IMG/VR virus record: IMGVR_UViG_3300026097_000009
Span: 32,001 to 96,000 of that record
Origin: a virus
Strand: one strand, 5' to 3'
Length of the DNA stretch: 64,000 nt
The notes under the pieces are model-generated. The model made no database searches and was not told the origin of the DNA. It was given only the letters and a program-made list of their open reading frames with translations. Shown here piece after piece: positions 1-64,000 of this stretch. A program made the position numbers and the translations under genes. The stretch's first letter is position 1. Every line of letters starts with the position of its first letter.

Positions 1-393
1 CAAAATTTCAAGTCTAGTAGTAAATTTATAATCAATACCTGATCTTGCAGATGCTTGTTCTTGGAAATCAAATTGCTTCTGAATTTGCTGTCCCACTGAT
101 TTTTGAACAATACCACTTGCATCGTCACGTAAATTAATCGACATAGTTTGAAATTCATACTTTCCTGCAAGATAAACCCTTGAGTTATAAACAGGTATTT
201 CCATTTCTGAGAAACTCACTTGAGGTCTCGTTACATCTGTTACCTGTCTAGTCAACTCTGTGTTATCTGCATCAGCACCGAAATTACTTAGAGTAACACG
301 GAATCTATACTTTAACTTAGGCATCAATAAGCCTTGTGTTGGAGTAATTCCGTTAGTTGGTACTGTAAAATTGTTTAAGCTTGTTAAAGGCAT
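1..393 (-). CDS. gp19: Tail tube protein (T4 gp19-like), 3' end runs off the window
   Basis: Not in the ORF track. ATG at 393 overlaps the sheath stop (TAATG). Manual translation MPLTSLNNFTVPTNGITPTQGLLMPKLKYRFRVTL...RPQVSFSEMEIPVYNSRVYLAGKYEFQTMSINLRDD shows the tube-like motifs RFRV and Y-x-AGK; directly downstream of the sheath. Confidence 0.85.
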   Translation of the reverse strand, partial: MPLTSLNNFTVPTNGITPTQGLLMPKLKYRFRVTLSNFGADADNTELTRQVTDVTRPQVSFSEMEIPVYNSRVYLAGKYEFQTMSINLRDDASGIVQKSVGQQIQKQFDFQEQASARSGIDYKFTTRLEIL

Positions 394-3300
394 TATATTT
401 CTCCCGTGTTCTGTACTCTAAGCGGAATGTAAATAAATTCAATAGATTTAACTGGTTCTATAGCAATATCTACATACAACTCATTTCTATCTATTCTGCT
501 TGGAGTGTTGTTTGATTCATCGCATACTACTGCAAAGTCAAAGATAGCTCTTAAACCAACAAGTTCTAACAGTAAACTTTCAACTGCGCCTTTTATTTCG
601 TCGCGTGTTAATTTATCGTTTGGTTCGAAAATGTAAGGCTTTGCAAGCTTATCAAGCTGGCTTCTTAAATATGCCACCAATCGTGAAACATTAATTCTAT
701 CAAGAGCACTTGCATTACTTGCACGAGTCTTTTGCCCGAAGTTTACAAGCCCTACACCTGTAAAGAACGTGATTGGATTTATTTTTAGATCATAAAGCGT
801 ATCTCGTTGTCCTTCGTTCAGTGCAACAGTTTGGAACTCGCCAGTCAACCCATCGATATAACCAACGCTTGTAGCATTAGTAATACCACCACGTCTTGTA
901 CCTGCTGGTGCAAACCATGGGAAGCTAACCTGATCACTCAGTGTCATAGTTCTTAGCATCATATGCGAAGGAGGTATTACAGCATTTGTTCCACCTAGAT
1001 CTGTTGTGAATCCGCTTGGATAAAACACTGCCGCATACTCGTCAAAACTAACAAGTCCTTCATCTCCGTTATCAAATGCTAAGTTTTCATTAGATCCCCA
1101 AGATGTTAGTGTAGTTGCATCGCTTTGGATACGGAATGGCGTGTCGCCTACAACAAATGCAGTTAAGCCTCTGTCAATGTTAAGGTTGATAAGATTGCTT
1201 AACAATTCAGTGTATCCTGGACAAGAAATTAAGTTAAAGTTACGTCTTTCAGTATCGCGTAGTTGCTCGTTTACATCTACTGCACTCTTAAGCGCAGATA
1301 CTACAACTTTACGCTGTGCATTACGTCCAAACGCACCGCTGCCGTCTTCGTTATTTGCAGATGCAGTAACCCAACGATCAGTAGCATAACCGCTTTGTGA
1401 TTGTCCTGAACTATAGCCGTCGCCGTTTGGACTGTTAACAGCATCAAATCTTGCGTTATCTTCGCCTAGATTGATGTAGTTGTTAGCATAACGCTTAACA
1501 TTTCCGCCGCTTCTGCGTGTGTTATATAGAAGCATACCAGTTGGATACAAATCTGGATCTGGTGCATCAGTGTCAAGGTAATTGCTGGTTAACAATGTTA
1601 CTATGTTCGCCGCTGTATCCCCAGTAGCACCAGAATCGCCATATCTTGCATCAGCAAACAATACACCGTCTTCTGTTGTTTGATCGGCTGTGTCAAGCTG
1701 GACCCATTCTGCATTATTTGCATCGTACCTATACATTGTCGGGAAATTTTCTAGATCAGCTGTGCTAATCCATAAATCATTTGCAACAAGTGCAGTACCG
1801 TCTGATTGTTCGTCTGGCTCCGAAGCACTTACTATAGGACCAGCTGGATCTGTTAATGGATACTCGTTTAGATAACCTACCCAAGTATTACCGTTATGAA
1901 CCATAATATCAACTTCGCCGAAGTTTGGATTATACCATAACTGTCCATCCGATGGTTCGTTTAATGGCTGGCTTGAAACAGCACTGAACCCTTCTGTGAT
2001 CAAAGGCTTCCAGTTTGTAGCAAGATAATCATCATCGCTTGTTGCAGGTAGACTATAAAAATTAGATGTTCCTACATTTGTAACAACATTATAAGGAGTA
2101 AAGATATCAGCAATCGGCGTTCCGTCGCCGTCTGATATTCTAATGTCTCCGCCTAGCGAATGATACAGTTCAACTTGATTATCGTCTGTTACTCTAGCAT
2201 TTACATTTACTAATCCTGCCGCGTTTACAGCTTCAGCCATTGTATCCGCATCGTTAGCATTTCCAATCGCGTCAAACGAAACTGTGGTTGCACTTGAGAG
2301 GCTAAGTTCTCCTCTAAGGCTTTCCTTTACAGTGAACGTATAAGTTCCAGCAGTAAATGTATCAGCAGTTACAGCCGTGCCAGTGATTGCAGTTTCGCCA
2401 ACACTTGCACGTCTCCATAATTTAAATTGTGCTGTGCCTTTGACTGTTCCTGCAACATCTTCACCTTGAGGTACATTTGCGTTTGTCTGTACAAACAACG
2501 AGTCTACAGTTAAGTTTGCGCCACCGCCTGAACGATCTAAATAGTAAAGTGAAGAATGTGTGCTATCATACAGTGGAGCATTAAATGGTACCCAGCTTTG
2601 AATTGCTGAATTCCACTGACTAACTCTCCAGCGAGCTCCTTGATTTGGCTCGGTTGTTTTAACCCATATTGATCCAGTAGGACGTGGAGTATTACCGGTA
2701 GCTTTCCAAGTTGGAACTCTTGTATGAGGTGTTTGTTGAAGTGCAGGAGGATAGTATGTACCTGTGCTAATTCCTAGATCATCAAGTACGCCAGGATTAT
2801 CGCCTTCTTCAATTTGAATGACACCGCCTGAGGAACTATCTTCTGTAATTGCTGTACCGTCGCTGTACAAATAAAGTGCGCCACTTACATTTTTAGCATA
2901 AATTCCCGGAATAGTTGTTCCTATTGTACTTACTAAACCGTCTAGTGTTTCTGTTCCAGGAACAGTAATAGTTGTTCCATTAATTTTGAAGTTTTCTCCA
3001 CTTGATAGTGTTTCTGTTAACACATCGCCCTGAACTGCAGGATGGCTTGCAATCCAATCTGCAGAACCTACCAATACCCAAGAGCCGGCGTCAACTCCTG
3101 CTCCTAAGCCGCTGCCTGCTGATTTGTAATACAGTTTTGCATTTTCTTTGATGGTTGTTCCTGTTTCGAATACAACCGCATAATCGCCTATCGCTCCAAC
3201 ACTGCCCTTAGGTGCATTACTGGTAATTCTGCTTGAATCGTCATCTGTCAATACTATAGGTTGCTTGTAACTAAAACGCTGTCCGCCTGTAGTAGTGGCA

Positions 3301-3758
3301 GCCGCGCCGTTCCATTCTTGAATACCAAATGTGGTAGTTGCTGTGTTAACCCACCAAGCACCGTCGTCTGGTTCTGCGCCAGGTTCAGTTGTTGATGCTT
3401 CTAATTGATCTAAATCTACGTCTGCTCTTGCTACAAATACTGAATTTGTAACACCTAATAGGCTGTATGCCGCTAATAGTCCGTATTCGTTTCTTTCTGA
3501 TCCGTGTACTGGCGTTCCTGAAACAGTTTTTTCAAAGAAAGGAACACCAAATGTATCTAATAATTCTCTTTGACTTGTGATTCTAAAAACGCTTCCCGCA
3601 TTTGCTTGAGTTGTTCCTGCCGCAGTGCCCGTGCCTGCCGCATTGGATTTGTTCTGTCCCGTTGCTACTATAATAGCCGCTGTAGTTCCTGGCTCAGCTG
3701 GCGTATAAAAGCTTTCGTCAATTACAGTAACTTCAACTCCCGGTGATGATAAAGCCAT
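393..3758 (-). CDS. gp18: Contractile tail sheath protein with large internal insertion domains
   Basis: N-terminal LSSPGVEVTVIDES; C-terminal PWFAPAGTRRG, INPI, GQKT, ALDRINVSRL, FEPND, CDESNNTP..IDRNEL, IEFIYIP. SD AGGAGA upstream. Confidence 0.96.
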   Translation of the reverse strand: MALSSPGVEVTVIDESFYTPAEPGTTAAIIVATGQNKSNAAGTGTAAGTTQANAGSVFRITSQRELLDTFGVPFFEKTVSGTPVHGSERNEYGLLAAYSLLGVTNSVFVARADVDLDQLEASTTEPGAEPDDGAWWVNTATTTFGIQEWNGAAATTTGGQRFSYKQPIVLTDDDSSRITSNAPKGSVGAIGDYAVVFETGTTIKENAKLYYKSAGSGLGAGVDAGSWVLVGSADWIASHPAVQGDVLTETLSSGENFKINGTTITVPGTETLDGLVSTIGTTIPGIYAKNVSGALYLYSDGTAITEDSSSGGVIQIEEGDNPGVLDDLGISTGTYYPPALQQTPHTRVPTWKATGNTPRPTGSIWVKTTEPNQGARWRVSQWNSAIQSWVPFNAPLYDSTHSSLYYLDRSGGGANLTVDSLFVQTNANVPQGEDVAGTVKGTAQFKLWRRASVGETAITGTAVTADTFTAGTYTFTVKESLRGELSLSSATTVSFDAIGNANDADTMAEAVNAAGLVNVNARVTDDNQVELYHSLGGDIRISDGDGTPIADIFTPYNVVTNVGTSNFYSLPATSDDDYLATNWKPLITEGFSAVSSQPLNEPSDGQLWYNPNFGEVDIMVHNGNTWVGYLNEYPLTDPAGPIVSASEPDEQSDGTALVANDLWISTADLENFPTMYRYDANNAEWVQLDTADQTTEDGVLFADARYGDSGATGDTAANIVTLLTSNYLDTDAPDPDLYPTGMLLYNTRRSGGNVKRYANNYINLGEDNARFDAVNSPNGDGYSSGQSQSGYATDRWVTASANNEDGSGAFGRNAQRKVVVSALKSAVDVNEQLRDTERRNFNLISCPGYTELLSNLINLNIDRGLTAFVVGDTPFRIQSDATTLTSWGSNENLAFDNGDEGLVSFDEYAAVFYPSGFTTDLGGTNAVIPPSHMMLRTMTLSDQVSFPWFAPAGTRRGGITNATSVGYIDGLTGEFQTVALNEGQRDTLYDLKINPITFFTGVGLVNFGQKTRASNASALDRINVSRLVAYLRSQLDKLAKPYIFEPNDKLTRDEIKGAVESLLLELVGLRAIFDFAVVCDESNNTPSRIDRNELYVDIAIEPVKSIEFIYIPLRVQNTGEI

Positions 3759-3786
3759 ATTGTTCTCCTAATATTGAACTGTGTAG

Positions 3787-3792
3787 TATTTA
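3787..3792 (-). promoter_or_regulatory. T4-type late promoter core (TAAATA) for the sheath/tube operon
   Basis: TAAATA on the - strand about 30 nt upstream of the sheath ATG; gp55 is encoded in this window. Confidence 0.65.
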
Positions 3793-3818
3793 GTGTAAAC
3801 CCGCAAAAAAATACTTGA

Positions 3819-3826
3819 TATAAATA
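3819..3826 (+). promoter_or_regulatory. T4 late promoter TATAAATA
   Basis: Exact TATAAATA 27 nt upstream of the ORF at 3854. Confidence 0.6.
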
Positions 3827-3853
3827 GAAAAAAGGGGTAAAAAAGGTTCAATT

Positions 3854-4189
3854 ATGCGTCCAATGTGCAAATGTGGTGAAAGACCCAGGGCAATTAACTA
3901 TAAAAAAAATGATAAAACGTATTATCGAAGTCTATGCGAAGTCTGTTTATCTAACGGCTTGTATCACAGAGTTCCTAGATGGAAACGTGCAGGTTACAAA
4001 ATTAAAGACAAATGCGAACGCTGTGGATTTACATCAGCTGTAGCTAAAGTTTTTAAGGTTTTTCATGTCGATGGAGATCTAAACAACTGTAGGTACAGAA
4101 ATCTAAAGACTGTTTGTAGTAATTGTTCTATCATAATTCAACAAAGCGAAACACGATGGAAGATAGGAGATCTAGAAGCAGATTTTTAG
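3854..4189 (+). CDS. Small Zn-finger / HNH-like protein
   Basis: CKC..CEVC and CERC..CSNC zinc ligands; FHVDGDLNN..NLKTVC resembles the HNH core (HHxDG.....N..NL..LCxxCH). Confidence 0.7.
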   Translation: MRPMCKCGERPRAINYKKNDKTYYRSLCEVCLSNGLYHRVPRWKRAGYKIKDKCERCGFTSAVAKVFKVFHVDGDLNNCRYRNLKTVCSNCSIIIQQSETRWKIGDLEADF

Positions 4190-4190
4190 A

Positions 4191-4796
4191 TTAGAAGTGT
4201 TTTTGTATTTGTGTTTGCAAGTGTTCTATATCTTTGTCGTTATTAATCACAACATCAAACTCTGTACCTATCCACATATATTCGCTAGGATGAACGTTAT
4301 ATTTTTCCATAGAAGATGTGTCATTAAGTGCGTTAGCCATTACAGCTTGTGCCCACCAGTTAGGAAGTTCTCCTCTTTTTACCCACCAAATTTCGCCACC
4401 TAGTTCTTTAATTGAATTTATTTCGTTGGGAAATCTGCAATCGGATATAATAATGTTGTCTGTTGTATTTTCTATTTTTTTCTGTAGACTGTAAATCCAC
4501 ATATCGTTATGAAAATTATCTCGGATAACATCGGTCCCCCAATATTGTAATACCCACCTCGGAGTCAATGTTGGCATATTAAGTTTGTCTGCCCACCAGT
4601 GATCTACTGATTCGCGCCAAGTTCTATCTTCTTCAGTAATGCCTTCGAGTTTGTCTCGATCCCATTGAAATGCACAAGCAACACAATCTTTCAAAGAAGA
4701 TGCAAAACTTTCTTGTTTAAATTGATAGTTATCGATGAGATATTTTGCAACAGTATCTTTTCCGCTTCCGATCAATCCACAAAGACCTATAATCAT
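4191..4796 (-). CDS. Deoxynucleoside monophosphate kinase (T4 gp1-like)
   Basis: P-loop GLIGSGKDT, SFASSLKD, TPRWVLQYWGT, ISDCRFPNE, HPSE motifs. Confidence 0.92.
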   Translation of the reverse strand: MIIGLCGLIGSGKDTVAKYLIDNYQFKQESFASSLKDCVACAFQWDRDKLEGITEEDRTWRESVDHWWADKLNMPTLTPRWVLQYWGTDVIRDNFHNDMWIYSLQKKIENTTDNIIISDCRFPNEINSIKELGGEIWWVKRGELPNWWAQAVMANALNDTSSMEKYNVHPSEYMWIGTEFDVVINNDKDIEHLQTQIQKHF

Positions 4797-4815
4797 TTTA
4801 TACTCCTATCTATAT

Positions 4816-4844
4816 ATTATAGTAGAAAAAGTATTACAAGTCAA
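4816..4844 (-). promoter_or_regulatory. Sigma70-type early/middle promoter for dNMP kinase
   Basis: TTGACT (4844-4839), 17-nt spacer, TATAAT (4821-4816), followed by SD AGGAG. Confidence 0.8.
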
Positions 4845-5113
4845 CGTTTTTTGTTTAATCTACGGATTAACTTAGAAACAGGATTAGTTCTTTTTGTGAA
4901 TTTAGCTCTACGTGCTTGACGAACTCCGGTAGTAGCTCTGGTTTTTTTCATTCGCTGTGCTTTAGCAACATCAGGATGAGCAAAACAATCCGATGGCTTC
5001 GGAACTGTTCTGCCTTTTCTCGGTCCAAACATGCATCTATATTTTAGCTTAGGGCCGCTTTTGCTTTTTGACCATACTGCTTGTACTTCGTTTATAAATT
5101 CATCTGCTTTCAT
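4841..5113 (-). CDS. Small basic protein, candidate internal head protein (start revised to 5113)
   Basis: ATG overlaps the gp13 stop (TAATG). Begins MKADEFINE, resembling the T4 capsid-targeting sequence. K/R-rich body. Confidence 0.65.
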   Translation of the reverse strand: MKADEFINEVQAVWSKSKSGPKLKYRCMFGPRKGRTVPKPSDCFAHPDVAKAQRMKKTRATTGVRQARRAKFTKRTNPVSKLIRRLNKKR

Positions 5114-5871
5114 TAACCAATTACCCAACCGTAGCCATGTCCGCCCGACACTAAATTAGTTAGCTCTAAAGTTAATCTATCAAGATCGGCCTGGCCTTCG
5201 GCTTTCATGCTCGATCCGTTTAGAGCAGTTCCCCCTTGTGGGCCTGCAATACTGGCAAACTTTTCTCTTGCTTGTCCTAACATGATTTTGCAGTTTGCTA
5301 ACGAATAATCTTTAATCCATTGTCCTGCATAGGTGTCTTCGATAATTGCAAAATCAGGCCTTACATTATAAGCCCAAAGCAAAACCTGTTCGTCTGCTCT
5401 CGGACGTTGCATTATTGTGAGTTTATGAGCCTGAGAATTCCAATTAAAGTTAATAAAACTGCCAAACATTTTTCCAACAAGTTCTTGATAACCTGCAAAT
5501 AATTCATACGTTGCAAGCCCGCCCATATTGGTTGAACTAAGCAAATATGTGTTTGTATAAGCAAGATTAAACGGTTCGAATACAGTGCCGCCTTGGCCGC
5601 CGCCGGTTCTTGAACCAATACTTCTACGATAAACTTGTCTTACTTGTTGTACTTCTTGTGGAAGAATATAATCATTCTGATCTTCATTCAATGTCAAGAA
5701 CAAATAACTTTCCTCAACACTGTTATCAGAACGTTGTCTGAACACCGCTAAAGATCGGTCTAACGCAGTTTTATAATGTTCAGGATCTAATTCTACATCA
5801 ATCATGCCGTCGCCCAACATGGTCCTGCAATAATCATAAACTTCCTGTCTGTGTTGATCTATTTGACTCAT
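5113..5871 (-). CDS. gp13: Neck protein (T4 gp13-like head-tail adaptor)
   Basis: LGDGMIDVELD, WIKDYSLA..K..LG..R.KF..I.GPQGG..LNG motifs typical of the gp13 family. Confidence 0.88.
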   Translation of the reverse strand: MSQIDQHRQEVYDYCRTMLGDGMIDVELDPEHYKTALDRSLAVFRQRSDNSVEESYLFLTLNEDQNDYILPQEVQQVRQVYRRSIGSRTGGGQGGTVFEPFNLAYTNTYLLSSTNMGGLATYELFAGYQELVGKMFGSFINFNWNSQAHKLTIMQRPRADEQVLLWAYNVRPDFAIIEDTYAGQWIKDYSLANCKIMLGQAREKFASIAGPQGGTALNGSSMKAEGQADLDRLTLELTNLVSGGHGYGWVIG

Positions 5872-5876
5872 ATGTA

Positions 5877-5893
5877 TATTTATCCGGTAAATA
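5877..5893. promoter_or_regulatory. Back-to-back late promoters (TAAATA on - at 5877-5882 and on + at 5888-5893)
   Basis: Near-palindromic TATATTTATCCGGTAAATATA between the divergent neck genes; each core lies 5 nt from an ATG. Confidence 0.75.
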
Positions 5894-5898
5894 TAGTT

Positions 5899-7167
5899 AT
5901 GCCAAGATTAAGTTTATATCGTCCGGAGAAAGGTAAAGATTATAAATTCATAGATAGAACTGTTTATGAAATGTTTCAAGTTGGTGGTACCGATGTGTAC
6001 CTACATAAGTATCTAGGACCTAACACAGAAAATTCAGAAAATACACCGAGTCAGCCTCAGTATGACGGTGCGCTTGAATCTCAAATTCAAGATTTATTAT
6101 TTTTAGAAAACAGGGATCGAAAATATGATCCTGACATCTATATGTTGCGAGGCGTGTATAACGTATCTAATACCGATTTTAATTTAAGTCAATTTGGATT
6201 ATTTTTACAAAACGATACACTTTTTATTGTTTTTCACATAAACGATTCTGTGGAAAAAATTGGCAGAAAAATCATAGCGGGCGATGTGCTAGAATTACCT
6301 CATCTCGATGACGAACACGCATTAAACGATCTTCAGTTTGCACTAAGAAGATTTTATGTTATTGAAGAAGTTAATCGTGCCGCAGAAGGATTCAGTGTTA
6401 CTTGGTATCCTCATTTGTACAGAGCAAAATGTACACCGCTTGTAGATAGTCAAGAGTACAAGGATATTCTCGACGGGATTGCCGATCGAACAGGCGAAGA
6501 TACCGAAACGTCTCTTAGAGATATTATGAGCACATACGAACGAGAAATGCAAATCACACAGGCAGTTCTCGATCAAGCGGAAGAAGATGCTCCTAAGTCA
6601 GGATATGACACTTCTAAATACTATCACTTACAAACAGACGATCAAGGCAATGCAGAATTAGTCACAGTAGATACCAGTAATATCGACGCATCCGAACAGA
6701 CACAGGCAACAGATGTAGACGGAAACCTATTATTTGATACATCCGGCGATCCAGTTTATATTAATCCTACAGCATCTGCACTGTTAGAAACAGCAGACGA
6801 AAAGAAATATAATGGTTATATTTTATCTGACGGATTACCCACAAATGGTGCTCCGTTTACCGCAGGATTGGCATTTCCATCGTCCGCTGTTCAAGGGCAA
6901 TTTTGTTTAAGGAAAGATTATCATCCTAATCGATTGTTCAGATACAACGGAACACGTTGGATTAAAGTAGAGGATTCAGTAAGAATGACTATGAGTAATT
7001 TAGGACCTAGTGATGTTCAAGAAGGAGGAGTGTTCGAAGGAAAAGATGCACGTGAAACTCTTAAAACTTCTTTTATTAACAATACTAATACAGATACAAT
7101 TAATGGCAAAGAGATTACAGAAAAACAAAGTTTATCTAAAGCACTTAGACCAGAGGCCGACGAATAA
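5899..7167 (+). CDS. gp14: Neck / head-completion protein (T4 gp14-like), start revised to 5899 (MPRLSLY)
   Basis: IQDLLFLENRDRKY, LSQFGLFLQND.LFI.FH, GRK...GDVLELPH resemble gp14; located between gp13 and gp15. Confidence 0.7.
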   Translation: MPRLSLYRPEKGKDYKFIDRTVYEMFQVGGTDVYLHKYLGPNTENSENTPSQPQYDGALESQIQDLLFLENRDRKYDPDIYMLRGVYNVSNTDFNLSQFGLFLQNDTLFIVFHINDSVEKIGRKIIAGDVLELPHLDDEHALNDLQFALRRFYVIEEVNRAAEGFSVTWYPHLYRAKCTPLVDSQEYKDILDGIADRTGEDTETSLRDIMSTYEREMQITQAVLDQAEEDAPKSGYDTSKYYHLQTDDQGNAELVTVDTSNIDASEQTQATDVDGNLLFDTSGDPVYINPTASALLETADEKKYNGYILSDGLPTNGAPFTAGLAFPSSAVQGQFCLRKDYHPNRLFRYNGTRWIKVEDSVRMTMSNLGPSDVQEGGVFEGKDARETLKTSFINNTNTDTINGKEITEKQSLSKALRPEADE

Positions 7168-8531
7168 TGGATTTCTTTTATGATGGGCAAGTAAGGCGTT
7201 ATGTTACGCAATTCATGAGAATTTTTATAGGATTCAAGTACCAAACCGGTGACGGTACACAGAAGACTATCCCTGTAGCTTACGGAGATTTAACTCGTCA
7301 AGTTGCCAGTATTATTAGAGAAAATTCTGAAAACAAAATGCCAACAGTGCCGAGGATTGCCTGCTACGTTTCTGACTTACAGATTGATACTTCGCGATTG
7401 TCAGATGCTTCATTTGTTTCTAAAATGAATATCAGAGAACGTTCATACGAAGAAGTTGACGGACAAATTGAATATAAAAACTATCAGGGCGGCGGATACA
7501 CTGTAGAAAGATTAATGCCAACACCGTTTTTGATGAAAATGAAATGCGACATATGGAGCTCTAATACTGATCAAAAACTTCAAATACTAGAACAAATTTT
7601 AGTGATGTTTAATCCCAGCCTCGAAATTCAAACCACTGATAACTACATTGATTGGACTTCGTTGAGCAGTGTATATCTAGAAAACATTACGTTTACATCT
7701 AGATCAGTTCCTGTCGGAGTAGACGACGATATAGACGTCTGCACAATAGAATTTAGTATGCCGATTTATATTACGCCGCCGGCTAAAGTGAAAAAATTAG
7801 GCATTGTTAAAACTATTATCGCTAATGTTTTTACCGAGCAGGGAGATATTGTAGATATTCAAGATTTGATATACAACGAAGACGAGGCAGCCGCACAGGT
7901 AAGAGTATCCGTGGATGGTTATCCAGTGATATTATCTAAATCAAATAATCTAGATGCAAACGATTTCAGTTTATTTGCATATGATGTTAGACAGGTTGCT
8001 CTACAGTTAGGACTAGATGCTAACAATATTACTATAGGCAACAAAGTTGACTGGTACAAAATACTGGAATTGCATGGCGGTTATACCAACACCAGTTTAA
8101 TTCATTTCTTACAGCCTAACGGATTTGAAATAACCGGAACATTTGCGGTAAATCCAGCAGATCCTACAGCACTAACAGTATCGATAGATGCTGATACTAT
8201 TCCTACTAATACAATCGATTCTATCACAGCAATTATAAATCCTCAAACGTTTAATCCCGGCAATAATGTGTCAGCTGGTACTAGATATCTAATTTTAGAG
8301 GATGTAGGACAAGATACCCCTCCGTGGAGATTAAATGCACCAGCAAATTCTATTATCGAGTATGACGGTAGTAGCTGGGAGATGAGTTTTGATCCTAGGA
8401 TTCCATCCGATGTACAGTATGTTCAAAATCAAAGAACACTAATTCAATATAAATGGACTGGCGAAGAATGGCTTAAGTCGTTTGAAGGAGAATATGCAGC
8501 CGGATACTGGCGATTTGAACTTGACATATAA
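7167..8531 (+). CDS. gp15: Tail terminator / sheath stabiliser (T4 gp15-like) with C-terminal extension
   Basis: FFYDGQVRRYVTQF, IPVAYG, MPTPF, QKLQILEQILVMFNPS motifs. Confidence 0.85.
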   Translation: MDFFYDGQVRRYVTQFMRIFIGFKYQTGDGTQKTIPVAYGDLTRQVASIIRENSENKMPTVPRIACYVSDLQIDTSRLSDASFVSKMNIRERSYEEVDGQIEYKNYQGGGYTVERLMPTPFLMKMKCDIWSSNTDQKLQILEQILVMFNPSLEIQTTDNYIDWTSLSSVYLENITFTSRSVPVGVDDDIDVCTIEFSMPIYITPPAKVKKLGIVKTIIANVFTEQGDIVDIQDLIYNEDEAAAQVRVSVDGYPVILSKSNNLDANDFSLFAYDVRQVALQLGLDANNITIGNKVDWYKILELHGGYTNTSLIHFLQPNGFEITGTFAVNPADPTALTVSIDADTIPTNTIDSITAIINPQTFNPGNNVSAGTRYLILEDVGQDTPPWRLNAPANSIIEYDGSSWEMSFDPRIPSDVQYVQNQRTLIQYKWTGEEWLKSFEGEYAAGYWRFELDI

Positions 8532-8542
8532 TAATTATTTGT

Positions 8543-8929
8543 ATGAATCAAAAAGCCGGGTTGTTTTTTATATCAGTGTCCACACAGCGTTTATTTCTAA
8601 TTTTAGAAAAAAATAAATGGACCGTGCCTACGTTTTCAAGAAATAGTACATTGCTAAACGACGCAGAATTCTTGCTAAATGAGTATGCTTACGGAAAAAT
8701 AATTCCCATAGAGCTTTACGTCAGTAACGACAAAGGCTTCGAATACGGGACCTATGTGTGCGTTGTAGACGCCGAATTTCTAGGAAACGAGAAGGAAACT
8801 ATAGCTTGGTGTAATTTTGGTAACCTGCCGAGAAATTTACACGTCGGGTTGAAAACAACATTAAATAACACACAGATAAAAACTAAAATTGAAACAATAA
8901 TGGAATTACAAAATGTTACAAAAGATTGA
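8543..8929 (+). CDS. Nudix-fold-like protein lacking an intact Nudix box
   Basis: AGLFF....RLFLIL...W..P start and AWC.F..LP..LH.GL end resemble phage Nudix proteins; no GX5EX7REUXEE. Confidence 0.45.
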   Translation: MNQKAGLFFISVSTQRLFLILEKNKWTVPTFSRNSTLLNDAEFLLNEYAYGKIIPIELYVSNDKGFEYGTYVCVVDAEFLGNEKETIAWCNFGNLPRNLHVGLKTTLNNTQIKTKIETIMELQNVTKD

Positions 8930-9197
8930 ACAAAGCGAAGCATTCAAAACCGATTATAAAAAATATCAGTCTGATATTTCAAAAATTACAGATAAAAAAC
9001 TGCAAGAAGACTGCACTGATTTGTTGAGACAGTTGAAAAACACAGTAGTTTGGATAGATAACATGCACGAGCAATTGTTTGTTACACATCAAATGCCGTC
9101 GGATGTGTCAGAAGCTCGTCAAAAAATCATCAGCATTAAGAAACAACTAGATACTAGACTGAAAAGTTACCAAAACAAGAAGCGCAGAACACTTTAA
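8913..9197 (+). CDS. Hypothetical helical protein
   Basis: 94-aa ORF overlapping the upstream gene; convergent with the giant fibre gene. Confidence 0.65.
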   Translation: MLQKIEQSEAFKTDYKKYQSDISKITDKKLQEDCTDLLRQLKNTVVWIDNMHEQLFVTHQMPSDVSEARQKIISIKKQLDTRLKSYQNKKRRTL

Positions 9198-12100
9198 GCC
9201 TGCGCTTCTGACCATTTTAATACAATATTAGCATTAACTGCGTCGCCACTTACTTTATACACGTTGATAGCAAGAACATCCGGGCCGTTCGGGAAGGTGC
9301 CTCTTCCACCGATTGTGGTATTTGTAAGCTCTTTCAATTTGTCTAGAGTCAATGTCGCCCTTTCTCCAGGTACCGCAATAAACGAAAATACAGTTTCCCC
9401 AGGCTGTGCATACGCAGGATTACCAAATTCAAATGTTACAGTATCAGAAGCACTGATTGATGCTACAGAAGTCTGGCTAAATGTAACCTCGTAAAAAACA
9501 GTGCCTCCTAATTGTAATTCATTAACATTGGATACCGCTGTACCAGCTGGCCAATTAGTATCGGATGCCGCTACAGAAGTACCAACTGTTGCGCCACTGG
9601 CTACCCAGCTTGCTTGTGTGAACAGCAATCTGTTGGTAATTCCTTCATATGTGCTGAAAACGAATTTTAATTCTGTGCTTGCATTAGTTTGATTATTAGC
9701 TGTTGTGCCGCCGAATTGATCTTGATAATATACCTGAACAGAGTCAACGCCGTTGTCTTCTACCCTAGTTACAACATAAGTGTCGCCGCCGGAACCGGTA
9801 AATGCATTGGGATTCTGCGAAAATATTTGTGCACCAACAAGAATAGGACCAGCTGATACATAATCCGCATAATTTAATGGAACTGGAGAAAATCTATCAT
9901 TAAACAGCCCGGTTCTTGTGTACACAAACCCTGTGTCAATATCGTCTGAAACCGTTGCTGTTGCCGTAGTTAAACTTGCGCCGCCATTCCAGTCAACTGA
10001 GCCGCCACCTGCAATCTGTGCAAAACTCGGCTGTCCGCCTTGTGCAAGACCGCTTAATCCTCCCCAGCCGATATCTGCCGGGTTGATAGGATAGTTTTGC
10101 GGATTAAGAATACCTTCGATAACAATGCCACCTCTGATAGGCGAATCATCGCCGGCCGTTCCGTCTGATGTAATTTCCAAACTGTCAAGCAATAACTGAG
10201 CTCGATTCACCAGTTCTCTTTCTCCTAGATCGCCAACAATAGCGTTAGATACGCTCGGTGCTAATCGAATTAAGAACGCAGTTTCTCGTGTAGTAGTTAC
10301 AGAAATGCCGTTAGCTGAATATGAGAATAAGTATCCTCTATCGTCATCAAACAATCCATCTGTTAACAGTGCCGAACCCCAGTGACTAATCACAGGAGTT
10401 ACTGTGGTACTAACTAGAATTACGCCTGCGCCTGCACTGTGACTTACTGCGTCTCCTGCGCTATAGGTTCTATTAGATCCGCCTGCAAAATTACTCAAGT
10501 TGGCTGATCTTGTTAATCCAGAAAGTGTGTTACCGGATCTTGTAGTGTAACTTATTAACTCATTGTCTATCATTATGGTTCCGCCGTTAGTGGGGAAATA
10601 GTAACCATTAAACAATTCTAGTGTTGTATCTCCTGATTCGATGCTTAATCGAAGGGCATCTCTTGCACCTTCGTTCTTAACATCATATCTCACAGGTAAG
10701 TTAGCTGTACGCATGTATGCTTCAGTTCGGTTATTTGAGTTTCTAATTCTGTGGAAAATTATAAATTTACCGTCTGCTCCACGCAACATAAATTCAATAA
10801 ATCCAGCCGCGTACCATGTATATTGTACGCCAATCATCTGCATTTTTGTAGGATCTAGATTATAACCGCTCGGACCGTTTCCATCTAGTTTATCAAGGTT
10901 CCACTCTTCTTGCGGAATAACTTCATCCTGTGTTAGTGCAATTTTTGCTCCGGAAACATTTACCGCTCCTCTAAAATCAGGAGATATTGTCATGTTTTGC
11001 TGATCTGTAATCGAAGTTACCGTATGGCTCATACCTCGTATAACGATCGGATCTCCAACTTTTAGTTGATCTTGGAATCTTGTATCTGTACCTACTACTG
11101 AATTCGAATCAGTATTAACCGCAATTGTTCCTGCTAATTGGAAAGTTGAGCTTCTTTTCACAACAGCCATTTTTATGCCATCGAACTGGAAGAAAATTCC
11201 ATTCTGATCATCGAACGGGCCAGTTCTTACAGTTGCACCGTGCCAGTTTTTAACACTCATAGTAGCTTCAGGTCCTAACGAAGCAGTTAATGCCCCTACT
11301 GGAGTTGACGATCTTACCCTAAAGCTTCTTTCGTCAACTATGCTTTCTATGGTGTATTCGCCGTTATAACCGCCGGTTGATATTCCGGATATAACAATAA
11401 CTCCACCTACTTGTGCGTTATGGTTAGTATCGTCAGTAGTTATTGTTAGCAATGAATTAGCCGCTGTGCTTTCAGCTGTTGCACTTAGTAAGTTATAGTT
11501 CGGAGCAAACAATGCGCCTGTTGTATACATTATGCCTTTACCTGATTGATAACGTATATACTTTTTACTCTGACGAACTGCTTGTGCTCCATGCGCAGGA
11601 CCGCCTGTTCCTAGCTGTACACCGCCGTCGAACGGTCTATGTGTAAAGAAAGTATCCGGACGACTGTACACAACACCTGTCATATCAGTATTGGTATCAA
11701 TAATTCCAGTTGTTCTAGCTGTGTAGCGTATTTCTGTCGGGCCAGGAATTTGACTAACATAAAAAGGACCGCTTGCTAATTCGTGATTTGCACTGGCCAG
11801 TGTAATAATCTGTGTTGCATCTGTGTTTGACACAGCAACAAAGGTATTTTCTCCGCTCGGTGTTCCAAATGCAATTTTATCCCAACCGGACGATGATTCC
11901 ATGCTTTCTACAGACCATGTTATCCCATCGAATGTAGTTGCGGCATTTGTAGATCCTCTTGCAACCGCTACAAAGTTAGTTCCATCGAATGCAACAGAAT
12001 TCCAGTTCGCACTGGTTCCTATGCTTCCTGTAGTCCAATTTATTCCGTCTGTGGAATAACCAGAAGTTGCTGTTCCTTCTGCAACAGCAACAAATCTGTC

Positions 12101-15100
12101 TAGACCAAATTCAATATCTCGCCATGAGGCACTTGCTGGAGCTGTTGCACTTGTCCAACTTTGTCCGCCATTTATAGAGTATGCGGCATCAGTTCCGCCG
12201 GTTTCGAAGGTTACAAAATAAGTTACCCCTCTTAGTGTGCCTGCACCAATTGCTCTCCAGTTTGACGTCGTAGGCAATGTCGATCCTGTCCATGTCTGGC
12301 CTCCATCTGTAGAATATGCGGCAGCCGTAGAATTATTTCTTACTGCAACAAAGACGCCGTCACCGTATGCTACACCGTTCCATGTTCCTGAGCTTGGTAG
12401 TGTGGAAGCAGTCCAGCTAATCCCATCTGTAGAGTATGCGGCTTCGTTTGTATCTCCGACCGCAACAAAATATCCTACTCCATCAACTTCGCCGTATGCC
12501 ATATCTTCCCAAGCACTTGCGCTAGGCATTGTTGATGCTGTCCAGGTTTCTCCGGTAGTACTGTGTGCGGCAACATTAGATCCGCTTTCTACAGCAACGA
12601 ATCTATCTTCACCGTATGCAATTCCTCGCCAGTCGCCGGACACAGTAATAGTGCCGTCGGCACCACTAAATGCTGGTGGAGGATTTGACGATATATCAAT
12701 TAATAAACTGGACCCAGGCACAAGTCCGTGATCGGATTCAAAATCAATTGTTATTGTTGCAATAGCTCCAACATTAAGGGTAGTTCCATTTGTAATAGAA
12801 CCTATTAACGCATCACTTAGGGTTAAAGAACTAAAGAAAGTAATTGAATCTCCTTCGTAAGGTGTTCCGGAAACATCAGCATCGGTAATTGCGCCTTGAT
12901 CTACAGCAGTTACAACTATTATTGCATCGTTTGTTCCAGTTGTACCGCCTAAAGCCGAACCTGGGATTAAAATTTTGTCGCCAGTGTTATATCCAGAACC
13001 ACCATTTTGCACTGAAACAGAATAAGAACCGTCTTGTCTAGTAATTGTAAAGAAAGATCCACCACCGGACGGTGTAACAAGACTGCCTGTTACACCAGTA
13101 TAATCTGCATCACCTGTTACACCTGTGCCACTTAGTACTGTAAAGTTAACAACCGCTCCTGTGCCGAAAGAAACTCCATCAACCCTAATTGTAATATCGT
13201 TATCGGGAGAAGTTCCGCCGAAATCAGTTCCTACAAAAGTTACAACATCACCTTGTGCGTGTCCACTGCCTCCTGCAAATAAAGACACTGTGTAGTTCCC
13301 ACTACCGCCTTCACGATCTACATCAATTCTAAAATTAATGCCAGCTCCGGTAGTTGAATCCTGATTTACATTTGTATATGTTTCGCCGCCTGATATCGAC
13401 GTACCTTCAGTTTCAAAAGAAGTAATTGCGCCGCCTGAATCAATTTCTGTAACTATAATTGTTAGATCGTTAGCGGGTGTTTCACCGCCTAAATTATCCC
13501 CTGTAACTAAAATTCTATCGTTTACAGCATAGTTTTGTCCAATTTTAGAACTGTCTTGGGCATCAAACACAGTGTAAGCACCGGCAGATCTAGAAACATT
13601 GAATGTTCCGTCTTCTCCGATAGGTTGAACGTTAGATCCGCTCACTCCAGTGTTTGTTCCATTACTTCCTGTAAGTGTAGAAGTATATGGACCACTAAAA
13701 TCAACTGTATTACCGTCAATCGCAGTAATAAACAGAGCATCGCCCTCGCTGTTATCAACGGCCATTCCGGCTGATAATCCTGAAGAATCAGTTAACGTAA
13801 TAGATGTTGAATCTTCTGCAACATCATCTGCAATGTTTAATTCAGTTCCGTTGGCACCTGCATCTGCAACACCTGTTATGCTAGATCCTGGTACTAAAGA
13901 ACTAGACCCTGAAATAGGCGATCCGATTGTCGGAGCAGTTCCTGTAAATGCTATAAATGTAGAATCTGTAGGGGTGTTAAATCTAGATGTAACTGAAGCA
14001 TTTGTACCATTCGATTCTACCGAAAACGTAGGAGTTCCTATAGAGCTTCCTGTATAGAACGCTCCCTTCCTAATTTGTGTGAAGTTTGTTACTAATTCTT
14101 CGCCGTTAGATTGTCCTACTTTAGCCTGAGAATAGTAGGTAAATGTGGTGGCTGTAGGAACTCTAAACACTAGAAAACTACCTTCAGCTCTACCAAAACC
14201 TCTAATATTATTACTTAGGCCTTTCACTGTAATCGGATCACCTACTGAGAAGTTGTGAGGACCCGGGGTAGTTACTGTAATTAAAGAAGAACCGAAATCA
14301 CCTGAATTTGACGATGCGTCTGTGATCACTGAAGAAATATCAATATCTGTTCCTGGTACTTCGTATATGGACGGATAACTTCTCTGTAATGCAATCGCTT
14401 GCCACTTAGTAGGCTGTAACCCGTATTCAAAGTCAGCGTCAAGCATAGCTTGCGGAGTAGCGACACGCATACGTTCGATAGCGTCTGTTCCAAAGTCCCA
14501 CGGTCTGATAGTTTGATATTCTTCTTCTGAAAATACCTGAATGCTGTCGCTGGCGCTCATCGAGCTTGTATCATATTCTAGATAGATCGATGTAACACCA
14601 TCAGTAGCTTGCGAATATGTAGGCCAATCTAGATCTCTGATGTATTCTCCGGTACTATCTCTACCTTGCTTTATAACAAACGAGCCGCCGGCGGTTGTAT
14701 CTGAAAAATTATATATTATGTTGTTTGTATCGGTATTGGTAATCAGCAATATTTCATTACTGTTAAATTTACCTAAAACTTTTATTGTGCTTACACCAAA
14801 CTCTTTAGCCGGTACTTCATCATCGCCGTTTGTCATTACATTTGTTAAAATACCAACTAATGCGGTAATTCTTGCGGCGGCACCTGTTTCTGCATTGTTA
14901 TCTAAAGTTTGTTGTACACTGTCAGTCTGCCCAAATGTAGGTGCGCTGGTATTAGTAAAAATATAAGTGTTAATTAAACTATTGATATAGTTTTGTCCAG
15001 CAACATCTTCAGCAGGACTATCGCCTAACTGGCTAACTCCGTTGCGCCAAAAATAACTTGAAAGATTTCTAGTTTCGATGTTCCCGCCGTATCTCAAGTC

Positions 15101-15334
15101 GTGTGCGTAAGCATCGACAGCATATCCTGCGTCTCTTCTGCAGTCTGCTTCGCTGTACAAAAATCCATTAAAAGGAGAATTACCTTCAGATATTTCGTTA
15201 TTAATAAATGCTACAAGTTGATCTTGTATAAAGGTTTTGTTAGCTGTTAGTAAAGCATATGCATTTGGGTATAAGTTTGCGCTTCTACTTATTCCTGGAT
15301 GAAAAACATAATCTTTTATAATCTTTTTTGCCAT
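9194..15334 (-). CDS. Giant virion structural / tail-fibre-associated protein (2046 aa) with a beta-propeller
   Basis: G/T/S-rich beta repeats (GGSG..Y..GD.I.I.G..LGG.T..ND); 6-7 W....LP....W..VAYG.G.FVAV blades; DADFEYGLQPTKW motif; lies within the structural operon. Confidence 0.75.
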   Translation of the reverse strand: MAKKIIKDYVFHPGISRSANLYPNAYALLTANKTFIQDQLVAFINNEISEGNSPFNGFLYSEADCRRDAGYAVDAYAHDLRYGGNIETRNLSSYFWRNGVSQLGDSPAEDVAGQNYINSLINTYIFTNTSAPTFGQTDSVQQTLDNNAETGAAARITALVGILTNVMTNGDDEVPAKEFGVSTIKVLGKFNSNEILLITNTDTNNIIYNFSDTTAGGSFVIKQGRDSTGEYIRDLDWPTYSQATDGVTSIYLEYDTSSMSASDSIQVFSEEEYQTIRPWDFGTDAIERMRVATPQAMLDADFEYGLQPTKWQAIALQRSYPSIYEVPGTDIDISSVITDASSNSGDFGSSLITVTTPGPHNFSVGDPITVKGLSNNIRGFGRAEGSFLVFRVPTATTFTYYSQAKVGQSNGEELVTNFTQIRKGAFYTGSSIGTPTFSVESNGTNASVTSRFNTPTDSTFIAFTGTAPTIGSPISGSSSLVPGSSITGVADAGANGTELNIADDVAEDSTSITLTDSSGLSAGMAVDNSEGDALFITAIDGNTVDFSGPYTSTLTGSNGTNTGVSGSNVQPIGEDGTFNVSRSAGAYTVFDAQDSSKIGQNYAVNDRILVTGDNLGGETPANDLTIIVTEIDSGGAITSFETEGTSISGGETYTNVNQDSTTGAGINFRIDVDREGGSGNYTVSLFAGGSGHAQGDVVTFVGTDFGGTSPDNDITIRVDGVSFGTGAVVNFTVLSGTGVTGDADYTGVTGSLVTPSGGGSFFTITRQDGSYSVSVQNGGSGYNTGDKILIPGSALGGTTGTNDAIIVVTAVDQGAITDADVSGTPYEGDSITFFSSLTLSDALIGSITNGTTLNVGAIATITIDFESDHGLVPGSSLLIDISSNPPPAFSGADGTITVSGDWRGIAYGEDRFVAVESGSNVAAHSTTGETWTASTMPSASAWEDMAYGEVDGVGYFVAVGDTNEAAYSTDGISWTASTLPSSGTWNGVAYGDGVFVAVRNNSTAAAYSTDGGQTWTGSTLPTTSNWRAIGAGTLRGVTYFVTFETGGTDAAYSINGGQSWTSATAPASASWRDIEFGLDRFVAVAEGTATSGYSTDGINWTTGSIGTSANWNSVAFDGTNFVAVARGSTNAATTFDGITWSVESMESSSGWDKIAFGTPSGENTFVAVSNTDATQIITLASANHELASGPFYVSQIPGPTEIRYTARTTGIIDTNTDMTGVVYSRPDTFFTHRPFDGGVQLGTGGPAHGAQAVRQSKKYIRYQSGKGIMYTTGALFAPNYNLLSATAESTAANSLLTITTDDTNHNAQVGGVIVISGISTGGYNGEYTIESIVDERSFRVRSSTPVGALTASLGPEATMSVKNWHGATVRTGPFDDQNGIFFQFDGIKMAVVKRSSTFQLAGTIAVNTDSNSVVGTDTRFQDQLKVGDPIVIRGMSHTVTSITDQQNMTISPDFRGAVNVSGAKIALTQDEVIPQEEWNLDKLDGNGPSGYNLDPTKMQMIGVQYTWYAAGFIEFMLRGADGKFIIFHRIRNSNNRTEAYMRTANLPVRYDVKNEGARDALRLSIESGDTTLELFNGYYFPTNGGTIMIDNELISYTTRSGNTLSGLTRSANLSNFAGGSNRTYSAGDAVSHSAGAGVILVSTTVTPVISHWGSALLTDGLFDDDRGYLFSYSANGISVTTTRETAFLIRLAPSVSNAIVGDLGERELVNRAQLLLDSLEITSDGTAGDDSPIRGGIVIEGILNPQNYPINPADIGWGGLSGLAQGGQPSFAQIAGGGSVDWNGGASLTTATATVSDDIDTGFVYTRTGLFNDRFSPVPLNYADYVSAGPILVGAQIFSQNPNAFTGSGGDTYVVTRVEDNGVDSVQVYYQDQFGGTTANNQTNASTELKFVFSTYEGITNRLLFTQASWVASGATVGTSVAASDTNWPAGTAVSNVNELQLGGTVFYEVTFSQTSVASISASDTVTFEFGNPAYAQPGETVFSFIAVPGERATLTLDKLKELTNTTIGGRGTFPNGPDVLAINVYKVSGDAVNANIVLKWSEAQA

Positions 15335-15335
15335 T

Positions 15336-15989
15336 TTATGCTCCGAATGCTATACTAAACGCTGAAATTCTAGTGTCGACATAATCTTTTCTCGTTGCGT
15401 CAGATGTTTGTGTTGGTTGATTATTAATAGTAATACTGTCCGATGTTAACGTGTTTACTTCAACTGTATCGGCTGCAATTCTTGCACCAATATCTGCGTT
15501 TCCTGTAATACTTAAATTTCCAGTTCCTATAATTTCTCCTTGAACCGAAAGCTCTCCTGCACTATCGCCTGGCCCTACATTCAAGGAAGTAAAACTTGCG
15601 GCTCTAGGAACAGCAAGTCCAATTTCGATATTATCAATCTTACCAATATTAGAACTACTAGAAATATTAACAACACCGTCTACTACTGAAAAATAAGGTG
15701 TTGATCCTTCACTGATTGTTAAATCGCCATCAATATCTAAAAAATCCAGTGTGCCTACTCTGCGTAAGTTACTACCTGTAATACCATCACCTAAGGAAAT
15801 AGTGGTAGATTCTCCGCCTTCAACTAATTGGGTTCCTTTAATTATGATGTTGTCTACTCTTAAAACACTTTCGTCAGCACCCGAGTCTATGACTAATGAT
15901 GCGAGAGAAACATTTCCTTCTTCGTCTACATTAAAACCCGGACTTTCAAATCCAAATTTAGATTGAAACGCCTTGTAGTTTACTGGCAC
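15336..15989 (-). CDS. Virion structural protein (fibre/connector-like)
   Basis: GTG start with SD AGGAGA; ends DATRKDYVD..ISAFSIAFGA (fibre motif AT.K.YVD plus hydrophobic C-terminus); late promoter at 16011-16016. Confidence 0.7.
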   Translation of the reverse strand: MPVNYKAFQSKFGFESPGFNVDEEGNVSLASLVIDSGADESVLRVDNIIIKGTQLVEGGESTTISLGDGITGSNLRRVGTLDFLDIDGDLTISEGSTPYFSVVDGVVNISSSSNIGKIDNIEIGLAVPRAASFTSLNVGPGDSAGELSVQGEIIGTGNLSITGNADIGARIAADTVEVNTLTSDSITINNQPTQTSDATRKDYVDTRISAFSIAFGA

Positions 15990-16032
15990 CCATATCTCCT
16001 TAATAATAAGTATTTATTCATTTTTAGCTGTG

Positions 16033-16467
16033 TCAAGATCGTGTTGGATTATTTATAGTTTCGTAGTATGTGGCGCTAAAAATAGCCCTTGCACCGTCTA
16101 ATAATGTACTGTTGTCGTATGTGCTTCCGTCTGGGCTTTCGGCAGGATTTATAATTACATTTACATTACTGTTGTCAACGGTTGCTGTAACATCGATAAG
16201 ATTTTCTGAAAGTGTGAGAGACCCATAAACTATAACATTTGCTTCACTCGGACCTGCTAACACCGAACATTTTAATAGTTGTTTTCTTGCGTTTGAAATA
16301 TCAACCACAATAGTATAGTCGGCAGCCATAAATTCGCCAACATACCATTTATCTAGGATTGTGTTTGATTCAACAGGAACCCAAGGACCTTTGTAAGAAA
16401 AGTTTACACCGTTTTGTAATCTAAGGGTTTTATTAAAACCACGAAAAAAATACTTTGAAAAATCCAT
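16033..16467 (-). CDS. Hypothetical virion protein
   Basis: 144-aa beta-rich ORF with late promoter TAAATA at 16487-16492. Confidence 0.65.
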   Translation of the reverse strand: MDFSKYFFRGFNKTLRLQNGVNFSYKGPWVPVESNTILDKWYVGEFMAADYTIVVDISNARKQLLKCSVLAGPSEANVIVYGSLTLSENLIDVTATVDNSNVNVIINPAESPDGSTYDNSTLLDGARAIFSATYYETINNPTRS

Positions 16468-16493
16468 ACATACTACCTTACGATAGTATTTAT

Positions 16494-17087
16494 TTAATTT
16501 TTAATGTTTTCGATTTTTGTTTTAAAAGCAACGGTTGTGCGTAAACCCTTGAATGTTTTGTTGGGCGGAAGACCGTGATGTTCTATACTACCTTGAAAGA
16601 ACGCAACTCTTCCAGGTTTTGGTAAAATCTTTTTAATTCCTGATTTTAAATGCAGAATAGTTTCACCTCCCCAGGCGTCATGCCATTCTCGATTTGCATA
16701 GTATAATATTGTTATACTATCTTCAGTAGGATGATCAGTATGTGGAATAGTATCATGAATATATTGTTGCCCATTGACCATAATTTCGTGACACTTTACG
16801 TCATATTTAAGATTATTAATTAGTACCTTGTAAAACATTTTCCAACAGGTGTCAGTGTGTATATGTGATACCGCTGGAAAAATCTGTTGTTTTAGACATG
16901 GAGTTTCATTAGTGATGTTATCTTCGAAATAAGTTGTATGCCCCCAATTCCAACCATAAGAGTTATGAATAGTGTCGTGAACATGATCCACAAACCAATC
17001 AGGAAACAGATTATCAAGAACTAACAGTTTGTCTTGATAAGGATTAAAATCGTTAATCTTATCTGTTTCCTCTTGGGTAGATATCAT
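16494..17087 (-). CDS. 2OG-Fe(II) dioxygenase (prolyl-4-hydroxylase-like)
   Basis: HTD (HxD), TILYYAN.EW..AWGGET, PKPGR..FF.G.I.HH and the R.TVAFK 2OG-binding Arg. Confidence 0.9.
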   Translation of the reverse strand: MISTQEETDKINDFNPYQDKLLVLDNLFPDWFVDHVHDTIHNSYGWNWGHTTYFEDNITNETPCLKQQIFPAVSHIHTDTCWKMFYKVLINNLKYDVKCHEIMVNGQQYIHDTIPHTDHPTEDSITILYYANREWHDAWGGETILHLKSGIKKILPKPGRVAFFQGSIEHHGLPPNKTFKGLRTTVAFKTKIENIKN

Positions 17088-18877
17088 CAGTTTTTAACAG
17101 TAATTAATTTACCATATTCAGGTAAGAACAGATATTCAATATCCGAATTTACCAGTGTTCTAACAGCATCGTCAAGTGTTTCTACGAGAGGTTCGCCTCC
17201 TAGATTAAACGAAGTATTAAACACAATCGGTACACCGGTTTGCTTATAAAACTCTGAAATTAGAGAATGATAGTGTTCGTTCTGTTCAGGAGTTACTGTT
17301 TGAATTCGACAGGTTCCATCTACATGGATAATACTAGGAATTTTTTCAGCGATCCCTGGCTGGCATTTTACTGCGTACATCATATACGGTGAGTCTTCCA
17401 TTCCTCTTAGATCGAACCAATCATGCACATGTTCAGCAAGAATTGACCCTGCAAACGGACGGAAGTATTCACGACGTTTAATCATGTTAACAAAATCTTT
17501 ACCGTCTTCAAATGTTGGATCGAATAGGATACTTCTGTTACCTAACGCCCTCGGACCTGCTTCTGAACTTCCTTGGAATAGAGATACAATATTTTTCTCT
17601 TTCATTAATGCTACAACGTTTTCATTATTTGCATCGGAAATTTCTACACCGTATTTTTCTACCACGCTAGAAATATCAGAGTCTGTATAATTGTATCGTG
17701 GACCATGATACAAATCTTTCAAAGGACGAACAGTCATATCGTCTTCAATACCGTGCCAGAACATCATTGCCGCACCTATTGCTGTTCCTGCATCATTAGA
17801 TACTGGCTCTACAAACAGCTCGATTCCTTCGTCCTTTAACTCTTCAAGATAATAATAATTAGCCACACAGTTTAAGCCGTATCCACCGGACAGCACAACT
17901 TGCTTCTTTCCTGTTTTTTCAACAGCCATTCTAATAACTTTTAATACCTGTTCTTGGGTTGCTTTCTGACATGCGTATGCCATATCACGACGATTCTGTT
18001 CTTTTGTTAAATCGTCACTTTCAGGAATATCATTTATAAACTCGAACACATTTTGATTTACAAATGCGCCTTGTGGGTAATTAGGAATAAACAGGTCACG
18101 GTTTGCTCTATCACCGTAAGCAGTTGGTCTAAAGAACTCCGGAATTTTATCATTCTTTTCACCGTATGGAAATAATCCCATTGTTTTTCCTGCTTCGATT
18201 GCTGGAAATCCGCAGTATTCTGTAACGGCTTCGTATACTTTTGTAATGCCGCATGTATCAGAGAATACACATTCATGCGTATAACCGTCTTCTGCATAAT
18301 ATGAGCTGTCGAAATCTGGAACATAAGAAGATACAATAGGATCTCGTGCTCCTAGATGCTTCCAGACAGTTCTAAAATCTGCAGGATACGAACAATCGAT
18401 GATACTTTCTGTTTCGAAGAAAGTTAAATGACTGTCTCCATATGAAATAGGAACAAATGTTCCTGCGCCATCTACAACAACAGCTACCGCATCTTCAAAA
18501 CCCGAACGATAAAACGCACAGGCCGCGTGTAGCTTATGGTGCATGAATGCTAAATCCACAACCTGTGGATGATTTAGGCCAATATGAGGTTCGATTAGTC
18601 CTACTTTTCTTGCAAGTGCTGTATACACATCGTCAGGAGAGTAATCAATTTTTCCTGCGCTGCCTAGTTCAGTTGTGTGGGCAATAACTAGATAGTCAAT
18701 TTTATCTGTATACTCTTTTATTTTAAGCATAGAAGCAAGAGGACCGCCATCATATTTCTGACGGCTAAATCTTTCTTCTTCTGTGGCAAAGACTAACTCG
18801 CCATCCTTTAATAAGCATACGCCGGAGTTATGGCCTCTAGCAATACCAGCTACCCATGTTGATTTTTTATCACTCAT
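17087..18877 (-). CDS. O-carbamoyltransferase (NodU/CmcH/TobZ family)
   Basis: EEERFSRQK, HHKLHA, VVDGAG, AGKTMGL, SGGYGLNCVAN, NDAGTAIGAA, EAGPRALGNRSIL, KRREYFRPFA, HVDGTCRIQTV, NTSFNLGGEPLV. Confidence 0.95.
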   Translation of the reverse strand: MSDKKSTWVAGIARGHNSGVCLLKDGELVFATEEERFSRQKYDGGPLASMLKIKEYTDKIDYLVIAHTTELGSAGKIDYSPDDVYTALARKVGLIEPHIGLNHPQVVDLAFMHHKLHAACAFYRSGFEDAVAVVVDGAGTFVPISYGDSHLTFFETESIIDCSYPADFRTVWKHLGARDPIVSSYVPDFDSSYYAEDGYTHECVFSDTCGITKVYEAVTEYCGFPAIEAGKTMGLFPYGEKNDKIPEFFRPTAYGDRANRDLFIPNYPQGAFVNQNVFEFINDIPESDDLTKEQNRRDMAYACQKATQEQVLKVIRMAVEKTGKKQVVLSGGYGLNCVANYYYLEELKDEGIELFVEPVSNDAGTAIGAAMMFWHGIEDDMTVRPLKDLYHGPRYNYTDSDISSVVEKYGVEISDANNENVVALMKEKNIVSLFQGSSEAGPRALGNRSILFDPTFEDGKDFVNMIKRREYFRPFAGSILAEHVHDWFDLRGMEDSPYMMYAVKCQPGIAEKIPSIIHVDGTCRIQTVTPEQNEHYHSLISEFYKQTGVPIVFNTSFNLGGEPLVETLDDAVRTLVNSDIEYLFLPEYGKLITVKN

Positions 18878-19818
18878 TCTGTCACCTTGGTTGATTCTGT
18901 AATATGTGTAATTATGTGATCTACAATGTCGTCTGTCATGGTCATGATATTCTCCATTTTTCGATCTACACGCTCGTCTATGGTAATTCTAATTGGACTA
19001 TATTCTCTATCAATTTCTCCCAAATCCATAATTGTAATAAAATCACAATCTGGATAGGATACATTTATAGGATAAGTTGATCCTGTAATCACGGTTGCAT
19101 TTTTTTCCATAGAATATGCTAAGTGTTGCCCTACACTATCGCATCCTAAAAAATGATCAGCATGCTTAATAATTGCTCCCCACTGTCTTAGTGGAACATT
19201 TTCCGGAAATGCAACTTCATCTTTTAATTTTTCATCGGTGAGATCTACCTTAAATTCTGACATTACAACAATGCCAAATCCTTCTTTCTGTAACCTTTTA
19301 ATAATTTGCTTGAGATTTCTAAGCTCGATACTTCTAGCAGTTCTATCAATTAGAGTGTCATCGACTATTTCAATTCCTCTACCAAAAGGCTGTATAACAA
19401 CGACCTTGTCTTTCTTGGTTCTAGATTTAACTTCGTTGATTACCTGTCTTCCAAAAAGCAATTCATCTTTTGAAAGATTTAAGGTCGGTGCTGGAAGATC
19501 TCTAACACCTTTATTATTAATTTCTAAATCAAATGCTTGAGATAAACTGCATTGTTGATTGTAATATTCCCATATGCGATATGGCTCCGTGGAAATAATA
19601 TCCATATTGACAAGTTTGTCTTGGAAAATATTCTTGTGCCATGCATCATACACTTTGTCGTCAAGTGTTGGATGCCCTTTAAAAATATCAGATCCGCCTT
19701 CGCATACGATTATAAAATCGTCGGTAACTTCTTCTTGGTATTTTTCAAATGCTGGTATAGAACAGATCATTCTTCCTGCTCCACCGTTGATAAAAAATGC
19801 TTTAGGTCTTGTTGTCAT
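18874..19818 (-). CDS. GT-B glycosyltransferase, GT9 (heptosyltransferase-like); start revised to 19818
   Basis: NGGAGRMICSIPA (G.GD-like), VVIQPFG and LRQWGAIIKHADHFLGCDSVGQHLA match the GT9 motif L.....LI..A..F.G.DSG..HLA. Confidence 0.75.
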   Translation of the reverse strand: MTTRPKAFFINGGAGRMICSIPAFEKYQEEVTDDFIIVCEGGSDIFKGHPTLDDKVYDAWHKNIFQDKLVNMDIISTEPYRIWEYYNQQCSLSQAFDLEINNKGVRDLPAPTLNLSKDELLFGRQVINEVKSRTKKDKVVVIQPFGRGIEIVDDTLIDRTARSIELRNLKQIIKRLQKEGFGIVVMSEFKVDLTDEKLKDEVAFPENVPLRQWGAIIKHADHFLGCDSVGQHLAYSMEKNATVITGSTYPINVSYPDCDFITIMDLGEIDREYSPIRITIDERVDRKMENIMTMTDDIVDHIITHITESTKVTE

Positions 19819-19843
19819 GATGTTCCTGCTCTTGGTTACATTA

Positions 19844-19872
19844 AGTATAAAACTAATTATACAAAAATGCAA
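19844..19872 (-). promoter_or_regulatory. Sigma70-type promoter driving the GT9-carbamoyltransferase-2OG cassette
   Basis: TTGCAT (19872-19867), 17-nt spacer, TATACT (19849-19844), then AGGA and ATG at 19818. Confidence 0.7.
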
Positions 19873-19896
19873 CCGCGAGTAGGAAAAAAGAGTGTA

Positions 19897-20562
19897 TTAA
19901 TCTTCTGCGTATTGATAAATGTCAGGATCTGCTTTGAAGTTGATTTTCCAATGCGGAACTGTCTTGGACATTTCCTTAGCACTTCCTGCCCATGCAAGCC
20001 ATTCATTGATTTCTTCAATTAGAGCGTCATCAAACTTATTTTGATTCTTTTCTTTAATTTTAGAAATCTGCTTGATCTTGCGATCTAAATTTTCATGAAA
20101 TTCTGATTCGCTCATATGATAATTAGCAAATGGTGGACGCATATAAGTCTGCGATCCTTTATCATAATACAAGAAACCATCATGAATATGGCCTAATACG
20201 CCTGTTTCATCTGGATAATCGTATACGAATGTATCGCCGTTTGGCAATTTTTCTTCGTAGTTTTCGATATCACCGTGACTGTATGTGTTTGTTAACCAGG
20301 CCGCTTCCCAGGTATGTGTTTCAGCATCTAAAATAATTTGATAATGATCCACTAAGTTTGTTTTCTTCATACTTTCTAGTTGTGCAACACCATTAGCATC
20401 GTCGGAAGAAAAATCTACGCACCAAACTCTGTGATTTTCATCGCTGGCTATTCTAAGAAGAAGATATCTCGGACCATTATACATCGCCTGATATCCTTTG
20501 CCTTCATTGGTTGTTTTTCCGTACGGTACATCAGGTACTGGAATAAAAAATTCTTTTATCAT
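19897..20562 (-). CDS. Hypothetical protein, possible tail-fibre assembly chaperone
   Basis: Directly follows the three Cys-rich genes; C-terminal EWLAW...VPHWKINFKADP loosely resembles Tfa-type chaperone tails. Confidence 0.45.
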   Translation of the reverse strand: MIKEFFIPVPDVPYGKTTNEGKGYQAMYNGPRYLLLRIASDENHRVWCVDFSSDDANGVAQLESMKKTNLVDHYQIILDAETHTWEAAWLTNTYSHGDIENYEEKLPNGDTFVYDYPDETGVLGHIHDGFLYYDKGSQTYMRPPFANYHMSESEFHENLDRKIKQISKIKEKNQNKFDDALIEEINEWLAWAGSAKEMSKTVPHWKINFKADPDIYQYAED

Positions 20563-21581
20563 CTTGTTCTATCCTTATAAAATGTTATTCTAACTGCGCC
20601 TAAGCCGCCTCTTGCACCTGTGCTACGTGAGTTATCGCATGGTGCTGCCGGAAATCCGCCGACACCGTAAGGCATAATGTTAATACAACCTAACATCTGG
20701 TTATTACCGCAAGCTTTAACACTGTTCCAACAGCTAAATTTAGCAGGTGTTCCTCTAGTCGGCGAACGAGCGGCCGCGTTCAACGAATTTGTAAACTGTG
20801 TAAAAAAGTTTCCGGTCCAATGTTGGAAATCGTTATTGTTTTCACCAGAGAATGTAACAACAGCACCTTCTTCTGCAAAAATTCCAGGTGGAATAGCAAT
20901 ATGATGATGGTGCTGACAAACACAGTCTGGCAAGCATCCTCTAAACGAAGAACAACTGAAGCCGCCACGACAGTTGACATCTCCTCCGTATGCTTCTGCA
21001 CAGCAACCTACAATTTCTCTGTTGCCGTCGCCTACGATTCCTTCACCGTAATTGCATATCAGTCCGCAACATGTACAGCATGATGTTCCACAATGGCCGC
21101 ATTTAATGAAGCAACAATACGGAGAGCCGCCGTCCATACAATATGACACGCCGCCGCGTCCACCTTGAGCACACATACATCCATCTTCGCCTGCACCTGC
21201 TCTGGTTCTTCCAAACCAACATAACTGCGTAGGCTCTGAACAACCTCTGAAGCACAATGCATCGGCATTGCTACAGCTACGTCCTAAAACACCGCAAACA
21301 ACACAGCCGCTTATAACACAGATACATCTCTTTGAGTATGCGCCTGGATTACCCGGAAGACCAGTACCGCAACAACATTGCATTGCACCAGAGCCGCCAG
21401 CTCCCCACATTTCAATTTTTGCTACACCGGTGTCTGGAGCTTCCCAGCAAAAGAAATTCCCTGCTGATGGTGAATACATGTTACCATCTGCGAATGCATA
21501 GATTCTGCCTTCATCGAGATTAGATTCGTTGAGTTCGAGTTGGTCTGTTCTTGCTTTTAATAAATCACTTAAATTCGCCAT
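20559..21581 (-). CDS. Cys/Gly-rich fibre-tip-like protein, paralogue 3
   Basis: About 35 Cys in 340 aa; EMWGAGGSG..CCC..G.PGNPGAY and terminal G.RGG.GAVRI typical of Gly-rich phage fibre domains. Confidence 0.7.
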   Translation of the reverse strand: MANLSDLLKARTDQLELNESNLDEGRIYAFADGNMYSPSAGNFFCWEAPDTGVAKIEMWGAGGSGAMQCCCGTGLPGNPGAYSKRCICVISGCVVCGVLGRSCSNADALCFRGCSEPTQLCWFGRTRAGAGEDGCMCAQGGRGGVSYCMDGGSPYCCFIKCGHCGTSCCTCCGLICNYGEGIVGDGNREIVGCCAEAYGGDVNCRGGFSCSSFRGCLPDCVCQHHHHIAIPPGIFAEEGAVVTFSGENNNDFQHWTGNFFTQFTNSLNAAARSPTRGTPAKFSCWNSVKACGNNQMLGCINIMPYGVGGFPAAPCDNSRSTGARGGLGAVRITFYKDRTR

Positions 21582-21590
21582 TTTGTTTCC

Positions 21591-22682
21591 TTAACTATAC
21601 GCACAGTATGAATTAGTGCCTATATACTTAATTCTAACAGCACCTTGACCGCCACGGCCGCCGTGGTCTCTAACGTTCGGACATGGCTGAGCTGGGAATC
21701 CCGGAACCCCATAAGGTACATACGGAATACAGCCTTCAGCTTCATAACATCCACAAGCCCTGCTGTGTCCCCAGCATTCATTATAAATGTGTCCGCTTGG
21801 TTGTCTACTCATATCGTCCAATGCATTGTTGTGTGGTACTAATGCACCGCCTGAATGCCCGCCTTCTCGGCTGTCGCTTTGTGGAGTATAAGAAAACACA
21901 ACACCTTCGTCACTAAACACACCTGCTGAAGTTGCAACATGGTGCTGGAAGTGACAAACACAACGTCCCTTACATCCATAAAATGATGTACAACTGAAAT
22001 GTCCTGTGCAGTTCACGTCTCCGCCATATGCACATGCACAATCTGAGCCTCGACAAATGTTACAGACTAATACACACCCTTGAGAAGCTCCGAGAGGTGT
22101 CAGACAAAGTCCTCTGCCACCATAACAACACTGTATTGTGTAATCATTTTGACAGATTGTGATACCGGCTCTGCCACCCTTTGCACATATACAGCCAGCA
22201 GTTGCACCAACTTCACAACATAGTCCGAAACTTGGGTCGTAATCGTGTCTGCACATTGGACCGTAACCTACATTTTTACCACAATTCATGGGTCTATTAC
22301 CTAGTGCGTGAGGCGCACACCCTGTCCAACAAATACAGGTAGCTTCTGAACAACCTCTAAAACATCTGTTATCTGCATTACCGCAACTTTTTCCAATGAT
22401 ACCGAATACTACATTATCCGGACAAACGCATAAACATTTTTTAACATATGCGCCTGGATTTCCTGGCATGCCCATTGCACAACAACACATACGAGATCCA
22501 GACCCTGAAGCTCCCCATGTTTCTAAAACTATGCATCCGGTTCCTGGTGGTCGCCAGCAAATACCGCACTGAAATCTCGTGTATTCATTACCTTCGGCCC
22601 AAACAAAGATTCTTCCTCGTTCAAGATTTTGTTCACGAACAAGATTTCTTTCACCTAATAATTGAGTTAATCTATTAGCCAT
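21591..22682 (-). CDS. Cys/Gly-rich fibre-tip-like protein, paralogue 2 (start revised to 22682)
   Basis: About 41 Cys in 363 aa; ETWGASGSGSRMCCC, AYGGDVNC, VRDHGGRGGQGAVRI. Confidence 0.7.
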   Translation of the reverse strand: MANRLTQLLGERNLVREQNLERGRIFVWAEGNEYTRFQCGICWRPPGTGCIVLETWGASGSGSRMCCCAMGMPGNPGAYVKKCLCVCPDNVVFGIIGKSCGNADNRCFRGCSEATCICWTGCAPHALGNRPMNCGKNVGYGPMCRHDYDPSFGLCCEVGATAGCICAKGGRAGITICQNDYTIQCCYGGRGLCLTPLGASQGCVLVCNICRGSDCACAYGGDVNCTGHFSCTSFYGCKGRCVCHFQHHVATSAGVFSDEGVVFSYTPQSDSREGGHSGGALVPHNNALDDMSRQPSGHIYNECWGHSRACGCYEAEGCIPYVPYGVPGFPAQPCPNVRDHGGRGGQGAVRIKYIGTNSYCAYS

Positions 22683-22692
22683 TCTATAATTC

Positions 22693-23724
22693 CTATGTTT
22701 GTCCGTTACCAATTTGTCCGAGAATTGCACAATTCAAACCGTACATGTTCTCGCCACAATATGTCAATCTAATCAATCCAGGGCCACCACGTCCGCCGTG
22801 ATCTCGCACTCCCGGACATGGCTGAGGTGGTCTGCCGCCGATTCCATAACTGTTATACATTACACAACCGAACGATTCATAACATCCGCAGTGTCTTGAA
22901 GAGTCATAACACTGAACATACGGTGAACCTATGGTTGGACTCGTGCTCGCAACATTTTGTGAATAGTGTATTTGATTCTGGCCTCCGCCACTCCAGTTTT
23001 GGAATCCGTTGTTTTCTTCGTGCGGTATAGTTAAATGTGTTCCTGATTTTCCGTAGATATTCGCGGCAACAGCAACATGACTAACTTGGCAGCAAATATT
23101 ATTCGCTTCGCATCCTCTAAAGCTTACACAACTAGGACATCCGCAACAGCCGACATCGCCTCCTAGTCCGCAAGGAACATGCATTCCTGCACACATATTA
23201 CACACAATCGCACAATTATCATTGTCTAATCTTGTGTGACAAAAACCTGCGTTTGCATAACAACAATATGCTGAATTTCCTGACGTTGCACAGAATGCAA
23301 TACCTGCTTTTCCGCCTTGAGCGCACATCCATCCTGCTTCGTAACCACAGCGATCTCGACCACACCAGCATAGCACGGTAGGTATACTACAACCACTGTC
23401 ACACAATTCATGTGCTCTACAAGCCATTCCTGGACAACCGCAAATAAAGTCTCCGCAGTCTACACAGATTTGCTTTCTTACATATCCGGGTGCGTTTCCA
23501 GGTAAGCCGAAACCACAACAGCACATACGAGATCCGCTTCCTGCCGCTCCCCACATTTCAATAACTAAAGTTCCACGTCCGGGGGCTGGCCAGCAAAATC
23601 TCATATCAGAACGAATACACGCTTCGTTAAGTTCTGGCGCAATTGTGAAAACTCTATTTCTTTCTAGATTAGATTCGTTTCCGTACAATTGTCTTGTTGC
23701 CAATAAATCCGATAGAGATGACAT
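22693..23724 (-). CDS. Cys/Gly-rich fibre-tip-like protein, paralogue 1
   Basis: About 38 Cys in 343 aa; EMWGAAGSGSRMCCC, GGDVGC, VRDHGGRGGPGLIRL. Confidence 0.7.
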   Translation of the reverse strand: MSSLSDLLATRQLYGNESNLERNRVFTIAPELNEACIRSDMRFCWPAPGRGTLVIEMWGAAGSGSRMCCCGFGLPGNAPGYVRKQICVDCGDFICGCPGMACRAHELCDSGCSIPTVLCWCGRDRCGYEAGWMCAQGGKAGIAFCATSGNSAYCCYANAGFCHTRLDNDNCAIVCNMCAGMHVPCGLGGDVGCCGCPSCVSFRGCEANNICCQVSHVAVAANIYGKSGTHLTIPHEENNGFQNWSGGGQNQIHYSQNVASTSPTIGSPYVQCYDSSRHCGCYESFGCVMYNSYGIGGRPPQPCPGVRDHGGRGGPGLIRLTYCGENMYGLNCAILGQIGNGQT

Positions 23725-23742
23725 AATTTTTCCTATTAAATC

Positions 23743-24069
23743 TTATAAACCGCTGAATACCCAACCGTATGTAGCACCAGAATAAACAAACGTTATTGCC
23801 GCATTGTCTAGATTCAAAATTAAATCTTCTGAATAATTTTGAATTTTTTCACTGTTTCTACCTACTGTAACATTGTTGACACTAAACTGTCCTGCAACAT
23901 CAATTATTTGTAGTGTATCGCCTACAGTAGGTGACACAGGTAAATTAATTGTGAATGCAGAAGAAGAAGTGTCTGCAAAAATTCTTTCATTTGCAGATGC
24001 ATCATATGCACTTGTTACAGTTACGTTGTTAGCTCCTGATGTACCAAATGTTGCTACTGATCTTCCCAT
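23743..24069 (-). CDS. Stand-alone tail-fibre domain (T4 gp34 N-terminal-repeat-like)
   Basis: DTSSSAFTINLP.SP.VGD...I.D..G.F..NN.TV.RN..KI.....DL.L......I.FVY.....GW is a common phage fibre module. Confidence 0.65.
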   Translation of the reverse strand: MGRSVATFGTSGANNVTVTSAYDASANERIFADTSSSAFTINLPVSPTVGDTLQIIDVAGQFSVNNVTVGRNSEKIQNYSEDLILNLDNAAITFVYSGATYGWVFSGL

Positions 24070-24083
24070 TATTATTTCCTTTG

Positions 24084-24404
24084 TTAAACTGTTGAAGTCT
24101 CGATTCCAAACGCCGATGCCGAAACATTGGCTGCCGAGGAACGAACTATAATTCTATCGCCTGCACTAAGCATAATGCCTGTACGTTCTAACACACCGTA
24201 AGCTTCTATTTCTACATCGTATTCAATAAATTCCGATAAAGCCGGTGTGTCTGACTCCGCTAACGCAATTCTTACCTTTGTAGGATAACTGTTTCTGTTA
24301 CACAGGTTTATGCTGGCCATCGTGAAAATACTCGGCGGTGTTTGGTATACCGTAGTATTTGTTGAAGCATTTAATGCTGCCTGTCCTAAAAGTCCTGTTG
24401 CCAT
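24084..24404 (-). CDS. Small beta-sandwich virion adaptor, paralogue A
   Basis: TTVY..P...INLCN....V.I....IEYD..I.....LE..GI.L..GD.I.V; similar to 39385 and 42487. Confidence 0.6.
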   Translation of the reverse strand: MATGLLGQAALNASTNTTVYQTPPSIFTMASINLCNRNSYPTKVRIALAESDTPALSEFIEYDVEIEAYGVLERTGIMLSAGDRIIVRSSAANVSASAFGIETSTV

Positions 24405-24411
24405 ATTTTAA

Positions 24412-27400
24412 TTATCCTCCTAACAAGAAGTAGTTTAATGTTACTGCATCGCCGTCGATGCCACCTACGAAGTTCATCTTAGTATTTATAAAGATTTGCG
24501 TTTCTGTAGTCGTAGTAATTTCTTGCCCAGCAATGAATATAACACCTGCCGTTAGCGTATTTACGTTCAAACTGGAGCCACCGCCACCGATTTGGCTTGT
24601 AATATATGCTTTAATAGCTCGCTGTGTTGGAATAACGCTGTCTGAATCTGCTGTAAAGAACGGATCTGTACTAAATTCAGTGACTGTTGCGCCTGAGCCG
24701 CCTAGTGCTACTGATCCCAAACTTAATTCATTCAGTCCTGCAATATTAAATGCATCAGCATTCAATGTTGCAACACCGGTTGACTGTTCAACGTTAAACA
24801 ATCCGCCAACTCGGAAGTTACCGTCTTGGTCCGTACTTGTGAAGAACACACGACCTCCGCCTGAATCAACCGTTTCGTTTGCAGGAATTGGATCTTGCAA
24901 AGGCAATCCTGGATAGTTTGTCTGTGTTTGGTTACCAGTACCTATATCTAAGAAATCGTGACCTGTTAAACGTACCTGCGAATAGCGTCTTCTAAATGTA
25001 GTCGAAGTCTCGTGTTCAGGTGCTTCTGCTACTCCAACTTCAGGAGATACCTGAATTGTTGCAGTATAAGGTGCCGAGGTTCCTACTAGATTTCTAATAG
25101 TTACTACTCGATAATAGATATCGTCAATTCCGCCTATTCTTAAATTCGAACCTTCTAACGGCACATTTGTTAAATTCTTAACATCAATAAATGTACCTGT
25201 CTGATAGTTATCAGCAAATCCGTCTCCAGTAATTACAGCTGACGCCGCAGAATAGTTAGCTCCTCTATTAGTAAACGTAGGCTGTGCTAATACGCCATTA
25301 CCTATTCTAACAGTATGAGTTGCATCGGCTCCAATGTTGTTTGGATCTGTAATTGTCATAGTCGGAACTGTTGTATAATTACTTCCTGGTTCATGAATCT
25401 TAATTTGTGTTATAAGTTCGTCTGAAACAGATGCTCTTGCTCTAGGTGTCGCGCCAGCAAAGAACTGTACTGCATTTCTTCCGCCTGCACTTAGCGCAAT
25501 AAATCCGCTATTGCTGTAAGGCCCGCCAAATGCTACGGCACTCCATAGTTTTCCAACAGTAGCGAACATTGAACCGGTGCCATCTGTTAACTGAATCGGT
25601 GTGCCACCTTGTGTTGCACTCACAGTAAATGTAGTTGAACTAGGAATACTTTCGATAAACAATCTTGTATCAGTATCTAATCCACCGAACAATTCAGTTC
25701 CTGCAGAATCATTTGGAATAAAGATTGTATCACCGACACTTAATTCTGCAGTGCTGTCAACTGTTAACAGATTTGTATTTGCTTCATAACCCAACACATT
25801 AGCTGTGTTTGTGTTAAATGCAACTGTTACAAATTCGTTATCTACATCGTTGCCGACAATATCTATCCAATTTGCTGTGCTCTGTGTAGTATCAGCTGTC
25901 CAAGTAATACCGTCTTCGCTGATTAATGCATCATTGCTGTTGTATGAAACCGCAACAAACACTCCTCCTGCATAAGATACAGCATTCCAGTTACCGCTTG
26001 GTACAGTTACGCTTGACCACGTTTCGCCACCGTCTGTCGAATATGCAAAGTTTGTAGAAGCTTGGCTAGAATTTCCAGCTACCGCTACAAATTTGCCGTT
26101 ACCGTATGCAACACTACTCCAGTAATCGCTGGCTGGTAGTGTGCTTGCTGTCCAAGATGCGCCGTCATTTGTGCTGTATGCTCCTGCGGTGCTTGCGGAT
26201 GATACTCCTGAAACTGCTACAAATGCACCGTCACCGTATGCAATGCTGGTCCAATCAGCAAATGCAGGTAAGGTGCTTGCAGTCCATGAAGTTCCATTGG
26301 TTGAAAATTCTGAAGTGTTTGTACCTATTTGAACAACTACAAATGTTCCGTTTCCGAAAGCAATATCTGACCAATCTCTGGTGTTATTTAAAACATTCGA
26401 GTTAAACGTCCATGTAACACCATCACTAGAAGTTGCAACATCGTTACTACTGAAATACGGTATTACATAAGTTCCGTTGCCGTAAGCAATAGCTCTTGCA
26501 TCGTCAGAACCTGTAGGAATAGTCCTATTAGTCCAGGTTTTCCCGTCAGGTGAAGTAGCTACTGCAATACTGTTTCCTGCTACAGCAACATATTGATCGT
26601 CAGTTGTACTATAAGTCACCGCGCTCCAGTCTGAAGTCGACGGCAATGTACCTACCTGCCAATCTACAACAGTATCTTTAGATGTTTGCAAGATATCAAT
26701 TTCTTTAACAGTAGCATTTCTCTCTGTCCAAGTTAAACCATCTTGAGACGTAGCGGCTACTTCACTTTCAGCTAACGCTAAGAATACACCGTTGCCGTAT
26801 GCAATTTTTCTCCAATCATCACTGCTTGTAATAGCACTTAGATCTTTTCCTAAGTCTGCCCAGGTTTCTCCGTCGTTACTTACAGCAATTGCTCCATTTT
26901 TATCAGCAATCGCAACAAATATGTTGTTACCGAATGCTAAATCCTGCCAGTTTGAATCTGAACTATCGTTGTTTGCAGGTAATGTAGAAGCAGTCCAGCT
27001 TACACCGTTTGTGCTGTAAGCGGCTTCTGCACTGAAGTTGCCTTCGATTACTACAAATTTACCTAAGCCAAATTCAATTGCTTTTGCACCGCTCGGTAGC
27101 GAACCAGTGTTCCATGTAGTTCCTGCATTTGCGGATACAGCCCTTAGTGTGCTAGAAGAATCACTTTCTGCTATTGCAACTACCAAGTTATTTCCGATAG
27201 CTAAGTCAACCCAATCAGCGGCTTCTCCTAATGATCCGCCAGCAGTCCAATTAACTCCATCTAAACTGTATGCAGTATCTGTACTTTGCTTGGCTACTGC
27301 TACATAGTAACCGATACCACTAACTACACCGTAGGTTACAGCACTCCATTGAACACTTGAAGGCATTCCTGCAATTTCCCAGGTAATACCGTCTTCACTC

Positions 27401-30400
27401 TGAGCGGCAACATCAAGTGTAGAGTCTCCTACACCACCTACAGCTACCCATCTTGCAGAGATTGCAGTACCTGTGGATGTAATTGCATTAATTGCCCCAC
27501 TTTCTGTAACTTCTGTTACAGTGATTGTAAGATTATTAACACCTGTAGTTCCGCCTAGTACACTACCGTTAATTGTGATAGTGTCATTCACTTCGTACAA
27601 TGTACCAGATGCACCTATGTCTACTGTGTACACTCCGTTTACTCGGGTTATGTTAAAGGTTGCTAACGTTCCAGATGCACTTGTGGTGCTCGAAGGACTC
27701 ACTAATGAATAGCTTCCTTCTCCGTTACCGTATGCTACGCCTGTCCAATTAAATCCGTTTGGCAGACTTCTGGTAGTTTTACTATATGGAGGAGTAGTAA
27801 ACGTAATCCTAGGTGTAATCTCGTACTGAGATGTAATATCCGGATCCACAATAGTTGTTCCTGGCTTAAGATGATCCCATCCTTGTGCGCCATCGCTTTC
27901 TTTGTATACTGTTGCGGCTTTGCTTCCAGCATTATATGACTGAATATAACCGTATTGTCCTGCACCCGTTCCTGTTACAATGTAGATACTCATTCCGACA
28001 TATGCCGCACTAGACTGAGTATCTGTTGCCGCAAGTGTTATTGTTCCGCCTGCTGTGCCACCTTGTGCGGCATTAGCCGCTGTGAGATATCCTTCGCCTC
28101 CAGTTCCGCTAGAATCACCCGGATCTGTTAAGCGTACCTGATAAACACCCCCATTTCGTGTTTCATCTCCAACAACTGCGGCTGAACTTCCTGCGCCACT
28201 AATACTAAAATCAGCAGTTGTATATTGCTCACCAGCATTTCCAAATTCAAATGCTAATACTTCATCGCCGTCGGTAATAACGTTGACAACATTTGCATCG
28301 TTGCCTCGGTTGTTAATTTCTCCAGTGATTTCTGTTTCTGTAATATCTACACCTTCAGATACTGATCCAAAATCACCATAAGAATTGTTACCATTTGTAG
28401 CACGAATCTGTCCACCGTTTTCTGCAAGATATCCAATGTGTGCATAATATGAGAACACTGATACAAGTTCTGCTCTACCTAAGTTAGTAATCCAAGCGCC
28501 GATGCCGTCTGAAATTACCTGTGTAAAGTCGTTTGATACAATAGAATCATTACCGCCATTATGTATCGAACCGTCAATCTTTTGTCCAGTTGCTCCGATA
28601 CCGAATGTTGTTACGTTCTGTACATAGGTTGATTTATTAGTAACCCAGGCAGTTTCGTCGTTTGGTCCCCAACCCGGATCCAGTGATACATATGCGCCTG
28701 CACGTGGACGTTGTGTTCCGTATTCATTCGCATCTGTTAGTGCCGATTGCTGTCCGGTTGTGTTACCGTCCGAACTACCATCTAATCCAAGAACAGTTTG
28801 ATTGCGTAAACCGCAACCGTTTCTAACATAATACATATCTTCTAGTTTAGAACCAGTTAACGCATTTCTGTAATATCTTGCGGCATAATGCGACTTGTAA
28901 TTACCTGTGTAAATCATATCGTAAGCAATTGCTTCAATGTAATTTCTTACATCGTTTTCGCATCTCGCAGTTTCATAATAATAAGAAACTGTCATAGAGC
29001 CGGTTCCGTCTGCTAATGCAAATACCGAACCGTCGAGCTCTTCGCTAATAGTAAACTGTGTGCCGCTTACTACTTCTTTAACAAAATATGTAGTATCTGA
29101 TACAACATTTCCAAACACAGTGCCAGAGAATCTTATAGTGTCTCCTGCAACCATCCAACTTGTGTCAGATATAGTAAATCTATCTGTAGATGCTGTGGTT
29201 GCTGTTACAGTATCTGTGTAAGTGTCATTAATATATGCAGTAGCTTCGGCTGCAAAGAAATCTTTGTTTAACAAAAGAATATTTGCACCATTAATTAAAT
29301 CTAAATCTTCCACAGGAGTGTTAGTACCAACAACTATCGGTTTTGTTCCAGTATTAACATATGCAATGATTTCATCCCACAACTCTTGTGCGGTTACTAC
29401 TGCGCCGGATGCCACAATATACGTTGCTTTCTTTTTAATGAAATCAATTGTTAATGACGTTGCAGTAAGTTGATCATTTATAACTTTGTTAGTGCTCACT
29501 GTTCCTTGTCTGTATGCTAACCCTGCCTGTATGCTTGCAAAGTTAGAATTAAACATTAAGTCATATCCTAATGCTTCTACGTGATAACCGTAATCTCTAC
29601 CACATTTATCTTCGTCAAACAATAACGTTGGAATTTCTCTCTTGATATGCTGTATTCCGTCTGTTTGAATAGTAGTTTTTGCGTCTTCTAAAAGTGTTCT
29701 AGCTGTAACTAAGTCTGTGCTTACCCAAGAAGTTCCAGGTTCTACAACAGTCGGTAATGTTCCGTCGTTGTTAATTACGTCTATTAATAGTTGAATATTA
29801 TCTTCTACCAGTGTTACTGAAGCTGCCGATCCAGCAGTACCAGACTTATCTTGGGTTTCTCCGTTTCCGCTAGACTTAGAGACATCATTTTCTTGCACAA
29901 TATCACTAACTACGCTTTTTAATCTAGCCCACCAAGCAAGTGTTTCTGCTTCGCGATCAGCAATTTTAATTAGATCTCCGTCGTAGCTGAAGAATCTATC
30001 AGCATTTCTAACAGACTGATAATTTCCGCCATAAGTTAGCTCGTATTTTAGAATGTCTAAAATATCGGTAATTTCGGCCGTAATTGTCTCTTCATTGTAT
30101 GTAAAACTAGAAGTAAACGGTGCGGTTTCTGCTGTAACCTGATCATCAATCCACGCAACTATTTCTTCTGTTATAAATGTTCTGTTTGCATCTAGTTGAT
30201 CTCTTGCATCGCCATATCCTGTTAGGTATCCAACATTATACCCAGTCGGGTCTGTGAATACAAAAGCATCTGCCGCTCCTTCACCGTTTTCTAAAATATC
30301 TTTTATTTCGTCGGCATTATTTTCTAATCTAGTTATCGCAGTTGAACTACCAGTATTACCGGCTTTTTGACTGCTTGTATCTTGAGTTACTGTATTTCCT

Positions 30401-32715
30401 GTTGTAGGAGTTACTGAAGTGTTTGCAATTACTTCATCAGTTATACTCTTAAGATGGGTTAACGCCGCTACTGATTTTGCTTTGTCATTATCAGCAATGA
30501 TTTTGCCTGCAGGAGAAACTCGTGTTGAGCGCAATTCATCCCCTACAATTGCTGTTTCGGCAGGAATAATAATTGGTAAAACTTCTTCAAACAATCCAGT
30601 TTTAACAAAAATTGAATAATTAATTTTTACTTGTGCTGGAAGGTCATCAAGATCTCCTGCTGTGATAGCATCTGTTACAATTTCTATGAGCGATGATGCT
30701 AATGTAAACGCTCCAGCTTCAGCAGTATAACCAAAATCAATATATTGCTTTATTCTGTTTGCGAGAATTATACCATTTTCTGATTGATAGTTTGTATCCG
30801 GTGCCAAATTTGCTAAAACTTTTTCAATAAGAGTTACACCGTAATTGATGCTTGCAACAGTTTCATCTTCTTGTCCTGAAATGTAGCTCGCACCTAATTC
30901 TGTAAAATAACTTTGTGCTACCTCTCTAATTTTACGATTACCGCCATGCGTCAAATCATAAACAACCGCATCTAAAAGTAATCCCATATCGCGCTGACAC
31001 TTAGATTTATCATACGTGAACGCACTTGTAAACGGAGCAATATCATTTGCAATCTGATAGTCTGTCCATTCAACAATTTCTTTTTGAACAAACGTTCTGT
31101 TTCTTTCTAGCAAATATTTTGCGTTTGGATTTTCTGGACCTTTATCTACCTGTTCAGAAGCATATCTAACAGTTCTAAACGGTCTATCAATACTTAGTCC
31201 CCACAACGGAGCTGGGCTGTCTGTTCCTTCTGTTGAAACATAATAAGTTCTAGGAACATTACCCCAAGTATACCATGCCGGTTGTCCATCAACAACAGCT
31301 AATACTTGTCCTTCATTTCCAATAGGAAGTCTTGTCGGACCTGCGCCGCTATAAAATACTATATCGCCAGCAGTGTTTAATACACTTTCTTCTAAGCCAG
31401 CGGTTAAAAGATTCCAATATGTACCTGTTAAATCTTTTTCAGGACTGTTGTTAGTTGGTGTTTGGGTGCTGTCGTCATCGTCTGAAGTGTGTTTTAAAAC
31501 ACAAACATAGGAGTTAGACCCGAATCTAACAGCATCACCTAAAAGATACTGTGTTTCATTGTCCCATTCGCCTCTCCAGCGGAATCCAGAATTTAATCTT
31601 ACCCAATAAGTACCTAAGTTGTCATCTGGTGGGAATCCAGTTCCGTCTTGTATTGCATAGTAAGTGTAAGAGCCATGTCTAACAACTTCACCAACTTTAT
31701 AAGCAGTTGCCCCGTCCCAGTCTCCATTAAAATTGAATGCTTCCAGGAACAAATCCCAGTTTGCAGTACCAGTCGAAGGAGTACTGTTGTCGTGAACAGT
31801 CTTAGCAATATAGCTGTATCCACCGTACTTAACAATGTCGCCTGGTTGGTAAGTTGTTCCGCTATTCCAGATTAGTTCATACTGAATACCTTCGGAAAAC
31901 AATGCAAAATTAGAATCATTAAATGAGGCAGAAGATGTATGTTCTGTTGTACAAATCCATATTCCTGCGCCATATTTTACAAGATCGTTAATCTTATATC
32001 TTACTGAAGAACCTGACCAAGCACCTTTGTACTCAACACCTTTATGGAAATAATCCCACTTGGCTTGATCGTCTTCTAATCCAAGTGTTTCAGTAGCGGC
32101 TGATGTGTGTCCGGTGTTACAAACATAAATTTGTCCGCCGTACTTAACTAGATCGTTTAACTTATATCTTGTTCCGGTTGCCCACTCGTCCTTCCAGTCA
32201 AGTCCTAGCGAGAATGTATCCCAGCTTGCTTGATCGTCTTCTAGTCCGTCGGCAGCATCTGCGGCTGATGTGTGTCCGGTATTGGCAATATAAGAAATAC
32301 CGCCATACTTAACTACATCATTAACTTTATATGTTGTTCCAGTAGCCCAATCGCCGGTCCAATTTAAACTTTCGGCAAATAAATCCCACTTGGCTTGATC
32401 GTCTTCGAGCAAAGATTGCGAGGTATGGCCTTCGTTCGCGATGTAAAGATATCCGCCATATTTGACAATATCGTTTACTTTATAAAGTGTGCTTCCACTC
32501 CATGTTCCTGTCCAAGTTTGACCATCAGCAAACTGATTCCATCTAGTTGGAACATTTTCTAAGTCCGTGTAAAAATCTGAGGCAGATGTGTGTCCTTCAA
32601 CACACAAGAAAGTCTTGCCACCGTAATTAACAATATCATCTTTAAAATATGTAGTAGAAGAGCCCCAAGCTCCTTTCCATACAAATCTAATTCTACCAAG
32701 TTTAAATTCTGCCAT
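24412..32715 (-). CDS. Giant virion appendage protein (2767 aa): CBM5/12-like Trp repeats, beta-helix-like region, beta-propellers
   Basis: About 8 repeats W.G.W...T.YK.ND.VKYGG..Y.C..GHTS; YYVS..G.D....PFRTV..A; many W....LP....W..VAYGNG.FVAV blades; late promoter at 32736-32741. Confidence 0.8.
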   Translation of the reverse strand: MAEFKLGRIRFVWKGAWGSSTTYFKDDIVNYGGKTFLCVEGHTSASDFYTDLENVPTRWNQFADGQTWTGTWSGSTLYKVNDIVKYGGYLYIANEGHTSQSLLEDDQAKWDLFAESLNWTGDWATGTTYKVNDVVKYGGISYIANTGHTSAADAADGLEDDQASWDTFSLGLDWKDEWATGTRYKLNDLVKYGGQIYVCNTGHTSAATETLGLEDDQAKWDYFHKGVEYKGAWSGSSVRYKINDLVKYGAGIWICTTEHTSSASFNDSNFALFSEGIQYELIWNSGTTYQPGDIVKYGGYSYIAKTVHDNSTPSTGTANWDLFLEAFNFNGDWDGATAYKVGEVVRHGSYTYYAIQDGTGFPPDDNLGTYWVRLNSGFRWRGEWDNETQYLLGDAVRFGSNSYVCVLKHTSDDDDSTQTPTNNSPEKDLTGTYWNLLTAGLEESVLNTAGDIVFYSGAGPTRLPIGNEGQVLAVVDGQPAWYTWGNVPRTYYVSTEGTDSPAPLWGLSIDRPFRTVRYASEQVDKGPENPNAKYLLERNRTFVQKEIVEWTDYQIANDIAPFTSAFTYDKSKCQRDMGLLLDAVVYDLTHGGNRKIREVAQSYFTELGASYISGQEDETVASINYGVTLIEKVLANLAPDTNYQSENGIILANRIKQYIDFGYTAEAGAFTLASSLIEIVTDAITAGDLDDLPAQVKINYSIFVKTGLFEEVLPIIIPAETAIVGDELRSTRVSPAGKIIADNDKAKSVAALTHLKSITDEVIANTSVTPTTGNTVTQDTSSQKAGNTGSSTAITRLENNADEIKDILENGEGAADAFVFTDPTGYNVGYLTGYGDARDQLDANRTFITEEIVAWIDDQVTAETAPFTSSFTYNEETITAEITDILDILKYELTYGGNYQSVRNADRFFSYDGDLIKIADREAETLAWWARLKSVVSDIVQENDVSKSSGNGETQDKSGTAGSAASVTLVEDNIQLLIDVINNDGTLPTVVEPGTSWVSTDLVTARTLLEDAKTTIQTDGIQHIKREIPTLLFDEDKCGRDYGYHVEALGYDLMFNSNFASIQAGLAYRQGTVSTNKVINDQLTATSLTIDFIKKKATYIVASGAVVTAQELWDEIIAYVNTGTKPIVVGTNTPVEDLDLINGANILLLNKDFFAAEATAYINDTYTDTVTATTASTDRFTISDTSWMVAGDTIRFSGTVFGNVVSDTTYFVKEVVSGTQFTISEELDGSVFALADGTGSMTVSYYYETARCENDVRNYIEAIAYDMIYTGNYKSHYAARYYRNALTGSKLEDMYYVRNGCGLRNQTVLGLDGSSDGNTTGQQSALTDANEYGTQRPRAGAYVSLDPGWGPNDETAWVTNKSTYVQNVTTFGIGATGQKIDGSIHNGGNDSIVSNDFTQVISDGIGAWITNLGRAELVSVFSYYAHIGYLAENGGQIRATNGNNSYGDFGSVSEGVDITETEITGEINNRGNDANVVNVITDGDEVLAFEFGNAGEQYTTADFSISGAGSSAAVVGDETRNGGVYQVRLTDPGDSSGTGGEGYLTAANAAQGGTAGGTITLAATDTQSSAAYVGMSIYIVTGTGAGQYGYIQSYNAGSKAATVYKESDGAQGWDHLKPGTTIVDPDITSQYEITPRITFTTPPYSKTTRSLPNGFNWTGVAYGNGEGSYSLVSPSSTTSASGTLATFNITRVNGVYTVDIGASGTLYEVNDTITINGSVLGGTTGVNNLTITVTEVTESGAINAITSTGTAISARWVAVGGVGDSTLDVAAQSEDGITWEIAGMPSSVQWSAVTYGVVSGIGYYVAVAKQSTDTAYSLDGVNWTAGGSLGEAADWVDLAIGNNLVVAIAESDSSSTLRAVSANAGTTWNTGSLPSGAKAIEFGLGKFVVIEGNFSAEAAYSTNGVSWTASTLPANNDSSDSNWQDLAFGNNIFVAIADKNGAIAVSNDGETWADLGKDLSAITSSDDWRKIAYGNGVFLALAESEVAATSQDGLTWTERNATVKEIDILQTSKDTVVDWQVGTLPSTSDWSAVTYSTTDDQYVAVAGNSIAVATSPDGKTWTNRTIPTGSDDARAIAYGNGTYVIPYFSSNDVATSSDGVTWTFNSNVLNNTRDWSDIAFGNGTFVVVQIGTNTSEFSTNGTSWTASTLPAFADWTSIAYGDGAFVAVSGVSSASTAGAYSTNDGASWTASTLPASDYWSSVAYGNGKFVAVAGNSSQASTNFAYSTDGGETWSSVTVPSGNWNAVSYAGGVFVAVSYNSNDALISEDGITWTADTTQSTANWIDIVGNDVDNEFVTVAFNTNTANVLGYEANTNLLTVDSTAELSVGDTIFIPNDSAGTELFGGLDTDTRLFIESIPSSTTFTVSATQGGTPIQLTDGTGSMFATVGKLWSAVAFGGPYSNSGFIALSAGGRNAVQFFAGATPRARASVSDELITQIKIHEPGSNYTTVPTMTITDPNNIGADATHTVRIGNGVLAQPTFTNRGANYSAASAVITGDGFADNYQTGTFIDVKNLTNVPLEGSNLRIGGIDDIYYRVVTIRNLVGTSAPYTATIQVSPEVGVAEAPEHETSTTFRRRYSQVRLTGHDFLDIGTGNQTQTNYPGLPLQDPIPANETVDSGGGRVFFTSTDQDGNFRVGGLFNVEQSTGVATLNADAFNIAGLNELSLGSVALGGSGATVTEFSTDPFFTADSDSVIPTQRAIKAYITSQIGGGGSSLNVNTLTAGVIFIAGQEITTTTETQIFINTKMNFVGGIDGDAVTLNYFLLGG

Positions 32716-32747
32716 TTATTGCTCCAACTAATTAATATTTATTGTTT

Positions 32748-35700
32748 TTACTCATTGTTTCCTGAAAGGAACACTGATTGTTGTAACCAAACTCCGTCAA
32801 TACCACCTTGGAAAGTCATTTTAACAGGAACATTAATTTCAACCCCTGTTGTTGTGGTAAATTGATTTGGACCCATAGTTACTACCCCGGCGGTCATCTG
32901 TCCTGTAATAGCATCGGAGCCACCGCCTGACACCCTTGCAGTAATAAACGCTTTAATTGCACGTTGTGTAGGTATAATGTTGTTACTGTCGGCGGTAAAC
33001 GTCGGATCTGTTGAGAATTCTCTAACCACAACACCCGATCCGCCGACACTAACACCACCTAATACTAATTCTTCTAATCCTTCTAGATCAAAGAAGTCAG
33101 CATTGATTGTTACAATACCAGTTGACTGCTCTACAGCAAACAATTCGCCAACTCGGAAATTACCGTTTTGATCTGTGCTTGTGTAAAATACTCGTCCGCC
33201 ATCTGCTTCAATAACTTCATCCTGTGGTGCTCTAACTGTTCCAATTGGAAATAACACGTTAGGGTAGTTAGTTTGTACAAAATTGCCTAATCCTATATCT
33301 AGGAAATCGTGTCCTGATAACCGCACTTGACTGTATTGCTGTCTAATTTCTAATGAATCGCCGTGTCCTGGACTTTCGTCTCTGTCTAAATCTTTAGCGA
33401 TTGTTAAACGTGCTGTAACATTAGGAAATTCTCCTTCTAATACTGTTACTGATAACAATTTGTATGTATAATCTGTAATTTCATCAAAATTAACGTTGTC
33501 GCCAGGTCCTGGAATTCTAGTTAATCCGCTTACAATTATGTCACTGCCGGTCTGGAACTGATCTTTAAATCCATCGCCGGTAATGGTTACAAATGTTGTG
33601 TTATTTTGGAATCCTGTACCTGCGTTTACCAAGGTTGGGTTTCCTAATACACCGTGATGTGTTCTAACATTAACAGCAACATCACCTGTATTGTTTGGAT
33701 CTGTTAAAACAAATGCCGGGGCACTACCGTATCCACTTCCTGGTTCCCAGATGCTGATAGCACTTATTCTCTGACCAACTACACTGACCCTGGCTTGTGC
33801 TCTTACACCTGTTCGAATGTCTCTAACAGGGTTGCGATTTCCAGTATTTCTAGAGATTACAATAAATCTTCCGGTGTTTTCCGAATTACCGAACGCTACT
33901 GTTGACCACTCCGAGCTCCCTGATAACGTTTCACTTTCCCAGCGGATACCGTCTTCTGATACCGCACAAGAACCAGAATCTTCTGCAACTGCAACGAATA
34001 ATCCTTGCCCGTATGTAATATCTTGCCAGTTGTCAGCAGTAGGTAAATTTCCTTGTACCCAGGTTTCACCATCGAAACTGATAAAGCTGTTGTTTGATCC
34101 TTCAAACCCGCCTTCAATTGCAACAAATCTATTATTACCGAACGTAATTGCATATGCGCCGCCTGGCATTGAACTTTCTGTCCAAGTATCGCCGCCATCA
34201 GCAGAGTATGCCGATTCGGTATTACTCGAAGCACTTTCAGCAATGGCTACAAATTTTCCTTTACCATATGTTATGGCTGACCAATCAGACCCTGATGGTA
34301 ATGTAATAGTAGTCCAAGTATCGCCGTCATCTGTTGATTTAACGGCAGTGTCGCCGCCTGAAGCTACTGCTATCCACACACCGTCACCGTATGCGACACC
34401 TGTATAGCTTAGTGAAGGTGCTCCAGCAAGTGCCCATGATATACCGTCAGTGCTTATTGCTGATACACCATCGCCGACCGCTATATAATTGCCGTTACCG
34501 TAAGCAATGCTTTTCCATCTAGCTGAAGCAGGAAGTGTACTGAAAGTCCATTCTACACCATTATCGCTGGTTCCTACTGCTGTAGAAACAGTAGTTCCGC
34601 CTGCGATTGCAACAAATTGACCATCGGCATATATAACTTTTGTGAACGGATTACCCGAACCTGAAGAATACATAGTAGCAGAATTAACTGAATAACCTGG
34701 ACTAGAAAATGTAACTCTAGGTTCGATAGTGTAATTTGTTGTTGTGTTTAAAGTAGTTTCGGCCGGTGTTCCAGGATTAATGTTGTTCCATCCTAGATGA
34801 TGTAACTCCATATCGCCTGTTTCGTTAATCAATCCAAAGGCTGTGTTTGCTACTGTGGAAAACTGATAGATTGTTGATGTACTACCAGCAGTAATATACA
34901 TTTTTTCTCCGCTGTTTGCAAATTCAATTGCTCCTATTGCAGAGGCTACCGTACCACTAAAATCATATGTTACACTGTCGTACGAGGCAGAGCTTAAATC
35001 AAACGATGCGCTTAACCCGTATCTATACACAGCATCCGAATCATTTACAAATATTTTTGTGCCATCATCATTGAAATATGCTCCGCCTAAATTATCATTA
35101 GTAGTTTGAAGAGCAGTATCTAAGGCTATCGAATCATCTGTAGCAGTTGTGATATCAAATTCTGTTGAAAGAGAATATTGATGTATTTGTTGTGACGCGA
35201 CAGTAGATTCAACGATATACATTTTGCTTCCTGAATTGTTAAAAAGTACATCCGTCGGATCAATGCTTGAAACTGCATTTGCATCATAAGTTGCTGGAGT
35301 AGGATCAATTGAAGTTACATCATAAGCAACAGACAAATCGTGTTCGTAAATTAATCCAGTTGTTTCGTTGGCAAAATATAGTTTAGTACCAGTAGCATTG
35401 AATGTTAGACCGGTATGGGTGTTTAATCCGCTGTCGAAGGTATTGATAGCAGTGGCGCTTTCAATATTAAAGTTATCATACATAAAATATTCTGTTACCA
35501 CACCGCCTTCTAGCACAAATGCTTTGGTTCCTATATCGTTGAAAACTATTCCTCGAGGAGTCCCGCCTGTGTTTAAAGTTATACTGTCGGAAACAGCATT
35601 AGATAATGTGTAACCTGTTTTGTCAGGTGATGTGGAAATAGTAATGTTACTTCCGCTAACACTGTTAACATAATATATTGTAGTTTCTTGGATATTACCA

Positions 35701-38700
35701 TAATGCGTTCCTGTAAATATTACAGGATCACCTATGCTTAATCCTTCTGTACTGTCAAGAACAACTAAATTTCCAATCGCTTGTGTTTCTAAAACAGTTT
35801 TCTTAGGATAATACTCGTCGCCAACATAAACAATTTTTGATGTATCGTCATATTCTGCAACATAGCCGTATTGTCCTGCGCCTGTTCCGGATTGAATATA
35901 AACACGCATTTCTCTGTATGTTGCAGGAACTTCTTCATCGGCCGCCGCGATAGTTATCGTCTTGTCAGTGCCTGCCTGTGCCGAGTTAGTAGTAAACTTA
36001 TAACCGGCACCACCTGCAATTCCTGAATCACCAGGATCGGTAATTCTAACTTCATAAACAGCGTCATCTCTAATTTCATCTCCGAGCAATTCTTGATTTA
36101 ATCCAGAACCAGAAACTGTAAATGTTGCTGACGTATATTCATTACCAGCATTGCTGAAAAATAACTTTGATATTTCTTGATTTTTAGTTTGTACAGATGC
36201 TACATCAGCTTCAAAATATCGGTTGTTAACTGATGCTTGAATTGGCGCTTCACTTACATTAAATCCTTCAGCAACCGCACCAAAAGTTCCGTAAGAACAG
36301 TTTCCGTTAGTTCCTCGAATTTTTCCGCCGCGTGTACACAAATAACCTATGTGATTATAGTATGTAAACACCGATACTGCTTCTGTTTTTCCAGTTCCGT
36401 TACACCAGACACCTATACCGTCAGATAATATTTGTGTAAAATCGTTCGAAACAATTGTTTGATTACCGCCGGCGTGTAAGTCGCCGTCGATTTTTAAACC
36501 GATACAGCCGTCGCCGAATGTAGTAACATTTTGTACATAAGGAGATTTAGAACCTACCCAAACAGTGTCATCTTGTGTTCCCCAGCCTGGATCTAGAGAT
36601 GCATAAGCTCCTGCCGTCGGTCTTCTTGTTAAATTAGCATTAAGATCACCTAGTGTTCCGCTTAAGCCTGTTAAGGTACAGTTTCTTAATCCAGTACCGT
36701 CTCTTAAAAGAAACATATTTTGTATTTTATTTCTATCGTAGCTGTTTGCATTTAAGAAATATTGCGATTCTAGTCCTGTTCTGTAGTTTCCTGGATATTG
36801 GGTATCATAAATTATAGCATCAATTACTCTAGCTATATTAGAATCTAACTGTGTTTCGTTGTAATCGTATAATGGTTGTACAGTTGTAATGTATGCTTTT
36901 AGTTCAGCGAGTATAAAACTTCTATTTGCTACTAACAAATTATATGCATTTACTTCTGCTTCATCGGTGGAAGCTGTGTTAGTACTGTTTACCGATGCAA
37001 CAAGACCGTCATTTAAAATTGACACTAATTGTCCTAACAGTGAGGAATAGTTAGTGGCTGTATCATCTGTTGACGGCGATCCTAAGAATACTTGAGATTC
37101 ATTACTGTAAAGATTTGTTCCAAATGTAGGCTGTAATTCGTCAGCAGTGCCAATCTCTTGTTCTAACACAACAAACTCAACTATGCTTTGGAAATACTGT
37201 ATAATCTGTATTAGATAGGTTAAATCTAAATCTGAAATTATAGGTTGGGTGGGGCGAATTACAGTGCTTCGTAATTCATCACCTACCACTGCACAGAATG
37301 CAGGAACTGTTAACGGTAAAACTTCGTCAAATATACCTGTTCTAACATAAATTGTCGAATTTCCTGATACATTATCTCTTACATACTCTAGTGCATATCT
37401 TAGTGTTTTCCATGGAGCATTTTGATCTCTACCTAAATTAGGGCTATCAACTCCATCGTTTGCAACAAAGAAAACCGAAGTTGCAGAATTTAGATTTTTC
37501 CAAGATATATCGCTATCTTGAACTGCTAATGTTTGTTTTTCGTTACCGATAGTTATTCTTCTATTTCCGATAGAACTTCCATCTTCTTGAACTCCGTAAC
37601 TGAGAATATCACCGACTTCTTTTAAGACGTTATCTGGATCTCCTAAAATTAAAGGTTCCCAATAAAAACCTCCGTCGTCTTCTGGGCTGTTACCTGCATC
37701 AGAAACGTGTCTTCTTAATGCTCTATAAGAACTAGATGTCAATACAACAACATCGCCTTCTACATACGTGTTGCCTGCACCCCAGATTCCTACCCACTTT
37801 TCGCCTGGAATAATTAAATCCCAGTAATCTGAGTTGACTGTACTATCATCTGTTAAGATATCCGGATCTTCACCTATAGAATCTGCCACCGCAACAAATA
37901 CCTGGCCGCTTCTTCTTACTACATCGCCTAAACGATACGAAGAAGTTCTTCCCCACTCTCCTCTAACATTTGAGTTTTCAAATAACAACGTCCATGACGC
38001 ATTAGGTTGTGCAGTATCATATGTAGGTATTATTCCAGACCCAGTAGCTCGATTTACAAATAAATATCCACCGTATCGAACAATGTCTCCTATTTGATAA
38101 ACAGTATCTTCGTTCCATTCGTTATCAAATTCTTGTCCTGGACAATATATTGAAAAATTTCCTGCTAAAAATCCATCTGCTTCTCTGGAAGTATGTGCAA
38201 CAGTTACTTGGTACAGGTATGAACCGTATTTTACAATATCATTAGCTTTATATCGATAACCTTCAGCAACATAATTGCCAACATATTCAACTCCATTAAC
38301 AAACACAGACCATTTGTCGCTATCGTCTTCTAATCCATCCGCAGAAGTCGCCGATGACTCGTGTCCTTCGGTACATCTATAAACAATGCCACCATAACGA
38401 ACTATATCATTCACTTTATATCTGTTAGAAGTTGTCCAATCTCCTTTCCAATCTTGTCCAAGATTAACAATTTCCCACTTGTCTTGATCGATTTCTAAAC
38501 CAGTAACATCGGTAGAATCACTAATATGTCCTTCGGTACATCTATAAACGATCCCACCGTAACGAGCAATATCATTTAATTTATAAAATGTACTTGTTGT
38601 CCAATCAGTAACCCAGTTATCTGAACTGACTTGAACTGTCCAGTAACTTAATGATAAATCGTCATAAAAATTATCTGAAGAATCTACGGAGGTATGTCCT

Positions 38701-39008
38701 TCAGTACAAAGGTATACAATACCTCCGTATTTTACTAAATCACCGATATTATAAAAAGTAGATGGTTGCCAATCTCGGCGCCATTCAGATCCTTCTGCCA
38801 TTAAAACCCATCTTGGGTCTGGCGCAGGTGGAATATTATCATTTAAAAAATTTAAGTCGTCATAAAAATTTGGTTGGCTGTCGTGCAATTTGATACAGAC
38901 ATATATTTTCGATCCGTACGATATAATATCGTCGGGATTATATCTGTAGAGAGATCTCCATTCACCTCTCCATGTATATCTAAATCTGTCTAGTATAAAA
39001 TCTGCCAT
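32748..39008 (-). CDS. Giant virion appendage protein (2086 aa), paralogue of 24412-32715
   Basis: Same Trp repeats plus VGDELRST, LDPGWG, YVQNVTTFG, SNDFTQ..SDGIG and SQVRL.GHDFLDIG blocks; extra FN..G.K.Y propeller insert. Confidence 0.8.
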   Translation of the reverse strand: MADFILDRFRYTWRGEWRSLYRYNPDDIISYGSKIYVCIKLHDSQPNFYDDLNFLNDNIPPAPDPRWVLMAEGSEWRRDWQPSTFYNIGDLVKYGGIVYLCTEGHTSVDSSDNFYDDLSLSYWTVQVSSDNWVTDWTTSTFYKLNDIARYGGIVYRCTEGHISDSTDVTGLEIDQDKWEIVNLGQDWKGDWTTSNRYKVNDIVRYGGIVYRCTEGHESSATSADGLEDDSDKWSVFVNGVEYVGNYVAEGYRYKANDIVKYGSYLYQVTVAHTSREADGFLAGNFSIYCPGQEFDNEWNEDTVYQIGDIVRYGGYLFVNRATGSGIIPTYDTAQPNASWTLLFENSNVRGEWGRTSSYRLGDVVRRSGQVFVAVADSIGEDPDILTDDSTVNSDYWDLIIPGEKWVGIWGAGNTYVEGDVVVLTSSSYRALRRHVSDAGNSPEDDGGFYWEPLILGDPDNVLKEVGDILSYGVQEDGSSIGNRRITIGNEKQTLAVQDSDISWKNLNSATSVFFVANDGVDSPNLGRDQNAPWKTLRYALEYVRDNVSGNSTIYVRTGIFDEVLPLTVPAFCAVVGDELRSTVIRPTQPIISDLDLTYLIQIIQYFQSIVEFVVLEQEIGTADELQPTFGTNLYSNESQVFLGSPSTDDTATNYSSLLGQLVSILNDGLVASVNSTNTASTDEAEVNAYNLLVANRSFILAELKAYITTVQPLYDYNETQLDSNIARVIDAIIYDTQYPGNYRTGLESQYFLNANSYDRNKIQNMFLLRDGTGLRNCTLTGLSGTLGDLNANLTRRPTAGAYASLDPGWGTQDDTVWVGSKSPYVQNVTTFGDGCIGLKIDGDLHAGGNQTIVSNDFTQILSDGIGVWCNGTGKTEAVSVFTYYNHIGYLCTRGGKIRGTNGNCSYGTFGAVAEGFNVSEAPIQASVNNRYFEADVASVQTKNQEISKLFFSNAGNEYTSATFTVSGSGLNQELLGDEIRDDAVYEVRITDPGDSGIAGGAGYKFTTNSAQAGTDKTITIAAADEEVPATYREMRVYIQSGTGAGQYGYVAEYDDTSKIVYVGDEYYPKKTVLETQAIGNLVVLDSTEGLSIGDPVIFTGTHYGNIQETTIYYVNSVSGSNITISTSPDKTGYTLSNAVSDSITLNTGGTPRGIVFNDIGTKAFVLEGGVVTEYFMYDNFNIESATAINTFDSGLNTHTGLTFNATGTKLYFANETTGLIYEHDLSVAYDVTSIDPTPATYDANAVSSIDPTDVLFNNSGSKMYIVESTVASQQIHQYSLSTEFDITTATDDSIALDTALQTTNDNLGGAYFNDDGTKIFVNDSDAVYRYGLSASFDLSSASYDSVTYDFSGTVASAIGAIEFANSGEKMYITAGSTSTIYQFSTVANTAFGLINETGDMELHHLGWNNINPGTPAETTLNTTTNYTIEPRVTFSSPGYSVNSATMYSSGSGNPFTKVIYADGQFVAIAGGTTVSTAVGTSDNGVEWTFSTLPASARWKSIAYGNGNYIAVGDGVSAISTDGISWALAGAPSLSYTGVAYGDGVWIAVASGGDTAVKSTDDGDTWTTITLPSGSDWSAITYGKGKFVAIAESASSNTESAYSADGGDTWTESSMPGGAYAITFGNNRFVAIEGGFEGSNNSFISFDGETWVQGNLPTADNWQDITYGQGLFVAVAEDSGSCAVSEDGIRWESETLSGSSEWSTVAFGNSENTGRFIVISRNTGNRNPVRDIRTGVRAQARVSVVGQRISAISIWEPGSGYGSAPAFVLTDPNNTGDVAVNVRTHHGVLGNPTLVNAGTGFQNNTTFVTITGDGFKDQFQTGSDIIVSGLTRIPGPGDNVNFDEITDYTYKLLSVTVLEGEFPNVTARLTIAKDLDRDESPGHGDSLEIRQQYSQVRLSGHDFLDIGLGNFVQTNYPNVLFPIGTVRAPQDEVIEADGGRVFYTSTDQNGNFRVGELFAVEQSTGIVTINADFFDLEGLEELVLGGVSVGGSGVVVREFSTDPTFTADSNNIIPTQRAIKAFITARVSGGGSDAITGQMTAGVVTMGPNQFTTTTGVEINVPVKMTFQGGIDGVWLQQSVFLSGNNE

Positions 39009-39009
39009 A

Positions 39010-39375
39010 TTAATCTTCCGAATCTAAATTGTTATATTCTACGCTTCTGTTAATTTTAACAACCAATTGTCCGTCATCGTCTACATAATAAAATAGACCT
39101 CGATCGTCCCAGCGGTACTGATCATATTTTAAATTATCAAAAACTTTTTCGTGATTTACATCAACTCCTTCATAAAAATCTACGCCAATTTCAAAATCGT
39201 TATAGTTTTCTGCTTGATCTCCGGGAGTATTCAATTCAATTGTGTCGTCGTCTTTGAGTTGATCACTTCTTAAAAGAAATAAACTACCATTTTCGTTTCT
39301 TCTTAAAGCATAGAAGTATCTAGGATTATCCCCTAATACATCAGCTGGATTCTGTCCTAAATAAAAATTACTCAT
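39010..39375 (-). CDS. Hypothetical virion protein
   Basis: 121-aa ORF with SD AGGAG, in the structural operon. Confidence 0.65.
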   Translation of the reverse strand: MSNFYLGQNPADVLGDNPRYFYALRRNENGSLFLLRSDQLKDDDTIELNTPGDQAENYNDFEIGVDFYEGVDVNHEKVFDNLKYDQYRWDDRGLFYYVDDDGQLVVKINRSVEYNNLDSED

Positions 39376-39384
39376 TGTTCACTC

Positions 39385-39717
39385 CTATGATAACTCTACA
39401 AAGCTAACCACAGCATCTATACTGTCATCTACATTGCTGGATATTCGTAGAGTTGTGGTTTCTGGTAATATTAATTTTTCACCATTTGTAACTATTTTAA
39501 CGGTGCCTCCCGGAGGTATTCCGAGATCTTTAGCATAATAAGATGCGTTACTGCCTTCGTCTATAACAAAGACATCAACGAAAACATTATCGTAATCTGT
39601 AATGTTTGTTAAATTACAACCGATTACAGTTGTACTAAATCCAACAGGAACAGTTATTACATCTATTGGAGTTGTTCCTATGGTTGTGTTCACCGCATGT
39701 TGAAAACTCGTTGGCAT
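39385..39717 (-). CDS. Small beta-sandwich virion adaptor, paralogue B
   Basis: VP.G..TTVIGCNLTN...V.V....YY.KD..IPPG.......GEKLIL pattern. Confidence 0.6.
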   Translation of the reverse strand: MPTSFQHAVNTTIGTTPIDVITVPVGFSTTVIGCNLTNITDYDNVFVDVFVIDEGSNASYYAKDLGIPPGGTVKIVTNGEKLILPETTTLRISSNVDDSIDAVVSFVELS

Positions 39718-39721
39718 CTTA

Positions 39722-40771
39722 TTATCCTATTGTTAATGCAAATCTAATTGCAATATCATTTGCTTGTACTTCAGAAACAGCACCAGTTGTACCTGCTGGA
39801 CTTGCCCAGCTTATACCGTCCCAAATTTCTAAAGCACCTGAATCTGTATTATATCTAGTCATACCTATCTCTGCATATGCAGTTGGTCTATTTCCTGAAT
39901 CACCCACAGGAGGAACAAATCCGTTTGTACCAGCAATTTTAAAATAACCATCTCCTGACTGCTGTAAAATAGATATACTGTCCTCTACCGCATTTGTAAT
40001 AGTATTATCTAATATCTCAAAATTTCCTAAGTTAATACTACCGGATCCGTTTGCTTCTAAATTTAAATCACCCGTAGATGTAGTAATTTCGTTGTTTGCA
40101 AAATCTATATTACCTACTGTGAACGTATTTAAATTTAGGGTGTCGGCAAATAGATCGTTAGCATAAACATTTTGCCATTTAAAACTGTTTGATCCTAAAC
40201 TATAAGTGTTGTCTTGGTCAGGAATTAAATCACTGTTTATGCTTGCATTAATTTCAATCGAATCTGTAATCTCGTCACCAATAATAATGTTACCGCTTAT
40301 TGTAACATTACCTGTAACATCGATATTACCTGTAACTGTTAAATCGCCTTCGACATTAGCGGAACTTTGTATATCAACAATACCAGTTCCGCTCGGTCTT
40401 AATTCTAAATCACTGTTGCTTACAGTTGTGCTTATTACGTTGCCATTTAGTTCAATATCGTTTACAATAAAACGACTATGGTAAACTGTCGGTTCTAAAC
40501 CACTCGGAGCAAAAGAAATAGTATTGTTGGTGCTTACAATATCGTTCCCTGATATTGTGATTTCGCCAATGTCAAACTGTGTGTCAACATCAAGATTGGT
40601 TACTCGGGCAGTGCCGTTAACATCTAAATTATATTCAGGGGAAGAAGAGTTAATACCGATTCTGCGATCTGTAACGTCTAAATATAATAAATCCGTCTCA
40701 AATGCTAAGTCTACTCCTTCACGAAGTAGATTTGCTTTCAAGAGCGGACCGCTAATACGACCGACTGCCAT
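39722..40771 (-). CDS. Tail-fibre-like structural protein
   Basis: GRISGPLL..NL.R..VDLAF.TDLLYLDV start; P.G....RP....G.TRYNTD...LE..DG motif; ends IAIRFALTIG. Confidence 0.7.
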   Translation of the reverse strand: MAVGRISGPLLKANLLREGVDLAFETDLLYLDVTDRRIGINSSSPEYNLDVNGTARVTNLDVDTQFDIGEITISGNDIVSTNNTISFAPSGLEPTVYHSRFIVNDIELNGNVISTTVSNSDLELRPSGTGIVDIQSSANVEGDLTVTGNIDVTGNVTISGNIIIGDEITDSIEINASINSDLIPDQDNTYSLGSNSFKWQNVYANDLFADTLNLNTFTVGNIDFANNEITTSTGDLNLEANGSGSINLGNFEILDNTITNAVEDSISILQQSGDGYFKIAGTNGFVPPVGDSGNRPTAYAEIGMTRYNTDSGALEIWDGISWASPAGTTGAVSEVQANDIAIRFALTIG

Positions 40772-40896
40772 TTGCTCTCCTTACACCCGGGGATCCTGTC
40801 CCTCTAACCTAATTTTCATCCCTAAGGCTCTTTGCTGGTTAACCACAGTTTGTCCTGTAAGATTAATAGGTCGTTATCTTACATTAATAATATTTA
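40772..40896 (-). promoter_or_regulatory. Late promoter (40891-40896) followed by a ~115-nt structured 5' leader
   Basis: TAAATA, then stems UGUAAGAU/AUCUUACA, the UGGUUAACCA palindrome and GGGA/UCCC just before SD AGGAGA. Confidence 0.55.
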
Positions 40897-40910
40897 TCAA
40901 AAAAATGGAT

Positions 40911-41987
40911 TTAACCGAAGATGAGGCTGTAAATGTTGCCGAGATCTTCCATGATAGGTTCTGATATCACTCGACCTCCACCAGTTGCTACTTGGTATAC
41001 ACTACCGTCGAAGCATTCTAAATAACCAAGATCCGTATTCCATCGAGTATCGCCAACTTCTGGAGAAGTTCGTTCGTCTGTATCTCCTACCGGAACTACA
41101 AAACCATTTGTGCCTCCGAATTTAAGATAACCGTCGCCGGTATGTACTAATTCGTTTTTTGTATCTAACAAGTTGGTTATTATATTATCTGAACCGCTTG
41201 CTTCGAACTGCAAATCTTCTAAAGTAACAACACTGGTGTTTGAATTGAGCTGTAATGCATCGTTTGATTGAATTGTTTTAATTGTGTTTGGAGATTCTAC
41301 TAATACTTGATCACTTGTAATCAGATTGTCTACTGTTACGGTATCAACGCCGGCAAATGCATAAATGTGTATCTGTCCCCATCTTTTCGGATCAGTACCT
41401 AGACTAAATCTTTCTGTTTGTCCAGGTAAAATATCTTGTGAGAAATCAGGTGCGATTGCAACAGTGTCTATAGGATTATCGCCAAGTATTATAGTCCCTC
41501 CTGCGATAGTGAGATCTTGATCTGTGCTAATGTTCTGACCTACAGTTAAATCTCCGTTCACTGTAGTATCTGCTTGCATATCAACAATACCAGTTCCGCT
41601 GGTATCCATTTCTATATTCTCATCAGTACCTAAAGATTTAATATAATTGTCTTTAATTTGAAAACTCGGAGTTAGTGCTTTGCCCCATTCGATATAAGCA
41701 TCCGGACCTGTTGGTCTTATGTTTATTTCGCCTAAAGTTGTTGACCAAGTACTTTGATTATCTAAAGTCACTTTACCGAATATTGCGGTGTTCGTAGCTG
41801 TAAAATCGTCAGTTGTTCGAGAATTTCCCGACAAATCTAAGTCGTAATTAGGGCCGTCGGATTTTAAACCTACTCTACCATTTGCAACATCTAGGTAAAG
41901 TAAATCAGTATCGAATGCCAAGTCTACATCGTTTCGAATTAAGTTCGATTGCAGTAAAGGACCCGATATTCTACCTATCTGTGACAT
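40911..41987 (-). CDS. Tail-fibre-like structural protein, paralogue of 39722-40771
   Basis: Shared N-terminus GRISGPLLQSNLIRNDVDLAFDTDLLYLDV and C-terminal GTNGFV.PVGD motif. Confidence 0.7.
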   Translation of the reverse strand: MSQIGRISGPLLQSNLIRNDVDLAFDTDLLYLDVANGRVGLKSDGPNYDLDLSGNSRTTDDFTATNTAIFGKVTLDNQSTWSTTLGEINIRPTGPDAYIEWGKALTPSFQIKDNYIKSLGTDENIEMDTSGTGIVDMQADTTVNGDLTVGQNISTDQDLTIAGGTIILGDNPIDTVAIAPDFSQDILPGQTERFSLGTDPKRWGQIHIYAFAGVDTVTVDNLITSDQVLVESPNTIKTIQSNDALQLNSNTSVVTLEDLQFEASGSDNIITNLLDTKNELVHTGDGYLKFGGTNGFVVPVGDTDERTSPEVGDTRWNTDLGYLECFDGSVYQVATGGGRVISEPIMEDLGNIYSLIFG

Positions 41988-42490
41988 TAGTTTGCAAATC
42001 CAAATAGCAATGTTACGTTCTTGCCGAACGGTACAGGAGACGTGAATTGTATTCTTGTATCTCCAGGTGTTCCTAAATAATCATAAATCAATGTGTAATT
42101 TGTATCGCTAACTTGAAAAACGTTTTCAATTAATACAATAACATTTTCGGCGGCAGCTGGTTCAAAATCTAAAGGCCCGAACACAGTTTCAACTGCATCA
42201 CCAGGACCTAGTGTTTGTTTTTGTATAGCAGTAGCGCCAGGAGCTCTAACTATTTCCCATGCTCCACCTACATATGCTTCTATGCTGTCTGTATCAGTAT
42301 TATAACGAATTGTTCCGTTTGCGCCGCCTGCTTGTCTTATACCAGATAGTGTAGGACGTTCTGCTTCAGTTCCTTTTGGTAATCGCAAGCCTCCTGGAAT
42401 ATTCATTACAGCTCGTCCGGCGGCATTGACAAACAAATCCGTATCACTAGGACTAAATTTGTTTAGACTTGCTCCCTTTAAATACTTCAT
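41987..42490 (-). CDS. Virion structural protein
   Basis: LRLPKGTEAERP...GTIRYNTD...EAY.GG.W fibre motif; GDAVETVF..V.IENVFQ...Y beta domain. Confidence 0.65.
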   Translation of the reverse strand: MKYLKGASLNKFSPSDTDLFVNAAGRAVMNIPGGLRLPKGTEAERPTLSGIRQAGGANGTIRYNTDTDSIEAYVGGAWEIVRAPGATAIQKQTLGPGDAVETVFGPLDFEPAAAENVIVLIENVFQVSDTNYTLIYDYLGTPGDTRIQFTSPVPFGKNVTLLFGFAN

Positions 42491-42822
42491 ACCGGTAATG
42501 TACTCACTGTTATCGAAATCAAATTTCCTGAACTTGCTGTAGCTCTGATTTGATCTCCATCTTCTAAAACAATTTTTTCATCGGAAAAAATAACAGTTTC
42601 ACCTGCTGGAACAACTAATTGCGATACTACTGTATTTGTGATCGAAGTCACACCTCCGTCTGGTACTAAATTAATAGTAATATTTGAAGTGTTGACAGTT
42701 TCATCTGTAGCATCGGGTGTTCCTGTATTACAAATCATCATAGTTACAATAGCGTTATTACCACTACTTTCGTAAACTAATTCGTCACCTGTCGTTGTTA
42801 ATCTTGCACTACTAATTGCCAT
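42487..42822 (-). CDS. Small beta-sandwich virion adaptor, paralogue C
   Basis: VY.S......TMMICN...VPAGET.....EKIVLEDGDQI pattern. Confidence 0.6.
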   Translation of the reverse strand: MAISSARLTTTGDELVYESSGNNAIVTMMICNTGTPDATDETVNTSNITINLVPDGGVTSITNTVVSQLVVPAGETVIFSDEKIVLEDGDQIRATASSGNLISITVSTLPV

Positions 42823-42831
42823 TGTATAATC

Positions 42832-43785
42832 CTAAAATAACATGCTAAAAAGCAAAGCTTTATCTTTGCTGATAATTTCACCGTTCGATGACGGTCCTAC
42901 AAAATATAATCCTGTTCCGCCTGAGCTTATAGGGTTAGCATGCAACGTAGTATATCCGTTTGTATGAGCAGGCGCTGACCCTGTATGCTCTATGATAACG
43001 CCGGAAGAATTTATTTCAACTTTACCGGTATTATTAGTTCTAAAACTTATATTATCGTTTGTATTATTGTTAGTAATTTCAGAACCTAAAAATTCTAAAT
43101 CTTGTATTTCGGCTCTATTCGGATAAAATTTTGCACCTTGTAATCCATCAACAATGATTGCAACTTCACTTTCGCCAACTGCGCCACCTAGGTAATCAGT
43201 ATCACCTTCATCTGCATCAGAGGCAATTACTCGAGTGTCGCCTGTTCTTACCTGTCTTGCAGGATTATTCTGAATAGTATCATCTACATATTTTTTGTTT
43301 GGTATATCATCGTCATCAGTAACTTGATTTTCATAATTAGTGGTTCCTGTTACTTTAACTACTCCGGTACCAAACCCTATCAAAGTCAAATCGCCAAAAT
43401 CAGTATCTGCATCAGTTCTAATTCTTCTTACTCTTAAATTGCTATCTTGAAAATTATAACTGTCAACTGCTCCGGTTGCAATAAACCATGTATCACTTTC
43501 TTCATCAAAAGCAAAGCTTGCAGTACCAGATGATGCTGTACCTCTATCTATTTCGATACCACTATACCTTAAGCTAACGCCGTTGCCTGTTTCGCCGTAG
43601 TTTAAAGTAATAATGTTATCTTGAACCTGTAAATTTTCGGCTGAAACTGTAAGTGTATCACCATCAACTACAAGATTACCGGTAACACGGGTAATTCCTA
43701 CCCCTGCACCGGTATCTAGTGTTATGGTTTTAGTTTCGCCAGTGACAATATTAATATTGCCATTAGATTGGATAACTTTACCCAT
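42832..43785 (-). CDS. Virion structural protein (fibre-like)
   Basis: VTGNLVVDG.T.....L.VQDNIITLN.GE...G....SGIEIDRG, IPNKKYVDD; hydrophobic C-terminus KALLFSMLF. Confidence 0.65.
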   Translation of the reverse strand: MGKVIQSNGNINIVTGETKTITLDTGAGVGITRVTGNLVVDGDTLTVSAENLQVQDNIITLNYGETGNGVSLRYSGIEIDRGTASSGTASFAFDEESDTWFIATGAVDSYNFQDSNLRVRRIRTDADTDFGDLTLIGFGTGVVKVTGTTNYENQVTDDDDIPNKKYVDDTIQNNPARQVRTGDTRVIASDADEGDTDYLGGAVGESEVAIIVDGLQGAKFYPNRAEIQDLEFLGSEITNNNTNDNISFRTNNTGKVEINSSGVIIEHTGSAPAHTNGYTTLHANPISSGGTGLYFVGPSSNGEIISKDKALLFSMLF

Positions 43786-43799
43786 ATATCACCTTGCTG

Positions 43800-44246
43800 T
43801 TAAGCGCCTGGTCCGCCAACTTTTTCTGTTAGTAAAAGCTGATTGGAAGTTGAATCATCATCAACTGTCCACTTATAACGCTGATCATTAAAATCGACAG
43901 CAATTCTGTTGGTTAGCTTTTGAATAGTTACTGCCGCGGTATCGCCACCGTCGTCGACAAAATAACCAACAATAACCATTTCTCCTGCTTCTAGGCCTAA
44001 TGCAGTCGAATCATCACCCGATCCTGCTTTGTCTACCAAGCGACAAACTGCTTGTTCTCCGTCTTCTGAACTTTGAACTAGGAATCTGCGAGAAGATTTT
44101 TGCTTTACAATAAAAATATCAGATTCTGGATCTGCAATAGTCATTTTACCGCCGATAAAAGCCGCTTCGACTGGTATATTTGGATAATCTCCTTCAGAAC
44201 TACTTGTTTGTGTTCCGAAATACTTTTTGTTAATAGGACGTCCCAT
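43800..44246 (-). CDS. Hypothetical virion protein (start revised to 44246, MGRPINKKYFG)
   Basis: SD AAGGAGA before ATG 44246; IVKQKSSRRFLV motif; downstream of the major capsid gene. Confidence 0.7.
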   Translation of the reverse strand: MGRPINKKYFGTQTSSSEGDYPNIPVEAAFIGGKMTIADPESDIFIVKQKSSRRFLVQSSEDGEQAVCRLVDKAGSGDDSTALGLEAGEMVIVGYFVDDGGDTAAVTIQKLTNRIAVDFNDQRYKWTVDDDSTSNQLLLTEKVGGPGA

Positions 44247-44330
44247 TATTTTCTCCTTTATTAGAAGTCCGATGCGGGTTCTAGCCGCTACGGGGTGGGT
44301 CCCCCATAATATATCGAACACATGTATTTA
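44247..44330 (-). promoter_or_regulatory. Late promoter (44325-44330) plus structured 5' leader (three-way junction)
   Basis: GUUCGAU/AUCGGAC stem enclosing the hairpins AUGGGG/CCCCGU and GCGG/CCGC. Confidence 0.55.
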
Positions 44331-44597
44331 TTGCTTTGATAAATGTTTTAGTATTTCTATTCGTTCGACAGTTTTAACCAATTCATTAATTTTATATATT
44401 TCTGTTTCTGCTTTTTCTATATAGTGCCTACTTTTAGTATTACGATACTCAACCATATACTTGCTGTATGCCGTTATATGAGATTCTGCGGTAGATTGGA
44501 GACGTTCAACATCTTTGTTAAACATTGGATATTTTCTACGATATTTTTTTAAATGATTTCTCAGACGAGTAAAGTCATCTTCATCTTTAACTATCAT
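44328..44597 (-). CDS. Hypothetical basic helical protein
   Basis: 89-aa ORF; TAAATA at 44603-44608, 5 nt before the ATG. Confidence 0.65.
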   Translation of the reverse strand: MIVKDEDDFTRLRNHLKKYRRKYPMFNKDVERLQSTAESHITAYSKYMVEYRNTKSRHYIEKAETEIYKINELVKTVERIEILKHLSKQ

Positions 44598-44612
44598 AAA
44601 TGTATTTAAGTC

Positions 44613-44642
44613 AAAAAGAAAGGGCCTTGCGGCCCTTCTTTT
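44613..44642 (-). terminator. Rho-independent terminator after the major capsid gene
   Basis: AAGGGCC-GCAA-GGCCCUU followed by UCUUUUU on the - strand. Confidence 0.85.
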
Positions 44643-44660
44643 GTGTTACTCTAAAATATA

Positions 44661-45833
44661 TTAAGAGAAACGTAGGTTATTAGTTGTAACTTCAACTTTA
44701 CTCAGGTAGTCAGCCGCATTACCTAGAGATGATGCAGTGTTTGTTAACTCTACATAACCATATCTAGTCATGAAACTTACTACTGGCTCGAACGTTGATG
44801 GATCTAGTACAACACCGCTTGACATCAATGGGATGTATGGGCAGTAGAACGCAGGTGCGTCTGATTCGCTTGAACCTTTGTATCCAACAAGTACGTTGTC
44901 GTCTGTAGCATAACCGTTTACATATACTCTCATTGCACCGTTAAGTGTACCAACGAACTTAGTGTTAGTTGGAGCTTCGAAAGTACCTTCAGTTGTTCTT
45001 GCGAACGCTGAAGTTGTAGCACTTTGAAGAAGAGTTAATGTAGTTGGTGAAACGACAGCATAGTTACCAGCACCACGACGTGTACGCTGGGCAATTAAGT
45101 TTGCCGCTCTGTTGATTTGAACAGCAAGAGCCGCATGCTCGTCACCTACGAATGTAGCAGTACCAGAAACGGCTGCCTGATCGTATGTTAAAACAGTACC
45201 AGCTAGAGCATTCAAGCTTCCAATCACTTCCTGATCAATTTCAGCAGTAATTTCTTGTGCCAAAGCAGCCATAATCTCTGCTTCTACGTCGATACCTTGC
45301 TGAGCCTGTGCATCTTGCGCAGATTCAAAAGTCCAACGTGCAGAAAGCTTTCTTGACTTAGCTTCAACAGTTTGCTTCAAGATCTGAATGCTTAAACGAT
45401 TACCACCAGTACCTTCTAAAGCCGCTGTATTAGCTGCCTTATCATCAGCTGCCGCGCCTGAATAGCCTTCAGCAATCTTAAATGGTGATAGTGCTTCTTC
45501 GCCAGCAGTAGTATCAGTACCTGATGTGCTGTCAAAGTTGTCCGCATAACGAACACGTAGTGTGTGGATCTGACCCACTGGTCCAGTCATTGGCTGTACG
45601 CCTACCAATTCGTTAGCAATAACGGTTGGCATTACACGTCTGATCACTGGAAGGATCACACGATTTAGTGTTGCAACATTACCGGCGGAAGTAGCACCAG
45701 CGGTAGCACTTTCTGCAAGATACTTACGGGTATTTTCCAGAGTTGCTGCCATAACTGTGCGCTTGTTACCATTTAGACCTTCAAGTAGGGCCTCTTTGGT
45801 TTCCGACCAGCGTGACTCAAGTAGTTGTGACAT
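44661..45833 (-). CDS. gp23: Major capsid protein (T4 gp23 family), start revised to 45833
   Basis: IRRVMP.VIANELVGVQPMTGPVGQI, VEAKSRKLSARWT.E.AQD, EITAEIDQE, FYCPYIPL, FMTRYG; SD AGGAGA. Confidence 0.97.
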   Translation of the reverse strand: MSQLLESRWSETKEALLEGLNGNKRTVMAATLENTRKYLAESATAGATSAGNVATLNRVILPVIRRVMPTVIANELVGVQPMTGPVGQIHTLRVRYADNFDSTSGTDTTAGEEALSPFKIAEGYSGAAADDKAANTAALEGTGGNRLSIQILKQTVEAKSRKLSARWTFESAQDAQAQQGIDVEAEIMAALAQEITAEIDQEVIGSLNALAGTVLTYDQAAVSGTATFVGDEHAALAVQINRAANLIAQRTRRGAGNYAVVSPTTLTLLQSATTSAFARTTEGTFEAPTNTKFVGTLNGAMRVYVNGYATDDNVLVGYKGSSESDAPAFYCPYIPLMSSGVVLDPSTFEPVVSFMTRYGYVELTNTASSLGNAADYLSKVEVTTNNLRFS

Positions 45834-45844
45834 TTTTGTTCTCC

Positions 45845-46942
45845 TCAAACCTTTAGTCCCGCAAGCCTGCGGATATCAAATACTTCGGCAGTGTTCACTT
45901 CACTACCAGTTGATTGTGCCTTTGTTTTTTTGTCGCCTGTAATTTCTTTTGCCTCTGTTAACGCTTGTTTTGCTGGTTTACCGCCATCCATTACGGAAGG
46001 CATATACTTATCAAACTGTTTGCGTAACTTGTCAGTTTGAACAGATTCTAGTAAATCTTTCATGACTTCTCTTTTTTCACTGTTTAACGGTGCAAGAAGT
46101 TCGTTCATAACATTACTTCTTTCAATAGAGTCATTGATAGATTTGATTTCATGATCTTTCGATTCTAATAAATCCCTAGTTTCAGCAACAACTTTCGCCG
46201 CTTCTTCTAGCTCTTGTGTTTTTTGATTCACAACTTTTAGCAGTTTAGCGGTTTCGGATTTTTCATTAAGATAACTCGTGTTATATTCAGTAGCGAAAGC
46301 TTCAAAAATTCTACGACCAAAGTCATTCTGTCTTGCAGATTCAATATCTTCTTTAAGTTGATTAATTTCACCTTTAAGTGTTTTAGATACTGTTTCTGAA
46401 ACCATGCTTGATGCAGTTTTAATAAACTTATTCTTAACTTCATCAAACTTAGCTTTGTTTTCTTTAACAAGCTTAACTTTAGTTTCGGCAAGATCTTGTT
46501 TATCTTCGTAAAATTCAGCTATTTCTTTAGCTAAAGCTTCGACAATAAATTCTTCTAGCTTTTGAATATTATTTGCAACAGAATTGCGATCTTCATGAAG
46601 TTCTGCTATTTCACCTTTTAAATTCTGCAAAACAAAAGCTTCCATAGCCTGTGTATCTTGCTTCATTTTTTGTGCATAGCGAGCTCTTGCTTCAATCAAA
46701 CCCTCACGATCAGCATTGAATTCTTCAAGTTCGCCTTGTAATCTTTCAGACAACATTGACTCAATGGCTTCGACCATTGTAGATTTGTCATGCTCATACT
46801 TTGTTGCAAACTCTTCGCGTAATTCTGTAGCTACCTGTTCACGGTTTTCTTGAATCTTGCTTTCCCAAGCAGTTTCAATTTCCGATTTAATTTCTTCGGA
46901 AATCACATTGTTCTCGAATAAATCTTTTACTATGTCAATCAC
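45845..46942 (-). CDS. gp22: Prohead core scaffold protein (T4 gp22-like)
   Basis: Long acidic coiled coil between protease and MCP; FGRRIFEAF motif. Confidence 0.8.
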   Translation of the reverse strand: MIDIVKDLFENNVISEEIKSEIETAWESKIQENREQVATELREEFATKYEHDKSTMVEAIESMLSERLQGELEEFNADREGLIEARARYAQKMKQDTQAMEAFVLQNLKGEIAELHEDRNSVANNIQKLEEFIVEALAKEIAEFYEDKQDLAETKVKLVKENKAKFDEVKNKFIKTASSMVSETVSKTLKGEINQLKEDIESARQNDFGRRIFEAFATEYNTSYLNEKSETAKLLKVVNQKTQELEEAAKVVAETRDLLESKDHEIKSINDSIERSNVMNELLAPLNSEKREVMKDLLESVQTDKLRKQFDKYMPSVMDGGKPAKQALTEAKEITGDKKTKAQSTGSEVNTAEVFDIRRLAGLKV

Positions 46943-46957
46943 TGTGATTCTCCTACT

Positions 46958-47581
46958 TTACTTGAGCCCTGAAATTATATTTTTCAAAGCTTCAGCGATG
47001 TACTTTTGTGCCTTTGGATCGCCTTGGACTTCTTTCGAAGTTAAAATTGCCTTATAACCCCCGTCGGTATTCATTAAATGTTCATACACTGGGGTTGGAT
47101 ATGCTCCCGGAGCACTTGGTTGAGCAACAATATCAACTGTAATGATTTCAAAACCTTTAACATTGCCGCCACCGTCGACTTCTCCCGAACCTCTACTAGA
47201 AACGCCTAATTTTACACCGCTTTCTAGCATCGTTTGAACGAGCTGTCCCATAGGTGTTGGAATAATTTTAAGCTTTCCATACCCATTAGGACCGTCCATC
47301 CACATTTTTGTGATCATATGACTAACACGATCTAAATTAATTTTCAAATCGTCTGGATGATCAACTTCACCACATACAGAATATCCACCTGATACTTGTT
47401 CATTGAGCGTGTTTACAGCCGTTCTAATTTCATCAGAGGAATATACCCTTTGATTTTGATTGCGAATATCGCCTTGTATACAAATACCAGACATATACAA
47501 AGACTTTGTTTCGCCCTCATCACGCTCCAACACAATTTGTGCTTGATCAAACGACAAATGTTCGCTGAGTGGTTGTCTCAC
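46958..47581 (-). CDS. gp21: Prohead protease (T4 gp21)
   Basis: NQNQRVY, GEVDHP, INLDRVSH, GVSSRGSG, DIVAQPSAPGA. Confidence 0.95.
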   Translation of the reverse strand: MRQPLSEHLSFDQAQIVLERDEGETKSLYMSGICIQGDIRNQNQRVYSSDEIRTAVNTLNEQVSGGYSVCGEVDHPDDLKINLDRVSHMITKMWMDGPNGYGKLKIIPTPMGQLVQTMLESGVKLGVSSRGSGEVDGGGNVKGFEIITVDIVAQPSAPGAYPTPVYEHLMNTDGGYKAILTSKEVQGDPKAQKYIAEALKNIISGLK

Positions 47582-47597
47582 TTATTTCTCCTGATTC

Positions 47598-48407
47598 TTA
47601 CTTGAATAAGCTATTCTTGTTATCAGCTTGCTCTGCAGAACCTTTCTTTTCAGCACCGTGTCCGGGCTCATTACTCATTTTAGTTGCGTTTTTAGAACCT
47701 GGAGTATTAACATTACCAGTGTTCATGTCTTTAGGTGAATTGCTCGAAAGTCCGCTTTCACTACCACCTTTAGCTTCTTCAGCTTGGTTTAAATTGCTTG
47801 CTGTTCCGCCCATATCATTTTTCATATTGTCAATTGTGCTTTTCTTGTTGTCAGCTGATTCTGCTGAACCTTTTTGCTCTGCACCGTGACCGCCTGCAAC
47901 CCTATCTACATACTCTTTAATAGTTGCAAGTTCATCGTATTCTTCTTTGCTTTCAAAAGAAAAATCTTCTTCAGTTTCTTCAGCGTCCATATCCATATCC
48001 ATGTCATCTTCGCCGTTACCTTGGAGTTCATCAAACTTTGCTTGAAGTTCGTCAACAATACTTTCTAGATCTTGGAAAAGTTCGTCGGTATCTTCTTCAC
48101 CTTCGTCATCATCCATATCCATTTCTTCTTCGTCGTCTACATCATTAATCAAGTCATCTGCAGGATCGACAGTATCGTCATCTTCTTCGTCAAGATCTAA
48201 TTCTAAAAAAGACTCTTCAACTTCTTCTTTATCCTCGTCCTCTTCCTCGTCTTCCTCTTCTAGGTCTTCAACGTTTTCGTCTAAAAGAGTTTCGTAAATT
48301 TCACGAGACTTTTCAACCACATACTGATGGAAAAGCTCTTCTGCTTTTTCTTTGTCTTCATTAACAAGATGCTCTAGCATCTGTTCTAATAGATTGTTAT
48401 CCGCCAT
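47598..48407 (-). CDS. Highly acidic prohead core protein (gp67/gp68-like position)
   Basis: Very D/E-rich; lies between portal and protease; late promoter at 48441-48446; SD AAGGAGA. Confidence 0.65.
   Translation of the reverse strand: MADNNLLEQMLEHLVNEDKEKAEELFHQYVVEKSREIYETLLDENVEDLEEEDEEEDEDKEEVEESFLELDLDEEDDDTVDPADDLINDVDDEEEMDMDDDEGEEDTDELFQDLESIVDELQAKFDELQGNGEDDMDMDMDAEETEEDFSFESKEEYDELATIKEYVDRVAGGHGAEQKGSAESADNKKSTIDNMKNDMGGTASNLNQAEEAKGGSESGLSSNSPKDMNTGNVNTPGSKNATKMSNEPGHGAEKKGSAEQADNKNSLFK
47610..47891 (-). repeat. 18-aa intragenic direct repeat GHGAE(Q/K)KGSAE(S/Q)ADNK(K/N)S
   Basis: Two copies at about 47838-47891 and 47610-47663. Confidence 0.85.
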
Positions 48408-48468
48408 GGTATTCTCCTTGATGATTAGGCTGCTGTGTATTATTTACATGATTGTAACATTTTCTGCT

Positions 48469-56598: not shown

Positions 56599-58373
56599 TA
56601 CACTATATCCACATCCGTGTTGTAGGAAGTGAATCCATTTTCTTTAATCACTTTCAAAACTTGGCTGACTCTATTAGTTAAGTCATCTCTGTGAGATATT
56701 AAAAACACATTTTTGTCACGCTCACGAGTCATTTTTTTCAGCACACTTATGCTGTTTTCAACACCGTTCGCATCTAATCCGTTGTCAATCAGTTCGTCAA
56801 TAAACAACAAGTTAATTGAGTGATACAGATTCTCCCACACATCTCTAAACGCAAAACTTAAAGACAAGATTAATCTGTTACGTTCACCTCTTGATAGGTT
56901 GTCAAAATCTAAATCCTGACCCAGCTGTGTGATAATCACGCTGAGATCATTCTGAAACTCTACCAGGTGCGGCAACCCGGTCTTGTTCAAATAGTATGTA
57001 AGACGTTGGTTCAAAAATGCAAGATTCTGATCGATAATGCGTTTACGAATGTACGAATCTTTGTTTGTGAGCAGTTTGTATAAAAACTCTTGATGATCTT
57101 TGATTCGAGTAAGCTCGTTAACTGTGTCCCAGTTAATTTCTTGCATTGCGCTGTCTTTCAGTTCTGCAATCTGATCATCGTAAGGATTAGTTTCTGCATT
57201 TTTATTTTCTAATTCTTTTCCTAAACCGTCAATTGTAGCTCTATGATTAAGTGCTTCTTCTAATGTACTGTATTCTACATTAGGGCAATTACCGAGTTCT
57301 CCGATCAAAGACAATGCTTCAGCATAATCCTTCAGTTCGGATTGTTGAGCTGTAACACGAGACTGATATTCAGCAACCTGTTCTGCTTTCTTCTCCATCA
57401 TTTGATCGTGTTGCTCGTCATGAACATCTTGTCCGCAAGCATGACACTTATGATCCGCAAGTTTTTCCAGTTCAAGAACCAACTTATCGTAATGTCGCTG
57501 ATCGTTTTCCATTTGTGCAGTCAATCTAGCTACGGTCTTTTCAAGTTGTTCCTTTTCTTTCTTATGTTCACGCCATTGTTGCAGTGCTTTTTGATTTTCA
57601 ATTTCTACATCAATGTCGATATGATCTAACACAGAAATACTTTTTGCAATGTCTTTAAGAGTCTGTGCTTTGTTTTCTCCCCAAAGGCGTTGCTTACGTT
57701 CCAAACTTTCAATGCTTTGCTGTATGCGCTCGTTTGAGGCCCTCACGGCGTCAATGCGTGTAGTCTCCTGTTGTATCTCGTCTCTAGTAAACTTAATTTG
57801 TTCTTTGAGATTCTCTGCTTTTTCGGAAAGCAGTGTGATCCCTAACAGTTCTTCGATGATCGCACGTTGATCATTGCTCCGCATGCTGAGGAAAGGTTCG
57901 GTATAAGTGTTCAACGCCACAAGATGCTTAAACATATCATGGCTCATACCGAACAGATTTTCAATTTCTTTCTGTGTTTCTCGGCTGTCTCCTTGTGATT
58001 CATCAGCATCTTCTGGTTTTTGCTCATGTCCATTTATGGTAAGCTTCAACAGATTAGGTTTGCGCCCTCGTTCGATATGATATTCTACACCATTTTTTTC
58101 AAATGTACAAGTAACCAGCATGTTTTTGCCGTTGATCTTGTTAATAAGATTATCTTTCTTAATATTTGTAAGTGCTGACCCGTAAATTGCATATGACAGC
58201 CCGTTTACAATAGTTGTTTTTCCCGTGCCATTCCGTGCGCCACCGTCATCACCACCGAGATCGAGATTTTCGCCTAGCACTAACGTAAGATGCCCTTTGT
58301 CGAAATCGATAGCTTGTGTTTGATTTCCGATACTCATAAAATTTTGTGCGGTTAAAGTTTTAATTTTAATCAT
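56598..58373 (-). CDS. gp46: Recombination endonuclease ATPase subunit (T4 gp46 / Rad50 / SbcC)
   Basis: Walker A NGTGKT, zinc hook CHAC, signature LSRGE, Walker B LFIDE, ISH. Confidence 0.96.
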   Translation of the reverse strand: MIKIKTLTAQNFMSIGNQTQAIDFDKGHLTLVLGENLDLGGDDGGARNGTGKTTIVNGLSYAIYGSALTNIKKDNLINKINGKNMLVTCTFEKNGVEYHIERGRKPNLLKLTINGHEQKPEDADESQGDSRETQKEIENLFGMSHDMFKHLVALNTYTEPFLSMRSNDQRAIIEELLGITLLSEKAENLKEQIKFTRDEIQQETTRIDAVRASNERIQQSIESLERKQRLWGENKAQTLKDIAKSISVLDHIDIDVEIENQKALQQWREHKKEKEQLEKTVARLTAQMENDQRHYDKLVLELEKLADHKCHACGQDVHDEQHDQMMEKKAEQVAEYQSRVTAQQSELKDYAEALSLIGELGNCPNVEYSTLEEALNHRATIDGLGKELENKNAETNPYDDQIAELKDSAMQEINWDTVNELTRIKDHQEFLYKLLTNKDSYIRKRIIDQNLAFLNQRLTYYLNKTGLPHLVEFQNDLSVIITQLGQDLDFDNLSRGERNRLILSLSFAFRDVWENLYHSINLLFIDELIDNGLDANGVENSISVLKKMTRERDKNVFLISHRDDLTNRVSQVLKVIKENGFTSYNTDVDIV

Positions 58374-59380
58374 AAGTTCTGATAGATGTCCAATAAGATT
58401 TTTTGATCGTAGTTGTCGCTTTCGATTTGGTTAAGTTGATTCATTACGATAGTATCTACACTTTCGAAACTTAGATCTACCGGCTCCGACTGTGAATCCA
58501 GTTCTACCTTTTCCGGAATCATCATTAATTCACGCAGTCCGTACTTGGGAATAAGTTCTTCTTTGATAAAGTTTGCTTCCTCAAACGAAATTTCAACGTC
58601 AATGGTTGCTCGAACATGCATTTTTTCTCGAAGAACTTTGTCTGTATCTACTAATAGGTCACTTAACTTCATAGTTCTATACACGGGCTGATCAGGCCAT
58701 GCTTCGTACTCCGGAGCACCACCCCACTCTAGTGTCATCATACCGCGTTCGTCGTCCCAAGCATCAGCATAGTTGTGAGGAAATGCATTTCCCATATACA
58801 CAATATTTCCTTTCTGCTGACGCTTATGAAAGTGCCCTGAGAAAACATATTCTTGATTTTTAAAATGACTGGCCCTGAGATTACCGTGGTCTGGCATCTG
58901 TACCATTGCATTCATATAAAAACTAGGCAGTTCAAGATGTCCAAATATATATTTTGAAGTATCTTTTTCGATTTCTTTCCACTCGTCTCCTACAAGCCAA
59001 GGCAAAATAGTAACATTGCCTTCGCGTAACGGTTCTCTGATAGGAACAACATTAGGAAATAATCGCATAAACTCTACAGAGTTAATTTCTCGCTTGTCTT
59101 TGTAAAACAAATCGTGATTACCGAGGATAAAATATACTTTTTCAAAGTTCTGACTTAGCCTTTCGAGATTACTAAGAGTATAATTCATAGTCGATACATC
59201 TGTCGAACTGCGATTGTGATGCCAGTCACCTAAAAAGATACAGGTTTCTGCACCTTTTTCTCGTGCTCTTTTGCAAAACCATGCTACAAAATCTTCACAG
59301 TCTGTATTATGCACACGGCTTCCACTTTTCATACCGAAATGTATGTCAGTGAAACAGGCCGCTTTTTTAAATAAGTTCAT
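58370..59380 (-). CDS. gp47: Recombination endonuclease nuclease subunit (T4 gp47 / Mre11 / SbcD)
   Basis: DIH, GDWHH, GNHD and GHFH metallophosphoesterase motifs. Confidence 0.96.
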   Translation of the reverse strand: MNLFKKAACFTDIHFGMKSGSRVHNTDCEDFVAWFCKRAREKGAETCIFLGDWHHNRSSTDVSTMNYTLSNLERLSQNFEKVYFILGNHDLFYKDKREINSVEFMRLFPNVVPIREPLREGNVTILPWLVGDEWKEIEKDTSKYIFGHLELPSFYMNAMVQMPDHGNLRASHFKNQEYVFSGHFHKRQQKGNIVYMGNAFPHNYADAWDDERGMMTLEWGGAPEYEAWPDQPVYRTMKLSDLLVDTDKVLREKMHVRATIDVEISFEEANFIKEELIPKYGLRELMMIPEKVELDSQSEPVDLSFESVDTIVMNQLNQIESDNYDQKILLDIYQNL

Positions 59381-59386
59381 AATTGT

Positions 59387-59415
59387 ATAATACCTTATTT
59401 TGTTTTAAAAATCAA
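59387..59415 (-). promoter_or_regulatory. Sigma70-type promoter for the gp47-gp46 operon (leaderless)
   Basis: TTGATT, 17-nt spacer, TATTAT; ATG follows 6 nt later with no SD. Confidence 0.6.
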
Positions 59416-60245
59416 TCATTATCTTTGTCAGACGAACGATCGCCAAATGAATCTTGCCATTGTCTTGTCCAACTTGGATTCATACCGTTTATTTCAAGGA
59501 TATCGTCACGAATGTTTTGATTTCGTTTTTCGATATTAATGATCCTCACAAACGAATTTGTAACAGCGGCCGTATAATATGCAAAAGGATTATCCGATTT
59601 TGACTCGTCGAACTGTAATCCAATCTGTGTTAGTTGAAGGATTGCTTGCCCACGCATTTCGTCGTTGTATGTATACCCTCGAACATTGCTTCGTGTTGCA
59701 TATCTTTCGCATAATTTCATCCACATTTTTGCAAGTTCGTTAGTAGCTTGTCCGTGTTCTTTACAGAATTCGCCTTTTTCTAAATCTCCTTTCCAATGAC
59801 TTTTACCTACACAGAATAAATTTCCTTCATCGTCGAATTTCCAGTGCTGGAACGGTGGAAAATTTACTTTTTCGTGATGATCGGCTACTGATTTGGGGTT
59901 TTTCTTACGACCCGGCGCAAGCGGAATGTGTTCGAACGTCATAATACGAAATACAACATCTGTTTTTTGAATTTTTTTATAATCGATATCAAATTCTTTT
60001 GCAGGAATTTTTTTGTTTTGCTTCCTCATTTCAGCTTCGTGTGCTTGTTTAGCAAGTCTTGATGCTTGATTGCGTTTTGCATCTGCAATTGTTCTTATAT
60101 TAATTTTATCTAAACTCGGAAGAATAAGATCGTACTGATTATACTCTGGTTTTGTAAAACTACAATATGTAGTTTTGCTTTTATGAATTTCTCTTAGTAA
60201 ATCACGATTATTTAAATACTTTACACGTGGGAATGGACTAGACAC
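59412..60245 (-). CDS. gp55: Late-transcription sigma factor (T4 gp55-like), start revised to GTG 60245
   Basis: YLNNRDLL, LCERYA...N.RGYTYNDEM...A, FDESKSDNPFAYYT.....SF.RII..EK; SD AGGAGA. Confidence 0.9.
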   Translation of the reverse strand: MSSPFPRVKYLNNRDLLREIHKSKTTYCSFTKPEYNQYDLILPSLDKINIRTIADAKRNQASRLAKQAHEAEMRKQNKKIPAKEFDIDYKKIQKTDVVFRIMTFEHIPLAPGRKKNPKSVADHHEKVNFPPFQHWKFDDEGNLFCVGKSHWKGDLEKGEFCKEHGQATNELAKMWMKLCERYATRSNVRGYTYNDEMRGQAILQLTQIGLQFDESKSDNPFAYYTAAVTNSFVRIINIEKRNQNIRDDILEINGMNPSWTRQWQDSFGDRSSDKDND

Positions 60246-60292
60246 AATAGATAATCTCCTTATAAGATTATAGTAGCATATTTTATCTAAAA

Positions 60293-60298
60293 TAAATA
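60293..60298 (+). promoter_or_regulatory. Late promoter core TAAATA for the baseplate operon
   Basis: ATAAATA followed by SD AAGGAG upstream of 60323. Confidence 0.65.
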
Positions 60299-60322
60299 CC
60301 ATAAAGGAGTAATTTTGGATCA

Positions 60323-61402
60323 ATGAGTAGACCAACAAATCCTCTTGCAGAACTTGTATCTAAAGTCGAAGAAGAAATAGGAGCCGCATCAAATGCCTTT
60401 AGCTCAGATTTACAAGCGGCAGGCGAACAATTTGCAAAAGACAAAGCAGAATTAAGTAAAAAAATTGCAGAATTATCTGACGCCGTAGGCATTCCGGACA
60501 TAGGAGATAATCTTACATCTCTTGGTGAAGAGGTAGGCGGCTTCTTTGATGGTTCTGGAAGTTCTATCCAAAGCAGTATAACTGACGGTATTTCTACATT
60601 ACAAGAAACAACAGGTGCGATTAGTCAATTTACCAGCGATATATCAGGTGCTTTAGACAAAGTAGGCTTAGGAGATATTGCTGGAGGATTGCAATCAGCG
60701 GCAGGAGCCGCATCGCAAGTTGCAGGAGTTATAGATGATGTTCTGAGTTTAAAAAGAGCTTCGTCAATACCTCCAGGTGCTGAAACATTTAAACAAAAAT
60801 CTGACGCGATTGATGTAACAGTGAATTATGAAAATGATTGGCGTGTTAGGATTGATTGTGAAAGTTGGAATGCTTTTAACAGCCAACTATTTGATCAGAT
60901 AAAAAATACAGGAGGAGTAGTATTTCCTTACCTTCCGGAGGTAAAAGTTGCGACTACAGCAGAGTATTCACAGATAGAACCGGTTCATAATAACTATCCG
61001 TTTCAGGCATACAAAAACAGTCGTGTAGATGACATTACAATAAGTGGAGAATTCTCTGCAGAAACCGCTAAAGACGCAGATTATTGGTTAGCATCTAATT
61101 TGTTTTTTAGAACAGCAACAAAAATGTTTTTCGGACAAGGCGAAAATGCAGGAAATCCTCCTATAATTTGCAGGTTGCACGGATACGGAACAGGTATTTT
61201 TAATAATGTTCCTGTGGTTATTAAAAACTACAATGTAGATTTAGGATCAAGCACACAATACGTTAAAAGCGTAAATTATAACACATGGGTTCCTATTGTA
61301 AGCACTGTGAGTGTTACTGTTGCTCCGATATACAATAGAGAAAGATTAAGAAACTTCGATCTTGCAACGTTTGCAAAAGGCGGAATGGTAGGATACATAT
61401 AA
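60323..61402 (+). CDS. Baseplate tube-initiator/cap protein (gp48/gp54-like)
   Basis: DWRVRI, GVVFPY.P, HNNYPF..Y.NS.V..I.ISG.F, PPI...L.GYG...FNNVPVVI tube-fold motifs; precedes the gp53-like gene. Confidence 0.65.
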   Translation: MSRPTNPLAELVSKVEEEIGAASNAFSSDLQAAGEQFAKDKAELSKKIAELSDAVGIPDIGDNLTSLGEEVGGFFDGSGSSIQSSITDGISTLQETTGAISQFTSDISGALDKVGLGDIAGGLQSAAGAASQVAGVIDDVLSLKRASSIPPGAETFKQKSDAIDVTVNYENDWRVRIDCESWNAFNSQLFDQIKNTGGVVFPYLPEVKVATTAEYSQIEPVHNNYPFQAYKNSRVDDITISGEFSAETAKDADYWLASNLFFRTATKMFFGQGENAGNPPIICRLHGYGTGIFNNVPVVIKNYNVDLGSSTQYVKSVNYNTWVPIVSTVSVTVAPIYNRERLRNFDLATFAKGGMVGYI

Positions 61403-61702
61403 ATGGCAACATATTCTAAATTTAGTCCTTACAGAAACACACCATCTAATGATTTATATCTAGAATTATTAGAAATTGTTCCAGTGCCGGCCGAAGATGA
61501 TGATTTCTTTTATCAAATTGAAACACAATATACGCATCGTCCTGATTTATTGTCATATGATGTTTACGGAACTCCGAAGCTTTGGTGGGTGTTTATGCAA
61601 AGAAATATGGACGTTATTAAAGATCCTATATATGATTTTCAGCCAGGTACACAGATTTACCTACCTAAAAAACGAAACCTACAGAAATTTTTAGGAGTTT
61701 AG
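61403..61702 (+). CDS. gp53: Baseplate wedge protein (T4 gp53-like, LysM-like)
   Basis: Y.HRPDLLSYDVYGTPKLWWVF..RN...I.DPI.DF..G..IYLP. Confidence 0.85.
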   Translation: MATYSKFSPYRNTPSNDLYLELLEIVPVPAEDDDFFYQIETQYTHRPDLLSYDVYGTPKLWWVFMQRNMDVIKDPIYDFQPGTQIYLPKKRNLQKFLGV

Positions 61703-64000
61703 ATGGCAGATATAATAGAAAGAAGAATACAATCTAGCGGAAGCACTACTAATTTTAATATTGACAGGACTCAGCCTTCTCGTGTGATTACTGTTAACGG
61801 ACAGAAAACCAAAGTCTATGGATCTAAGTCTCAACTAGATGCATACGAAGAGCAACAAAACAACAAAGCGTCGTCCACTTCAAATGTACAACAATCTACA
61901 GCAAACAGAATAACAGATCAACAAGGAGCCTCGGCGGTTTTTAATTTGTTTAAAGACGGTAAAAAGGAAAAACCACCTACTGATCCGAATAAAACTTCAT
62001 CTGTGCCCGGAATAAATGTAGAAGCCGCAGTAAATCCTCTAGAACAATTTGCTTCTTATACAACTCTTTTTACTTTAGCGGCAATACCTCCAGAAATGTA
62101 CAACGATCCAGAGACATATCGGAATGATCCTAGTGCTTTAACAAATGTAGTGGTTGCCAGCGCAGGGAGGTTCGGCGATGCAAGACCTCAAACAGTTAAC
62201 GGAACTCCGGAATTCTATATAGACAATGTTGAAATCGACTCGTTTGTTACAGGTTCGAAAAAGACAGGTAACAGTAATGCAGTTGGATTCAGTTTTGATT
62301 TGTTTGAACCATACTCTGTTGGACTGTTTTTAGAAAGTTTGCAGATAGCCGCATTACAAACTGGTGCGTATGCCAGCTATGGAGAAGCAGTATTTCTTTT
62401 GAAGATAGATTTTTTAGGGTATAAAGATACTGGGGAAACTTTTGAAGGTGTAAAATCAAAATATTTTACGGTTAAGATTAGAGAAGTTAAATTTGAAGTA
62501 GACGAATCTGGTAGTCGATATACCGTTAAGGCAATCCCCTTTAATCATCAAGCATACAGTTCTGTGATCAATAAAGTTTATACTGATATCTCTATAGTAG
62601 GCGAAGGCGTAAAAGAAGCATTATGCATTGGAGAAAAATCTCTAGTGAGTGTCCTTAATAGAAGAGAGCAAGATGCCGTTAAAAAAGGAACACAAAGTGT
62701 TGCTGATCAATTTACCATAGAATTTCCAAAGACCTATTGCGAAAAAATCAGCCAAGGTTCGGTCTCTAAAGATAATAAAGCGGTTGTTCATCCATTGTAT
62801 GGGTATCCAACTACTACTTCTGTTGGATCTAATTCTCAAACTGGTATATCGGAGTTTGGAGATAACAATATAGGCTCTAGCTCGTTTGGGTTCAGCTCAG
62901 CAAACGGCGGAAATTTTGTAATGCCAAGAGAAGCAGATGTAATAGATTCTGAAACTGGCAAGGTTAACAGAAATTCTATGATTATTGATCCTAGTAGAAG
63001 ACAATTCCAATTCCCCCAGGATACATCTATCACAAGAATCATTAATGATATTGTGTTAAGCTCTGAATATGCCGGAGACGCAATAACTAAACCTTATTCT
63101 CCGGAAGGGTTTGTGAAATGGTACAAAATAGATGCACAAATAGAACTTTTAGAATTTGACGACAAACGAGGGCAGTATGCAAAGCGAATTATATATAGGG
63201 TATTGCCTTATGAAGTTCATATTAGTATTTTCTCTAACACTCAAGCAGTGCCTCCGGGATATGAAGAACTAGAAAAACTAATAGCAAAACAGTATGATTA
63301 TATGTACACAGGACAAAATAATTCTATATTAAAATTCGACATAAACATTAATAATTTATTTTTTACAGGATTTAATCCGCAAGCCCCGCAAGATACAGGA
63401 GATCAACAAAACCCTAATCTTAAAGGTGGACAAGAAGAAGGTCCTGATATTGTAGAAAAAGAAGAAGGTATTGAAACTAGAGCACGAGTATCAAATACAG
63501 GAACTGTGAGACAACAGCAAGATCCAGAATTAAACAATATCAATACTTCAACAGGATCAGAAACCAGCCCCAAAGAATTAGTTGCAAGAAACTTTCAACA
63601 GGCATTCCTTAATAACAGCGGAGATTTGATTGATATAGATTTAGAAATTTTAGGAGATCCGTATTGGATAGTCGATAATTCGATAGGAAATTATTTTACC
63701 TGTCCTTCGTCAAATAAGCTGGTAACACAAGACAACACAGCTAATTTCGAATCCGGCGATTCGTACATTTATATAAGATTAAGAACACCGAGCGATGTTG
63801 ACCCTGATACTTCTCTCTACAAGTTTGCCAACGAAGGAAAAGACAGTCCATATTCGGGAATTTACAAAGTTGTAAAATGTGTTAACAACTTTTCTAACGG
63901 AGTGTTCACACAAAAATTAAAGTGTCTAAGAATGAGAGGTCAAGCTATTGATTATGACGGTAGTTTAAATATTGATCCTTCGTCAACACCACTATATAAC
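61703..64000 (+). CDS. Baseplate hub protein (gp27/VgrG-like), 3' end runs off the window
   Basis: Not in the ORF track. ATG 61703 after SD AGGAG; spot translation gives NPLEQFASY..LFTL, FYIDNVEI, EPYSVGLF, LEILGDPYW, SGIYKV....N.FSNGVFTQ.L. Confidence 0.7.
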   Translation, partial: MADIIERRIQSSGSTTNFNIDRTQPSRVITVNGQKTKVYGSKSQLDAYEEQQNNKASSTSNVQQSTANRITDQQGASAVFNLFKDGKKEKPPTDPNKTSSVPGINVEAAVNPLEQFASYTTLFTLAAIPPEMYNDPETYRNDPSALTNVVVASAGRFGDARPQTVNGTPEFYIDNVEIDSFVTGSKKTGNSNAVGFSFDLFEPYSVGLFLESLQIAALQTGAYASYGEAVFLLKIDFLGYKDTGETFEGVKSKYFTVKIREVKFEVDESGSRYTVKAIPFNHQAYSSVINKVYTDISIVGEGVKEALCIGEKSLVSVLNRREQDAVKKGTQSVADQFTIEFPKTYCEKISQGSVSKDNKAVVHPLYGYPTTTSVGSNSQTGISEFGDNNIGSSSFGFSSANGGNFVMPREADVIDSETGKVNRNSMIIDPSRRQFQFPQDTSITRIINDIVLSSEYAGDAITKPYSPEGFVKWYKIDAQIELLEFDDKRGQYAKRIIYRVLPYEVHISIFSNTQAVPPGYEELEKLIAKQYDYMYTGQNNSILKFDININNLFFTGFNPQAPQDTGDQQNPNLKGGQEEGPDIVEKEEGIETRARVSNTGTVRQQQDPELNNINTSTGSETSPKELVARNFQQAFLNNSGDLIDIDLEILGDPYWIVDNSIGNYFTCPSSNKLVTQDNTANFESGDSYIYIRLRTPSDVDPDTSLYKFANEGKDSPYSGIYKVVKCVNNFSNGVFTQKLKCLRMRGQAIDYDGSLNIDPSSTPLYN

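Follow-up and report, generated by a model that had tools for sequence, protein, structure and literature searches.

A conserved phage cassette linking cysteine-rich tail-fibre tip proteins to a GT9-fold glycosyltransferase and an O-carbamoyltransferase

Sugar-modifying enzymes encoded among tail-fibre genes raise the question of whether a phage uses them on its own fibres or elsewhere. Such a locus is found in a large, uncultured phage from water, within a stretch of 64,000 nucleotides (the window; positions 32,001 to 96,000 of IMG/VR record IMGVR_UViG_3300026097_000009). A preliminary description had read three Cys-rich fibre paralogues, a putative chaperone, a GT9 glycosyltransferase (GT), a NodU-type carbamoyltransferase (CT) and a 2OG-Fe(II) oxygenase as one system that tailors virion proteins; fold, chaperone, enzyme families and co-distribution hold up, whereas the oxygenase falls outside the conserved unit. 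The setting implied there also has to be corrected, as the capsid protein groups the phage with Rak2-like jumbo phages: it is a jumbo phage of around 350 kb and not a typical cyanophage.

Organization of the cassette

The genes and promoter-like motifs are listed in Table 1. The gene of 106 codons occupies the same first place in nearly all related loci, and in P-SSM2 and S-CAM3 longer tail-fibre proteins begin with the domain of its product. The second gene product matches PHROGs of tail fibre and tail proteins (E to 7e-21) and is 41% identical to S-CAM3 gp159. Paralogue 2 was called at 21591-22730 (379 aa), but probably starts at the ATG at 22682, which is preceded by AGGA and gives an N-terminus matching those of paralogues 1 and 3; its lineage carries a variable insertion of 60-100 aa.

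Table 1. Features of the cassette and its flanks (positions in the window)
Feature	Position	Strand	Remarks
T4-type late-promoter-like TATAAATA	24483..24490	-	around 80 nt ahead of 106-aa gene
Small fibre-associated protein	24084..24404	-	106 aa; tail-fibre PHROG matches; first gene of the cassette
Fibre-domain protein (Mtd-N-like)	23743..24069	-	108 aa; conserved second gene
Cys-rich paralogue 1	22693..23724	-	343 aa, 38 Cys (11.1%)
Cys-rich paralogue 2	21591..22682	-	363 aa from probable ATG, 41 Cys
Cys-rich paralogue 3	20559..21581	-	340 aa, 35 Cys (10.3%)
Tail-fibre assembly chaperone	19897..20562	-	221 aa; translationally coupled to paralogue 3
GT9-fold glycosyltransferase (phrog_8954)	18874..19818	-	314 aa; start most likely the ATG at 19818
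NodU/CmcH/TobZ-family O-carbamoyltransferase	17087..18877	-	596 aa; two Pfam domains
P4H-type 2OG-Fe(II) oxygenase	16494..17087	-	197 aa; PF13640
Conserved cassette-flanking protein	16033..16467	-	144 aa; part of longer fusions in other phages
Second TATAAATA	16050-16057		ahead of 217-aa fibre-like gene
Fibre-like protein	15336..15989	-	217 aa; precedes 2046-aa giant fibre protein

Overlaps of 4 nt exist between paralogue 3 and the chaperone gene and between GT and CT, and of 1 nt between CT and the oxygenase gene. In the cassette, the late-type motif is confined to the two ends. These stop/start overlaps and the motif at both ends only suggest a single operon, and the upstream copy is a possible start of a late transcription unit holding the whole cassette; since TATAAATA occurs six times in the whole window, which equals the chance expectation, its position is the sole argument for a promoter role. 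The cassette is best explained as a late-gene module, conserved among phages, that serves a specialised tail-fibre tip.

Cys-rich proteins and their chaperone

The three tandem Cys-rich paralogues (15-16% Gly in each) are real, and their gene positions are confirmed. They share 39-43% pairwise identity (BLASTP, E 1e-85 to 4e-92). The remaining ORFs of at least 70 aa in the window contain at most 2.1% Cys, two short ORFs excepted, so that the 10-11% of the paralogues is not due to chance. The motifs noted earlier on a Gly-rich scaffold (WGAxGSG, CCC, GGD.xC, CGCY, RGGxG) are conserved columns in an alignment of 36 sequences, in which 30 positions, including 10 Cys, are invariant. Among 209 family members, only 53% possess an even number of Cys, and pairwise Cys covariation is weak, a pattern that lends no support to a simple monomer with all Cys in disulfides.

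No Pfam model was reached by the three Cys-rich proteins of the window, and PF21722 is covered in full length by their short-type relatives, which pass the Pfam threshold. An AF2 model of paralogue 3 (pLDDT 75.5, pTM 0.77), from which the fold of paralogue 1 was inferred, has its best match in the Pam3 fibre (7ypx_A, Z 15.2, rmsd 3.1 A over 191 residues), followed by the Bxb1 tail tip (Z 11.6) and the GRD of ALK (ALK/LTK; Z 8-9); viral 'glycine-rich domain' proteins, including those of S-CAM3 and P-SSM2, are also matched. The model shows the paralogues as Cys-substituted members of the Gly_rich_2 / Pam3 gp24 / ALK 'TG' fold, each with a predicted N-terminal docking helix, TNF-like jelly roll and glycine-rich distal lattice. 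It is this combination of a TNF-like and a glycine-rich part that identifies them as fibre tips, as previously proposed.

Concerning the gene downstream of paralogue 3, hhalign relates its product to a family in the S-SSM7, P-SSM2 and S-CAM3 cassettes (99.5%, E 3e-23), members of which match PF16778 (Phage_tail_APC, E 1e-11). Sequence comparison thus shows a Tfa-type tail-fibre assembly chaperone of the Cys-rich tips, where only a putative chaperone had been noted.

Enzymes and their linkage to the Cys-rich genes

The GT remains below threshold for Pfam GT9 (E 0.049; 13.4 bits, cutoff 22) and exhibits no detectable sequence similarity to GT9 sequences of the PDB; its AF2 model (pLDDT 81), however, matches every GT9 structure (Z 18-22.5; other GT-B folds reach Z 12), so that the predicted fold is clearly that of GT9. 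The donor motif GCDSVGQH is invariant, and (G/S)CD(S/T)xxxH and many residues of the N-domain are so even in relatives of 24-28% identity. Read by eye in the motif register, an invariant Arg appears to occupy the position of the WaaC-type catalytic Asp. Mean column identity is 0.80 in the acceptor-side N-domain and 0.74 on the donor side, which fits a conserved, phage-encoded acceptor.

The CT is confirmed as a NodU/TobZ-family O-carbamoyltransferase by strong matches to both Pfam domains (E 1e-58 and 2e-29) and by its PDB relatives GdmN, NovN and TobZ (E 1e-46 to 5e-61). The oxygenase matches PF13640 (35.8 bits, cutoff 27), its nearest homologues do not exceed 46% identity, and only one of around 160 related loci has it at this position. 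It is a lineage-specific addition outside the conserved unit, so that hydroxylation is not general to these cassettes.

Linkage was assessed in 80 loci seeded with the Cys-rich genes and 80 seeded with the GT (10-kb radius). GT and CT are present in 63 of the Cys-seeded loci, and the other 17 are copies of a displaced third paralogue (11) or contig ends (6). Conversely, Cys-rich genes lie within 10 kb in 71 of the GT-seeded loci, the other nine being cut by contig ends. All informative metagenomic loci (71/71) contain GT and CT beside two or three Cys-rich genes, as do the isolates S-SSM7, Sf-FS3, S-CAM3 and P-SSM2, such that the linkage spans four cultured cyanophage genera. These isolates are the complete genomes with both GT9 and Cys-rich proteins, and neither is found in the genomes of S-CAM8, P-RSM4 and ACG-2014d. 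In eight loci the two halves of the cassette are situated on opposite strands, and the linkage survives this inversion. The loci hold 107 distinct GTs, equal to 20 clusters at 70% identity. The co-distribution demanded by the tailoring idea is thus strongly positive, in both orientations, for Cys-rich genes, chaperone, GT and CT, and the comparison shows the GT9-fold transferase and the NodU-type O-carbamoyltransferase to be genetically locked to the Cys-rich genes.

Remote GT homologues (24-28% identity) are situated in tail-fibre clusters of a Vibrio N4-like phage and of Aeromonas phage HJ05, in both cases next to the most Cys-rich protein of the cluster. Some cassettes contain a second GT9 copy. 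Heptose pathway genes follow the CT in the four isolates and in some metagenomic loci; in the 155-kb fragment of the present phage, no heptose pathway was found. In S-CAM8 and P-RSM4, the CT abuts a canonical Cys-poor PF21722 glycine-rich fibre, and HTVC008M possesses a CT without GT in a plain sugar cluster; a strict order of sugar first and carbamoyl second is therefore not valid everywhere.

Possible function and comparison with known systems

The gene arrangement suggests chemical decoration, by the phage itself, of the tips with which it recognises its host. In our judgement, the reading in which the tip receives a (carbamoyl)heptose-like sugar from these enzymes before assembly has about an even chance of being correct. 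In the cytoplasm of the infected cell, the GT9 enzyme would use a nucleotide sugar as donor and attach a heptose-type sugar to the new Cys-rich tips or, alternatively, to a partner fibre protein, as the heptosyltransferases TibC and AAH do on bacterial adhesins; the CT would next O-carbamoylate the attached sugar, a step that WapO performs at heptose II in the LPS core of Pseudomonas. With the virion exposed to oxic water, disulfides between the Cys would most likely staple the extended-strand lattice; disulfides are documented for cyanophage fibres and baseplates (PMC9942802). The three old orthologous paralogues might form a 1:1:1 heterotrimer (cf. the C1q chains) or cap three different fibres, and the oxygenase would be an optional extra. 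The link between enzymes and substrate is inferred entirely from genomic association, and a receptor-modifying enzyme would give the same association.

Rather unlikely, but the strongest competitor, is an action of GT and CT on a host envelope glycan (LPS-like core or other surface polysaccharide) late in infection, by which the fibre receptor would be masked or altered and progeny saved from trapping on debris, or superinfection blocked; the position beside fibre genes would then reflect the co-evolution of receptor binding and receptor modification. LPS cores are the targets of all characterised GT9 enzymes except TibC/AAH, the fold search cannot tell the TibC type from the WaaC/WaaF type, GT9, WapO and ADP-heptose genes constitute the exact Pseudomonas inner-core toolkit, and a further glycan island exists in this genome. 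However, the enzyme genes are part of a late fibre operon in which genes overlap, and the GT tracks the Cys-rich fibre proteins and not host type, being found in Vibrio and Aeromonas phages as well, with an acceptor domain highly conserved across phages of probably different hosts. Moreover, heptose and Kdo are missing from cyanobacterial LPS (PMC4515613), so that the usual GT9 acceptor is not available in cyanobacterial hosts, and LPS synthesised late in a lytic cycle would scarcely renew the surface of a host that grows slowly.

We consider it improbable that the GT9-fold protein is an assembly or folding factor of the Cys-rich fibres without transferase function, the CT having a separate role. 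A parallel is the GT9-like PnsB1, which serves chloroplast NDH as a structural subunit and whose chains reach fold-search scores as high as those of genuine enzymes (Z 17.7-18.7); the apparent Arg at the Asp position and the coupling of the GT to Cys-rich tail proteins even without CT or sugar pathway nearby would also fit. Against this stand the nucleotide-sugar motif and N-domain residues retained in the remote relatives, the ADP-heptose pathway directly downstream in four cultured cyanophages, and the second GT9 copies.

Very improbable is the absence of any functional link, i.e., accessory metabolic genes in a plastic junction that act on a small molecule or phage DNA: hypervariability is known for cyanophage fibre/neck junctions, CT homologues are also seen in other contexts, phage GT-B enzymes are able to heptosylate 5hmC DNA (bioRxiv 10.1101/2023.12.21.572611), and heptosylated 5hmC exists in other phages, but the linkage persists across all informative loci, 20 GT clusters and inversion, the GT resembles GT9 in fold rather than T4 beta-GT-like enzymes, and no hydroxymethylase or TET-like partner is seen in the cassette.

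The closest known systems for the tips are Pam3 gp24, PF21722 (Gly_rich_2), ALK-LTK 'TG' and the T-even/S16 gp38 adhesins. Pam3 gp24 (PDB 7YPX/7YFW), a trimeric receptor-binding fibre that requires a chaperone encoded alongside (PMC9608196), likewise consists of an N-terminal helix, a TNF-like jelly roll and a glycine-rich distal domain, its chaperone gene (gp25) follows directly downstream, and the Pam3 virion uses disulfides. Despite this similarity, Pam3 builds a homotrimer from the product of one Cys-poor gene, in which Gly makes up 39% of the distal domain, whereas the window contains three old paralogues with 10-11% Cys and just 15-16% Gly, a chaperone of the Tfa/PF16778 type and two enzymes attached to the module. 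With PF21722, start and end motifs are common (WGAGGSG..., ...RGGxGAVRI), whereas poly-Gly motifs are partly replaced by CCC/CxC in the window proteins.

Concerning the enzymes, TibC/AAH (GT9; PDB 4RAP/4RB4) share with the phage GT the fold (Z 19.4), a cytoplasmic location and a gene adjoining that of the adhesin, and by analogy the phage GT would add heptose to a Gly-rich adhesin ahead of export or assembly; it differs in having no detectable sequence similarity, in the absence of the first around 90 residues of TibC and in the putative Arg at the Asp position, and its protein acceptor is putative. Mycobacteriophage virion glycosylation is a precedent for phage-encoded glycosyltransferases modifying virion proteins, and C1q A/B/C for a TNF/C1q-fold heterotrimer from three adjacent paralogues; enzyme families, targets (capsid, tail tube) and organisms are different, such that these analogies serve as leads only. 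Pseudomonas WaaC/WaaF and WapO (PA5005) constitute the same enzyme-family pair, with known carbamoyl-heptose chemistry and 7-O-carbamoyl-heptose as product (PMC8005017), and the ADP-heptose pathway is also present in the cyanophage relatives; their acceptor, however, is Kdo2-lipid A at the inner membrane, whereas the phage genes belong to a late fibre operon.

The 'LPS gene' clusters of P-SSM2, S-SSM7 and S-SM2 (Sullivan et al. 2010, PMC3037559) are the same cassette: T4-GC 302-308 correspond to the GT, CT and heptose genes that come after the Cys-rich genes. There they are considered LPS genes of unknown use or stuffer DNA, a classification that favours the host envelope as target, and the text considered here makes no mention of a link to Cys-rich fibre-tip proteins and a chaperone. 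New in the present analysis are this linkage of GT and CT to the Cys-rich genes, the presence of CT also beside Cys-poor fibres, the lineage-specific nature of the oxygenase, the predicted Pam3-gp24/ALK fold of the Cys-rich proteins and the identification of their tail-fibre assembly chaperone.

Layout of the gene run and identity of the phage

Between 15336 and 24404 every gene lies on the minus strand, and the run is bordered by giant genes of 2767 aa and 2046 aa. It includes a GT9-fold glycosyltransferase (GT), a NodU/TobZ-type carbamoyltransferase (CT), and a P4H-type 2OG oxygenase. Overlaps exist between paralogue 3 and the 221-aa gene (4 nt), between GT and CT (4 nt), and between CT and the oxygenase (1 nt). 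The start of paralogue 2 is most likely the ATG at 22682, with AGGA upstream, and that of GT most likely lies at 19818. T4-type late-promoter words (TATAAATA) are situated on this strand only upstream of the 106-aa gene and of the 217-aa gene; since their total across the whole window equals the chance expectation, they weakly support a single late transcription unit. Elsewhere, TATAAATA is found at 3819-3826, 28 nt upstream of the 111-aa ORF.

Coordinates of genes and features (window positions unless a locus is named; L109, L126, L137, and L140 are related metagenomic IMG/VR loci, and L001, L170, L172, L174, L175, and L176 are stretches of named phages)
Feature	Location	Strand	Length (aa)	Remarks
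106-aa protein	24084-24404	-	106	transcribed first in run
108-aa protein	23743-24069	-	108	second
Paralogue 1	22693-23724	-	343	third
Paralogue 2	21591-22682	-	363 (379 if started at 22730)	fourth
Paralogue 3	20559-21581	-	340	fifth
221-aa protein	19897-20562	-	221	sixth
GT	18874-19818	-	~314	after 221-aa gene
CT	17087-18877	-	596	after GT
Oxygenase	16494-17087	-	197	after CT
144-aa protein		-	144	end of run, after oxygenase
217-aa protein		-	217	end of run, after oxygenase
Short ORF	3854-4189	+	111
Short ORF	55518-55733	+	71
Fibre-like gene	39722-40771	-	349
Fibre-like gene	40911-41987	-	358
Major capsid protein	44661-45848	-
Glycan island	genome 9052-20490 (L171 5052-16490)			outside window
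PF21722 fibre protein	L170 10562-11743			S-CAM8; overlaps CT convergently
PF21722 fibre protein	L172 7576-8739			P-RSM4; overlaps CT convergently
Unannotated family	L109 10948-11814; L126 10965-11927; L137 11004-12805; 25 more		~290-320	between GT and CT
Tryptophan halogenase, flavin-dependent	L140 13746-15245			attached to cassette
Tryptophan halogenase, flavin-dependent	L001 15921-17408			S-SSM7 (SSSM7_125); attached to cassette
Carbamoyltransferase-like gene	L174 5479-6978			Synechococcus phage ACG-2014d
GT-homologue tail-fibre cluster	L176 5989-9510			Vibrio virus vB_VspP_SBP1
GT-homologue tail-fibre cluster	L175 4303-6918			Aeromonas phage HJ05

The phage fragment comprises 154,861 bp and is rated 44% complete, several related contigs measure 350-370 kb, and the major capsid protein shares 70% identity with that of Rak2-like jumbo phages (Serratia BF, Erwinia pEa_SNUABM, Vibrio 2.275.O), which together indicate a jumbo myovirus and not a typical cyanomyovirus. 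Identity as a Kyanoviridae cyanophage is rejected in view of this capsid protein and the absence of psbA from the fragment. The glycan island encodes a GDP-mannose 4,6-dehydratase, GT8, GT17, a sulfotransferase, three methyltransferases, a cytidylyltransferase fused to a mannose-6-P-isomerase-type cupin, and several ORFs without Pfam match. The two adjacent fibre-like genes are Cys-poor, share the same PHROG matches, and are probably paralogues; those relatives whose third Cys-rich gene is displaced carry it at around the equivalent place, downstream of the head genes.

Linkage of the cassette across phages

Searches of the isolate collection by megablast with the region and by tblastn with paralogue 3 found nothing. 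Relatives were reached via CT and GT, the closest cultured ones being the cyanomyoviruses Sf-FS3, S-SSM7, S-CAM1/3, and P-SSM2/5. In S-SSM7, Sf-FS3, S-CAM3, and P-SSM2, a fibre gene is followed by small proteins, two or three Cys-rich genes (8-12% Cys), chaperone, GT, CT, and ADP-heptose genes (GmhA, kinase, nucleotidyltransferase, epimerase). Among 80 IMG/VR loci seeded with the Cys-rich family, 63 possess two or three Cys-rich genes together with chaperone, GT, and CT, 6 are cut by contig ends, and 11 have a single copy around 25 kb upstream of a cassette with two, giving a total of three. Starting from GT, Cys-rich genes are found within 10 kb in 71 of 80 loci, and in all of the remaining nine a contig end is situated on the relevant side. 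In 8 loci, the fibre unit is encoded on the strand opposite to the GT-CT unit, and the 107 distinct GTs form 20 clusters at 70% identity. In complete genomes, GT and the Cys-rich family are either jointly present or jointly absent, and CT is found in 7 of 7 examined. The linkage of Cys-rich genes, chaperone, GT, and CT is tight and old.

Concerning the co-distribution of all five families proposed in the preliminary description, the IMG/VR loci uphold it for these four, whereas the 2OG oxygenase does not take part: it is absent from the place it takes in the window in around 160 related loci, only one of which (L140) has a cassette oxygenase, situated elsewhere. Its nearest homologues are at most 46% identical, versus 82-86% for those of GT, and a pattern scan for close oxygenase relatives found none. 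In S-SSM7 and Sf-FS3, an unrelated oxygenase lies between chaperone and GT. Oxygenases have thus been added to the cassette repeatedly, as optional members, and the hydroxylation step assumed earlier is not supported.

Remote GT homologues (24-28% identity) are found among the tail genes of an N4-like Vibrio phage (SBP1) and of Aeromonas phage HJ05, each adjoining the most Cys-rich protein there, namely SBP1 gp067 (gp67; 925 aa, 41 Cys) and HJ05 gp49 (559 aa, 23 Cys, 22 of them in the last 280 residues), the latter with a weak PF21722 match. Searches with the Cys-rich profile (hhalign, hmmsearch) against these two proteins and the glycine-rich protein of S-CAM8 yielded nothing significant, because composition bias dominates, and the links to all three are based on Pfam, fold, or composition only. 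As profile searches did not confirm homology, the Vibrio and HJ05 neighbours are a lead only. The cassette has a much more general occurrence than this one phage's sequence could reveal.

Cysteine-rich proteins and chaperone

Paralogues 1, 2, and 3 contain 38, 41, and 35 Cys, respectively (10-11%), and are pairwise 39-43% identical (E 1e-85 to 4e-92); the remaining ORFs of the window do not exceed 2.1% Cys, two short ones excepted. These counts, identities, and the window-wide comparison bear out the three tandem Cys-rich paralogues noticed initially. In the two short ORFs, of 111 and 71 aa, Cys makes up around 8% and Pfam gives no match. In Pfam no family matched paralogues 1-3, and PHROGs returned an unannotated family only; the family comprises 269 clusters at 90% identity, and its 228 representatives among 1.84 billion proteins are all without names.

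The AF2 model of paralogue 3, calculated from a 36-sequence alignment (pLDDT 75.5, pTM 0.77), begins with a helix at residues 4-19, continues with beta structure, and exhibits a docking helix, a TNF-like jelly roll, and a glycine-rich extended-strand lattice. It resembles the tail fibre of cyanophage Pam3 (7ypx_A; VIA Z 15.2, rmsd 3.1 A over 191 residues; Foldseek E 1e-6), a tail-tip chain of mycobacteriophage Bxb1 (9d93_Qa; Z 11.6), and the TNF-like plus glycine-rich ligand-binding region of ALK/LTK (Z 8-9), with plain C1q/TNF jelly rolls at Z 4.5-5. Among predicted viral structures (BFVD), it matches uncharacterised proteins of S-CAM3 and P-SSM2 and many 'glycine-rich domain' proteins. Two short-type relatives from cassettes of the S-SSM7 type, S-SSM7_114 (24.9 bits) and L160 (25.1 bits), exceed the cutoff of PF21722 (Gly_rich_2; 24.3 bits) over the full model length. 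Pam3 gp24 has the same helix-then-beta layout: a docking helix at the N-terminus leads into a TNF-like domain and then into a glycine lattice at the distal end. It is a trimeric receptor-binding fibre and requires a chaperone encoded beside it (PMC9608196). Because of this layout, and because CCC and CxC partly take the place of poly-Gly motifs, the paralogues are read from the predicted structure as fibre-tip proteins; they are termed Cys-substituted since a high-glycine distal domain is not found, Gly amounting to only 15-16% besides 10-11% Cys.

No Pfam family directly matches the 221-aa protein; its own family aligns with the same-position family of S-SSM7, Sf-FS3, S-CAM3, and P-SSM2 (hhalign 99.5%, E 3e-23), and members of this S-SSM7/P-SSM2-type family match PF16778 (Phage_tail_APC, E 1e-11). 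Both matches and the confirmed position directly downstream of the fibre gene agree with the chaperone suspected beforehand and support its prediction as a tail-fibre assembly chaperone (PF16778 / Tfa).

In a tree of 238 family members, array position is strongly clustered (10-11 changes versus around 60 with shuffled labels): in every lineage, the genes at the first, second, and third positions constitute separate well-supported clades, and the displaced single copies form the sister group of a clade of third-position genes. Three old orthologous groups have thus been retained, which would fit an obligate heterotrimer as well as a set of three adhesins serving different fibres. Around 20-25 Cys columns are kept at 90% or more in the family. 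By default, the cysteines are taken to staple a glycine-type lattice by disulfides, and such bonds have been described in the Pam3 virion, fibre attachment included (PMC9942802). They may alternatively provide inter-subunit bonds, free thiols, metal sites, or sites of thiol-linked modification. Cys covariation and parity were uninformative on disulfide pairs: only 53% of the proteins have even Cys counts, covariation among variable Cys is weak, and the best pair correlation (0.66) concerns an adjacent CxC.

Enzymes, their possible acceptor, and comparison with known systems

GT scores 13.4 bits against PF01075, under the cutoff of 22 bits, the match being confined to the donor motif (residues 225-268); a precomputed PF01075 match is present in some close homologues. 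A profile from the GT alignment recovered no GT9 among PDB sequences, and the fold search alone found this family. With the GT model (pLDDT 81), all GT9 structures (Veillonella GT9, WaaF, TibC, WaaC, and GT9-like PnsB1) reach Z 18-22.5, versus 12.1 for the best non-GT9 structure; the individual values (3tov 22.5, WaaF 20.9, TibC 19.4, WaaC 19.2) do not show whether GT is a protein heptosyltransferase of the TibC type or one that acts on LPS. The donor motif GCDSVGQH is invariant in the family, as is R16 of NGGAGR, which, counted back by eye from a conserved Pro, appears to occupy the place of the WaaC-type catalytic Asp (D13). The model thus characterizes GT as a GT9-fold protein, one that is very divergent in sequence. 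Neighbouring genes in the cyanophage relatives point, as context only, to ADP-heptose as donor; the heptose pathway is absent from the phage's 155-kb fragment.

CT possesses Carbam_trans_N (Kae1-like) and Carbam_trans_C (YrdC-like) domains, both above threshold with scores of 103.4 and 197.7 bits, and its PDB relatives (7xb6, E 5e-61; GdmN, 6e-50; NovN, 1.5e-48; TobZ, 3e-47) clearly place it by sequence in the NodU/CmcH/TobZ family. The oxygenase scores 35.8 bits against PF13640 (cutoff 27), and its HxD...H triad is seen in the translation as HTD plus a downstream EHH. All three enzyme assignments of the preliminary description are thereby retained, that of GT by fold and with PF01075 below its gathering score.

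Around the GT-CT core, further genes vary. The family inserted between GT and CT was rejected as GT-like by hhalign and has no Pfam match, the Atlas giving a weak DUF6071 lead only. The halogenase adds a further member to this variable complement of tailoring-type enzymes. S-CAM8 and P-RSM4 have neither GT nor the Cys-rich family; there, CT runs convergently towards a canonical PF21722 fibre protein, Cys-poor and with 30% Gly, and this pair is followed by four 2OG oxygenases plus a ferrochelatase-like gene. In ACG-2014d, the major head protein and gp3 enclose the carbamoyltransferase-like gene, which is thus inside a virion module.

Tailoring of the fibre tips by GT and CT is plausible from sequence and gene context. 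In the cytoplasm, the tip proteins would receive a sugar from GT, heptose in phages that possess the pathway, and CT would carbamoylate this sugar, in the manner of WapO, whose target in the Pseudomonas core is heptose II (PMC8005017). The occurrence of CT without GT and the uncertain catalytic residue of GT count against it. The same genetic linkage would be expected of an enzyme that masks the receptor. A phage-encoded acceptor is favoured because the enzymes are placed in a late operon, because GT tracks Cys-rich fibres across unrelated phages, because conservation of the acceptor-side domain of GT exceeds that of the donor side (0.80 versus 0.74), and because cyanobacterial LPS is without heptose and Kdo (PMC4515613). 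DNA heptosylation occurs in other phages, but nothing in the present data points there.

It seems improbable that the GT family, with its NGGxGR loop and Arg for Asp, constitutes a new class of viral protein glycosyltransferases specific to Cys-rich tips, attaching to Cys an S-linked heptose that the NodU-type enzyme carbamoylates; if it did, this would be the first virus-encoded protein heptosylation resembling that of TibC/AAH (BAHT) and the first protein-bound carbamoyl-sugar, and phages would thereby show a glycan instead of bare protein at the receptor-binding tip. Fibre tips determine which cells a phage infects. With tailored tips, host-range prediction from protein sequence only would miss part of the determinant in a widespread aquatic phage group that includes the model cyanophages P-SSM2, S-SSM7, and S-CAM3. 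As the cassette occurs in cultured phage-host pairs, tailoring is directly testable by virion mass spectrometry.

Sullivan et al. (2010) treat GT, CT, and the heptose genes in P-SSM2 and S-SSM7 as LPS genes whose use is unknown (PMC3037559), and a literature search found no paper tying these genes to Cys-rich fibre proteins. The structural half of the cassette is now identified as fibre-tip fold and chaperone, and tip tailoring, if true, would give this long-standing puzzle of cyanophage genomes a concrete, testable answer. Compared with TibC, GT lacks a counterpart of residues 1-89; the comparison covers the shared GT9 core only. Concerning the tip proteins, the distal domain of Pam3 gp24 contains 39% Gly and SXCG_00049 of S-CAM8 30% overall, whereas the window's paralogues have 15-16%; a glycine-lattice fold rebuilt with 10% Cys would be an unusual structural variant, notable independently of the enzymes.
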